A DNA stretch of 64,000 nt from positions 16,762,534 to 16,826,533 of the forward strand of contig CM120644.1 of the NCBI GenBank assembly GCA_051362555.1, given 5' to 3'. Of this stretch, positions 1 through 64,000 are shown in pieces. A program made the translations under genes and the position numbers. Positions within the stretch are counted from its first letter, which is position 1. Every line of letters begins with the position of its first letter. Source of the stretch: Lingula anatina. Lineage: Eukaryota > Animalia > Brachiopoda. The notes under the pieces are model-generated. The model had not been told where the DNA came from. It saw only the letters and a list, made by a program, of their open reading frames with translations, and did not search any database.

Positions 1-169
1 CGGTTGCACGTTCTAAGAGCAGTCGCATACGGAAATAATTTTCTTTTTCATTTATTGGGATTTCAGAGGGTATTCCCAGTGTTGCTGCCATGGTAAAACG
101 GCTGGGTTCTACGAAAAACAATAGTATCTATCTTATTCTATTAAATCAATAAAATGGGTGTTAAATCTT

Positions 170-172
<3 letters not shown>

Positions 173-239
<67 letters not shown>
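173..239. repeat. (TA)n microsatellite
   Basis: Direct reading; interrupted once by GGCC. Confidence 0.95.
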
Positions 240-240
<1 letters not shown>

Positions 241-709
241 GAGAGACAGAATCTTTGAGAATTTAACAAATTTCTTTTAATCACGGATGTATGTCGTATA
301 CTTATCTAAATAATTGAGAAAATTATAATATACGGTATATATAATATGAGATTGTACTTTGTCCATTATAAGCACGCTGGTCAGCTCCGGTCAGCTCCGA
401 GAAAAGTCAAATTTTAAGATAGAAACACTCAAGTGATTGCATTCAAATTTGGCGTGGGCATTACCTAATGTGCAGGGAGCTTTCAGAAACCAAGCACAGA
501 GACGACTGTGACCCAGGAATCTAGAAAAAGGTCTTTCAAATCGATTCATAAATCAAGATCGAGACAAAGGTAAAGTTGAAATTTATCAGTTGCAGAGATG
601 ATTATGTAAGACTGTGTAACTCTCAATTGTGACAGAACACAAAACAAAGACTGCTCACAAGCACCCTGTGTATACAGACGATCTCAAACCTGTTGGCTAA
701 CTATGCATA

Positions 710-1750
710 ATGACGAAAGGCAAAAGAAAGAGCAGAGGAAGTGGAGGATGTGATATGGAGGGTGCGGAAAATCAAGCGAAGAAAGGATGCCAGATAAACA
801 CCCCGCCCGAAAATAAAGCTACAAGTGAAATTCTACACGAAGCAAATAAAGTGCTACACCATGAAGAAAAAGATGGGGCAGTATTGAAAAGTGACAGGTC
901 ACCAGTGTTTACACTTGAAAACAATGGGAAAAATACAGACCAGGTGACGAAAGAAGATGGGAAAAAAGAATCTGATGCGGTAGCGGGACTTTCGGATAAA
1001 TTAGACAAGGTAATCACAGTTGTCACAGAGCTTCGAAAAAACCAAGATACACTAAAGAAAATGTTCGAATCTAAATTAGACAGGTTTAAGGAAGAAGTTC
1101 TGATGAACATGAACACTAAAATAAAAGCGCTTGGGGATGAGTTGACCCTAGATATCAACAAAGAATCGGCCAGAATAGATGGGGTGTTAAAATCATTGGA
1201 TGATATACAAGAAAGAATTGAGAAACTAGAGGCAAATGGCATCTCCGATACACCAAGTGGAGGAATATGGGAACCAGAATACCCGCCAGACAAGACATGT
1301 GTGATTAGTGGTATGATAGAAGAATGGGGAGAAAATCTGCAAGGGAAATGTGAGCAGCTGATTAGTAAGGGCCTTGGTCTACGGGATACGGTCCCCATAA
1401 GATGTATGAGAATGAAATCTAGCAGCAATAAACCGGGTCTAATAAAGGTACAGATGAAAACTCATGCCGAAAAACTTGACATTCTTAAAGCAAAAGTCAA
1501 GCTTGGGAAGAAAGGCAGCGGGTATGAAAAAGTGTATATTCGGAGTTATTTAACACCAGAGGAATTGAGTAGGAGGCAGACCACAAGGACGCTTCTGAAT
1601 ATGATGCCTAACGGAAGGGATTACAGGTTAACGCGCAATGGTCGGCTGGAAAAAAGAGATACAAACTTGGTGGAAAGCAGTCTTGAACATCAGAGTGGAT
1701 TGAGTCACGGTGGATCGATTCATGGCAGAGCAAATGGTAGTGCACGCTAG
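710..1750 (+). CDS. LINE ORF1 protein (coiled coil plus RRM-like/basic C-terminal region)
   Basis: 346-aa ORF directly upstream of the RT ORF. Heptad-rich middle (LSDKLDKVITVVTELRKNQDTLKKMFESKLDRFKEEV) and C-terminal PGLIKVQM..K..IL..K..L....Y..VYIR motif typical of LINE ORF1p. Confidence 0.8.
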   Translation: MTKGKRKSRGSGGCDMEGAENQAKKGCQINTPPENKATSEILHEANKVLHHEEKDGAVLKSDRSPVFTLENNGKNTDQVTKEDGKKESDAVAGLSDKLDKVITVVTELRKNQDTLKKMFESKLDRFKEEVLMNMNTKIKALGDELTLDINKESARIDGVLKSLDDIQERIEKLEANGISDTPSGGIWEPEYPPDKTCVISGMIEEWGENLQGKCEQLISKGLGLRDTVPIRCMRMKSSSNKPGLIKVQMKTHAEKLDILKAKVKLGKKGSGYEKVYIRSYLTPEELSRRQTTRTLLNMMPNGRDYRLTRNGRLEKRDTNLVESSLEHQSGLSHGGSIHGRANGSAR

Positions 1751-4700
1751 GAAGAGGCCCAGCTACAAAGAAGCACACTTAAAATTGGGCAGTTGAATGT
1801 GTGTGGTTGGACTATAAGGAACGAGGAATTGAGAAAATGTTTAATTAAGGCTTCGGGCTGTGACATAGTATGCATATGTGAAACTCATCTTATTGGAGAA
1901 AAATCATTAGAGATGGACGGTTATAAGTGGCTAGGTTTAAATAGACAATCTCTACATGTAAGAGCCCCTAAGGGATCAGGGGGGGTTGGTGTTTTGATAA
2001 AAAATGATGTGTTAACGGAATACAATGTAACAGTATATGATAAATCTGTGGAAGGGATAATCGGTGTTAGATTTGAGCATATGATATCAGGGTACAGCAT
2101 GTTAGTGTTCTCATGTTATTTACCCCCGGAAAATAGTCCGTGGGGTAGAGATGCAGAATCTTTTTTCTCACACTTGCTAAGTCAAATTTACACCGCAGCT
2201 GATATGGATGCAGTAGTTGTTTGTGGTGATTTCAATTCCAGAATCGGTAATTTACAAGACTGCATTGAGGGAATAGATAACCTTCCAGAGAGAGCCTGTG
2301 TTGATGAAACCGTCAATCAGCACGGTGTGTCTATGATAGATTTCTTAATAGAATCAAAATTCTGTGTATTAAATGGTAGAGTTTCTAAAGAGAAAGACGA
2401 CTTCACTTGTAGAACAGGACGGGGTTTGTCAGTAGTTGATTATATAATAGTAGCTCAAGATATGTTTAGTAAATGTCATAGTATGCACGTATCTCCATGT
2501 AGTGACTTAGTAGAATGTCATCATTTACACTCATTGCTAAACGGCAGATCAAAGGTACCTGATCACGCATTTTTATCATTTGTGCTAGACACACATGTTC
2601 AGTTAACAGAAGAATCAGAGTGCTCAATAGAGAATAACAGTGCTCCAAGTAAGGGTAGAAGGTTTAATTTCAATAAGATAAATGAGAATTTTATGGCATC
2701 TCATATGTGCAGAACAGCAATTTTAAACATAATTGAACGGATACAGTGTAATCGTGAAGAGCAAGAGGATATAGACAGTATATACAGGGATTTTACAGAT
2801 GTTGTTTTAAATGAAATGAATAAAAATATACCCTACTTGGATACATCAAAGAAAATGAGAAAAAAGTGTAAATCAAGAAAACGATTTTGGAACGAGGAGC
2901 TGCACGACTTTTGGCTAGAAATGAACAGACGTGAAAAAGCTGTCCGACGGGCCAAAAATAAAAAAGAGAGACAAGGGCTTTTTAAATTGTTTCGCGAGGC
3001 ACAACATGTGTTCGACAGAAAGTTTAGATTCTTCGAAAGAAAAGACAGATTAGAGAGGTCTACCAACATTGAAGAGTTGCATGCTAGAGACTCTAAGCAA
3101 TTTTGGCAACAAGTGAACAGGTTAGGTCCTCGTAAAAACAAAACCATCCCATTAGAAGTTTATGTTGATGGAAACGTTACCACTGATAAAAACACTGTAA
3201 TAAATAAATGGAGGGATGATTTCCAAATGCTGTACAATAACTATGGGAATAATGAGCCTAGGAAAGACAAACACAAGGCTGACATACAAAATAGTAATAT
3301 TCTGAAAGAGCAATACATGATAGATCCTCTGTACGAAAGTAATGGGATGTTGAATAGAAACATTGATATTAGTGAAATAGTTCGTGTAATAGCTAAAATG
3401 AAAAAAGGAAAAGCACCTGGAGTAGACATGCTGCCCAACGAAGTGTACAAATGTGATAATGCTATTAAAGTTATGCATAAATTATTTCAGTTATGCTTGG
3501 ATTCGGGAAAGATTCCCTCAGTATGGCGGAAGGCAATTATTTGCCCTATTCCAAAGGACAGTAAATTGGATCAGAGGGTTCCTCTGAATTATAGAGGAAT
3601 TAGTTTATTATGTTGCTCAGCAAAAATGTACACGAGTCTTTTAAACGATAGATTAACTGAGTTTTTTGACAACAGAAATGTTCTAGTAGATGAGCAGAAC
3701 GGTTTTCGCAGGGATAGGTCTTGTCAAGATCACATATTTGCCTTGGATTCTATCATAAGAAATAGACTTAATGTTGCATTATCAACCTTTTGTGCTTTCA
3801 TAGACTTTCATAAAGCATTTGATTGCATCGACAGAGATTATTTAATGTACAAATTATTGAGATCTGGTATAGATGGTAAAGTATACTGGGCTATTAGAAA
3901 CATATATGCATTTACAGAAGCTTGTGTTAAGGTAGGAGACATGCAATCTAATTGGTTCAATACTGAATATGGTGTAAGACAAGGTGATAATCTATCACCA
4001 ACCCTATTTGCCTTATATATTAATGATTTAGCGCAAGAGATAAAACGGATCTCGAAAGGTGTTGAAGTAGGAAAAAACGTTGTAGATATATTATTATATG
4101 CAGATGATGTGGTATTTATTGCTCCTACTGAGGAAAACTTGCAAGCTATGCTTGATAAGCTAAGTGAGTGGTCTTATAAATGGAGTTTATTTGTTAACCA
4201 AAAGAAAACAAAAATCGTACATTTTAGAAAACCAGGTGTTGAAAGGAGTAACTTTCAGTTTAATTGCGGTGGAGTGCCACTTGATTATGAAAAGTCTTAT
4301 AAATATCTTGGAGTCACCTTAGTAGAGACACTTAATTATAGTACAAATGCAGATGTGATGTCTTATGCTGCAGGTAGGGCACTGGGTTCCATAGTAGCTA
4401 AGTATAAACATCAAGGATATATGGGGTATTCCACGTACACAAAGCTTTTTGATTCTTGTGTTAGTCCCATTCTAGAATATGCAGCAGGTGTTTGGGGATA
4501 TAATGAATATAAGCAGCTAGATAAAATTCAGTTTAGAGCCGCCAGGGTATTTCTTGGGGTGCACAGATTTACTCCTCTTCTGGCCATAGAAGGGGATATA
4601 GGTTGGATGAATACTAAATATAAAAGATGGTTGCACCTTATAAGATTGTGGAACAGACTTTTGAGCATGAGTGACAATAGGATTACAAAACAAATTTTCA

Positions 4701-5290
4701 TTAGAGATTATGACTTGGCAAAAGAGGGTAACATTAATTGGTGTGCTCATGTCTCTCGAGTCTTAGCTGTTTGTGAAATGGAGCATTTGTTTAATGATTT
4801 AGTTTATTGTGATGTTGGCGTTATAAAGAACATATTATTTAAATTGCAGGAGAGAGCCTGGAAAGAAGCAGTATTAAAAAAACCAAAGTTAAGGGTCTAC
4901 AGAAAACTTAAAGAAAATTTATTTGTGGAAAATTATGTTAAGTACAATTTAAAAGCTGCGGAAAGATCGATCACGGCCCAGTTTAGATCAGGGGTTCTTC
5001 CATTACATGTAGAAACGGGCCGCTTTGTTAACAGAAAATTAGATGACAGACTATGTTTTCTTTGTAACACACAAAAAGTAGAAGATGAGTATCATTTTTT
5101 ATTTGATTGTCCAATTTATAAAGATTTAAGAAAAAAATGGTTTGAAAAAGTAAAAGTGGGTGATCTTATCTTTCATGACCTGGAAGTGGTTAAGGAGAGA
5201 CCTCAAGTGCTTTTTACAGATTTTCATAGAAGCACAGCGAGGTTTCTCTTTAACTGCTTTCAGGTCAGAAAGAAGCTTCTATATAACTAA
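1751..5290 (+). CDS. LINE ORF2: APE endonuclease, reverse transcriptase and CCHC zinc knuckle
   Basis: Endonuclease motifs LNVCG, ICETH, GGVG, GDFN, VDY, PDH. RT motifs KAPGVD, NYRGISLL, QNGFR, DFHKAFD, GVRQG..LSP, YADD, YLG. C-terminal CFLC..EDEYHFLFDC. The frame is open from 1751; the track start at 1793 is TTG, not ATG. Confidence 0.95.
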   Translation, partial: EEAQLQRSTLKIGQLNVCGWTIRNEELRKCLIKASGCDIVCICETHLIGEKSLEMDGYKWLGLNRQSLHVRAPKGSGGVGVLIKNDVLTEYNVTVYDKSVEGIIGVRFEHMISGYSMLVFSCYLPPENSPWGRDAESFFSHLLSQIYTAADMDAVVVCGDFNSRIGNLQDCIEGIDNLPERACVDETVNQHGVSMIDFLIESKFCVLNGRVSKEKDDFTCRTGRGLSVVDYIIVAQDMFSKCHSMHVSPCSDLVECHHLHSLLNGRSKVPDHAFLSFVLDTHVQLTEESECSIENNSAPSKGRRFNFNKINENFMASHMCRTAILNIIERIQCNREEQEDIDSIYRDFTDVVLNEMNKNIPYLDTSKKMRKKCKSRKRFWNEELHDFWLEMNRREKAVRRAKNKKERQGLFKLFREAQHVFDRKFRFFERKDRLERSTNIEELHARDSKQFWQQVNRLGPRKNKTIPLEVYVDGNVTTDKNTVINKWRDDFQMLYNNYGNNEPRKDKHKADIQNSNILKEQYMIDPLYESNGMLNRNIDISEIVRVIAKMKKGKAPGVDMLPNEVYKCDNAIKVMHKLFQLCLDSGKIPSVWRKAIICPIPKDSKLDQRVPLNYRGISLLCCSAKMYTSLLNDRLTEFFDNRNVLVDEQNGFRRDRSCQDHIFALDSIIRNRLNVALSTFCAFIDFHKAFDCIDRDYLMYKLLRSGIDGKVYWAIRNIYAFTEACVKVGDMQSNWFNTEYGVRQGDNLSPTLFALYINDLAQEIKRISKGVEVGKNVVDILLYADDVVFIAPTEENLQAMLDKLSEWSYKWSLFVNQKKTKIVHFRKPGVERSNFQFNCGGVPLDYEKSYKYLGVTLVETLNYSTNADVMSYAAGRALGSIVAKYKHQGYMGYSTYTKLFDSCVSPILEYAAGVWGYNEYKQLDKIQFRAARVFLGVHRFTPLLAIEGDIGWMNTKYKRWLHLIRLWNRLLSMSDNRITKQIFIRDYDLAKEGNINWCAHVSRVLAVCEMEHLFNDLVYCDVGVIKNILFKLQERAWKEAVLKKPKLRVYRKLKENLFVENYVKYNLKAAERSITAQFRSGVLPLHVETGRFVNRKLDDRLCFLCNTQKVEDEYHFLFDCPIYKDLRKKWFEKVKVGDLIFHDLEVVKERPQVLFTDFHRSTARFLFNCFQVRKKLLYN

Positions 5291-6394
5291 TGTTTGGTAA
5301 CCGGTGACTCTGTAAGCCCATAGGGCTGGGCCGTTACTTATATATTCACATTATTGTATTATATTTGTATATATTCGGCATTGTCACAGAAATAAATCAA
5401 TTTAACTAATACGGTAGGAAGAATATTTTCAGTTTGTGCTAAGAAATAAACATTGGTATTTTATTGCTGTCACAGCTTTTACATGCAATTGTTAATATGG
5501 CGATCGCCAAGACATCCAATTAGGTAAAGCGCATTTTAATTCGATGTAATCAATTTAGTTTTTATATTTGATGGAGTATAGGGGGCATAAAACGGGTCTT
5601 AATATATTGGATGCACAAGTGGTGTTACTACTTTTTCATGAAAAAATAAAGAAATATACAAAAACAAATTTGACTGGTAACATCTATTTTCTACCTTTAA
5701 AAAATGGTAATTGGTTCTCTTACATATTGTAGATGGCAGGTGCACGTCTAAGAGGACTAAGAGTTTTTTAAATGAAAAATCACAACTTCTGAAAGTTGAA
5801 TCGTGATCACTTTGATACCATTGGCTTTTCTGTTTCAGCCTAGCAACATGCACCAGTAACTTAGCTACAGCAGTCCCCAACAAAATAATAACATACAATA
5901 AGTGTCAAAGTGTCAAAGAAAACAACGATCGTACCATTTGGTTTATAGATTAATCGAACGTCCAGTGCAACATTGAAACGTGAGTAAACGGGTCAATAAT
6001 AAAAAAAGTGGTGTTGAATGTGGTGGCAAAGCAAACCAAGCGCTGGAGCCCGTTTCTCAAGAAAAGTTTAAGTTTGCCCTTAACCTTTGGAACCACAGCT
6101 TTTTTTTTTCGTCTTCCTCAATTCAGGATAAACGTGATCGAGTGAAGAGACTGAACTGGCATACAAATAAAGAACGGTCAGAATTTATTTTAAAAAAAGG
6201 AACACTAGCTTTTTAAAACATCACCAAAGTACATTAAGGGCTTACTGGGTACTACAACCATTGATACTAGTTGTATACTCATCAGATCAAGAATTGGTAG
6301 ACATAAAGACATACAAGCACTAAAAAAAGGTCCAATATGGCTGAAATATAGAACTGTCTTAAATCTAAATAATCACGATATTTTATTCTAACCC

Positions 6395-6491
6395 CTCAGA
6401 GGGCCATGTGTAAAATAAGTGTATACACTTAACATGCATTACTATGTATCTTTAAATAAAGTTTATTATGCTTTACTATCTTTGAATAAAG

Positions 6492-6538
<47 letters not shown>
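6395..6538 (+). mobile_element. Probable 3' tail of a 5'-truncated LINE/SINE ending in (ATT)n
   Basis: Small hairpin (catgtg..aagtg..cactt..acatg), duplicated AATAAAG, then an (ATT)n run. This layout is typical of CR1/L2-type 3' ends. Confidence 0.45.
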
Positions 6539-6539
<1 letters not shown>

Positions 6540-7533
6540 GCAACATTACGAGCGTGGCTGTAAGCAAACGGTATTTTTTACAATTTAGAGCGGACTATAT
6601 TATTGACCTACCCTGTACCTGTCGGGTCAATATAAACTCAAACCATCGGTGTTAAGTTTAAGACTTAAAGGGATAACAACTCTTCGGATGAGATCAACAT
6701 TTCACATTAAACACATTGTAAACAACTGATATAAATATAATATATTCAACTTTACCACAAATACGGCAGTTATTTTGAAATCTGTGCTTGTCATCTGACC
6801 ACGTGACCTCCATAGATGCTCTGTTATAATCTTTTAAGAAATTATGATTAAAAAACAAACTTTAAAAAAACAGGGACTAACTTTGAATGTAGAAATGAAT
6901 TCATTAACCGTCAGTAAGTGTGGGAAATTGTCGTTTACCCCAAGGAAATTCATTTTTTGGCCTAAATGAACAGTTGTTATCCTTTTTGTAAGCCATCGGG
7001 CCTAGCGGGGAGGGGGTCCTTTGAATACGACCTTTTTTGTAAAAGATTTATTGTTTTCTTAAAAGGAGGCGCATGTTTGTATATGTAATTATTCCCAAAT
7101 AAAAGATGTAAGAGGCTGATGTGTCGCAGTCGTCAGGTATATACAGTGTAATGGCGCCGTAGGAAGGAATCGATTATATTAGGTGAAATGGAAGAGAAAG
7201 TCAATATATTTACTTATACCCATTGATGTAACTTTTTCGCCAGTTGTATATTTAACTTTAAGAAATGAACACACTCACACTGTAACTATCATAATCATAT
7301 ACCTTATCAGTGTAAATATTAACACTTACCAGGTAAGATAACAGGCTTTCATGAAAAAAGTGAACATTTACACGTACCGTCTCCTCCCTCTACGTCTTAA
7401 CGGGTCTTGTTAAAAACCAGTAGTCACGTGACACATTACACATGTTTTTAAATAGGACCAGACATCAAGGAGGTCAACAGCCGGGTACTTTTTTGGGTCC
7501 GAACGCATTTACAGCCTTTACTGTACACATGTA

Positions 7534-7697
7534 CATGCCCATAGCCAGGGGGTTCGAAACATCCCCCTTTTTGATTGGAAAAGGTCCACTTTTGGTAAAT
7601 TTGATCTAGGTAAACTGTAGGTTCCATGATAAAAGGTACACATTTTTTTAGAAAAAAAGACCCCCCCCCCTTTTTGCAACTGCTAGCCACGGTCCTG
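7534..7697 (+). mobile_element. MITE family A, copy 1
   Basis: Degenerate TIRs CATGCCCATAGCCAG / CTAGCCACGGTCCTG. Internal GGAAAAGGTCCACT..AAATTTGATCTAG shared with the other three copies. Flanked by CATGTA on both sides. Confidence 0.8.
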
Positions 7698-7708
7698 CAT
7701 GTAGCTGT

Positions 7709-7792
7709 GAATCTAACTAAGCCTTCGGGTGTTGCAGTTAAGGCATTGCTACTTGGTGTAGCTCCCAAGCCCAGATAAACGAGGACGGAGTG
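7709..7792 (+). ncRNA. Degenerate twister-ribozyme-like motif in the RTE 5' UTR
   Basis: Order of elements: TAA-CTAA-GCC, a hairpin (CGGGTG..GCAGT / ATTGC-TACTTG), TCCCAAGC-CCAG-ATAAA-CGAG-GACGG. This parallels the twister core UAA-P2-GCC..UCCCAAGC-CCGG-AUAAA-P2'-GAGGG. P2 and P4 pairings are broken. Confidence 0.45.
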
Positions 7793-8065
7793 GCAGAAAG
7801 GGCATCCTGCCGTATATAGTGCTGCCAAATCACAATGCAGATATCAACGACAAAACCTATACCGGATGGGCCGAGGTCCGGGTTTACAACGACCGTCATT
7901 GTTGCTGTAAATCAGCAGGGTCACGGTGGAACGTGTGAAGCTGCTGGTCAACCAAGGAGCACGAGGAGAAGTGGAGCGAAGAGAAATTAAGTTGAAAAAG
8001 GTGGAAATGAGAGTCGGCTAGCTAAATGCAACAGGGAAAGACAGGGAGCCAGTGGACGTGATGGT
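7709..8065 (+). mobile_element. Decayed 5' fragment of an RTE-clade LINE (5' UTR and start of endonuclease)
   Basis: Contains AAGGGCATCC.GCCGTA..TGCCAAATCA and GAGGTCCGGGTTTACAACGACCG, which I recognise from RTE 5' UTRs. Followed by a broken MRVGxLN..TGKxRExVDVM endonuclease start at about 8007-8063. Recognition is from memory, not from a search. Confidence 0.6.
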
Positions 8066-8223
8066 AATGCGCCCATTGCATAAGGGGCATTCTGTGGTAT
8101 TTGCGTCCCGGACATAAAGTTTTCAAATGGATATAAATCAACCAAAAGTAAAAATATATATAAAAAAATTCTGAAAAAAGGAAACTTCGGGGCTTAGGGA
8201 TTTATGAAAGATCTAGCTGTAAA

Positions 8224-9158
8224 CACGCTCGGCTGTCACCTTGATTGGATAGTAAACGATTGTCGTAAAATCGCTAAATGATATTAAAACCGGGTGCATA
8301 AACTTGTAAACCACCTACAACAACCTTGGACTACCACATTAATACAATACAATGCAAAAATAAACTATAACAAGTGGTTAAAGCCTTCAAACCGAATGTC
8401 GTAAAGTCCCCATATACCTCCATAGAGACAATAAAATAGAATGAGCTTCTGAAACAAACCTGATCCAGTTCCAACAGAATAATCGAAATAAAATACTGCC
8501 GGGCATCGGAGCGGCCTAAAACTTGGCACGCTTACCGCTAATACTGCAGGCTACATCATCCCGTCGCTCGTTTGTAAATTCCGTGCATGGCATACGCACA
8601 ATCAAACCGTAAAAAACAAATTCTCGGGGTGTCGTTGGCTAGGTCCACGCAACAATCCAATTCAGGAAATGACGTAACCGCAGAGGTCGCATTGTCCAAT
8701 GGCATGGCTTCTTTTTCGTAATGGTAGGTTAGAGTGGACCTGGCCAACGACACCCCGAGAATTTGTTTTTTACGGTTTGATTGTGCGTATGCCATGCACG
8801 GAATTTACAAACGAGCGACGGAATGATGTAGCCTGCAGTATTAGCGGTAAGCGTGCCAAGTTTTAGGCCGCTCCGATGCCCGGCAGTATTTTATTTCGAT
8901 TATTCTGTTGGAACTGGATCAGGTTTGTTTCAGAAGCTCATTCTATTTTATTGTCTCTATGGAGGTATACGGGGACTTTACGACATTCGGTTTAAAGGCT
9001 TTAACCACTTGTTATAGTTTATGTTTGCATTGTATTGGATTAATGTGGTAGTCCAAGGTTGTTGTAGGTGGTTTTCAAGTTTATGCACCCGGTTTTAATA
9101 TCATTTAGCGATTTTACGACAATCGTTTACTATCAAATCAAGGTGACAGCCGAGCGTG
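8224..9158. mobile_element. Foldback non-autonomous DNA transposon (~425-bp TIRs, 8-bp TSD)
   Basis: Begins CACGCTCGGCTGTCACCTTGAT and ends ATCAAGGTGACAGCCGAGCGTG. Arms are near-identical inverted repeats around a spacer of about 80 bp. GCTGTAAA at 8216-8223 and 9159-9166. Confidence 0.93.
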
Positions 9159-10629
9159 GCTGTAAACTTGAAAAATGTGACAAATTGCATATTACGGATG
9201 AAATTCTTTCTTTTTTTATTTTATCTATTATTTTGCATATAACACTCAAAATAAATTTTATTGACAGTTCTTTAATTGAGACGTAAAGTTTTACATTTTC
9301 TTGGGATAAACAGATAAAATTTAAGTGAAATCTTAAAAATTATAATCAGTCAATTTATCGCTAATCAAAACTCACTGTTATGATTTGGTGCCTATTCTTA
9401 AAGCTTATTTTTTTTAAATATATAACCTAAAATATTTTTCTGTAATATCCTCATGCAATGTTAAAAATATTTTTATAAATCATATTTGATCATTTTGTCT
9501 TCATGATTAGCTACTATTAATTTTTTATTTCAAAATTGAGCGTATATTTTATGGCACCACCCAGGGATTTTCATCTACCAGTACACCAGCGACATCTACC
9601 GGCAAAACAACTCCTGTCTGAGGCCGCATACAAGGCTGTCAGTGATGCTTTCCCTATCAGGCACGATAACCCGGCAGATGTTTGTCAGAATCTCCTCCGA
9701 GCGCAGCCGAGAATTAATAACAGCTTTGGAAGTAACTCGCTCGCCCAGCTACAGTAGTTAAATACGCCGCGGGGTATTCAGGGCACAGGCCGTGATCACT
9801 AGATACCGCCAATGGATATTTGGATTTTTGGAATTTGGATTTTTCATGTGAACGATGCCTTACAAAGCATGATCAAATTGTTATTTATATGACAAATACA
9901 TGTAGATATATATCTTGAGAAGGAAAGTTGTTAGATTTACGTTGCGAATATGGTTGAATAACGAGTCTAGGATTGTTATACATTTCTTTTTATCTGATAT
10001 ACCATAAAATGCTTGTTTATCATTTTTTTAGAATCCTAGGTAACTTGAATTTTACCGTTCATTAATGAGAAATGCAGAAAGTTATTTGATTAGGCAAAGT
10101 TGTTGTTTATTGTTGACTTCTTCTTACGAGTGTTGTAGTGGAGATGATTTTCTTATTAACATTTTCCTAACCCTTCACGGCGCTGTGCTCTTAAATCCCC
10201 CTTCCTATCCACACGTAAAGATAACAGTAAATTGATTAAGGAAGGTTTATTCTTAGGGCCAATTCCCAATGAAACTATCGTTCTACGTGGATCAATCCAA
10301 CTCCGTGAGGAACCTGATTGCATTCAGCGAGAGTAGGACAGGTCTACGTAGACTGATAGTGTCCTTGCAATCAGTTTAACACGTTAACACTCCTCCTCTT
10401 GTTTCCAATGTTTTTGTATAATTACCAGCTTTTCTGTATTCTACTAAATGGCAGGAGGAGGTTATGCGTGTGGTGAACTTAATTACGACAATAATTTTAG
10501 CACGATTTTCTTTGTGATCATATGAAAAGTTTGTTGTACGCCTATATTTTTGACCTGTATATACATATATAGTGAACTGCACAAAAACAAATCAAATGTA
10601 TTACTACCATGATTATAATAAAGATATGT

Positions 10630-11949
10630 CACACTTCTATTGGCCGGAAGGTGTTCAAGAAAACCGATTGTGTTTGCTGAGACAATGACATCAACAGCAA
10701 TAACGGGGAATTCTCATAAAAATTCCTCTCGTCATTTCTATTTAAATATAAACAAAGAGTCGCATTTGTACGTACTGGCCAACTGCAACAGGTAAGGTGA
10801 TGATACTTAACGAAATTCTGTCGAAACATGCTTATCACATTAATGAGATAGAGATACATTCAAAACACAGAGAGAGAGAGAGAGAGCGGCCAAAAGGCTA
10901 GAGAATTTTCGGTTTTGTCTCGTTTCTCTCGGTGTAATAAATTTGTTTGAAAGGAGGTACTTTGATCGCAAGCTGAAAGGGGGGTGCTGGGCCCACTTAA
11001 GGCCAAGTGTTCCACCGTACAGCACTGTATATAAAATGTATTTTAATGGAATCACATGTTATCAATGTGTTCATTTAGTCATAGGCATGTGTTCTTAACA
11101 TATGAATAACAAATAGCACATCAACATATCAAGTTTAGTAACACTATAGGTGTATGATCCATTGGACAATAAACGACCTTCAACTTGATGTTGATGTTTG
11201 CGTTAGTTGAGAAAAAGGACGTCAATAACAACAAAGGGGAATTCCCCTCGACATTTCTAATAATAGCGAGTCGCCATTTGTACGAGGCGTTTAAAATCGG
11301 TAAGTTAATGATATTTTTACAAATTTCTATAGTAAGATATGTCAACCACATCAAAGTGAACAAGAGACAATTAAGTAGGTATACTGGAATATCAGTGTGT
11401 TGTTAACATCTGGGTAAAAGTTCGTCGCAAGACATCATAAAGATTGGAAGTGTTTGCCCTTTTTGATCGAACTCGGAAATTTGGCGTTACTTTCTGTTTG
11501 CAGGTAAATATGTTATGAAAACTAAGATATAAGAGCATTAAGAATAAAATAAGGTATGAATGAAGAAGTTAAAGGGGCGGTCACAATAATAAGACCAAGA
11601 GATATACAACTACTAGCATTTGTAGCCTACTTGGGATATCAATGTGTTGTAAACAATGGGGCAATAATCTGTCCTACGTGGCCTACGACATCGTTAAAAT
11701 TCAGAATAATTATGTGAGGTTACAATGTACATTCTGTTTGCACGTGTTCATATGGGAAAGTGCTCAGGTTGAAAACTGAAGCTACATGTACAATGTTATA
11801 AGACAAATAATAAAATGATTGGAATAACACGTAGCACTGTGTCGATATATATATATATATATATAACCTTTTAAAGAAAAACAACGCTGTATGTATAAGC
11901 TTGGGGTTTATTATTTTGTACACTGGTACATGTATGACACATACGCACG

Positions 11950-11994
<45 letters not shown>

Positions 11995-12700
11995 GAAAAC
12001 ACACACACATATAAATAGGCCAAAAGGTACATGTAAGGAATCTTTTTGGCTTTGTCTCGTTTCGCTCGGTGTATTATTATTTGGCAGGGGGAAGGAGGGG
12101 GTACCTCGCAAGCCGAATAGGGGCCCGGGGGAGGGCCCTGTGTCCTATGACCCGACAATGCATATTTTGTTATCAATAGGTTCAATTTGTCATAGGCCTG
12201 TGTTCTTGGCGGGTGTATATCAAGTATCAAATAAAGACTTCAACACCAGGGACTCATTATCCATGTGACAATAAAATTCTTTCAACTGGATGTGTGTGTT
12301 TGTTGAGAAAATGTCGCCAATAGCAATAATGGGGAATTCCCTTCGTCATTCCCAATAATAATAGAGAGTCGCCATTTGCACAGGGCGGTTTCAATAGGTA
12401 AGTAGCCTAACTTAGTTACTGGTATTTTGACGAAATTCTGAAGTAACACGTCAACCACATAAATGTGAACAAGAGACATTCAAGTAGTTATACTTGAGCT
12501 ATTAGTGTGAATAGAAATTCATGGCAAGGTATCGTAAAATTGAAAGTGATCAAAGTGGGAAATTTGGTTTTGCTTTCTATTTGCACATAATTGTATTTTA
12601 TGTAAAGGTATTAAAATTACTTATATTTAATAGTTGCATTAAGTTTAATTCGTGATGTGAAGGAAAACGTTTAAAGGGACGGTCTTAATACAATGATCCA
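10630..12700 (+). promoter_or_regulatory. Three duplicated modules, each with an NF-kB-type site, a short putative non-coding exon and a splice donor
   Basis: GGGGAATTCTC 10705-10715, GGGGAATTCCCC 11236-11247 and GGGGAATTCCC 12331-12341. Each is followed by GAGTCG(C)CATTTG and a GTAAG donor (10792, 11300, 12398). Flanking sequence is homologous between the units. Confidence 0.55.
11954..11991. repeat. (CA)n microsatellite
   Basis: Direct reading. Confidence 0.95.
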
Positions 12701-13254
12701 AAGAGGGATGAAATCATGGAGTTCACAGTAGCCTAGGCTCAATTGCAAAGGTATTTTTACATCCCGACCACCTCCCCCTTCCATTTCTGAAAGAAATCAC
12801 ACCAATGTTCCCCTCATGAAATAAGAATTTTGACTAGCTGAACCGTTCGCCCTCTAAAATATCGATTTTTTTTTTTTTTTTTTTTTTTTTTTGGGGGGGG
12901 GCCTTCAGAGGGCTTGAACCCCACACCAAGGGGGGGGGGTCTGCTTCGCATCACCCGCCCGCCCCCCCCCCCCCCCTTTCAAATAATCCTATTTCCGCCA
13001 TTGGTATATGCATTACTACATACTAAGATCTAATATACCATTTATTAGATCTTAGCTACATATGAGACGGCATGTTCCTATATTTGTACTCCTCTACTAT
13101 AATCTGCGTACGTATATTGTTTTGTTAAAACCTAAGAGGAATATCACTTCACAACAAACTTTGACAAAGGAACACATTAGTGTCCGCATATAGATCACAC
13201 GTGTTTATTTGCAGACACACGCCTACGTACAAGCACACTCCCACCAAACACGCA

Positions 13255-13292
<38 letters not shown>

Positions 13293-13856
13293 GAGGAGCA
13301 ATAGGCTACATGTAAACGCCACCTATTTGGTTTGATTAACTTTTAGATATCTTTTAAAGCTCTATCTTTTCAGTTTATTATTTTAAAATGTTTATTAAAT
13401 GTCCATCAAACAAAATAATTTCACTGGCTGACCCAAGTATTTGTAGGTGGAGGGGGATAGAGGAAAGCACAAGGATAAGAAATTAGTCAGGCTTCCCTTT
13501 CAGATAAAGACAATTTTACTGCCATGGTAACAGGTCTGGAGAAGTGACTTGGTTTTGGCTTTTTTTTTTTTTTTTTTTTTGTTATACTGTGGTTTGGAGA
13601 GTGAGAAGGGGGGTAAGGGGATATCTCAGGGGTTAACTAAGGGGAACATACGTGTCTTCTGTGCCCGCCCCTGGTTTCAAGGTATCCATATTCAGATCCA
13701 CTTGACAAAAATGCGTTTCAAACCTTCCACACTACTCTGGTCTTCCCCTTGTATTTGGCACAGGTATACCGTGGGTCTGTCCATGTTCAGTCGGTAGATA
13801 TGGTAAAACTGGTATTTTTATTGATGTCTTGTCTTGTTATTTCAGAAATACCGTTC

Positions 13857-16800
13857 ATGGTACAGCAACCAGCCAGTATGGCTGACAGCAGGCTTCTACA
13901 GGCTGCAAAGAATGGAGATATACAGAGTTTACAGGAACTGCTGACTGCCGGGGAGTGCAACATCAATGTTCAGGGCAAGGTGACAACATTAATCACTTAA
14001 GTCTTTAGTCACGTCTTTGTCGAGCTATTTAGTATTATTGTAACGGTACACATTTATGTGATTGAAGCAAACGGCCTTTAAAAAATTGGGCTCATTCTCT
14101 TAGTAACTACCTTAGGCCTACCCCTTTCTACTCTCCTAAGTTATACTCCACGGCGTTTATGATATAAATATAACAATAGCTACATATACGGAAAGGGCCA
14201 GATATCGATGTATTGCCAGCAAGAAACACATACCGAGTACGTTTCAGTTTTTTTTTTATATATACACCACATTCAGATGAATTGTTTAGTATTTGGTTTC
14301 GTTCACCGATATGCTTTGGTCTTGGCATTTTTCAATTTTATAAGTTGTTTCCACCCAAACTACTATTGATTTATCATGTTCACGGCGATTCAAGGCTTAT
14401 ACACATCTACAAAGGATTGTGGCGAAGTCTTTAACCAAAATTGTACTAAATTACATTTATCTATACCACAAATTTCATACTAAAGATATTTACCAAATTT
14501 CTGATCACGTATCCTCTTAAAACGTGGCCATTGCTGCGCAGTACGCCCTCTGGGCGGATTTTCATTTGCAAGCGTCATCTGGCTCTAATCTTTACAAATC
14601 GAACATGTCAGTTGCACGTACGCGGTACAGATTATCTCAATATTTCTTTTTTATAATGAGAAAAGTACAAATCACTAACTCAAAGATTTAGTGGGATCAG
14701 ACACATGTATTTTCCAAGTAGAGACATTCCTGTCCTACTTCCTCGCGAAGTTATAAATCACGATTTACATATTCTGCCTAGCGATCTTTCTTTTCAGTTA
14801 TCACTAATTTCTGAAAGCATTTATCGAATCACATTGTTTATACATATCACAGTGCGAATTTCTGCTGATCGGTTTTCCCTTCAAACTGATAATTTTAAAC
14901 CCTTCATGGAAATAAGCATGATTCTGCAACATGAATTATCTGTTTACTCACATTGTTTGTCTATATTCTCAGGATGGCCAGACACCACTTCACCTGTCTG
15001 CCTTCCACGGCCACACACAATGTGTCCAGCTTCTCCTCCAACACGGGGCAGATACCAGTGTACAAGTTAAGGTGAGTGTAGAATATGTTATGCATAGCAA
15101 TATCGCTACACCTGCGTACAACTACATGTCTTTTTCAAAGTTCATTAGAAGTTATTAAACACGGTTTTCATATTCTGCTTAGCGATCTTTCTTTTCAGTT
15201 ATCACTAATTTCTTAAAGCATGTATCGAATCACATTGTTTATACATATCATATTGCAAATTTCTGCTGATCGTTTTTTTCTTTCAAACTGATAATTTTAA
15301 ACTCTACATGGAAATAAGCGTGATTCTGTACCATGAATCATCTGTTTACTCACATTGTTTGTCTATTTTCTCAGTATGGGTGGACATCACTTTACTTGGC
15401 TGCCCAAGAGGGCCACACACAATGTGTCCAGCTTCTCCTCCAACACGGGGCAGATATCAGTATACTTAATACGGTGAGTGTAGAATATTCCAAGCATAGC
15501 AATATTGCTACCCTTGCCTACAACTACATGTCTTTTCCAAAGTTCATTAGAAGTTATTAAACACGGTTTACATATTCTGCTCAGCGATCTTTCTTTTCAC
15601 TTATCACTAATTTCTTAAAGCGTGTATCGAATAACATTGTTTATACATTTCACAGTGCGAATTTCTGCTGATCGGTTTTTCCTTCCAAACTGATAATTTT
15701 AAACTCCACGTGGAAATAAGCATGATTCTGCAACATGAATTATCTGTTTACTGACATTGTTTGTCCATATTCTCAGAATGGCCAGACACCACTTCACGTG
15801 GCTGCCTACCAGGGCCACACACAATGTCTCCAGCTTCTCCTCCAACACGGGACGGATACCAGTATACAGGATAAGGTGAGTGTAGAATATGCTAAATATA
15901 GCAATAAGGCTACACCTGTTTACAACTGCATGTCTTTTCCAAAGTTAAATAGAAGTTATTAAACACGGTTTACATATTCTGCTCAGCGATCTTTCTTTTC
16001 ACTTATCACTAATTTCTTAAAGCGTGTATCGAATCACATTGTTTATACATATCATATTGCAAATTTCTGCTGATCGGTTTTTCCTTTCAAACTGATAATT
16101 TTAAACTCCACATGGAAATAAGCATGATTCTGTACCATGAATTATCTGTTTACTCCATTGTTTGTCCATTTTCTCAGTATGGGGATACACCACTTCACCT
16201 GGCTGCCCACCGGGGCCACACACAATGTGTCCATTTTCTCCTCCAGCACAAGGCAGATACCAGTGTACAAGCTAAGGTGAGTGTAGAATATGCTAAGCAT
16301 AGCAATATCGCCACACAGGCCCGTAGCCAGGGGGGGGGTCGGGGGGTTCGAAAGAACCGCCCTTTTCCTTGGAAAAGGTCCACTCTGGGTAAATTTGATC
16401 TAGTTACATGAAGTTTTTACAGAAAAAAAGGTCCACTTTTCCAGAAAAAGAACCCCCCTTTTGAAATTGCTGGCTACGGGCCTGCCACACCTGCGTACAA
16501 CTAAATGTACATGTCTTTTCCAAAGTTCATTAGAAGTTATTAAACACGGTTTTCATATTCTGCTCAGCGATCTTTCTTTTCACTTATCACTAATTTCTTA
16601 AAGCGTGTACAGATTCTCTCAATATTTCTTCTTTATAATGTGAAAACTACAAATCACTAACTCAAAGATTTCAGACACATGCATTTTCCAAGTAGAGACA
16701 TCCCTGTCCTACTTCCTCGCGAAGTTATAAATCGATTTACATATTCTGCCTAGCGATCTTTCTTTTCAGTTATCACTAATTTCTGGAAGCATTTATCGAA

Positions 16801-19800
16801 TCACTTTGTTTATACATATCACAGTGCGAATTTCTGCTGATCGGGTTTCCCTTTCAAACTGATAATTTTAAACCCTACATGGAAATAAGCATGATTCTGC
16901 AACATGAATTATCTGTTTACTCACATTGTTTGTCTACATTCTCAGGATGGCAAGACACCACTTCACCTGGCTGTCTACCAAGGCCACACACAATGTGTTC
17001 AGCTTCTCCTCCAACACGGGACGGATACCAGTATACAGGATAAGGTGAGTGTAGAATATGCTAAATATAGCAATAAGGCTACACCTGTTTACAACTGCAT
17101 GTCTTTTCCAAAGTTAAATAGAAGTTTTAGTGCACGGTTTACATATTCTGCTTAGCGATCTTTCTATTCAGTTATACATGTAACTTAATGTCTCAAAGCA
17201 CATATCAAACCACATTTTTATACATTGCACCGATCACAGTGAGGATATCTGCTAAGCGATTTTTTGTTTATAGCTTATAATTTTAAACCCGACACGGAAA
17301 TAAGCATGATTCCTCAACATGATTTATTGTGTTTAATCACACTGTCTGAATTGTCTGTTTACTCTCATCAACTTCCCCGAACGGCAATAAGCATGGTTCT
17401 GCAACATGATCTGTTTTACTCACAGTGTCTGTACATATTCTCAGGAAAGCGTTACACCACTTAACCTGGCTGCCTTGTTAGGCCACACACAATGTGTCCA
17501 GCTTCTCCTCCAGCATGGGGTGGATACCAGTATACAGACTACGGTGAGCGTAGAATATGATAAACATAGCAATATCGCTACACCTGTGTACACCTGCATG
17601 TCTTTTCCAAAGTTAAATAGAAGTTTTAGTGCACGGTTTACATATTCTGCTTAGCGATCTTTCTATTCAGTTATACATGTAACTAAATGTCTCAAAGCAC
17701 ATATCAAACCACATTTTTATACATTCTACAGATCACAGTGAGAATATTTGCTAATCAATTTTTTGTTTATTACTGATAATTTTAAACCCGACATGGCAAT
17801 AAGCATCGTTTCCCAACATAATTTATTGTGTTTAATCACACTGTCTGAATTATCTGTTTACACTCATCAACTTCCCCAAACGGCAATAAGGATGGTTCTA
17901 CAACATGATCTGTTTACTCACAATGTTTGTACATATTCTCAGGAAAGTATTACACCCCTTCACTTTGCTGCCGGCCAGGGCCACACAGAATGTGTCCAGC
18001 TTCTCCTCCAACATGGGGCGGATGCCAGTATACAGGCTACGGTGAGCGTAGAATATGCTAACAAGGCAATATGGCTACACCTGTGTTGAACTGCATGTCT
18101 TTTCCGAAGTTAAATACAAGTTTTACGGCACGGTTTACATATTCTGCTTAGCGACCTTTCTCTTCGGTTATATATGTAACTAATTGTCTCAACGCATGTA
18201 TCAAATCACATTGTTTATACATTGCTCAGATCACATTTAGAATTATGCTTACCAATTTTTAGTTTATTACTAATAATTATAATCCGTCAAGGAAATCGCA
18301 ACATAATTTATTGTGTTTAATCACAATGTCTGAATTGTCTGTTTACTCTCATCAACTTCCCGGAACGGCAATAAGCATGGTTCTGCAACATGATCTGTTT
18401 TACTCACAATGTTTGTACATATTCTCAGGAAAGTACAGGGGGTATTACACCCCTTCACTTTGCTGCCGGGCTCGGCCACACACAATGTGTCCAGCTTCTC
18501 CTCCAACATGGGGCGGATACCAGTATACAGGCTTGGGTGAGTGTAGAATATTCTAACCATGGCGATATGGCTACACCTGTGTACAACTGCATGTCTTTTC
18601 CGAAATTAAATAGCAGTTTTTGTACAAGGTTTATATATTTTGCTGAGATTCTCTCTCTTAATGTATCTAAACAAATCAATCATATCCTTAATATACCATA
18701 GTGAAAACTTTTTGGTAACTGATTTTTATTTATAACTGATTACTTTAAACACCCAGAGATTCTACGGCATGAATTGTCTGTTGTCCATATTCTCAGGAAG
18801 AGTGGACACCACTTCACTGCGCTGCCGAGTGCGGCCACACACAATGTATTCAGCTTCTCCTCCAGCATGGGGCGGATACCAGTATACAGAATAAGGTAAG
18901 TGCTAAACAGCCCATGCACAGAAATATGGCTACACCTTTATAAGAATTCATATTGAGACTGTATTATGGGAAAGCACCATTTCACTAAAATGTACTTAAC
19001 GGCTACATTCCCTCCTCATCCAGTAAGTAATATAAGTCTTGCTATTACAGGAGAGAAAGACACCAAGAATGGTGGCAGAGGACAAAGAACACGCTGCCAT
19101 AGTAGAGCTGTTGAGGCGTTTTGAACTACCAGATATACAGGTATACATGTTGTCAGGAACCACAGTATTGAAAAAGTGTAATTAGTACTTGTAAAACTTT
19201 CATACATGATGTTGTATTTATTCAATCGGAGGAAGCCTTTGTCTGTTAAATCCACACTTGGGAATCCAAGGTGTATAAGTTGTTCAGATAATGCTTCACA
19301 CCTTGCAGTTCAAATTGTAGTGTCCTTTGATCCGAAGCCAGTAATATGTTAGAATTTGATTACAGGGTGTTATTAGGACTGATAAAGTTTAGCATAAAAA
19401 CCTGTAAACTTAAATCTAAGAGCGGGGGCAAGAGGTAGAAGAAGAGATGGGAGAGTAAGATGTAGGGTTATCCTATAAAGGGTATTTTATGTAATGTGGG
19501 ACCCCGGGATGGTCTTAAGGGGGTTCCCCACAATGTAGTTCAGTGTGAACATGGTCAGCGCTTAGCCCTTAAATAGCATTGGGTTATGATATATGATATA
19601 TGAGTTTCGATCAGCAGTTGAAATATTCTTATAGTCGCGTAATTGTTTTAAACTATATAGCAGTATATCTTTTACCACATTGATGTTTATTTGTGGTGTT
19701 GAATCTCACGTGTTACATTAATCAGATGTATTCATTGAAAAGATATCCTTAATTTTTAAATTATATGACCAATTATAGTTAAATATGAAGCCTTAGCCCC

Positions 19801-21816
19801 AGAAGGTAGATGTTAAGTGGCCAATATTCCTAGCTTATAATTGCGCACGTCCTGAGTTCATGGGCGATATTTTAATAACTATTTCATCTTATTATGTACT
19901 AGTTCCTGTAAAATAACTTGATGGATATAATCTTTACAGGGGTATATACAGACCAAGACTTTGGAGCACCTTGCTGAACTATTAGATCCTGCTGAATATT
20001 CCATAATTGACCAGACCAACCTCAGCTCGAACTTCCCTGACGTCTTTCAATTTCAGAAAGTGCAGGAACTGAAAGACTGGGCCATCAAGAACAATTGTAC
20101 TAATATTAGAGACTTAAAGATCGGACTGCAGACTGCAAACCTTCCACGACTATCCAGTGAGTAATTGTCTCGCAAACTTATTATTTGGAGATACTTAATC
20201 ATTAATGGTACCTTAAATACTTGTATTCCATAAGTTCGTTGCACCAGCTTACGGAATTACACGGTAAGATTGGAGGTGAAAATGCTAACACATTTCACGG
20301 TCTATCATTTTGTTTTTACATTTCTGTACGTGTACATCTATTGCTGATGTGGTTTTACTGTACAGACCGATGGAATATTTTGGTCAAGATTTATTTTTTA
20401 AAAATGGCAGTGAGCGTTAGTCTGTCTGTCTGTCTACATGTATGAACGGGCATGTCACTGGATCAAATATCTGCGCATTTGCTTTTATTATTTCCAGAAA
20501 TATTCAATAGTGTGTCGTTATTACATTTTACAAAGCATCTAATGATTCATGGTTGCGCACTACCTATCACATCTATTTCCGCATCTTATGAGTTTCCTAC
20601 TTTAAATTATTCTCCCTCACAGATGCAGCAGGGGACTATTATGCTGGGGTGGTGACGGAAATTTCCAACATGGCCCCTGATGAATTTGAAGCCCTGTGTA
20701 GAACCTTGGTCACTGCTAGGCACATGCACACGTCACGTTCGACAACCACTAACCAACAAGAGGCTAGGTAAGTGCAGTTTTGAATGTGAGAGCTAGTAAT
20801 AGAATTAGCTGGGCTATTTTTATTTATCAAAAGGCGCAAGGGATTTTTGCGACATTTGAAAATATTTACATCAACTGCTTTGTTAATCACAAACACTTAA
20901 TATAATTTTGGTTGCAAAAAACACGGCCCACACCCCCGCACCCTAGCTTGATATATATATATATATACCAGGGTGTGTATATATGCATGTTTGTATACCT
21001 CTAAACATTCTCAGTCACGACTTACTTCACATTCACAGTTTGCCTTTGGATCAATGCCTCTACGACCTGTTCATTGCGTACAGCGGCGAGGATGAAGCCA
21101 CAATAGAACCAGTTCTACACCAGCTGAAAGCACTGGGGGTTAAGATTTGGTACGCCAAAGAAGACCTCGTTCCTGGAACACAAGTGATTACTTCCATTAA
21201 TAAGGCGGTCATTGCATCTAAACATACCTTAGCGTTCCTGACCAAGAACTTTGTTCAAAGTCAGTGGTGTCAACTAGAGCTGCAGTATGCCATGCAAGAA
21301 GCTGTTAAGTCGAAAAGAGATGTCCTCATTCCGGTTGTGATGAATCTGTCACCTGAGGAAATTCCTACCGAAATAGGAGGCTTAAAATACACCCTTTTCG
21401 ATGACGAAGAATTGATCCCAAAGCTTTTACAAGCCATTAAAGGTAGTCTAGGTTTTGACTTTTGTACATAAAATTGCCTAACATTTTATATTTTATATGT
21501 GATAGATTGACAAGTCTTAATTTTGCTATTTTTTGTGTATAGATTATTCATGACAGCGGTGGAAAATACATTATTTTTCATCTCGGTTCACATAAATACA
21601 TGTATATCAGTACACTATGAATTTGTTTTTCACCAAAAATTACACCCAGAGTTGTTTCAGATATACATACATCTTTTTTTTTCAGTTAATATAATATCTT
21701 TCTTTAAAACAGGACCACAAGACACACCCACATTTGGTAAACTTCGAGACGAGAACGAGGTTTTACGAGATGAGGTGCGACTGCTGTCATCTAAACTTCG
21801 TCTCCAGAGCCAATGA
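13857..21816 (+). CDS. Ankyrin-repeat / death-domain-like / TIR-domain protein (~660 aa, 15 coding exons)
   Basis: GT-AG exons joining in one frame: 13857-13979, 14973-15071, 15375-15473, 15777-15875, 16178-16276, 16946-17044, 17445-17543, 17943-18041, 18429-18536, 18797-18895, 19051-19140, 19940-20156, 20623-20767, 21039-21442, 21713-21816 (total 1983 nt including stop). Ankyrin consensus G.TPLH.AA..GH..CVQLLLQHGAD; TIR box YDLFIAYS and SQWCQLEL. The death-fold call for 19940-20156 is tentative. The start could instead be ATG 13878. Confidence 0.88.
14625..18900 (+). repeat. Tandem exon-intron array (nine units, period ~402 bp then ~490-500 bp)
   Basis: Exon starts are spaced 402, 402, 401 bp and later 499, 498, 486 bp. 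Intron sequence such as CATATTCTGC..AGCGATCTTTC and GTGAGTGTAGAATA is repeated in the units. Confidence 0.95.
16316..16484 (+). mobile_element. MITE family A, copy 2 (inside an ankyrin-array intron)
   Basis: Perfect TIRs CAGGCCCGTAGCCAG / CTGGCTACGGGCCTG with CCACA duplicated at 16311-16315 and 16485-16489. Sister introns show the empty site (ATATCGCTACACCTG). Confidence 0.95.
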
Positions 21817-24800
21817 GTGGATCTCGCTCCTTCGTCACTTAAGTTCAGCGCCATTAAGGAGCATACATGAGACGCAAACTCGACAAACATCATAGGATTG
21901 TCTCAGTGTGTTAGGCCTTATAAATTGATTCCTTAAGTATTAACTTAATTACTTAAGTAGTTGACTTAAGTACTAACTAAATTTAATAATCATCTTATGG
22001 CCCTGCTCGAGATGTGTATTTTTATTTTATTTTATTTATTTATTTATTTTGTGATTGTTTGGAATGAGATCTCTTTGCATGGTAATCTAAATAAAATGTG
22101 AGCATATATTTTAAATTACAACAACCATATACTTACATGCATTTATTATTTCTTCATACTTGCTTCGTGCATATAGCCATACACCAATTATATAATTGTG
22201 CTGTAAATCATGGCTTAATTTCTTAATATCAGCCTTAATTCCTGTGTGCTACATGTAATCCTCCTGGCCAAATTACGTATTTCAATTATATGCACTATGA
22301 TCAAAACTTTTATTTCCTAATGACACATGATAATCAAACTTAAACTTTTTGCGCATTGTATGTAACTACTGGCAGATTTAGTGTTTTTGCCGTTTTTTTT
22401 TTTCCTTGGGGAAAGTTGTATTTGGAAAAATAATGTTAAAGTTGTTTAGTTTTAACTGCTTTTGATTTCCATATTTATTTCATCATTGTTGTTTGGTTTG
22501 TTTTGTTTTTCCTTTTTGGGGGGACGGGGGTTTGTTGTGGGGTTTCAGTCCCAAGCTTAGAGGTGGGGACACTCGATCCACTGTGCCCCCCAGGTGCGTA
22601 GGGGACGACACAGAGTAACAGAAGAGAGATGCATATGTCATGGTATAATTTTACATGCTTTATATGTTTTGTATTATGGCGTTTGTTAGATAGTTTGAAG
22701 TTATGAATTACCTGCAATATGTTGTTTATCATACCCTTTTATTTCACAGCTTTTCGGCTATTAGTTTATTTAAGATATATGTAACAATGATGATAATAAT
22801 TTGACAGTTTGACTTTGCATATACTGTGAAAAGAAAACACATTATTACTTGTAGTTCCGTTCACCATACATAGTAAGTAAAATACCTATCCATGTGTCTA
22901 GGTATGTGTGCAGAAAGTGTAGTTCAGATTACGAAAGGTTTGAAGGAAAATGCGATTATTTGATTTTATTTTAATTTAAGAAAAATTAAGTTGAATTTTT
23001 ATGATGTGTGATAATTGGGAGTTAACGAATAACTGAACGAAGGCCTGCTTAAATTTATACCAGAAGAATAGAAAGTAGGCTAACAACTTGCTTGTAACCT
23101 CTACCTGAGGCGTGCAATCAGCTGAGCTATATCCATAAGCAAAGTTACACGATGGACATTGAGATATCGGAGTTCAAACATTATCTTGTTTTAAATATTG
23201 ATTAAAAGAGGCCGTTGCTATGACTAGATTTTAAAACAGCCGATAAAATTGTTTACAAGACATGTCATCAATATTGTACGCTAGAAATTTAAAGACTATT
23301 TAAAATGAAATAAATTACTTTCCGATATGGGTTTTCATTATTATTTGCATTAAGTGCTACTTGATTAGATCAATCTGCTAATACATTGAAAAAATGGGGC
23401 GTTTCTTTCTTTAAAAGCATTAAAAAAACAGTTCATTTCGAAATTAAAAAATATCGTTCTTCTCCCCTTAACAATATCCGGTATCAATATTATACTTCTA
23501 ACATTGACAGACTTTATTTTTAATGTAATGAACTACTTACTTACCGAATCAGCGTTTTTATTAATTTATTATTTAATTTTTTAGTGTGCGTGATTGTGGG
23601 TGTCGGGATGCGGGACGTAGGACGATTGCGAAAATCTCCCAATTGTCAGTATTGACAGGTATGCCTATAGATGCATTAAACCCGAAAAGGATAATGAATT
23701 TTTATAATCACCAAAGTCATCAGCAAGCAAAAGTATTAAATTTTCCTTTTCAGTTACTTTCGTAGTATTTGAAAATCCCCCCCCCCCCCCCCATCATGCC
23801 GTTGTATATACATTGCAGTAGGTGTGACACAAGCAATCATTGCACTGCGGCGGCACGCAGTCCATTTTGTCAAATCGAAGAAATGCAGAGAGGGCAAAAA
23901 AAAAAAAAAATATGCCCTCTGCCTGAAATTGATACAAACTCCAGGTGGCTGCTTTATTTCTTTTACTCCTGGCCCAGTAAATGGTTGTTTTGAAAATAAA
24001 TTTCAACTTTTAAATTTCGTATTCTGTTCGGTAAATTTTGCACTTGCTGCGTTCAAAATTGGGTACGTAGAAAAGTAAAACGACTTCGTTGTTCTCTTTC
24101 TGATCCTTTCCCGTGTTTTTTAAAGAAGCTTGAACCACTGATGTCACTGATGTAATAAATGGTAATTTGCGAAAGCAGCAGCATAGAGTCTGAATAGTAA
24201 ATAATTGGCCTATTGTTGGAGATTTTTTCTTATTGTCAATAAAAAGAGGGGGTGTGACAAAAATCAAAGCACAAAAGGAAAAAAGAAAAAAATATGCATT
24301 AACTTCCCCTTATTGTGGTCTTTAAAAATGCAAGCCAAAATCCGGACGTTTATACGAACATTTTACACAGACCTCTATGTAGGCGTGGTCAAAGAATTCA
24401 AACTCACAGAAAGGATCACATCTATTTCGTATTACTTTTTGAGTTCTCAAGTGAACTTTGCTTTATTTGAGTAGCATAAGGTAATATCATAATCACACCA
24501 AAGTGCGGTCCGTATATTCCACTAAAGAGCAGCTGTTAAGGCGAGATTGCTACACATCAGTGGCAATGTAGTTATGTTTAAAACGAGTGAGGGCATTAGG
24601 TGCTTTTGTTGTGGCACGCTCCATGACCTATATATGGAGGCGTGACCTATATGGCAGTTAACATACAATGCACAATACAGAGGTCATATACATGTATATA
24701 GGCGCTTTTCCATGGTGTATACAGTGCGTATGTTGAAGCGGATTTGTAACAAGACTTGTGCTCTTGCTGGCCTCTGAGAGAATCTGATGCCAAATTGTAA

Positions 24801-25850
24801 TGAGGAGGGTTGTAAGGAACACAAAGAGTCGCATGACACAAGGAGTCCACCCTGCATTAAATTCATACAGGTTAGAGTAAGTGAGACGTAAGTGGGTCAA
24901 AATCAAGTAAGGGACTTACTGTACAAGGGGGACTGTGTTGCACATGACTCCTATAAGGTGACAGTCAACGGTACATGGACACTCTCTGACTCTACCCTGC
25001 GTGTCTGCCATATATATATAGTGTGCGTACTAGTAGCCTATAGTACATGATAGTAAAGGCATCACTGCACACTTAGTCAATATATCATCGACGAGACTGC
25101 AGACAAAGTTGGAAACTTATTGAGCACAAGTGGGTCAGTCAATATACTCCACCCGAAGCAAAGGAGTGAGTCGATATGTCGCTAAAAAGTTACTGAAAAG
25201 TGGCTATCAACGCTACATTTATGATACATCACTTATGACCAGGCATGCCGAACCATAGGACGACTATTTCAAGCTTTGTCAATTAAGCGAGATCACACGG
25301 GGTCAAATAGAGGACGCAGTTACCTGTGGCATTTTATACATATATATGAATCGACTACAGAGGTGTTGAGATTCGAGGTGTGTATACTGCTTGCATAGAT
25401 TTATAGACCTTCGGGGGAGATAAAGGAGGTCATTTGGACAAGTGCCCGCAGTTTCTCTTTCAATATCTACCGTATATAGTCTACAATATAAAGTTGAAAT
25501 AGGCTGCGGCATCTGTGGTTTATTTCTATACTTATACTTTCACATTCAGATGTGGGCGGCCCTCATGTGACAGACCAGAATCAATATTTTACTATTCGAT
25601 ATCAAAATAATTGTATCAGTTTTGAAGACTTGGATTAGTCAAGAACTTCTTGGATTAGTGAAGCCTATACGTGTTCGCTAAGTGACCCTGGACTTGGAGG
25701 CGTTTCGTTTCACGTCTCGTGACTACCTCGTGAGTGAGGGAAAAACACATTTCCTTTCTTCTTCGCAACATCCGCCTTCACAACACTATATGAAGACGAG
25801 TCGTGTATTCTGATTTAATATTTGTCTCCTGCACTTAATGAACACTCTCT

Positions 25851-27005
25851 ATGTGTGACAGACTATGTTTATCGTGTCCTTGCTTCGCCAGCATTGGAAG
25901 AAAACTTTCGGCTAAACGGGATCAGATTTTTGATAGCCGCAAATACAAGACCAAGCAAATGGAGGAGAAACTTATTCAGGAGATAGCAAGCGGGGCACCT
26001 GTAGATAAAATAAAACCGACCCTTTTCCTCAACAAGCATGGCCAGGAAGAGATCAAGGTTGAATACCAAACCACTGTCGCTGAAACCGTAGACAAAATGA
26101 GACAAGATGGCTTCCTGGCTACCAGTAAGTTGGTCTTTATTGTGCATGGCTACAGGGACAACGCTCACTCCGGCTGGCTGGTCGAGGCCAAGGACAACTT
26201 GCTGGAACAAAACCCCGATCAGACTGTGGTCTTAGTAGACTGGAGCCGGGGAGCCGACACGGTGATCTATCCCTGGGCTGCGGCGGACACAGCCACGGTG
26301 GGGGCGTGGTTAGGAGCAGTAGCTGACGGAGTACGGTCCAAGTTCCCCGAGATGAAAATTTGGTCGGTAGGGCACAGCCTGGGCGCCCACCTGGTCGGCT
26401 CAGCTGGCAGGCACAGTAAGGGCGCCATCCACCGTGTTACGGGATTAGACCCCGCCGGCCCGCTGTTCGAGAAACATCTCGACGTCGATAAGCGTCTTCG
26501 CCCGACAGACGCCGCAATGGTGGACGTCATCCATACTGACGGCTATGAGACTAACGTAAAGAACGGCGAGAAGAGACATGTTAGCGTCCTCCGGCAAATT
26601 GAAGGTGAACTGTCCGTGGCCGATGCATTGGTTAATCACTTTGGTACTCTCATACCGCTCGGAACGATCGATTTTTATCCAAATTACGGGTATGAACAGC
26701 CGGGCGTAGCACCCTTTCAGACATCTGCGCAACACCATAGGGCGGTTCAGCTGTTTAACTGGAGCATTAAAAACAAAGGGAAGTTCGCGACCAACCAGCT
26801 TCTGGACGGGATCCCAGCGTTTGAAAAACCGGTTAAAAAATTGAAGTCGACCGAAAACTGGGCTGAGATGGGTTGTTACGCCGACCAAAGCTTTTGCCAC
26901 CGTGGTCTGTACTTTATCAGGACAAATCCGACGATACCATGGGCGCCGGCAACGTCGGAGACGTCACGTGATACACCGTCGGAATGGGGATGCAATATTT
27001 TGTAA
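25851..27005 (+). CDS. Pancreatic-lipase-family lipase/phospholipase A1, intronless CDS, C-terminal CaaX
   Basis: 384-aa ORF with IVHGY, VDWSRGA, nucleophile GHSLG, GLDPAGP (catalytic Asp), VDVIHTD, DFYPN.G..QPG and HHRA (catalytic His). No PLAT domain; ends WGCNIL. Confidence 0.9.
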   Translation: MCDRLCLSCPCFASIGRKLSAKRDQIFDSRKYKTKQMEEKLIQEIASGAPVDKIKPTLFLNKHGQEEIKVEYQTTVAETVDKMRQDGFLATSKLVFIVHGYRDNAHSGWLVEAKDNLLEQNPDQTVVLVDWSRGADTVIYPWAAADTATVGAWLGAVADGVRSKFPEMKIWSVGHSLGAHLVGSAGRHSKGAIHRVTGLDPAGPLFEKHLDVDKRLRPTDAAMVDVIHTDGYETNVKNGEKRHVSVLRQIEGELSVADALVNHFGTLIPLGTIDFYPNYGYEQPGVAPFQTSAQHHRAVQLFNWSIKNKGKFATNQLLDGIPAFEKPVKKLKSTENWAEMGCYADQSFCHRGLYFIRTNPTIPWAPATSETSRDTPSEWGCNIL

Positions 27006-29625
27006 TTTTGACAACTTGAGAACTTTCTTAAGCAGACGCTCACACGCGTTTGACTGATTTAATAGGTTGGCCGATTGATAGCCACTTTTGAAAAATAGGC
27101 AAAAAATTCTTAAAGAAATGGTTGAAGTGCAATGCATTTATATCTGCCCACAGGAATTGGTCCAGTCCAAGCAACTGATGTGTAATAGGGAAATAGAGTC
27201 CAATTTGGAGCTCCCCCCCCCCCCCCGCTGCTAGGGCCGGAGCTTTTTACTGTGACACAATTTATTTTGATTCTGTCAGAAAGTTATTGACTGCTTAAAC
27301 AGCAAATTGTAATAAAAGAACCATTTCATTTTATCTAGATTGCATTGCATAATAATGCCTTCATGACTACCACACTGGTGAAAGGTAAATGATATAGTTA
27401 AATATTTGAAAATGTTTAATTTTTTTAGCATGGGGTTTGAATTTAAATGGATACTTTTGTAACTGTTAGTGTTAGAGTTAGCAGTGAGATTTTGTGGGGG
27501 GGAAATTACATGACATATGCCGATGGGTAGCTTAATGAGAAAACGTGCCCCACTTTTATCATTTGTTTAAGTATTCCAAAATACCAGTATCATCCCGGTT
27601 GTATTGTATGATGTTGGTTTTCACATTCCCGTAATGACTATCAGGGCATTTTTCAATATACTTACCATGGCAAAATCCATTTTTTTTTTTTTTTTTTGAT
27701 GACTTCCGGTTTGTATCTGTTGACAAATTACTTCCTTGTGTGACGAAGCGCCGTGTGTCAGTTTTACTTTCGGATGGTGACTAAATACCAAAACGCATAT
27801 TTACATTCACTTGTGTGCTTTGATAACACGAGACGTGCCTTTGCTTTTGTCATGGAGACGGGTGAACGGTTATGAAAATAATTCTACTGTCACCTTTGAA
27901 TTACAGAGAGAGCGTTTTTAAATAAAATTACTTTCGTGAATGATAACACTTTTTTCAATATACCATATGTACCATTTTTAAAGCTAATTAGTTAAAAACT
28001 TTAAACCCTGAGATCACTTTTAAACACATATTTTGCATAAATAACCTAAATCATGCTTTGGGATTTTTTAATTTCAAACGTGACCATGTTCTGTTAATTT
28101 ATCTATTTCTCCCCAAAATACTGGGTTATTTCAACAACGGGGTATGTCGTTCTGTAGGTTTTAAGTAATTTAAGAAAAGTGAATGTACACAAGAAGTATA
28201 TGCTTTTATCAGAGAAAAATGAAGGCCGAGGAACGACCGTGAAGAAAGAGTCTTGGCGATTTTTTTATTGTTCAAAATAACTTGGTTATGCCAGAAATCA
28301 GTTTATGTTAGCTGCTATTGAAATGGAGGATAGGAATGGTGAGCTGACCGTGTCTGAATACTTGTTTTGTTTTACATATATAGCAAAAGTAGAATAGAGG
28401 CTTTTCACCTGGATAGCCTCACTCCCTGAAAAAGATATCCTGATAGACATCGAAATATCGGAGGTAAAACCTATCTCAATATTAGCCGTTGACTGAAGAA
28501 AAAAAAACACATCACTCTAGATGAAAATAAGCTGATGATAACTATGATATAAGGTGGATTATGCAAAAAAATAATAAAATAAATAAATAAAAAATAAACG
28601 CCGTGGCGATTACTGATACAATGTACATGTAGCTCTTACACGTGGCTCAGGTGGGCAAAAGGAAAACGCCGTCCAGTGATTTGTAGGAGGAGTTGGGGGT
28701 CGGATGTTAATTGTACTTACCAGCTCTGCTTGCTTGCGCTTACAACATGTTTGGAAGTACTTATTTTAAACGCTGTGGTTATTGCTGCTCATTCAAGATG
28801 GCGAAGTGTTCGTTCTGGCTATTCCACAGCTGGCCTTTTCGGTGGCCAACGTCACGTGACTATAACCACGGGATAAGAGGACTTGGTTAATTAGCTCTTC
28901 CGACAATTACGCGGTCGGCTCAAGAGCCCTCTTCCTCCCAATAAATTTATTACACAAATATAATAACAATATTTTATTCAAAATACAAATTGGCTTGCAT
29001 CTCTCGTCAGTCGGAATTGTTAACGATTACTTTTTAGAGAAATCAGTTTTTATAAATGAAGAGACATGATGACTTGCAAGCGTTTGAGAATACAGCTCCT
29101 GTGTACCAGAGTTTATAATATTTCATAGAACGTTGCGCTTTGTGCCTCAATATGGCATCAGTGCTACAAATGACGTCATTTTATACAAGACGTCTTGATG
29201 TCCACATACTAACTGCTTATCGTCGTGTTTGTTTCTTTGGTCCATATTGTCATTACTGTGAGCAACAGCACCGACGTCATTCAATAAAAAGATGAAGCAG
29301 AAATTATTATATTTGAAGTCTAAATGTGTTCTGCAGAGTGATGTAAGGTAATTTTAATTTTTTTATATGAGAAGGCAAACAAGCTTTTTTACGACTATAA
29401 TGCTGCATTCACAACCAAAGTTGATCCACGGACTAACTGATACGTGTATCAATATGGCTGACCCATTTGTCATCTTGCCTCGTTATCACAGCAGGAAATC
29501 TATTTACTGTCTGTTAGGGGGTGATGCAGATAACTTTCAAGTATAACTTTCACGGATCTATTAGTCCCCGGCTCAAATGGTTGTAAATTTGGCCAATTAC
29601 TTTAGATACTTGAGTGTATCCCGTC

Positions 29626-32201
29626 TCAAGTACAAATCTCTTCGCACTCCTCCACTGTGATGCAGTCTTTCACGTCGTGGAAATCGTACAACGCGCACGG
29701 CAGCTCGACGGCTTGGCGTTTTCCTCTTACCACATACGGACGTCTATATACCGGCACAAGTACCTTTCTGCCGATCCCTCTATCTTGCCTACCGGCACCC
29801 CTTCCTCTCCCACGACCCTGACCTTGGCCTTGCCTGCGACCTCCACCTAGAACACGACCTCCACCTTGCCTGCGACCTTGACCCCGACCTCCAGGTCTGC
29901 CGCCATTTCTTCTGCGGTTCCCAACTATTTGATTGAGTGGCACGGTTCTCTTGCAGTATTTTTCCGTCCTGATGCTGCAAGTTTCTTTCCTCTTGCAGGC
30001 ACTTTGTGTAAAGCAGCCCTCAGCCATACGGCGCTGACGGTGGGCAACTGGAAGTGAACGTTATGGGAAATATTTAAGGGCAATGTCGTACCAAGAAGTT
30101 ATAACAGACCATGGAATGTGATTCAAATATGGGCTTTGACTCGTGTGGAGTTATCTTAAGTGTTGGAATTCAAAATGCCTTTGAAGAACCCCAAAAAAAC
30201 CAGGAGAGAAGAAACAGACTCGGCTTATATTTTTAATGACAGTGACATACTGTGCAAAAACCTCGTTCTTTTTTATCATCTATTCACATTAGAAAAAAAA
30301 CATCAGTACTGAAATATTGCAGTGCTCTCTCCAGGGGTGCGTTCACGATGCAACCATAGTATTAGGTAGTTCGAACTATCTCCCTAGGGACTCTCTTGCT
30401 GAATTCAATCAGATTAACAGACTAACACGCCTCCTCTTGTTTCCATCGCACTCGTGTAATCACCAGCTTTTCTGTATTCTACTCAAAACTTCAGCGAGAG
30501 TACTTATTACCTAGTCCGATAGTTTCGTGTGAACATTCCTTATATTAAAAAAAACGTACCTAAGCTATCGACTCCATCCCCTGGAACCTTTTCTAATGTT
30601 CGCACTTCATAATCCCCGCAAAACTCTGAAATAGCGGAGCTGAGATTGCCCTGGTTTTCTGATCTTTTTCCAACTCTGAAATACTCCTGGTTGGTTTGTG
30701 TAACGTAATCGATCTTCTGTTGAAATGAAAAAAAAAAAAAAAAACAGGGCATGACATTATTGGAAAAAGCAGAGCAAAACATATTGTATTGATGACAATG
30801 ACTTGGACCGATTTTATATTTAAGATAAATTGCGTGTACATTATTTTCTTTCTCTCAAAACGTGGGACACCTCAGTCTGAGTCCTTCGGCAAGGTGTGGT
30901 CAACTTGAAAAAAAATGGATCTCTTAACTAGCTCCTAGAGTAAGCCTTCAACACTTAAAACAGTTTCACTTTTATCAAGTGAAATAAATTGACCCACATT
31001 TTAAATATAAGATTAAAAAACACCACATACATCTGCACTCTCGCTAATTTTTTCCGCTTCCCGCAAGGTTGACTCGTCCATGCTCAGCGCCATGTCTCGC
31101 AAAAGGCATTTGTTCTCGTTAGCAAAACGAACCACCGTCTTCCTCTACAAATTGGAAATTTAAAAAAAAATGAAAAACCAGGCATACCTTTTTCAGGGGG
31201 CTTCATCATCAAAAAGCCCATTAACGTGCGAATATACTGTAGATGACTTTCCGCGATCGTCGAAATTCCTGTGCGTTAACTTTATATATATAGAAACATT
31301 TTAAAACTTAACCTAAGTCAAGGAAAGAAAAAAGTGTTTTGCTTTTATTTATATTATCGTTAAAAATTATGTAAAGTTGAATGTGGATGTTAAGATGACA
31401 AAAATTCTTTTATGAACAAGTATAACACTTCACACGCTTCATTTCGCTCCACCTACCGCTTTAAAGTCATGGAGAATGAACGCCTCCGTTCTCTCGTCAG
31501 TTCCTAGAGTATGAATGGCTTCCCAGCCGTCCACTAAATTGATCTGAATATCTTGTTTCTCCTCCATTCCTTGCCCTTTATATCTTAGCGTACATTTCTG
31601 AAATTAAGAACAGCGAAAACATAGCACATAATAGAACGACAGATATCTCGTATGCGGTTTAGTGTTCGTTTCAGTGAGAGCAGCGAAAGTGAGGGTTGAT
31701 TTTTTAACGAAGTTTCAGAGATAGAATCACTAATTATTCAACTTTGATCAAAATTGATTGAAATTTTCATATCCTTTCCCATCGAGCTAATTATTCCTCA
31801 ATATGCCCTACAGAAACATAAACTCCTGCTTTTGCCTGAGACAAATACATGAAAAACCATGCCCCATACTCTGCGTCTGTCTAAGTCAAAAATATATTGT
31901 ACCCAAATTGAGAACTATCGGATCTGAAAAACATTCATAACTTGGACACCGAATGCTTTTAAAAAAACTGGGGTAACTTATACTGTGTTTTAAATTAATC
32001 TTAATTTTCATGTGTTTTTTAATATCCTCATAGTACAAAATGCGTATTTCATCTTAATAATTTTATTTAACAATTTTATTAATTCAATTTTACTTTCATT
32101 CAGTGAACATTCCTATTTATCGTATTGTACATGTGTTTTAGTTGCCAGTGAAATGTTCTATTCATATTACTGTACAATCCAACTATTTTAGTTGCAAACA
32201 A

Positions 32202-32241
<40 letters not shown>

Positions 32242-32416
32242 TACCTACCTTCACATTTGCCGCGTGGAGCCAGTCCCGGGCAGGCGTGGTTAGGGAAACC
32301 GTTAGCAGAACGCCCCCTAGCACTGCCAGAAGGAGGAACGCTGTGACGGCTACACACAGGAACTTGTAGGACGACGCCTTCCTGGTCGTGGCGGCGGAAG
32401 TCGTTTCTGCAGATGG
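29626..32416 (-). CDS. BRICHOS-domain type II membrane precursor with Cys- and Gly/Arg-rich C-terminal peptide (5'-partial)
   Basis: GT-AG exons joining in frame: 32416-32249 (TM: FLCVAVTAFLLLAVLGGVLLTVSL), 31597-31457 (ends FILHDFKA), 31144-31031 (RKTVVRFANENKCLLRDM), 30716-30560 (NLSSAISEFCGDYEVRTL), 30047-29626 (RQRR then cargo). HDF plus two conserved Cys match BRICHOS. The ATG exon was not located with certainty. Confidence 0.82.
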
Positions 32417-32596
32417 CTATAAAGAAAAAAAAGATACACATAATTATAAGTAATTGGTTGTGTATGAGGGTGTCTTCCTAATGAATCTTTCGTTCTAGAT
32501 CGTTCTAGATCGATCGTAGATCGATCCAACTCCGAGGGGATGTTCTCTCACTGAATGAAATCAGGGCTCCGTATCTCGAAAGGTTCGCTATGTTGC

Positions 32597-32699
32597 GCAC
32601 GTGCGCAAGTGTCTCGATTCCATAACCGATTCTTTCGAGATACGGGTCCATGGAATCGAGACGCTTTCGCACGTGCGCAAGTGTCTCGTTTCCATAACT
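32597..32699. repeat. 30-bp direct repeat with a partial inverted copy between the units
   Basis: GCACGTGCGCAAGTGTCTCG(A/T)TTCCATAAC occurs twice, and ATGGAATCGAGAC lies between them in inverted orientation. Confidence 0.8.
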
Positions 32700-33390
32700 T
32701 CAGATTAGTGTTAAAGCAATAATAACTCTTCCTTTGAGATTCAAAATTCCGCAAAAAAATACATTGTAAACAACGCCTGGAAATATATTCTATTATATTT
32801 TACCACTAAAACGACTGTTTTTGTAGTAAAACTAAAATCTGTGCTTGTCACTTGGGCTTTCGATGCCTTTCTTCGCGGTCGACAAGTGCATCCGTTGCCA
32901 ATGACGTTTAGGTGTCACGCGGATTCTCGCGTTCATTCGATACCAAAATAACATGGCGGGAAACCCTCAGACGAGTTTTTGTACAGTGCGTCGGATAACG
33001 AAAAGCCCAGAATTGCACACATTGTAGATATAAATGCATTTTGAGCAAAAAGACGAATATATCTTATGAATCTTATAATATTGTTATATAGTGTTGTGTT
33101 GTCTGCTTTTCCCGCGGTTTTAAGTAGGTCACCAGAAACTATCGCTCGATACGAGAGGGCTCCGTCAGTTAAAATCTCTTAAGAGATTTTAACAAAAAAC
33201 CGTACGTTTAGGAAAAAAAACCTGGATTAGCTTTGAATGCAGGAATGGGGTCGGTGACCATTGGTAAGTACGGGAAAATTGCCGTTTTTTCCAGGAAAAT
33301 CGTATTTTTGGCCAAAACAAGGAGTTATTATGACTCTAATGTCAACTTTGATAAAAGAATATTAAAAGGCCCACAGGTGCGTTTTTTTTT

Positions 33391-33396
<6 letters not shown>

Positions 33397-33438
<42 letters not shown>
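33397..33438. repeat. (GT)n microsatellite
   Basis: Direct reading. Confidence 0.95.
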
Positions 33439-33439
<1 letters not shown>

Positions 33440-34492
33440 ACGAATGCGTGTGTGGTGCCATATTGCAACGAGAGCCCATATCGAGAGTTAAAAATATTAA
33501 TTATCATTCCATAATTCGGGATCACTTAAGCAAGTAACATAAACCTATTCATATAGTACACAGCAGTGTAAATGCCATCTTTATCTAAACGGTACGTAAA
33601 AAATTCCAGACCTAAAACGATGTCAGTGAGTTGAATAAATCGGAGAGGAATTGCGTCATTTTAATTCAAGACACGATTGAAGGTTTTATTATTGCCGCGT
33701 CTCAGGCTAATTTCTCACATAGAGAGAAAAGTTTGACACTAGAAATATTTTCCAATCGGATCATAGCTGAAAACAAGTATACTTCACTACAATTGTACAA
33801 TTTTGAATGCTCATTTTACGGCAACAAACAAGATTGCCTTTAGGGCATTTTGAATTCGTCTATGAACAAACATATCAAATTCTCACATAGCTTCCAAATT
33901 GACAGAAAAAATTGTATTTACACTTAATCTCTATAAGTTTATTGTCTCATCCACCCGAAGGATTGACTCACGTTATCGCGAACTACCTGCCAAAATGACA
34001 CAAAAAGTCATCGACAACTGCGATATGCTCGCTACCTGTACGGGAGGTCACGTCATTCGAACGCACGTGGTTTCGCGAAGAGCTCGCGTTAAGCCGATTA
34101 TCCTTTGATCTTGCTCAGCGTTTCTCTTATTATGTCCAAGTTTGAACTCACGAGCCGTGACTGACACATCAGTAAGGCTTTGCTGGCGCATTGTGTGTGA
34201 CATAATATGTACCAGATACAACATGAGTCGTCCACTGTATGCTACATAACAAGAAATATAGGCACAACCGAGATAAAATTTGTTTTGTATGTTGCATGCA
34301 GTGGCTGACGAGTATATTACAGGCATAAATAACAGCCTATATGCGAATTTTAAGTGTAATTATCCTGATGTCCGAAGCGCTAGCCGTGGTATTAAACCTT
34401 ATTTAACCAATAACGATATAGCCGTACGCTCGTTTTGCTGATGGCATTGAAGATACAGAGAAGACACCTGCACTGAGAAGATCACTGACAAG

Positions 34493-36178
34493 ATGAAGCC
34501 CACCTTTGTCTGGTTACGAAGATTTCGTTGCCGAAATCAGTGTTGTTGGACAAGTATAGTTCTATTTATCTCTGTACTTTACGTAAGTATCCTTACATGG
34601 GAAAAGCCACAGACCAACCTTGACAAAGAAACCGTGGCTGCTGCTCTTGATGCGTCTGTTCCAAGTGTAGGACGCAAAATTCAAAATGGCGACAAAAAGG
34701 CGGTAAAACCCACGCCGAACGCTAAAATTTCGCCCAAATCTTCACGTGGTCCGGAAATGAACAGCGAGTTCGACATCCCAGCTATGAGTTTGAAAAACGC
34801 TGACCAGCAAACAAAAATGAAAGTGCTCGAACAGGTCGCTAATGAAACGAACATCAAACGCAGCCTACTTGAAAAGTACGGGTCGGGATGCCAAGTCATG
34901 CTTTTTCTTGACCACAGCGATACGTTTGAGAACCCAGGCAGCATTGCGTGCTACGTGGAGAACACCCTGACCGACTGCAACGATCCAGGCTTCGGGTCGG
35001 CAGTGTTGTACTCGGTGGAGGTCCTGACGTCTTGCCTTGTACTGGGAGCCTCGCCGGTGGTCCAGTGGTACAACTGCGATTTCTGCGGTGCGGAGTCCAA
35101 GCAGCCGACAAATCATTTCTTATCCTTCTTTCAAGATCTTGAAACGAAGACCGAAACTGAAGCAGAGCACAAACTTTGCATTGCATCGGGTATTCCAGAA
35201 GCTGGACCATACGGTGAAGGCGATTTGGTGGATCTAAGTTTTGACACCAAAGCGAGAAACTTTGCCTTTCGTGACTATCAACCTGATGAAAAGATTACTA
35301 ATAGTACAAGGCTCTTGGCGCATTATGTACTGACTAAATATTTTAAACCAGTGGAACATATCAGGAATTATGTTGAGGATACATACAATAAAAAGATGAA
35401 AGGGTATTTGAACATTGGAATCCACGTTAGAGCCACAGACAGCTGGAAAGAAGTGAAAAGGGTGACTTCGCTAGAACATTGGATTTTTGAGACTAAAAAG
35501 GTCATCAAGGCAGTGTTAAGGTCAGATGATGTAATTCTTCAAATATTTAAAAGAAAGGGTTTGAACGAGAAACTCTATCCTGTCAGTGACGAGTCTATAA
35601 GGATATTTTTGGCCACTGACAATGCAGAGACAATTCTACGTTTTAAGAAGGAGTTTGGCCGTCTGGTGTTTTGGAATAATGTCGACAAGGTGGCAAGCTT
35701 TGATGCAGATGGCCGCCTTTGGTACAAGGACAATCGCATTGCAGTTGCCAATGCTAGGGTGGTCCTTCAGGACGTTCTTATGTTAGCCAAGTGTGATCTG
35801 CTTTTACACGGAGAATCCAGCATATCCGCTCTGGCTCACTATCTTAACCTCGATTTGGTGAGTTATTATATTAAGGCAGAAGAACCCGGGGTTTGGTTGC
35901 CAACAGCGACGCCGCCTGAGACGCGTGCCCAACTGAAAGCTGAGGTAGAAAAGATGTTAAACTCTGCTCGAAATCGCATATCCAAATTTAGAGTGAACAA
36001 TATCACAACTGTCATGGACGGCTGTGAGCTGAACAGGATGCCTAAAGTGTATAACTGGATAGATACTGCGATTTGCTTTGGTAGACATCGTTTTAAATCC
36101 CAATGCTTGAATACACGAAATCTCACCTTGTCTACTCTAGATGAGGTCATAAAATTAAGTCGAAAACCACTGGTTTAG
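34493..36178 (+). CDS. FUT8/NodZ-like (GT-B) fucosyltransferase-family type II membrane protein, copy 1
   Basis: 561-aa intronless ORF with N-terminal TM helix and stem. Motifs GIHVRATD, IFLATD and DVLMLAKCDLLLHGESS correspond to the three conserved motifs of alpha-1,2/alpha-1,6/O-fucosyltransferases. Confidence 0.82.
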   Translation: MKPTFVWLRRFRCRNQCCWTSIVLFISVLYVSILTWEKPQTNLDKETVAAALDASVPSVGRKIQNGDKKAVKPTPNAKISPKSSRGPEMNSEFDIPAMSLKNADQQTKMKVLEQVANETNIKRSLLEKYGSGCQVMLFLDHSDTFENPGSIACYVENTLTDCNDPGFGSAVLYSVEVLTSCLVLGASPVVQWYNCDFCGAESKQPTNHFLSFFQDLETKTETEAEHKLCIASGIPEAGPYGEGDLVDLSFDTKARNFAFRDYQPDEKITNSTRLLAHYVLTKYFKPVEHIRNYVEDTYNKKMKGYLNIGIHVRATDSWKEVKRVTSLEHWIFETKKVIKAVLRSDDVILQIFKRKGLNEKLYPVSDESIRIFLATDNAETILRFKKEFGRLVFWNNVDKVASFDADGRLWYKDNRIAVANARVVLQDVLMLAKCDLLLHGESSISALAHYLNLDLVSYYIKAEEPGVWLPTATPPETRAQLKAEVEKMLNSARNRISKFRVNNITTVMDGCELNRMPKVYNWIDTAICFGRHRFKSQCLNTRNLTLSTLDEVIKLSRKPLV

Positions 36179-37473
36179 CGTGTGTATGATGCATATCATC
36201 CGCTTTCCGTTAAAAAAACAAAGAAACTGTATCAACATATACTAACATGTATACAGTGCATTCTAACTTGATCTTGACTGAACGATTAATTTCTATATCT
36301 CAAAAAGCGCGGTTTTCGCAATTATTCTGAAATCCATGTTTGCCATCATGCCACGTGGACCTCTTTAGATGGCTATAGGGATTATTGGGACCTTTGTGGG
36401 GTTTTCCTTGCCCAGTGCGTTCGGGCACCAGTCAAGGTTATGGCCCCCTTTGCAACCCCACAAATGAAATTTGTGCAAAATTGTTGGTAAATAATAACTT
36501 TTGCTGACTCGTCGCATCATAATTTTTAGGATGATGAATCTTATTGAATATTTGATATATAATTTTTATCCCTAAGGCCATAACATTTAATACAGGCAAC
36601 AATTTGCTGCATTGTTATTATTGTTAAAACGATTAGGATAGAGGAATTATATAATAAAAGCGGCCTTGTTTGGCCAAATCACAAACAATCAATATTCCTT
36701 GTTGCCTTCTTTTTTGCTATGAATGAGACTATAAAAGTTTGTGGTACACTGAGATGGAGGAGACATAAAGGAAAGTTTGGCGTAGTCAAACGACATTTTA
36801 TGGCGACAACAATCTCCAGAGCTTAGTTACGCACATGTGTGTGCCCTAGAGGGGTAATCTCCATTGAGGCACATGTTGCTAAATAAATGGACTAACTTTG
36901 AATGTCGGAATAGATTCGTATCCAACGTGATTATTTATTTAAAAGATAAATTCTAAAAAAAAAAAAAAAACCTTAAATTTACCTTATTCATCGAGCGCCA
37001 TACATAGACGATACAGTGTGGACCGATGTCCACTAACAAGTCTAACATATAAAAACGCTGAAGTTTTTTTTTTTTTTTTTTTTTTTTTTTGTACTATCTT
37101 CCACAAGTTCTCCATGAATGCGCTTTCTGCTGTTTTGTTAAAAAAAAAAATTAAATTGGCCGCTTCGACCCCATAACTACGACCCAACCTCTTACGCAAT
37201 AACTAGGTCACCAGCCTCTCAAGGCGAAGGGTTTGAATCGGTACATAGTATATCGCTTGAGTACACCACTCGCTGTGAAAAAGAAGTCAATAATTTGATG
37301 TGGGTTGGGGGAGGGGTAAAGTAGGTCGGGTTGGAGAGGGGGTGGTTGGGTCCACTTCTACACTGGTGCGTGTGTTTTACTTTGTAAACGGTCTTGCTGT
37401 AAAGTCTTCCAAAAAAAAAAAAAAAAAACCCAAGTATTTTTAAACTATTTGGTACATGTACTTGTTAGGCCCT

Positions 37474-37692
37474 AGACCCATTTCCAGAGATTAGATCGAT
37501 CTACTTTAGATCGACCTAACTCCCTGGGGGTTCACGCTAAATAGCTGTCAGCCGAGCGGACACGAAAGTTAATTACCCCCCTTACAGCTTGTAGTAGGTG
37601 GGACGGACATTTAAGCCGGATTATCTGACAGTAATCTAGTGAGACTCCCCGCGGGGATAGATCGATCTAAAAGCTCTGGGAATACAGCCCTA
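37474..37692. mobile_element. Degenerate inverted-repeat element (family C, TAGATCGATCTA ends)
   Basis: Imperfect terminal inverted repeats TTCCAGAG..TAGATCGATCTA / TAGATCGATCTA..CTCTGGGAA. Related degenerate pieces at about 10255-10450, 30334-30540, 32470-32570, 42780-42920 and 51030-51170. Confidence 0.55.
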
Positions 37693-38083
37693 CAGGTATA
37701 TCTGTAATAATCATAGTGCAAAATGCTTTTTTCAGTCCATTTCAGGTCATGCTGAACTCCTATATATATTATGCAAATTTATTATTCTAGTAATAGTGCT
37801 TGATGAGGGTTTTGCATGCCTGCCCTTTTCCTATTTGTAGATATGATGATCACTTACACGGCACTCTATCATAATCGCTCAAGTTGGAGACGTATCTCAA
37901 TAGTTTTTTCTTCATATTTATTCTTAATGGGATCCTGAATTGGATTCTGCTACAAAATGACTCAATATTAATGGATTTCTTAGTGTTCTTAACAATTTCT
38001 ATGGCTTACCACTCATCAACAACCTATTTCCATTGTTGAAACTTATTTTATGTCTAACGGTAGGGAGCTTGATTGTAGTGAGG

Positions 38084-38084
<1 letters not shown>

Positions 38085-38137
<53 letters not shown>
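38085..38137. repeat. (TA)n microsatellite
   Basis: Direct reading. Confidence 0.95.
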
Positions 38138-38140
<3 letters not shown>

Positions 38141-39967
38141 TGTACATCAATTTACACACTCCAAAATATACATTTTAAGTCCGCTTCTGCAATTGACTTG
38201 AGCAAAGAAGAACATGCAGCAAATCACTTTTTCTTTCTCTGTACCGTTATATGTAAATATACAGGGGCAAATTTCTGCCGCAAAATACTGCACTAAAATT
38301 ATTTTTGATTGCATTTTTGATGCACTTTTTTACTGTTGTCCAGTATTAAGACCTCCATTTACATATGCTTCCTGGTGTAAAGAAAAATTTGATATCTCTT
38401 TTTCTGATTAGCCTGGTTTTTTTCTGGTGAAATAAAAATGTTTTACGCATAGCTGTGTCCTATCATCTTAAACAATTAAAGCTTCATTATATTTTCACGC
38501 AATGAAATTATTTGACTTTTCTTACCTTTTTCGAGTCTGTAATTGTTGAAATATTTGCTATATAATGCTTGTCTGGCGCCATGATTCCTACAAATACAGA
38601 TTAAATTATTTAAAAATTGATGCAAATTTGGTGTTTTATCAGGTGTTTGTTTTTTGTAATAAAATGATGGTCGTACACCTTTAAACATTACAATTTTCCA
38701 CAAATTCCCTCCAAATGAACACGTTGAGAAATATTTAACCACTCAATAAAAAGCCATAATAGTTATAACATAGATAATGGTGTATTGCACTGAAATGTTT
38801 GATCTATCTGAAGACATTGCTCAATATTATTAAATTGCAAAATCACAAATAGTCAAAACAGTTCAGCTCGAATGGGATAAAGCCACAATGATAAAACTTA
38901 AATATATATTACTAACGTGAAAGTTGGGTTATGATGAGGAGGAAAAAACGAAAAGAATATCTGACATGAGATTAATTCAATGCTAGAAGTAGAACAAATA
39001 TTGGAATTCATTTTAATTAAATGACAATTGATTTTAAACGTTTAATCCAAACCTTAAGGCCGAGTCGTGTCTCTCTTTGGTCCTCTTGAGTGCTAATCCC
39101 GCGTCCCGACCGCTGGGTCTCTTTATGCACGTCTCTCGTGTATATAAGACCCAATTCAACGCGGAAATATACAGTGATCAGCGAATCAGCAACAGTAAAC
39201 GCTTGCGGTCGTGACAAAATGAAATTATTACGGCCAGAACAATGGTTGATTAATGAGTAAAAGAAGAAAAAGAGACAGAGCACGGTTAGAACGCCTTCAT
39301 AAACGTACCTTGTCATATTAGCGAGAACTGTTATGCACTTGGATCTTGTCAAACAGGTTGATCACGATAAGTATGATAGGCTTTTTGACATTTTTTTTGT
39401 CCCAACAACTAATATCCATAAAAGTAAAAGAAACAAAAATACTTAGATGGATAGATAGTATATGACGAAGATTATTAGAATAAGATAATGATTACAATTA
39501 CGGCAAAAATGAGTGCTAGAAATCACATTAAAGGATGACGGTCTCCACTTTTATCCAGTCAGCTTTTGCTTCAAGTATTTTAATACTTATTAAAATAATA
39601 CTAAATAATATTAAAAATTTAATACTTATTAAAATAATAATCAAAATAATAATTAAAAATAATAATCATTGTGCTAATTGTTTAATGTATTTACTTTTCT
39701 CTCTCTCCCTCTCTCTTCGTATAAGTCATAGCCCACGCAATTGTATTTCCACAGTGATTCACGCTACAAGAAAAAAATTATATTTACATTGTTTGAACTC
39801 ATTTTTGTTTATTTCCTTATTTGCTGTTTCAACAACAGTAGTTACTCTGCTGACTCACGGTGTGATTTTGACTAGTGACTGGTCCAATGATTGTTATTGA
39901 TTAATTCGACCAAAATTGATAACATTTTGTTCCTCGTGGTCCGGTGAAGGTGTGTCAGGTAATTTTA

Positions 39968-40176
39968 AGCCCCCTTTACACTGGACGGCGGTCTTTCTGC
40001 GTCCCGTAGTACGGCCCTATTTGAGAGAAAAAAAAAAAAATAATACTTTACGTGCCGACAAGTGGCCGATCAGTCAGCATTCTTTCTGCAACCAAAGCTT
40101 TGCTTTTGTCTCATTACTACGACCACAGGGATGCCAGTTACATGGTCGCACAAAGGACGCAGAAATGCCGCCGTCC
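39968..40176. mobile_element. MITE family B (PIF/Harbinger-like), partial copy
   Basis: Begins TTA|AGCCCCCTTTACACTGG and is homologous, in reverse orientation, to the copy at 63674-63885. The right TIR is incomplete. Confidence 0.7.
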
Positions 40177-40346
40177 CTGTCAACATCAATCACCGGTAAT
40201 TGAACATGAGTGAGAGTGAAACACATTTAAAGGCTTAACAACTGTTCATTTTGGCAAAAAAAAAAGGGATTTTCCGGGGGTAAACGAGGATTTTCCCATA
40301 CTAACATTGGATACGAATCTATTCCGACATTTAAATTCATTCCATC

Positions 40347-40377
<31 letters not shown>

Positions 40378-40622
40378 TTTGCAATAATCTCCAAATAGAT
40401 TATTACGGAAGTATGGCCATCTGTGGAGGTCCACGTGGCATGATGGCAAACATGGATACCAGAATAATTGCGATAACCGCTTTTTGAAATATAGAAATTA
40501 ATTGTACAGTCAAGATCACGTAGGAATGAAATAGGACTTCGTGGCATTGCACACATGTTAGCATATATTGATACAGTTTGTTTTTTTTTTTTAACGGACG
40601 GCGGATGATATGCATAAGCACG

Positions 40623-42314
40623 CTAAAACAGTGGTTTTCGACTTAACTTAATGACCTCATTTAGAGTAGACAAGGTGAGATTTCGTGTGTTCAAGCATTG
40701 GGATTTAAAACGATGTCTACCAAAGCAAATCGCAGTATCTATCCAGTTATACTCATTGAGCGACCTGTTCAGCTCACAGCCGTCCATGACAGTTGTGATA
40801 TTGTTCACTATTAATTTGGACATGCGCTCCCGAGCAGAGTTTAACATCTTTTCTATCTCAGCTTTCAGTTGGGCACGAGTCTCAGGCGGCGTCGCTGTTG
40901 GCAACCAAACCCCGGGTTCCTCTGCCTTAATATAATAACTCACCAAATCGAGGTTAAAATAGTGAGCCAGAGCGGATATGCTGGATTCTCCGTGTAGAAG
41001 CAGATCGCACTTGGCTAACATAAGAACGTCCTGAAGGACCACCCTCGCATTGGCAATTGCTAGTCGATTGCTCTCGTACCAAAGGCGGCCTTCTGCATCA
41101 AAGCTTGTCACCTTGTCGACATTATTCCAAAACACCTGACGGCCAAACTCCTTCTTAAAACGTAGAATTGCTTCTGTATTGTCTGTGGCCAAAAATATCC
41201 TTATAGACTCGTCACTGACAGGATAGAGTTTCTCGTTCAAACCTTTCCTTTTCAATATTTGAAGAATCATATCATCTGACCTTAACACTGCCTTGATGAC
41301 CTTTTTAGTCTCAGAAATCCAATGTTCTAGTGAAGTAACCCTTTTCACTTCTTTCCAACTATCTGTGGCTCTAACGTGGATTCCAATGTTCAAGTACCCT
41401 TTCATTTTTTCATTGTATGCATCCTCAACATAATTCCTGATATGTTCCACTGGTTTGAAATATTTAGTCAGTACATAATGCGCCAAGAGCCTTGTACTAT
41501 TAGTAATCTTTTCATCAGGTTGATAGTCACGAAAGGCAAAGTTTCTCGCTTTGATGTCAAAACTTAGATCCACCAACTCGGCTTCACCGTATGGTCTAAC
41601 TCTTGAAATACCCGATGCAATGCAAAGTTTGTGCTCTGCTTCAGTTTCGGTCTTCGTTTCAAGATCTTGAAAGAAGGATAAGAAATGATTTGTCGGCTGC
41701 TTGGACTCCGCGCCGCAGAAATCGCAGTTGTACCACTGGACCACCGGCGAAGCCCCCAGTACAAGGCAAGACGTCAGGACCTCCACCGAGTACAGCACTG
41801 CCGACCCGAAGCCTGGATCGTCGCAGTCGGTCAGGGTGTTCTCCACGTAGCACGCGACACTGCCTGGGTTCTCAAACGTATCGCTGTGGTCAAGAAAAAG
41901 CATGACTTGGCATCCCGACCCGTACTTTTCAAGTAGGCTGCGTTTGATGTTCGTTTCATTAGCGACCTGTTCGAGGACTTTCATTTTTGTTTGCTGGTCA
42001 GCGTATTTCAAACGCATAGCTGGGATGTCGAACTCGCTATTCATTTCCGGATCACATGTAGATTCGGGTGAAATTTTAGCGTTCGGCGTGGGTTTTACCG
42101 CCATTTTGTCGCCATTTTGAATTGTTTGTCCTACACCTGAAACAGACGCATCAATAGCAGCAGCCACGGTTTCTTTGTCAAGGTTGGTCTGAACCTGTGG
42201 CTTTTCCCATGTAAGGATACTTACGTATATTACAGAGATAAGCAGAACTATACTTGTCCAACAACACTGATTTCGGCGACAAAATCTTCTTAGCCATACA
42301 AAGATGGCCTTCAT
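40623..42314 (-). CDS. FUT8/NodZ-like fucosyltransferase-family protein, copy 2
   Basis: 563-aa intronless ORF, highly similar to 34493-36178 along its length, with the same TM helix and catalytic motifs. Confidence 0.82.
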   Translation of the reverse strand: MKAIFVWLRRFCRRNQCCWTSIVLLISVIYVSILTWEKPQVQTNLDKETVAAAIDASVSGVGQTIQNGDKMAVKPTPNAKISPESTCDPEMNSEFDIPAMRLKYADQQTKMKVLEQVANETNIKRSLLEKYGSGCQVMLFLDHSDTFENPGSVACYVENTLTDCDDPGFGSAVLYSVEVLTSCLVLGASPVVQWYNCDFCGAESKQPTNHFLSFFQDLETKTETEAEHKLCIASGISRVRPYGEAELVDLSFDIKARNFAFRDYQPDEKITNSTRLLAHYVLTKYFKPVEHIRNYVEDAYNEKMKGYLNIGIHVRATDSWKEVKRVTSLEHWISETKKVIKAVLRSDDMILQILKRKGLNEKLYPVSDESIRIFLATDNTEAILRFKKEFGRQVFWNNVDKVTSFDAEGRLWYESNRLAIANARVVLQDVLMLAKCDLLLHGESSISALAHYFNLDLVSYYIKAEEPGVWLPTATPPETRAQLKAEIEKMLNSARERMSKLIVNNITTVMDGCELNRSLNEYNWIDTAICFGRHRFKSQCLNTRNLTLSTLNEVIKLSRKPLF

Positions 42315-44550
42315 CTTGTCAGTAATGGCAGGTGTCTTCTCTCTAGTATCGTCAAAGCCCTCAGTGAAACGAGCGTACGGTTATATCGTTATTGGTTAAA
42401 TAAGGTTCAATACCACGGCTAGCGTTTTTAACAATAGGATAATGACACTTGAATTTCGCATATAGGCTTGCCTGTAATTTACCCGTCAGCCACTGTAGGC
42501 GACATACAAGAACAAATTATATCTTGGCTGTGTCTACATTTCTTGACTGTAGCATACAGTGAAGGACTTATGTTGTAATTGGTACTTGTTATGTCACACA
42601 CAATGCGCCAGCAAAGCCTTACTGAAGTGTCAGTCACGGCTCGTGAGTTCAAATAAAATAGTTAAGTTGTCGCCTTGAGCGGTTCATAAAAACCATAAAG
42701 TTTATTACGGTAAACACATATTGCGATTTTATTACATTCGTTGAAAATACTCATACGTTTTTGAAATCGACTGGCGATAAGTAGAATGCAAAAGCTGATG
42801 ATTATAAGAGCACGTTGGAAACTATAGGAGGCGTGTCATTCAGTTAAGCTGACTGCACTCAGCGAGAGTGCCAGCAGAGTTGGGTCGATCCACGTAGACC
42901 GATGGCGCGTTTGGGGTAAAAAAAAAATTGTTTCTTCTTCAACAGCAAGTCCAATACGTCATGTTTATTGAAAGTGAAAATGGGTTCCAACTCGTATTAT
43001 ATCATACCCTTGCCCCTATATACAATTATAACACCGAAAAAAGAAAGGAGCATTTGAACTTTGCAATATTTGTCAATGCCAGTACTTTGAAACATCCAAA
43101 GATACTTGTTTCAGTGAGATGAATGAATGAAAAAATATTCACCTCATTGAAGCTGCAAGACTTTTTCATTCCCATAGCAAATAAAGTAATTAATTAATTA
43201 AATCTAAAGGTGCCCCTTAATATTCCCTACTTGTCACCCACATGAGTACAGTATAGCAAATCACAACTCGATTTTTTTAAACAGTGAAAATTTTATTATT
43301 ATTATTGCATCGAATAAAATACAAAAATATTTACTTTGTAAGTCGTTAAAATTGAACTGCTTAAAGGAAGAACTGCTTGGGGCAGATCTCAGTCATGCAT
43401 GGAGCTGGTGTGTGTGCGTGAACATGCACGTGTGCGCATGCATGCGTGTATAGCACACATGTAAATGGAACTGGAAGACTCTACATTACATATAACATTT
43501 TGATTGTCTTATTCATAACGGCAAATTGCATTGGCAGTGAAGGTGAAGCCGTATTATATACTGCTACAAAAGTTCTGGTTAGACTAATTTTTGGCCTGAT
43601 TAGCATGAAGTAATCCTCACTTAATACACCATGTGGTGTGAGACAATAAGCAATAAGAATTTGTCAGTTAAGATCGTGATTTCATTAAAAAAAACCTACT
43701 CCCTTTGATTTTAAACTACCGGTATGTAGGTTAAATAAACTGATATGTATACTATCTTTGATTACCGACTCAGACAGTACAAAAACCTACCTAAATTGTT
43801 TCTAAATTATGAATTTCTTAGGTGATTATAACATCGTAATGTAGCAAACTTGATCCATGACCTTCACCCTGTTTGGGTTGAAAAAAAAAATGCAATTATT
43901 CACTGCATTATAGAACGTGTATATTTTGCACATGGTCAGAGACAAAACCCTTACATTCATATGTTAACAGGCTTCAAACACATTATTTTGATTATGCGAT
44001 CATTGGCTTGATCATATATGGATTCACAGCAAATATTTACTGAATGAACACTTTCACTGACATTGAGCAACTCAATAAAGCTCCATTTTGATATATAATA
44101 AAAACAAAAAGGGAAAAAAAGTGTTGCACAAAAATCTTTAAGAGTATTTTGTCTTGGGACCTTCTTCAGTGTGACCAAAATAGCATATAAAAGTTAGAAT
44201 ATTCAAAATATTTCAGCTGGAATGCTCTACAATGATTGACACGCTATAATACTACAAAACCAAGAAAATATTTTAAAAAATTCTTTGGTATTAGAAAAAT
44301 GTTCAACTTAAAAGGGTAAATTCCTCATAATCCACAGCATTAATACTACTTTTCGAACAATCTTACTTGCATTGATAATGACAATTTTAATAACATTTAT
44401 GATACATATACAAATCAGGATTTTTTTACATGAACTTTACAGGCAAGAAATAAGAGACAGACTGAACTATTGCCATCACATTTTCAATGGAACTGCATCT
44501 GGGTAAATGAGTTCCAGTCAATATAAATATCTTCTATAACACACAAACGA

Positions 44551-45246
44551 TTATGACCAACACTGCTTGCTTGTCCCTGGTTGTGGGTCAAGGTCATTAA
44601 GGGCAGGGTCATCAAGGTCACTGTCGGCAGAATACGCCTCATTGTCAAATGCAAAGGATTCCAACTCAAGTGCGGAGGGAATGTGCTGTTTTCCCTTCCC
44701 ACGGCCGCGAGACTTTGTTTTCCTCAGCCGTGCCTCCTGTTTTTTCGGTAATTTTTTCCCTTTCCCATCATCGTCTGAATCTGTACTTGAATCCAAGCAA
44801 GCATACCCTGAACCAGGTTCTTTTGCAGACAACAGTGCACGGTTCTTCGCTCCCGTAGCGTATGTCTTTGGTCTAGCTCCTTCTCCGGAGTTTTCGGACA
44901 TCTGAGATGACTGAGATTTGGCCTGACTCGAAGCCTTGCTCTCCGTGTCACTGAATCCCTGTTCGGGGCTGGGGCTTGCCTTACAACTCCCTTTCCCCGT
45001 GTACCTGCTACTGCTTCCACTACTGTCAATCCTTTGCTTTTTCTCCTTAGTCATTTCTGACTCATAGTCACCCTGTTGTTCTAATTTGGTATTTTGAGAT
45101 CGCACACTGGACGGGCTGTCGGTGTGGGCTGACCGACTGGACCCGTAGTCCAGATCCACATGTTGTGGACTGTGTAGAGCACCTGTAAGATTAGAGAAGA
45201 CAAAATGAGATCTTTTTACATAGGTTACAAGGTTGGAGTAGAAGCA

Positions 45247-45280
<34 letters not shown>

Positions 45281-48200
45281 GTGGGCATCACTTTGCTGAA
45301 TTATTTGTTGATGGGACCAGAATCATGGATGAATCAAGGACGCAGAACATATGAGGCATTTCCAGGTGGGTTTTGAATCCTCCCCCCTCCAATCTATTTG
45401 GAAAATAAATGGTTATCTTGTTATTATACATTAACCTTATTTACAGATTCATAAAATTATCATTATTATTATTATAACAAGACATTCACGTCTAAATGCA
45501 CAGTTTTCCCACACTTGCCTATTTGGGGTGGACTAGGAAAGGTAGCTCTGTTTAGGTGGGGTATGCCATCAGAGGGAGAAGTGCTGCCACTGAGAGCGCC
45601 CTCTTGTGTGGGAAATGAGTTGCCATGGCTACCACTGCTGTAGCCTTCGGAGTGCATGTTGCTTTCCTGGCGTTGCATTTGAAGCTGTCTGAATATCTCC
45701 ATTTCCAGTTCAGATCTACAAAAAGAAAAAAATTTAAAGAAAAGATCAGGTATTGAACAATCGTCTTCAAATTGTCTTTGAAGAGGCATTGTGAATACAC
45801 ACACAAAATGGAATAAGAATCAAATCAGTACAACAGATATTACAAGTATAAATCCTTTTTGTTAATTACACAGGCAGAAATGAAAAACGCTGCTAAAAAC
45901 AGTTAAGTCGGAGAAAACCAAGATTGTACACTAATGCACTGTTGGTTGTAATGGACTGAACTGTTTGATGCTTCTCTTGCAAAGCTTCCTTTCCAGAAGT
46001 GAAAAAAAAAAAAGATACACAAAGAATTTTGGTGCTACTACTGAATCAATTTTGTTCACTAATTAAGCAAATGACAACAGCTCACCTCAGTCTAGTTTCT
46101 TCTTCATTAGACATGGTCCTCAAGGCCCCTATATTACTCAGCTGTATCAGTTGTGCCAGGTGCGGCTCATGCGTGTACAGGTTCTCCTCGATTTTCTGAA
46201 TACGCTGTTCAAATCTCTCCTCATTGAAGTGGATCTGTCATAAATATATACACATAAATTTATAACAGTTCATAATTGTAATTTAAAATGGTAGCATTTT
46301 ATTATTGATCTTTTTCAACCTAAATTCTGCTTCAAAAACATTCAGAGGTTATAAAATTGCTTTGTCAGAGCTGTGTCCGAATTTATATTATTTCTTGAAT
46401 GGAACACAAGTGAGCTCTTTACCTTATCTAATGATTAAATGCATACCATTTTTCTTTCCTTTGTAACAAGATAAATGTGTATGATTCAACACCCCCCCCC
46501 CCCAAAAAAAAATATATATATATAAATAAATAATATAAAATAATAATAGCAACAATAATGACAAAAGACCAAATATTCACCTCAGAACTTCCACTAGATA
46601 TCCCATCATCCCCAAACCCAAATGTCCGGTCTTGGTCAGCAAATTCTGCAGGATACTTGTCAGGCAGGACATCACCTGCCAGAGAACTCATCTTGAACAG
46701 CAGCTCATCAACTTGGTACTCTATCTCTGCTATGGTGAATTCCTGGTGGAAAAGCAAAGGAAGAAAGGTTTAAAATTTGAAAGGTTGCAATTTTAATTGG
46801 GGTGTGGGGTGGGGGTCATACACATATACATCAAACTGCTTCTCTGGAATTAAGTGTATGTGTTTTTTATTACAGGTATATGTTGATGAAGTTACTTTAA
46901 AACGACCAGTTTATTTTATCTACAAATTTTTTATATTAAATTCTTTAATTTAAATAAAAGTACTACTGGAAAACATTGCTATATGTAGCATCATTGACCA
47001 GACTCCTAGGGGCCATTCATTCCTTCAACACAGTAAGAGACCATTCAGAACAAGTTGATCTGCGGACTAAATATGGCCCTGACTAATTCCATGATGGCCT
47101 CCCTGCCTACCCGTCGTTGCAGGGGCCTTGCAATTATGCCTTAGAGATGAGATTTAATCCATTTAATGGCACATGTGGAGGCAGGGAGACTATCAGGGGA
47201 TTAAGCGGTACTGCTTTGAAGTTCAGTCGCCATATTTAGTCAGCGGATCAGTTAGTCCCCGGATCATCTGTTCTGAATGTTCTGTTCTCTAATTTTTCCA
47301 CTTACTGCTGGTAACATCTCTTCTCCTTCCTCCTCCTCTCTGTCTCCATCCCTCACTCCAGTACAGGCCAAAATCTTCTCCCAAAAGAACCCGAACCACT
47401 CTGCAGGCGACAATGCGATAATCTCATCTTGGTGGTATGCACGATAATGCACTGTCAAAATTGCGATGACGTACGCAGTGAGCATGCCCAAGGCAAATAT
47501 CATGAAGCTGATGAGAAATATGGCGGCCAAGGTAGAAGTGGGGCCGTCGAGTGGCTCTTTGAGGTCGTAACTGCCAGTCATGAGTGCGCTGACGGAGAAG
47601 ATACCTCGCCATAAACTGCTGAATTGGTAGCTGATGGTGTTGAAGAGAGCCACGCCTGTACTGCTGTATGCCATCACCCATATCACAAATGCCAGCTGTA
47701 AAATCAACAGGGAACAATTTAAAAAATGTTCCAAGACCTTGTATATTTTTTTCACCCATGGACTATATCCTTACAAATACAGAAATTTAAATTCTTTAAA
47801 CTCAAGCCTTTACAAGATTTGGAATTTATATATTAGAGTTTTAACACAACACAGTGTTGTTCACTTTACTGACACAGCTAAATGTTTGGTCAATTTAAAT
47901 GACTAAAATTCCATTTTTTCCGCATCCTGTCCATATAAAAACAAATTAAACTGCCTGTGAAGCAAACAAGCCCCAAATAATTCAAATCATCCTTACAAAG
48001 AAGGTGAGGAGGTCCCAGCGAGCTCTCTTGTAAACGTTGCCAATTTTGGCATAGAGCCGGCTGTATCTCAACAGTCTTAGAAACTGGGTCAACACCAGGA
48101 ACAGCATCAGCCCCACCAATGTCCTCAATACCTGAAAAAAATTTTTTTGAATTATTCAAATTATTCAGGTAATAATTTTTAAAAGTTAACAACTGAAAGG

Positions 48201-51200
48201 AAGCATACATTTATGAAGGAATGGTTTCAATTAATCTGTATCATTATTTAGCCTAAAAAATTATAAAGAAAAGACCAAAAAAAGCTGAGAATATTATCAA
48301 ATGTTATAGAAAAATTGTAGTCTACATTTTATTATAGACAAAAAGAGTTTATAAAAACTCTTAAATAACTCCAATTAAAAATTCACTATCAACACTTTCT
48401 GCTGTAGAGCCCCTCTGTGTTAGCATAGACAAATTACCTCGTCCCAGAATGCCACAAATGTCAGATCAACAAACTCCTCATGGTACGTGGAACGCAGAAT
48501 CTCCACTGTCCCTTGTACCAGAACAAACCGATACACGTAGCAGACAAAGTATGCCAGGAATAACAAGGTCAAGGCCACCTCCACCATATTCCATGGATGG
48601 CAGAAAAACTGTTTGCCCAGGCGGATGGCATGACTCAGCACCTTTTGGGCTCTATACAGCATCACTATTATGAACAGCAGCTGAAAATAAAGAGGAAGAA
48701 CACATGTTTAGGAACACCCAGTCATCTAAGATGCCATGTTACTTTAAGAAAAATCCCATTTCTCCACTTTGCCAGTATACCAGGAACAAGTAAACTTAAA
48801 GGATTACTCATTCAAAGTACATTATTAATTTATTTTATTTCGCTTTCAATGTGTAAGATATTAAACTTATGTAAATCATTTTTACCAAAATCATCATTCC
48901 TCTTCGTCCTGTGTGGGACATAAGGCCACAGTCACTTCTTTCCATTTTTGGCCCTAATTTTTACCAAAATAACCAACATAAATGACAATTTAATTTTCAA
49001 AGAACACCTCCTTACCTCACAAGCCAGGTGAAGATTGTCGTACACAGTGACATACTTATACAGGTGGGTGGAGATCACCTGGACACTGGGCGTTGCCTGA
49101 CCAGTGGGCGGGAACTCGCAAATGACCTTGACAGAGCTGAAAAAACTTGTCGGTGCGTGGAAGGTGGTGAATTCCAAAATGAGGGCGCGGGTCTGGCGAG
49201 AGGTCCAGCCTGCAGTTTGGAGTTCTGTGAGTTGGGAGTAAGCTCCAGCTCTGAAAGTAATGTGGATTTTCATTACACATTGAATTTGTGAGAAAGGGAG
49301 AAATAAATAAGTGAAATATGGTTTTATGTTATACTAAAGAAATCTTTTTATGCTACACAAGTTCTAAAATTAGATGACCTAAAGAAATAAAATATTTAAG
49401 AGAATTATGACACCGTCTTTCTTAAACTGCATATTCAAAATCCCATATCATTTCCCCCCAAAAATCACCTACCTGGTTTTGTTAAGCCTCACTATAAATC
49501 CATTCCCATCATACCATGCATGCTGTCCCATAATGCCGCTGTACTGGAGAGAGGAATATCCAAAGGTCACATTTTGCCCAAAGTCTGAAGTTTGTTTAGA
49601 CGATCCCGAATAATCATGACGGCAAGTTTTGGAGATGTTGTAAGAGGCCTCACAGCTCACCTCGTTCACTCTCAGTTGACGTAAGATAGCGTAGCCGATG
49701 ATATAACTGTTTCCTGGCAATGCCAAGAACTGGTTGGAGCTGGTTCCATACAGACTGTCCAACATGTCCGTTTTACTCCACTGCCACCAATCGCTAAGAT
49801 GCTTCACTTTCTCCAGAGGGTGCGTGAAGCTGCTGTTAAAGAAGAGAGATGATTCATTAATACATTTAAATAATACATTATTTAATCTTAAAGTTATTAA
49901 AGGAGAATTTAAACCAATGCTCCATCAGCTTCCTTTCACTTGTTCATAAGTTAATGTCTGAAGTAAAGTTCAAAAGGTAAGAAACAAAGAGAACTGTGAG
50001 AACGATTTCACAAACTCAAGCAAAACTCTCAAATCTGATTACCGCAAACGTACCTTAGAAATGTTGTCTCCAGAGCTTTATTCAACTGATAAGAAGTGGA
50101 CGAGAACTTCCCAAATGCCATGAATATCAGAAGCAGGAAGACTAAGGCAAATGACAGAATATCCCACAAGATGGCGTATGCTTTCTTCTCTTTCATGTTG
50201 CGTCGCCTTGCCTTAATCAGTTCTTTCTCTTGAGGTGGACGTGCAAATCTCAGGTAGCGGGAGCGTTGCCTGGCTGCAATACCCTGGTGACAAAATAAAT
50301 TTTCTTTCAATATCAAACTTTGTTTCGGATTTCTGTACAAAATTAGCTGTTGGTTATTAATTTTTCTATCATCAAAATGTTCAATGGATGACACTTTCAT
50401 CTGTTACAATAAAATTTTCAAGCCTCTTTTCTATTTTGTTAAAGAAATAATTGACCAATTTTTTTCTAAAAAATATATATATATTCATTAATCAATATAA
50501 GATATTATCAAACAGTACAAACCTTGGCCAGTTCGTCATCCTCATTGCGACATCCAAATGACAGGGCCATGTTGCCTGCCCCCACCAGTTTCACATCCTC
50601 ACAGTATTCTATGTCCTCCACATTCAAGATGGACGCCTCATTTCGATACTTGCAAGCTGTGATCAGCACAGCCAATAGGATCTGGAAGATTAAGTTTCAA
50701 GGTAAGGATGAAAAGATTAAGTTTGGGTCTTATGTGGTCATCCTATCATCCACCAAGAATAACATATCTGGCACGCATTTGGTCATCTTCTGACAGATAT
50801 AATTTATTCAAATTTTATTCTGATAATTTGAAGTCAAAATTCCAAACAGCATTAACTTACTACAATTAGGTTTTCTTTAAACGTATGAAAAGACACTGCT
50901 GCTGAATAAAAAAATAACATTTTAAAAAACAAAGATATGTATACTTAAAACAAATTAGGTTTCTCTTTCATTTAAGCATATAGAAGACACTTAATATCAT
51001 GAAAGGTATCTAAAAATGTATAAAGGCCCACGCGGACTCTTGCTGAATGCAATCAAATAGATTAACAAGCCTCCTCCTGGCACTAAGTTGAGTACAGAAA
51101 AGCTGGTGATGTTAATATGGTTGCATTCAGCGACAGTCCCAGCGGAGTTGGATTCGATCTATGTAGAACAACAGTTTTGTTGGGAAAGGGCCCAAAGAAG

Positions 51201-53096
51201 ATAATTTAATGTGTCTATTAGTCTAAAGCTTTTTAGTCGGTCGCCATATTTGGCCCGCGGACTAGTAAGTCTGCTGTTCTGAATGCAGCCTAAAGTCGGA
51301 TGTAGCTCGTCTTGAACCCTGCCTCCAATACCTACCACAACAGGCTGTGTGAAGAACACACTGGTCATCAGGCTGAAGTAAAAAGACTGAAGCCACATCA
51401 CGCTCTTGACGTGCCCGAAGTTTAATCCATACATCACAGTGATGGCTCCACACCCACTGGCGATGACCAAACACAGGGTCCACACGATGTACCTGAAACA
51501 CAGTGGACATAGGCAGTTCTGGGGGCCTCTGGTGTGGTCCTCGATGAGAACGACATCTGTTGGGGCAAGGACCTTGGCACCGTTGTCCGAGTGGTCACTC
51601 CTTGTGTCTTGGTCACTGGTGTCAGACAAAACGGCAGCAGTGCGGTCCTGGCTCAAGCAGTCTTCAAATCCACTAGAGGCTTCTGTCTCGTAACCTGCAG
51701 AAATATTCAATCATATGAAATTCTACAGAAAGATGAAAGATGTTGTTCACGATGAAATTTTCACCATCAACTCAAAATTCTTGCAAAATTTGTAAAAGGG
51801 TGTCACCTTTAAAACCTCTATTTCAATGACACACAGGCTATTATTATTATTATCATTATTCATTAATTCATTCATATTTTTTGCTGATTATGATGAACTT
51901 TGATTACTCCATACCTTTCTTCGGCTTGACACTCTCAGAGCTGGACATGGACTGCTGATAGCGCTTCTCCCATGTTTTCTGAGCCCACTCCTGTAGGCTT
52001 TGCCAGTGGATCAGTGATTGGTCGATTAAAGAATGAGTCATGATGGGAAGGACAGTAGGTGTCTCGGAGCTTCTCTCCGACTGCTCGTCGTCATTTTTCA
52101 CTAGGCTTTTGTATCTTTCTTCCGTGGAGTGTTTGGATTTCTTCAGCTGAAACAGAAAACATGATTTTTTTTAAATATGTACACAAACTCTTCCATGACT
52201 CAAATATGAAATACATAACAAAAACAAACTTGAAATGAACTGAAAATTAAAACTGATTTATGAAAAAATTGATTTTTCATAATAGTGATGTTTACATATA
52301 CTGATGTCTTCTTACCTCACTTCTTCTGTACAAGAAGGCCAGAAGAACGTACAGTGGTCCCACAATTGCACTGCAGATGGCGCCAACAGCAATGGCTTTC
52401 CAAGACAAGTCCAGAAGGCCAAACTCTCCTCGATACTTTAAAAATAGCAGGTTATCATCAATAATACTTACATCATATATTATACTCAAAGTATTATGCA
52501 ATGCATTCAATTTATTATTGGTCAATTCATTGGGATGTTTTCTAATTTTTTATTTTCTTCATACCTCTATTTATTTTATACAAAACAAATCTGCAAAGCA
52601 GTACAGGTTAAAAAAAATTGTTCATTAAATGTTAAGACTGGATAAATTACACTGGCGTCCATATCTTTTTTATTCCCCATGGTACCGCTTCCTACCTCTA
52701 AATGCGGTTCTTTCCAATGGAACCACAAGCAGTCCAGGCACATGTAGGCCATCAGCATGGTGAAACAGCATGTCAGGCGCTCTGGGCGACTGAAACGACT
52801 GTACGCGGGCCGCGTGATGATGGAGCTCCAGATGTGGTAGTCACAGAAATACTGCCAGCCCTTGGTCCAGAACACCTGTGAATATGATTTTATTTCTATA
52901 TTTTATTTTGGCTTTTACATTAGAATTAAATAAGCACACAATACAAGATACACAAAGGCACTTAACTGAAATACTCCTAACATGCACTTCTATTTGTAAG
53001 TGTTACCATGATTTTAAATATCAACTTTAGTTTTAAACTTATAATCAGCATTATTAAATGCTATAATTTTCATTATTATTCAAGCTTAAGTTTTCA

Positions 53097-53153
<57 letters not shown>

Positions 53154-54646
53154 TCTTTTTTCCACAGGTAATTTCATTATTATTGTTCTTATCATTTAAA
53201 GCCACTAAATTTCAGCTACACATAACATGATAAAAAGAAAGCCATATTTATAAACCATCTTTGGCCTTAGACTTAAAACAACTATCAGATTGGCTTTTAA
53301 AACATGGGGAGAATGCACAACAAACAAAAAAAGATTCTTACCCTCTGAAAACCTGGCTTTCCTTCCAATGCAGGAATCTCGCGCTCAATTCTGCCATCAT
53401 CTTCTTCAACAGCAAACCACCTTTCACAAATGAAATAGTACTTCTGACCTGCAAAGGAGGGGAGCAACAAAAATTATAATCAATTGTAAAATTTTAAGTA
53501 TTCGAAAAAATGTTACTTTACACTCAAACAAAGTCTTCCAGGGATTAAAACAAAACATTTTCATTTTAACTAATGCTGATAAATTTAAAACAAAACAATG
53601 TGGCTCCATCGTTCACATTATTTTTAAAAGTCAGAAGATCTGTTCCTATAAACAACAAAAATTTCACGTTTTTATAAAAAGTTAAATTATCAAAAAAAAA
53701 AAAAAAAAAAAAAAAATCCATTATCTGATGATGCAGAATTCCTAAAATAAAATCCTTGTCACCAATCCTTACCCGTGTTGAGATCCTTCACGATGACTGT
53801 ACTGAGGTACCAGCTGGGAGACCGCCCGGCGTTGTTATGCCACAGTTGTACCTTCCACAGTTTACCCAGCCCCTCAGGGAGTGTTGCCAGGAACGTGTGG
53901 CGGGAATTGGGCTTAAACATCTCCTTCTTGCCCTGACAGACCAGTTCTCTGGTCTCTGAGATGCCTTCCATGCCGTGGAGGATGATGCTAACCTGTTCAC
54001 ATAAGAAAGGTTATAGGACTTAATGTTTTTTTGCACAGGGTATGTAGCAAAATGCCCTGAAATTTGGGAACACCTTGCTTTTCATAAGATTTAATTATAT
54101 CCAAAGGAAAATGAATGGGTCAGATAAAAGCAGGCAAAGGTGTTTAGGAAAAAACTTCCTTTTTTTTACTGAGATTATTCAAACCAAATGACCAGTTTTT
54201 GCTCTTTTCGTAAAATTCTACTTTACTTTGTGCACATTTTCTTAACAATATCAATTTCAAATCCTTCAATCATTTCTAAATCATTTTCAATTACCTTGGC
54301 TGTTGTTCCAGCTCCTTTCAAACTCCCAGTTTCAATCATGATTTCATAGCGCTGTTTGTCAGTTGGAGAGTTGTCCTCCAGGCAGATGACTTCTCTTCTC
54401 TCGCAGCCAGTGTCAAATCGACAGCATAGGATGAGCAACATAATGTAGATGATAACCACACAGCCTACAAACATAGGTGGTACATAGTTTGGACTCTCCC
54501 TGAAAGAGGAAAAAAAAGTAACAGATGAAAATCTGTTCAAGTACAATTGATTAATCGTTATAAAATTATCAATGCAAAACTCTAAAGTTTCCAATTATTT
54601 TTTGGGGAAAAATTATTCAGAAAGTTTTTATTCATTTTATGTGCCA

Positions 54647-54688
<42 letters not shown>

Positions 54689-57353
54689 GGTTCCTTTACC
54701 CAAATCACACCGATCTGCTTTTCCACTTCAAAATCAGCCAGGAAGTATTTAAAACAAAATCTCCAGACAATGTAATGTTACTCACACAAAGAACGTGTCC
54801 ACTTTGACCACAGTGAGATCACTGGACACTGGGGAGAAGTGACCAGCAAATGACGTCAGATGGTTACAACTGGAATGGAACAGTGGTATTTATATACATT
54901 GAAGATCTTAAACATGTATAAAATATACATATATCTTAAACAAGATGTATCTTGACAACAGGACAGGGAAAAGGAGGAAAAAATAAAATTCTTTGTACTG
55001 GAAATAATTATTGTGTTATGGCTTAATAATGTACTATTAATTCAAAGTCAAAATTCTAGAATTTACTGAGAATTGTATAAACACTGAAGGTCTTAAACAA
55101 ATACATAGCTTCATCTTGACTACAATACACTATAAGATGTCTTATAGGACCTTGCAGAATTTTGAGTCAATTTCAAATAGAACGCACCATTATAGGACCC
55201 TATGTGAAACTTTCATTCAGGTGCAGACCCGTAACCAGCAATTTCAAAAGGGGGGGGGGGGGGGTTCTTTTTCTGAAAAAGTGGACCTTTTCCCATAAAA
55301 ACTTCATGTACCTAGATCAAATTTTACCCAGAGTGGACCTCTTTCCAGCAAAAGGGGCGGTACTTTCGACCCCCCCCCCCCCCCCCCCCCGAATCCCCCC
55401 TGGCTATGGACCTGAGGTGCATAATATAAATAACAACATACCTGCAATGTGTAGTAGCATATGTTGATGATTCTTCATGATAACACCCTTCACTAGACCA
55501 AGCTGGGATCTGTTCATTCCAGTACACACAGTCTCCCCACCACATCCGCAGCGCGTAGCCTCGTTCGCGAATTTCTCCATCGCGAGGACGCCCGGCATCA
55601 AAACTCGCGTCAACAACACCTAGGTAGTAAGTGCCTGTCTCTGAGGATGCAAATAAAATCGTGTTCGTTATTTTCGGATAACAAATTACATATTATTCCT
55701 TCATAAAAAGTAAATTTCTTCGCATTCTTCCACCCTGTCACAAATTGAATGCGTTATGGTAGAGTGTCCATAGTTGCATTCAAACAGACGCAACTGCCAC
55801 ACTAATTTTCTCGTAAGGCAATTCCAAAATGGACGATCAGCTTTTGAAATAAATTTTGAAGAATATCAGCCTGAATTGGCCCATATATTTTTTAATGGCA
55901 TTCCTACTTTAAAATGTTATTTTGACTAACCACACGAGGGCCATAGGAAGGATGAATATTATATTTACCATGTTTTTACCTTCAATATGTATAAATAAAT
56001 AAAAAGAAAGGAACAACAAACACTCGGTGCTGATACTTACGGTTTAACCTTCCTGCTGGAATGTAAATCTTCAAGCTGCTGTCAAGATGGTGGTATTCTT
56101 TCTTCAGCCAGTGGTGGGTGGGAGATGGTGGCTGGTCAAAACTGAAATAATGGAGTGAAAATAAGAATGTGAGTCTCCAAAATTCACAGAATACAACTTT
56201 TTATCATCTTAATTTCATTTTGGGGATATTGTTTGAATATGTTCCTTCATGTGATAATGCATTTTATTTTAACTTCCATTGTCTAAGCTTATGGCTTATT
56301 CACAGGGAACATCCAGCATCTGATCAGAGCTCGTCTTGTTTACTAGGGACATCTATTGGTCAGCCTGCCAATGAATATCTTGCTTACACAGCTGCTGCTC
56401 TCCCTCAGATGGTAACACACCTGAAACTTTGCTCACCTTGTCATAGAAACAGGCCTGAGCACAAATTTCAGACGGGCTTCCATCAAGGTTGTATCCTTTA
56501 CCTCATCCTTGTCTTCTTCCACAGTTTTCTTTTCTCTGGTTTCCAACTGATAACGGATTTAACAGGAGTATTTCTGTTCCACTAGTTCAGATTTAACTGT
56601 ATACTGCATGTTCTGACATCTTGGTTTATCCAAACAGTGTAATCCCATAATTACATTTCAACACCTCTTCTATCCAGCATCACGTGAGGCTCACACCTCA
56701 TATCTTATACCACTGTTAATTGCCTGGTCTGGGGAGTTATCAGTTTAAAAAAACACTGGCTGCTTTGCACCCCTCTGTAAAATTACTCTGTTAATACCAT
56801 GTAAGAGATAATCCCACACAGTTGTCAGACCGTCAGACTGACACACCTGAAACTTTGCTCACCTTACTATCAGGCTTGAGTCAAAATTTCAGGCACATCA
56901 GGCAGACGAGTTTCTCTTTATTGGCTGCAGGCCTCCACTTCCATTAAAAAATTTTTCAGAGCCATAAAAATGTACCTTTGAGCAAGTTATGGTAAGTAAA
57001 AACCAACTCCCCTTGACTTGTTGCAGAATCAAACAGTACACACTCCTAGTTTTCAAATTTTCGGCCATAAATCTGTCCCCTATGGCCACCAATCAGCACT
57101 TCATGTCACTGCTAAAATTCCAGCGACTTTGTTCTGATGACAACAGTTATAAAAGTGATGTACCTTTAAGGTCTTCCTTCCAAGGTCGTAGTACACCACA
57201 AGAAAAAAAAAAATCCATTGCTTGTTTCAAAATTGTATTTATATGTACCCATGTAACCCCATTTTTTTCCAAAGAATTTGGGAGAAAATAATGCAGTCAT
57301 AAGCAGACATAAAATGAATACAAAGAACAATTTATCCTGCATCAGTAATTATT

Positions 57354-57409
<56 letters not shown>

Positions 57410-59793
57410 TCTAGCTTCCTTACCTTATAAGCAGAGCAATGGGGAAAGACCTGCCCTGTGCTTGGTTCAGAAACTCCAGCTCCACCTGCAGGGACTGTCT
57501 GAGGTTCTCCACAGTCACATTAAATTTGTGGATATTCATGTTTTCTTTCTTCAGCTGATACTGCTGTGGGACAGCATTCTATAATTAAAAACAAGTTTCA
57601 GACATCAGTAATTGCTGAATTCATATAAATCCATTGTAGAAAAGTTATAAGGATGGAGTAGTGCACTTAAACCTGCCAATAGTAGTCTAATATACATAAT
57701 TCAATAATAGCTGTATATACAGAAAAAAAATAGACTAAAGCACTCAACTTCTAAAATATCTGCTTTCATTATTTATCAATGTAATCTATACAACGGAAAC
57801 AATGTAGAACCATTCTGAGCCCCCATCCCCCCCTACCCTCCAGTATATTAGAGGCAAAAAAAAAACTTTCAAATGTTAACATATAGAAGACTTCATCAGT
57901 GGTCCAAGCGTTTTATCAGAGAGCAATTTCCTGTACATAACTGGCTGTAATCCAGTTTGTCTTCATATCTCCAGTGACGCATGCAACTAATCTTTGTCAC
58001 CAAAAAAGATAAATTAGTATTGAGCTTTTATTGATCTGAGCTGACCCTGGGATTTTATTATATTTATTTATTTTTTTGTTATTTCTTTAAAATTCATTTA
58101 TTTGTTTATTCATTGATCTACTTGTGCCCCTACACTTTCTTGATATCCTTGATTTTTAGCGAATTTTGTAAAAAACAAACAAACAAACAAACAAACAAAT
58201 AAATAAATAAATAAATATTTTAACCTCTCCCCCCTTATGAATATCATGGATCTACCATCTATTATAGCATAAACTATTGCCATGGCACATGCTCTTGTTT
58301 GGATTTAATGGATCAAAACTAACATCGTCTTCAGAGTAAGAAGGCCCTTAGCCAGCAATTTTAAATTGGGGGGGGGGGGTCGTTTTCTGAAAAAGTGGAC
58401 CTTTTACCATAAAACCTTCATGTACCTAGATCAAATTTTATCCAGAGAGGACCTTTTCCCAGCAAAAAGGGCGGTTCTTTAGAACCCTCCGAACCCCCCC
58501 CCACTGGCTCCGGGCCTGGTAAGCATTTCTTGGCACGGCATGACTCACATGAGATTTGTCTAAATGACAGGAGACTAATCTGATAAACCAATTTGCAATT
58601 TACGCCAGGACACACTTCAAACATTGAGGACTCAATTAATTAACAAGTAGGAAGAAGACTTGATTATGTGACGGAGGGGTTTTTGATTGCCGCGTTTAAT
58701 TAATGACTCATTATCCCTGGTGCCATAATTGGAGGAATCCGCAGCTGTCAAAAATGGGGCCTCATCAATGGACGGGAAAAAAGATCGATAATGTGTAAGA
58801 CAAAATTGTGTGAATGGTACACATGTCATTCTAAATGTACTATAAAATCACTTGCCATGCATGTTTCATGCTTCTTTTCCATTAAAGGGCTATTTCCATT
58901 AAGAAGCTAATGTCCTATTTTTTCATTGCCCCTGAATCATTACTTGATACATTTCGTTCTCTCGCTGAAGTACTGTTAGAAAGAAACATTTCCTACCTTG
59001 GATAAGAGAAGTTCTAGTCAGGACATATTAAAATTATGAAATCTATTCTGCCAATTTGGTGTTTTTTTTTCTTTTTTTTTTTGCCTGGGATAAAACAATT
59101 TCAATTTCACTTCATTTTTTTTTTCTTCTTTAAACCTTATGGACGTAAACTCAAAGAGCAACCACCTTGAACACTGCAGACAACACTCCCACTATCCCAT
59201 AACGCAGTATTTTTAATCCCACAATGCACCTACCTGGTCAGGAGTATTTTGGAGTTCCATTCTAATCAAGCTTTCATCAGTGAGGTTCTGTACCACAATC
59301 GGGTTTGATAGGCAGTCAAACAGTTTCAGGGAGGCCACTCGGGACTGCACCTATTACATAATTAAAACAAAGATGATCATTAAAAATTTTTGTTCATTTC
59401 AAATAATTTTCTACTAATTTCCGATTTAGTTCCTCAAAATTGAGAATCATCAGTCACTGCTATATCATAACAGATTTTTATGCATTCTACAGTGTATTTC
59501 TTCATTTAACAATTTTATCTGAAAGTTATAACTGATTTAACTTATCTCACCTCCTGTCCAATAAAAGGGTTCCCCTTGTAGGTAACCATGACAACCTGGA
59601 CACACCCATTGGCAGCAAAGACTGCCTGTTGCTTGGCAACAACTGCGGGAAGTGTAGATGGCAGCACAAACTTTGCTCCTGGCACCTGTAATGTTGGCAC
59701 ACTCCTGGAGTCGTATAGCGCTGCATGATGGGAAGCAAAATCGGTATCTTCGTTGATAGGCTCTTCTCCTATTGAACGGTCATTAAGGGCAAC
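44551..59793 (-). CDS. Polycystin-1-like (PKD1/PKD1L family) gene, 3' part; 5' end lies beyond the window
   Basis: About 25 exons, boundaries partly approximate. GAIN-like exons (59793-59551 and following); GPS CVYWNE...WSSEGC...THCR|CNHLTSF (55640-55442, ~54869-54785); TM1 and PLAT (YEIMIETGSLKGAGTTAKV, VQLWHNNAGRSPSWYL); HIWSSI..RP..SRFSRPERLTCCF; polycystin channel region (LRQLRV, TRALILEF, PWN); stop at 44551. Confidence 0.92.
47040..47280. mobile_element. Degenerate inverted-repeat element (family D)
   Basis: CATTCAGAACA..GCGGACTAAATATGGC versus GCCATATTTAGTC..TGTTCTGAATG. Related pieces at about 29400-29590 and 51235-51292. Confidence 0.55.
53098..53151. repeat. (TAT)n microsatellite
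   Basis: Direct reading; similar tracts at 32203-32239 and 54650-54687. Confidence 0.95.
55224..55414 (-). mobile_element. MITE family A, copy 3
   Basis: TIRs CAGACCCGTAACCAG / CTGGCTATGGACCTG with AGGTG duplicated on both sides; reverse orientation relative to copy 2. Confidence 0.9.
57357..57406. repeat. (CA)n microsatellite
   Basis: Direct reading. Confidence 0.95.
58341..58518 (-). mobile_element. MITE family A, copy 4
   Basis: TIRs AAGGCCCTTAGCCAG / CTGGCTCCGGGCCTG with GTAAG duplicated on both sides. Confidence 0.9.
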
Positions 59794-62700
59794 CTAAAAT
59801 GCAAAATCTTAAATATAGTTTTTATCTTACACTGATGTCAAATACCTGGTAATCAGGTTGAGATAGCTGTATTTTCTGTAAACCCAGATTCCAACCTGTA
59901 AGCCATGTTACAATGATGAAAATTTTATGGTAAAAAATAGATTTGGTGCATAATTAGTACAAAATATGTTAAAAGTAAGAATAAAAGAATCTCTATCCAG
60001 AAGAGGATCAAGGGTAAAGGAATTTCAAAAGAACAATGAAGAGGAACAGACCAATCACCGATTAACCTCCATAGCATTCTCTTATCACCCTAGGCACAGC
60101 ATCTAAGTGAACTAATCTTTACTTTTCATAAAACAAAATGAGCATTTTAAAAACAAAATGTTCACCAACTAGATAGATTAATGATACAAATGATCACTGA
60201 AAAAAAATCCAAGTAACGAAAATATAGTAATTAAATCTGACAAACTAAAACAACACTGATAGCCTGTCAGCTACATGTATACCACAGCCCTGACTGTATC
60301 TGCTATCCACAGAACTGTGTGATAATAAACTCCAAAGAAGAGCCTTATAAAAACAAGCAATCCTTAAGGATCAATTTCTCATTAAATCTACATAATATCT
60401 CTTTTTCGCTTACAATAAGCTTAGGATGGGCTGAATGCAATCCAGGTAATGCAAATCAAAGTATACCCAAAAGCCTCATTAGAACTCCTCTTAACAGACT
60501 AAACAATCATCTATCCTGTGCTACAGCCAAGAAAGTGCAAAACAAGGTACACAATGGCGAGTTTCCAGTGGAGATAGGCTGGTGTCACTTAGTGCATCTC
60601 ACCTCAGCAAGTCCTCTTAATAACATGAGCTCAATGTGGGAGGAACATCTAACAATACGACTTACCTCGATCAAAAATTGTCTTGGCTATGACAACTGAG
60701 AGGTAAAAGGTTTGGCCTATCTTCCAGATGAGCCAAAGATAGTCACACAGAATATAGGGAAGGGCCAGATCAAGTTACGTCGACTCACCTCGACTGGAAA
60801 CTCGCTTTAGTACTACGAACAAGTGCCACTGTGCTGCTGCTGCTGCTATTGACAGGACATCAATTTGCAGTCAATTACAGTCATCTGATGCGTGCTCGCA
60901 AGTACCAGTTAACCGCAGAGTTTAACACAACAGTGATTGTGTGAGCTAAGAGCTTCATTCACACCTGACGGGATTCAATTTGTGCTCATAACCGGACTTG
61001 CTTGGAATAAAAATAGTTCCACTGACAACACTGGCTGACCAGATTGCTTTACATTCACTCTGAATAGCTTGAGTGTACAATCTGGGTACACACGTAATCT
61101 AATTGTCCTTGGTGATGTCGGTTAGATTACGATGCATTTTCTGCTCAGATATATTTTGGCTCAAAAATGCAATCTCGAAGTCACTCGGTACTGGAATTAG
61201 TACATAATGAATATATCACAATGGGTTCACAGCTCATGGCGAAGCCATTAAACAAAAGCTGATTGCAATCAATCAAACAATCAACTGAGATAAGCAATAT
61301 GTCGTAGTGTGTGTTATCCTCATGGTGATGAAATCCTATCATCTGCCCTATGCCGTGAGATCACAATGAACCTCTTATATCCCAATTTGGAGCTGATCTA
61401 TATTTTGCCCAGTCTTGAAAAGAGCCAGTGTATTCATAGCTTGCTCTCATCAGATCCCCTTCACCTTTCTCCCTGGTGTTCTGTTGACACAACCTGAGCG
61501 AAACAACAGGCACTTGGATCTGATATCTATGTACTTAATTCCCTTTTTCAATGCAGGTGCAGAATGATCCATATTTATAATCAAACCTGCAGAACAACAG
61601 ACTACTTGAAGTCGTGTAACCAAAGTCGGTTTCACAACACTTGATAGAAAACCATTGCTGCTCTAACACAATCAAAGGCACTCAAACTGAGGAAAGATTA
61701 CAAAAGTGTGAGCTCTGAGAGCCCAGCTGCTTTTAGAAATCCTTTGTGACTTCGCCGAGAAAACAGCGCTCAGACCGGTGTCCTCACATCAGCCCAATTC
61801 ACATCTTATCCATGAAAGCTTCTGAAAATCCTTAGTTACCAAGCACAACTTAATAAGAAAATGCTTCAAAATACCACATACATAATTGTAAGCCATTCCA
61901 GTATTGTATTCAAGGCACAAATAATCACATATTTCTTAAAGCGCAAGATCATCCAGCTTCTCCCTAATCTTCGTGACAGAAATGTCAAGCAGTATAAACA
62001 CAATATTGGTAGTTTTCTCCCCCCCCCCCCAATATTTTTAAAGATTCAAAGATAAAAAATACTGTACCGGTAGCTTTTCTTCAAGACATTTAAAAACTTT
62101 TTAAAAGAAGCATCAAGAGAAGAAACTGAACAACAAGATGGCACCGCCATATTTTGGAACCTCCCAGAAGAATCCTTAAAGCCACATAGAAGAAGTTGGT
62201 ACCAGCAGATCTTCTCCAATAACCACACTTAACAACCTTTTAAATGTGGCAGCTCGTGTAGGTATCACATATGTAACTGAACCCTTTAATGACCCACTGG
62301 GCTCCTGGGTTCTAACTCGAAACCCCCCAGTGGTGGCCAAGTGCTGTTTGTTTTCCCTAAACTTGTTGCAGTATTAATGAGATACCGGTATCGCCATGAG
62401 GTCCACTTGCCATGGTATATCTTCAGGGGGCCAGAAGCTGGCAATCTATCTGACCGCCTCTGCCAACAGCTCTGGCAGTTCTTGGTTGTTAAGGCTGCCC
62501 AGTGGTCAATGCCCTTGAATGATAACAGCAAAGCAGCACTTGGCATGTTGAAATTTCTTCTTTCTTTCCTATGGTGTCTAGATATACCTAGATTTAAGTG
62601 CTTACTGTAAGGATCTGATATGAATATTCACAGGGAAACTGCGCACTCTGGACTGTGCAGGACCATCTATTTCCATTGCAAGGAATCACCTACAGCACTG

Positions 62701-63673
62701 AGAAACTCCAATACTGCAAAATATATAACATGCAATACTTCAAATGAATAAAAACACTGTCCTCCCTTTAAGTATGAACATTAACTTCAACTCTGATCCC
62801 ATCTCCATATTTACAAAAGTCTGTCCCAGCAATATACACCATACACCAATAAAACATCTTCAATAAATGCCTGAACAGAAAACCATTCTCGCTTTCAACC
62901 AGCTTCCTCTTCTCCCATCAGCATGGCGTCCCAGAGAAAGACATACCTTAACACCGAACACAATGGACCCACCTTCTCTCTCCCACACCAGTCAAGCCAT
63001 TCAACACTTCAGATTAAACTCCCGTTCTTCTGCTCCAACGACTCCATTGTTGGGCAGAATTCTTCTGTTACACACAGCCTAAACCTGGTTATCTCAATGA
63101 TGAACGCTGCTCTGGATAATAACTGTCATGTTGACAATGGGGTTATACACTGAGAGGGCCCTGGCTGCTTCCCATTGACAACGCTTACATGGATTAATAT
63201 AATGTATATAATACTGTCCAAATGACCTCATAGGTATACAGGAATGGGGCCTGGTTATCTTAAATAATGCCCATTGTCATGAATCAACATCGTGTGGAAA
63301 CTGTAGCTGTTTACATGTTCTGGTTCACAATAATTATGATTATTAACGTAAATGTCACAATGACACCTTGCATTGCTAAGAAGAACCTGGTAATGTCATG
63401 TTATTGTCATTAACCGCAGTTGAAGTCATACACATGTTGTTGTTATAAATGAACAGGACCTTGTTATGTCACCTAAGGACCAGTGTTAACTGTTTTTCTT
63501 TTTTTTACTTCTTTTTTACCCAATCGCTGAATAACAATTCATTGAAACCATCAGCAATCAGATCAGATTCTTACAAAAAAATATTTTTTTGATCTGACCC
63601 GACTTTACTGCTACTCTTTTTCTTTTACCTGGAAATTACATGCCATTTGGATATACTTCAGGAAAAAAGCCAA

Positions 63674-63885
63674 TGCCCCCTTTACACTGGATGGCGTCCT
63701 TTCTACGACCATGAAATTTGGCATCACTGTGGTCTTAATAAGGAGGCACGAGCATTGATTTTGTATCAGAATGAATGCTCAATGATCGGCCAGTTGTCGG
63801 CACGTAAAGTATTATAATTCTTTAACTCTCAAATGGAGCCGAACTGCTGGACGCAGAAAGGACGCCATCCAGTGTAAAGGGGGCT
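63674..63885. mobile_element. MITE family B (PIF/Harbinger-like), complete copy
   Basis: TIRs GCCCCCTTTACACTGGATGGCGTCCTTTCT / AGAAAGGACGCCATCCAGTGTAAAGGGGGC, with TTA on the right flank. The superfamily is inferred from the termini. Confidence 0.85.
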
Positions 63886-64000
63886 TTAATAAGACCATCA
63901 TCCAAAAGTACTATAACAAAAGTCATGATACTCAAATCAGAAATTGAAATGATACTGAGGGGGTTCTCACTATTTGAAATTAGCAGTGAGGTAAGATTTA

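What the first reader, a model, noticed from the sequence alone, without database searches (positions are those of the whole stretch)
13857..21816. Candidate diversifying innate-immune receptor: one-repeat-per-exon ankyrin array with hypervariable binding positions, fused to death-like and TIR domains
Seen: nine phase-0 exons (eight of 99 bp, one of 108 bp) each encode one ankyrin repeat. The scaffold GHTQCVQLLLQHGADTS is nearly invariant, even at DNA level. Variation concentrates at exon positions 1 and 3 (D/Q, Y/W, N/Q, Y/D, D/K, E/V, E/I, E/W), 11-12 (FH, QE, YQ, HR, YQ, LL, GQ, GL, EC) and 32-33 (VK, NT, DK, AK, DK, TT, AT, AW, NK). Established: positions 1, 3, 11, 12 and 33 are five of the six randomised contact positions of DARPin libraries; repeat shuffling diversifies fungal NLRs and Ectocarpus LRR/TPR-exon genes. 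Inference: a cytosolic (no signal peptide or TM) natural DARPin-like sensor whose specificity can change by exon gain, loss, conversion or in-frame skipping. I cannot confirm novelty without a search.
Basis: partly seen in the sequence, partly recalled or inferred. Interest (0 to 1): 0.88.

Follow-up and report, generated by a model that had tools for sequence, protein, structure and literature searches.

The report
Brachiopod hypervariable ankyrin-death-TIR sensor family
This lamp-shell (Lingula) gene builds its binding surface from nine duplicated one-exon ankyrin repeats whose predicted contact residues change about six times faster than the rest, and joins them to a predicted death-fold domain and a TIR domain, so it is likely one of a family of variable intracellular immune sensors whose targets and activity are untested.

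Summary
Observation confirmed. Fifteen GT-AG exons give an intact 660-aa protein without a membrane helix: N-cap, nine phase-0 ankyrin exons, C-cap, a death-fold domain (predicted; best match FADD death domain, Z 9.1), TIR, coiled coil. All relatives that share the middle domain are Lingula anatina proteins: up to 20 loci with 0-14 repeats, seven apparently clustered. The duplicated unit is exon plus intron, so recent duplication explains the near-invariant scaffold. It does not explain the contact codons: 9 of 12 first/second positions vary among units 1-5, against 27 of 183 intron columns (P=1.5e-5). A codon model gives omega 6.3 against 0.69, but cannot separate this from a 5.6-fold higher total rate. 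RNA reads show the family is expressed and carry further contact variants. Rearranged unit orders exist in DNA. Exon skipping of this gene, allele-level variation and any immune function were not shown. It evolves like fungal NLR ankyrin arrays and Ectocarpus one-repeat-per-exon receptors but has no NTPase domain, so it is not an NLR. The key Lingula immunity paper was not readable. The scan had not noted this elsewhere.

The parts
13857..13979 (+). Coding exon 1: N-terminal capping ankyrin repeat (start codon at 13857 or 13878)
   Evidence: Weak Ank hit, E=0.038; 66-79% identical to the N-termini of P0002, P0003 and P0009; RNA cover mainly in X17
14973..15071 (+). Ankyrin exon, unit 1 (99 nt, phase 0)
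   Evidence: Ank E=3e-11
15375..15473 (+). Ankyrin exon, unit 2
15777..15875 (+). Ankyrin exon, unit 3
16178..16276 (+). Ankyrin exon, unit 4
16316..16484 (.). 169-nt MITE-like insertion in the intron after unit 4, with 15-nt perfect terminal inverted repeats
   Evidence: other copies in the window; very high contig depth
16946..17044 (+). Ankyrin exon, unit 5; mosaic: upstream intron closest to unit 1 (5 of 199 differences), 127-nt tract identical to unit 3
17445..17543 (+). Ankyrin exon, unit 6
17943..18041 (+). Ankyrin exon, unit 7
18429..18536 (+). Ankyrin exon, unit 8 (108 nt; 3 extra codons near its start)
18797..18895 (+). Ankyrin exon, unit 9
   Evidence: aligns in register with DARPin internal repeats
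19051..19140 (+). C-terminal capping repeat exon
   Evidence: 57-87% identical to 9 of 9 relatives tested; splice to 19940 seen in 4 of 4 RNA runs
19940..20156 (+). Death-fold domain, first part (predicted)
   Evidence: model made from the orthologous stretch of P0001; the middle domain as a whole is 84% identical
20623..20767 (+). Death-fold domain, last helices, and linker (predicted)
   Evidence: splice to 21039 seen in X11
21039..21442 (+). TIR domain exon; alphaC Cys and Glu present
   Evidence: splice to 21713 seen in 4 of 4 RNA runs
21713..21816 (+). Last coding exon: short predicted coiled coil and stop codon
   Evidence: HALZ E=0.012, below the cut-off; helix 287-312 in the P0001 model

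Best explanation
The gene encodes a cytosolic protein of a Lingula-restricted family in which an array of one-exon ankyrin repeats is joined to a predicted death-fold domain, a TIR domain and a predicted coiled coil, and it likely acts as a variable intracellular immune sensor. Shown: the repeat unit is exon plus intron (about 400-500 nt). Units have been duplicated in tandem and partly exchanged. Repeat number differs across the family, and the contact codons change about six times faster than neighbouring codons and introns. Inferred: unequal crossing-over and gene conversion in the germ line make and homogenise the units, while diversifying selection keeps the concave-face residues different, giving each gene a different binding surface. 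Inferred and untested: ligand binding would cluster the protein, and the death-fold and TIR domains, in the same order as in MyD88, would then recruit death-domain and TIR partners to signal defence or cell death. NAD cleavage by the TIR is possible but not indicated.
For: Architecture. Contact codons chosen by DARPin numbering: 9 of 12 first/second positions vary against 27 of 183 intron columns in units 1-5 (P=1.5e-5), and 7 of 12 against 35 of 221 in units 6-8 (P=0.0015). Scaffold positions do not differ from intron (14 of 54, P=0.07; 6 of 54, P=0.52). Units 2 and 4 differ at 9 of 199 intron bases but at 6 of 12 bases of codons 1, 3, 11 and 12. Fixed-site codon model: omega 6.3 against 0.69, likelihood-ratio statistic 33.2. 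Across 50 repeats (41 RefSeq plus the 9 here) the five most variable positions are 12, 11, 1, 3 and 33, and 51 of 52 RefSeq repeats have a unique contact string. Paralogues P0162 and P0007 share 290 of 303 C-terminal residues, but their best-matching repeats share 6 of 25 contact residues against 123 of 140 scaffold residues. The family is expanded and clustered and expressed from the + strand. The same evolutionary regime marks fungal NLR ankyrin repeats (PMC4986451, passages) and Ectocarpus LRR/TPR exons (PMC3341825, passages).
Against: No functional data at all. The excess cannot be separated from a locally raised total rate (x5.6 with omega=1; P=0.16). A codon model fitted to the six codons alone gained only 0.11 log units over a fit with one parameter set to 1, and I could not confirm that this parameter was omega. 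The tree-based tests ignore recombination, and the sample is 9 short repeats. These positions are the variable ones in ankyrin repeats generally (recalled). Scaffold omega of 0.69 is high, so constraint is weak. The close pair P0016/P0158 shares 9 of 10 contact residues, so not every duplicate diverges there. The death-fold match is modest (Z 9.1, rmsd 3.5, 89 aligned; profile E=0.039; no Pfam hit). Paralogues P0005, P0006 and P0013 lack the alphaC Glu.
Confidence: 0.6

Rival explanations
1. Allorecognition or guard receptor: same architecture and evolution, but the variable surface tracks polymorphic self or conspecific proteins, or guarded host proteins, as fungal HET-type repeat proteins do, rather than microbial molecules.
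For: The sequence signature is the same. The fungal paper ties this repeat regime to non-self recognition (PMC4986451, passages). A cytosolic location suits guarding.
Against: Lingula is solitary and not known to fuse (recalled). A dispersed family of up to 20 loci fits a repertoire better than one allorecognition locus.
Confidence: 0.15
2. Neutral or relaxed tandem expansion of an adaptor gene: slippage and unequal crossing-over multiply a symmetrical exon, surface residues drift because they are unconstrained, and conversion homogenises the rest.
For: Any phase-0 exon with its intron can duplicate in frame. Scaffold omega is 0.69. The animals are very polymorphic: runs X5 and X9 differ by 2.6-7.3% even within the neighbouring lipase gene. 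A raised-rate model fits as well as selection.
Against: Drift cannot exceed the neutral rate, yet contact positions carry 19 minimum changes where intron resampling gives 4.3 (0 of 200,000 resamples reach it). Codons 4, 6 and 13 are invariant at all three bases, right beside the hot codons 3, 11 and 12, which a regional mutation effect would not give.
Confidence: 0.12
3. Somatic or splice-level diversification: each animal or cell makes many receptors from one locus by in-frame exon skipping or somatic rearrangement.
For: All repeat exons are phase 0. RefSeq isoforms X1 (P0010) and X2 (P0004) of one paralogue differ by exactly three repeats. RNA reads show skips and go-backs among units.
Against: All 9 distinct ankyrin joints decoded carry letters foreign to the window, so they come from other alleles or paralogues. 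Unit rearrangements also stand in DNA contigs. In the isoform pair both donor repeats end in the same residues, so mis-mapped reads could produce the short form. No clean skip joint appeared among the 15 of 26 RNA joints shown.
Confidence: 0.1
4. Self-contained NADase effector: ligand-induced assembly switches on SARM1-like NAD cleavage by the TIR, with the death fold only as a scaffold.
For: The alphaC Glu is present here and in 8 of 11 relatives in which the motif was found. This Glu is required for NADase activity (PMC9153377, passages). The bacterial TIRs PdTIR and AbTir are among the sequence hits.
Against: The best sequence hit is the TLR15 TIR, which has the same Glu; TLR TIRs are scaffolds (recalled). 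Three paralogues have lost the Glu.
Confidence: 0.2

Closest known systems
Fungal NLRs with highly conserved ANK/TPR/WD repeats, e.g. Podospora Pa_3_8560 (PMC4986451, passages read)
   Same: Near-identical ankyrin repeats, variation in repeat number, concerted evolution, and diversifying change on the concave face (five selected ANK positions there).
   Different: No NACHT or NB-ARC domain here; repeats are N-terminal and split one per exon; the effector end is death fold plus TIR; an animal. Repeat-number polymorphism between alleles is shown there and not here.
Ectocarpus ROCO-LRR and NB-ARC-TPR genes (PMC3341825, passages read)
   Same: One repeat per phase-0 exon, exon duplication and shuffling, positively selected concave-face sites, clustered family, immune role inferred but not proven.
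   Different: Ankyrin instead of LRR/TPR and no GTPase or NB-ARC domain. No spare repeat exons on the opposite strand or in introns were found by the motif scan or tblastn.
MyD88 (death domain + TIR adaptor)
   Same: Death fold followed by TIR, cytosolic.
   Different: Carries its own variable ankyrin array and a C-terminal coiled coil. The TIR is no closer to MyD88 (E=1.6e-4) than to TLR or bacterial TIRs (E=1e-13 to 1e-8). Multi-copy and lineage-restricted.
Oomycete ankyrin repeat-TIR proteins (PMC9153377, passage) and animal ANKDD1A / CARD-ANK inflammasome adaptor (cluster names; listing)
   Same: Ankyrin repeats fused to TIR or to a death-fold domain.
   Different: Each has only one of the two signalling domains by name. 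No sequence homology outside the repeats was detected. Their repeat diversification was not examined here.
DARPins (designed ankyrin repeat proteins; PMC8683736 and PMC8229355, passages read)
   Same: Self-compatible near-identical framework between N- and C-caps with variable concave-face residues; the register was confirmed by alignment.
   Different: Natural and genome-encoded. Position 31 (a randomised DARPin site, recalled) is nearly fixed, while positions 32, 8 and 2 vary. Binding not tested.

Membership tests
NLR / STAND receptors (incl. fungal ANK-NLRs) | Central NACHT or NB-ARC NTPase domain | tested here: not met
   The 660-aa model is fully accounted for by ANK (1-371), a 120-aa helical domain, TIR and tail. 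No NTPase family among the precomputed Pfam domains of the relatives.
NLR / STAND receptors (incl. fungal ANK-NLRs) | Superstructure repeats under concerted evolution with diversifying contact sites | tested here: met
   (selection not separable from a raised local rate)
NLR / STAND receptors (incl. fungal ANK-NLRs) | Repeat-number polymorphism between alleles of one locus | tested here: inconclusive
   Contigs are too short to phase and paralogues confound them
Ectocarpus-type exon-shuffling receptors | One repeat per phase-0 exon of constant length | tested here: met
   9 of 9 phase 0; 8 of 9 are 99 nt
Ectocarpus-type exon-shuffling receptors | ROCO or NB-ARC module with LRR or TPR repeats | tested here: not met
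   Ankyrin, death fold and TIR instead
Ectocarpus-type exon-shuffling receptors | Spare or inactivated repeat exons in introns or on the opposite strand | tested here: not met
   The motif scan of both strands and tblastn found only the nine in-frame exons in the window; other loci not examined
Death-fold superfamily domain | Six-helix bundle matching solved DD/DED/CARD/PYD structures | tested here: met
   Model pLDDT 89, six helices. Best match FADD DD, Z 9.1, rmsd 3.5, 89 aligned; 14 of the top 17 entries are named death-fold structures. Profile best PDB hit Fas DD, E=0.039. The subfamily is unresolved and Z is modest for a helical bundle.
MyD88 | Orthology of the TIR and death domains to MyD88 | tested here: inconclusive
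   No phylogeny with MyD88 was built. Sequence search ranks MyD88 TIR far below TLR and bacterial TIRs; MyD88 DD Z 5.0.
TIR NADases (SARM1/plant/bacterial type) | Catalytic Glu in helix alphaC | tested here: met
   also present in TLR TIRs, so not diagnostic
TIR NADases (SARM1/plant/bacterial type) | NAD hydrolysis on oligomerisation | not testable with these tools
   needs an enzyme assay
Toll-like / membrane TIR receptors | Signal peptide, ectodomain and membrane helix | tested here: not met
   Highest 19-residue hydropathy mean 1.06; an undetected upstream coding exon is not excluded
Somatically diversified receptors (VLR-like or splice-diversified) | Many receptor forms per locus within one animal | tested here: inconclusive
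   RNA runs are from animals whose genotype is not matched to the window; 150-nt reads span at most one joint

The most novel reading that the evidence does not exclude
Lingula has evolved a natural DARPin library: a family of intracellular receptors wired directly to a death-TIR signalling module, whose binding surface is re-dealt by swapping whole ankyrin exons between units and genes and also, within an animal, by in-frame exon skipping, giving an anticipatory receptor repertoire in a lophotrochozoan.
Probability: 0.15. Interest if true: 0.88.

Novelty: new variant of a known kind. Interest (0 to 1): 0.62.

Why it matters
Repeat-based variable receptors with concerted evolution and selected contact sites are documented in fungi (inside NLRs) and brown algae. 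This is the same solution in an animal, built from ankyrin exons, with no NTPase switch and with a MyD88-like death-TIR output in one chain. If the sensor role holds, it adds a new architecture of cytosolic pattern-recognition receptor. It also gives a compact test case for how invertebrates widen recognition without lymphocytes, since repeat order and contact residues can be typed by one long amplicon per locus. And it shows natural selection varying five of the sites that protein engineers chose to randomise.

Tried and rejected
No whole genome is held, so family size rests on RefSeq proteins. No RNA holder was listed by index; raw RNA runs with the same species label were laid instead. Allele-level test: X1 and X2 hold pieces with 0 differences and may be the animal the window was assembled from, so they are not independent. 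X5 and X9 differ about as much in the lipase control (15 of 588, 11 of 230, 24 of 350; 22 of 431, 31 of 427) as in the TIR exon (17 of 228; 19 of 246), and no ankyrin-spanning piece was listed among the 32 of 14,027 pieces shown, so allele and paralogue could not be separated. Pfam found no death family in 15 of 15 middle domains. Foldseek gave no match at E of 0.001 or less, although death domains filled ranks 1-4. The IQ-TREE partition test was uninformative and was replaced by the shared-branch model. In one search, rows of the exact-tract list for neighbouring units that begin at the same coordinate are overlap artefacts and were dropped; only the unit 3/5 (127 nt) and unit 2/4 (85 nt) tracts were used. 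Regex repeat counts miss atypical repeats (P0007 5 of 7; second clade 0). Sequencing artefact or pseudogene was rejected: the frame is intact, splice joints appear in RNA, and X1 and X2 hold contig pieces with 0 differences. Horizontal origin was not supported: the gene is intron-rich and its close relatives are all Lingula. No complex prediction was run, because no specific partner is claimed. Literature: 'ANK-TIR' 0 papers; the six-term one-repeat-per-exon search, at least 5 terms, 0 papers. Searches listed no title on this family, and the passages read in PMC8195603, PMC6321704, PMC11463336 and PMC4595640 (0 hits for ankyrin, TIR or Toll in its main text) do not describe it. No supplements were read. 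Gerdol et al. 2018 on Lingula immunity (PMID 29278680, seen only as a reference) is not held and may already list ankyrin-TIR proteins.
Full report
1. What is in the sequence. A motif scan of both strands finds nine ankyrin exons on the + strand between 14973 and 18895, eight of 99 nt and one of 108 nt, each between AG and GT and in phase 0. With an N-cap exon (13857-13979), a C-cap exon (19051-19140), two middle exons (19940-20156, 20623-20767), a TIR exon (21039-21442) and a last exon (21713-21816), the model has 14 of 14 GT-AG introns and an open frame of 660 codons; its highest 19-residue hydropathy mean is 1.06, so there is no membrane helix. Pfam confirms Ank and TIR_2 (E=4e-24) and gives nothing significant for the middle exons.

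2. The unit of duplication. Tandem Repeats Finder reports periods of 402 nt (3.9 copies, 88%) and 499 nt (3.5 copies, 86%), so exon and intron duplicate together. The 200 nt upstream of units 1-5 differ by 3-10%, those of units 6-8 by 10-11%. Unit 5 is a mosaic: its upstream intron is closest to unit 1 (5 of 199 differences), while a 127-nt tract across the exon's 3' half and the next intron is identical to unit 3. This points to unequal crossing-over or conversion (inference). A 169-nt element with 15-nt perfect inverted ends sits in the intron after unit 4. The near-invariant scaffold is therefore mostly a sign of youth: scaffold first/second positions vary no differently from intron columns (14 of 54 against 27 of 183, P=0.07; 6 of 54 against 35 of 221, P=0.52).

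3. Is the variation more than chance? I fixed six codons beforehand by DARPin numbering (exon positions 31, 33, 1, 3, 11, 12). The list of randomised sites is recalled; the register with DARPin repeats was checked by alignment, and the papers read state only that the randomised sites lie on the concave binding face (PMC8229355, PMC8683736, passages). Among units 1-5, 9 of 12 first/second positions vary against 27 of 183 intron columns (P=1.5e-5); among units 6-8, 7 of 12 against 35 of 221 (P=0.0015). Over units 1-8 the six codons carry 19 minimum changes where intron resampling gives 4.3 (0 of 200,000 reach it), and 0.05% of random six-codon sets are as divergent. A fixed-site codon model with shared branch lengths gives omega 6.3 for these codons and 0.69 for the rest (likelihood-ratio statistic 33.2). 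However, a model with omega=1 and a 5.6-fold total rate fits almost as well (P=0.16), and a fit to the six codons alone was uninformative. So about sixfold faster change is shown. Selection is the inference, favoured because invariant codons (4, 6, 13) lie directly beside hot ones (3, 11, 12). Positions 8, 32 and 2 also vary; position 31 hardly does.

4. The family. The TIR exon's closest relatives are RefSeq proteins of the brachiopod Lingula anatina (78-90% identity). Searches gave 20 distinct records with the same death-like and/or TIR part (list); some may be uncollapsed alleles. Seven share a longest-contig length of 212,496, six of them with near-consecutive accessions, which suggests one tandem cluster. 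Repeat counts run from 0 (possibly truncated models) to 14; the window has 9. In a tree of the C-terminal part the window groups with P0001 (98/94). In the search of 1.84 billion representatives, the hits among the best 150 that cover the middle domain and were looked up are all Lingula, and the middle-domain profile found 10 proteins among 7,995 candidates scored, all Lingula. Weaker relatives elsewhere are not excluded. Across 50 repeats (41 RefSeq, 9 window) the five most variable positions are 12, 11, 1, 3 and 33, and 51 of 52 RefSeq repeats have a unique contact string. P0162 and P0007 share 290 of 303 C-terminal residues, yet best-matching repeats share 6 of 25 contact and 123 of 140 scaffold residues (5 of P0007's 7 repeats were captured). 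Against this, P0016 and P0158 share 9 of 10 contact residues.

5. The middle domain. A model of the matching stretch of P0001 from 15 sequences has pLDDT 89 and six helices. Against 48,161 chains its best match is the FADD death domain (Z 9.1, rmsd 3.5, 89 aligned), and 14 of the top 17 entries are named death-fold structures. The sequence profile's best PDB hit is the Fas death domain (E=0.039), and language-model neighbours are Death/DED clusters at 0.76-0.79, a lead only. Each signal is modest, Pfam finds nothing and Foldseek has no significant hit, but they agree. The TIR folds as a TIR and keeps the alphaC Glu, as do 8 of 11 relatives with a readable motif; P0005, P0006 and P0013 lack it. 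The Glu is needed for NADase activity (PMC9153377, passages) but is also present in TLR15, the best sequence hit.

6. Expression and diversity in reads. Four RNA runs from three studies (6-25% of each run read) cover the exons; in the three stranded runs first mates lie on the minus strand, which in most such libraries means RNA from the + strand. Joints 19140|19940 and 21442|21713 appear in 4 of 4 runs, and 20767|21039 in X11. Most reads are 90-99% alike, so they come from other alleles or paralogues. Of 26 joints 15 were shown, and of 47 rows of inserted letters 12. The 9 distinct ankyrin joints among these, read with window flanks as context, all carry foreign letters. Examples are G or K or V at position 1, A, Y, M or L at position 3, L or R at position 33, and G-R at 11-12; two are end-of-array forms that join a unit-1-like or unit-7-like repeat to the C-cap. 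These show more contact variants in the population, not skipping. DNA contigs also hold other unit orders (X5 15244 to 18711 and 18576 to 15213; X1 and X2 18756 to 14919). The one hint of skipping is the RefSeq pair P0010/P0004, isoforms of one locus that differ by exactly three repeats; both donor repeats end alike, so mis-mapping could explain it. Alleles of this locus could not be phased.

7. Mechanism. Shown: architecture, tandem exon-intron duplication, a mosaic unit, family expansion, faster change at contact codons, expression of the family. Inferred: germ-line unequal crossing-over and conversion re-deal the array while selection diversifies the concave face. Inferred and untested: ligand binding clusters the protein, helped by the coiled coil, and the death-fold and TIR domains recruit partners as MyD88 does. 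I put this at 0.6. Rivals, not all exclusive of it: NADase output 0.2, allorecognition or guarding 0.15, neutral expansion 0.12, somatic or splice diversification 0.1.

8. Comparison and novelty. It evolves like fungal NLR ankyrin arrays (PMC4986451, passages) and is built like the Ectocarpus one-repeat-per-exon genes (PMC3341825, passages), but it is a member of neither: it has no NACHT, NB-ARC or ROCO module and no spare exons in the window. Ankyrin-TIR fusions are noted, uncharacterised, in oomycetes (PMC9153377, passage), and ankyrin-death fusions exist in animals (names). Searches found no description of this family; most subscription papers are outside the library, Gerdol et al. 2018 on Lingula immunity was not held, and no supplements were read, so the domain architecture may already be listed. 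The scan's earlier notes hold nothing like it by sequence or place, and one unrelated protist ankyrin-kinase-TIR note by words.

9. Verdict. A real, expressed, lineage-restricted family with a clear signature of diversifying binding surfaces; a new variant of a known kind. Interest 0.62, or 0.88 if within-animal diversification were shown (probability 0.15).

Noticed in passing
window 701-5287 (+): LINE-like retrotransposon with two long open frames (349 and 1179 codons; endonuclease and RVT_1 domains), apparently intact.
   Followed up: partly
window 34141-36377 (+) and 40412-42653 (-): Inverted duplicate (91% identical over 2.26 kb) of an intronless gene of about 580 codons with a weak NodZ / fucosyltransferase match (E=9e-6 and 6e-7).
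   Followed up: partly
window 25842-27002 (+): Lipase-family gene in one 387-codon open frame with no apparent intron (Lipase E=3e-42); could be a retrocopy or a transferred gene. Used here only as a divergence control.
   Followed up: partly
window about 47200-54600 (-), probably extending further: Multi-exon polycystin-like gene: PLAT, Polycystin and PKD channel domains.
   Followed up: partly
window 16316-16484; copies near 7548-7698, 55222-55388, 58342-58518: High-copy MITE-like element, 169 nt with 15-nt perfect inverted ends; abundant in RNA and DNA runs.
   Followed up: partly
proteins P0015, P0120 versus P0002-P0013: The two clades of the family each have their own homogenised ankyrin scaffold, a sign of concerted evolution within clades. 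Unit 2 of the window and a P0003 repeat share an unusual Ser-Leu-Tyr variant of the TPLH motif.
   Followed up: partly
proteins P0016, P0158, P0009, P0120: Family members modelled without a TIR domain (P0016 and P0158 join the death fold directly to the coiled coil); possible decoys or regulators, or truncated models.
   Followed up: no
window 13846-13856: A splice acceptor lies 11 nt before the first ATG, so an upstream exon (UTR or coding) probably exists; not located.
   Followed up: no
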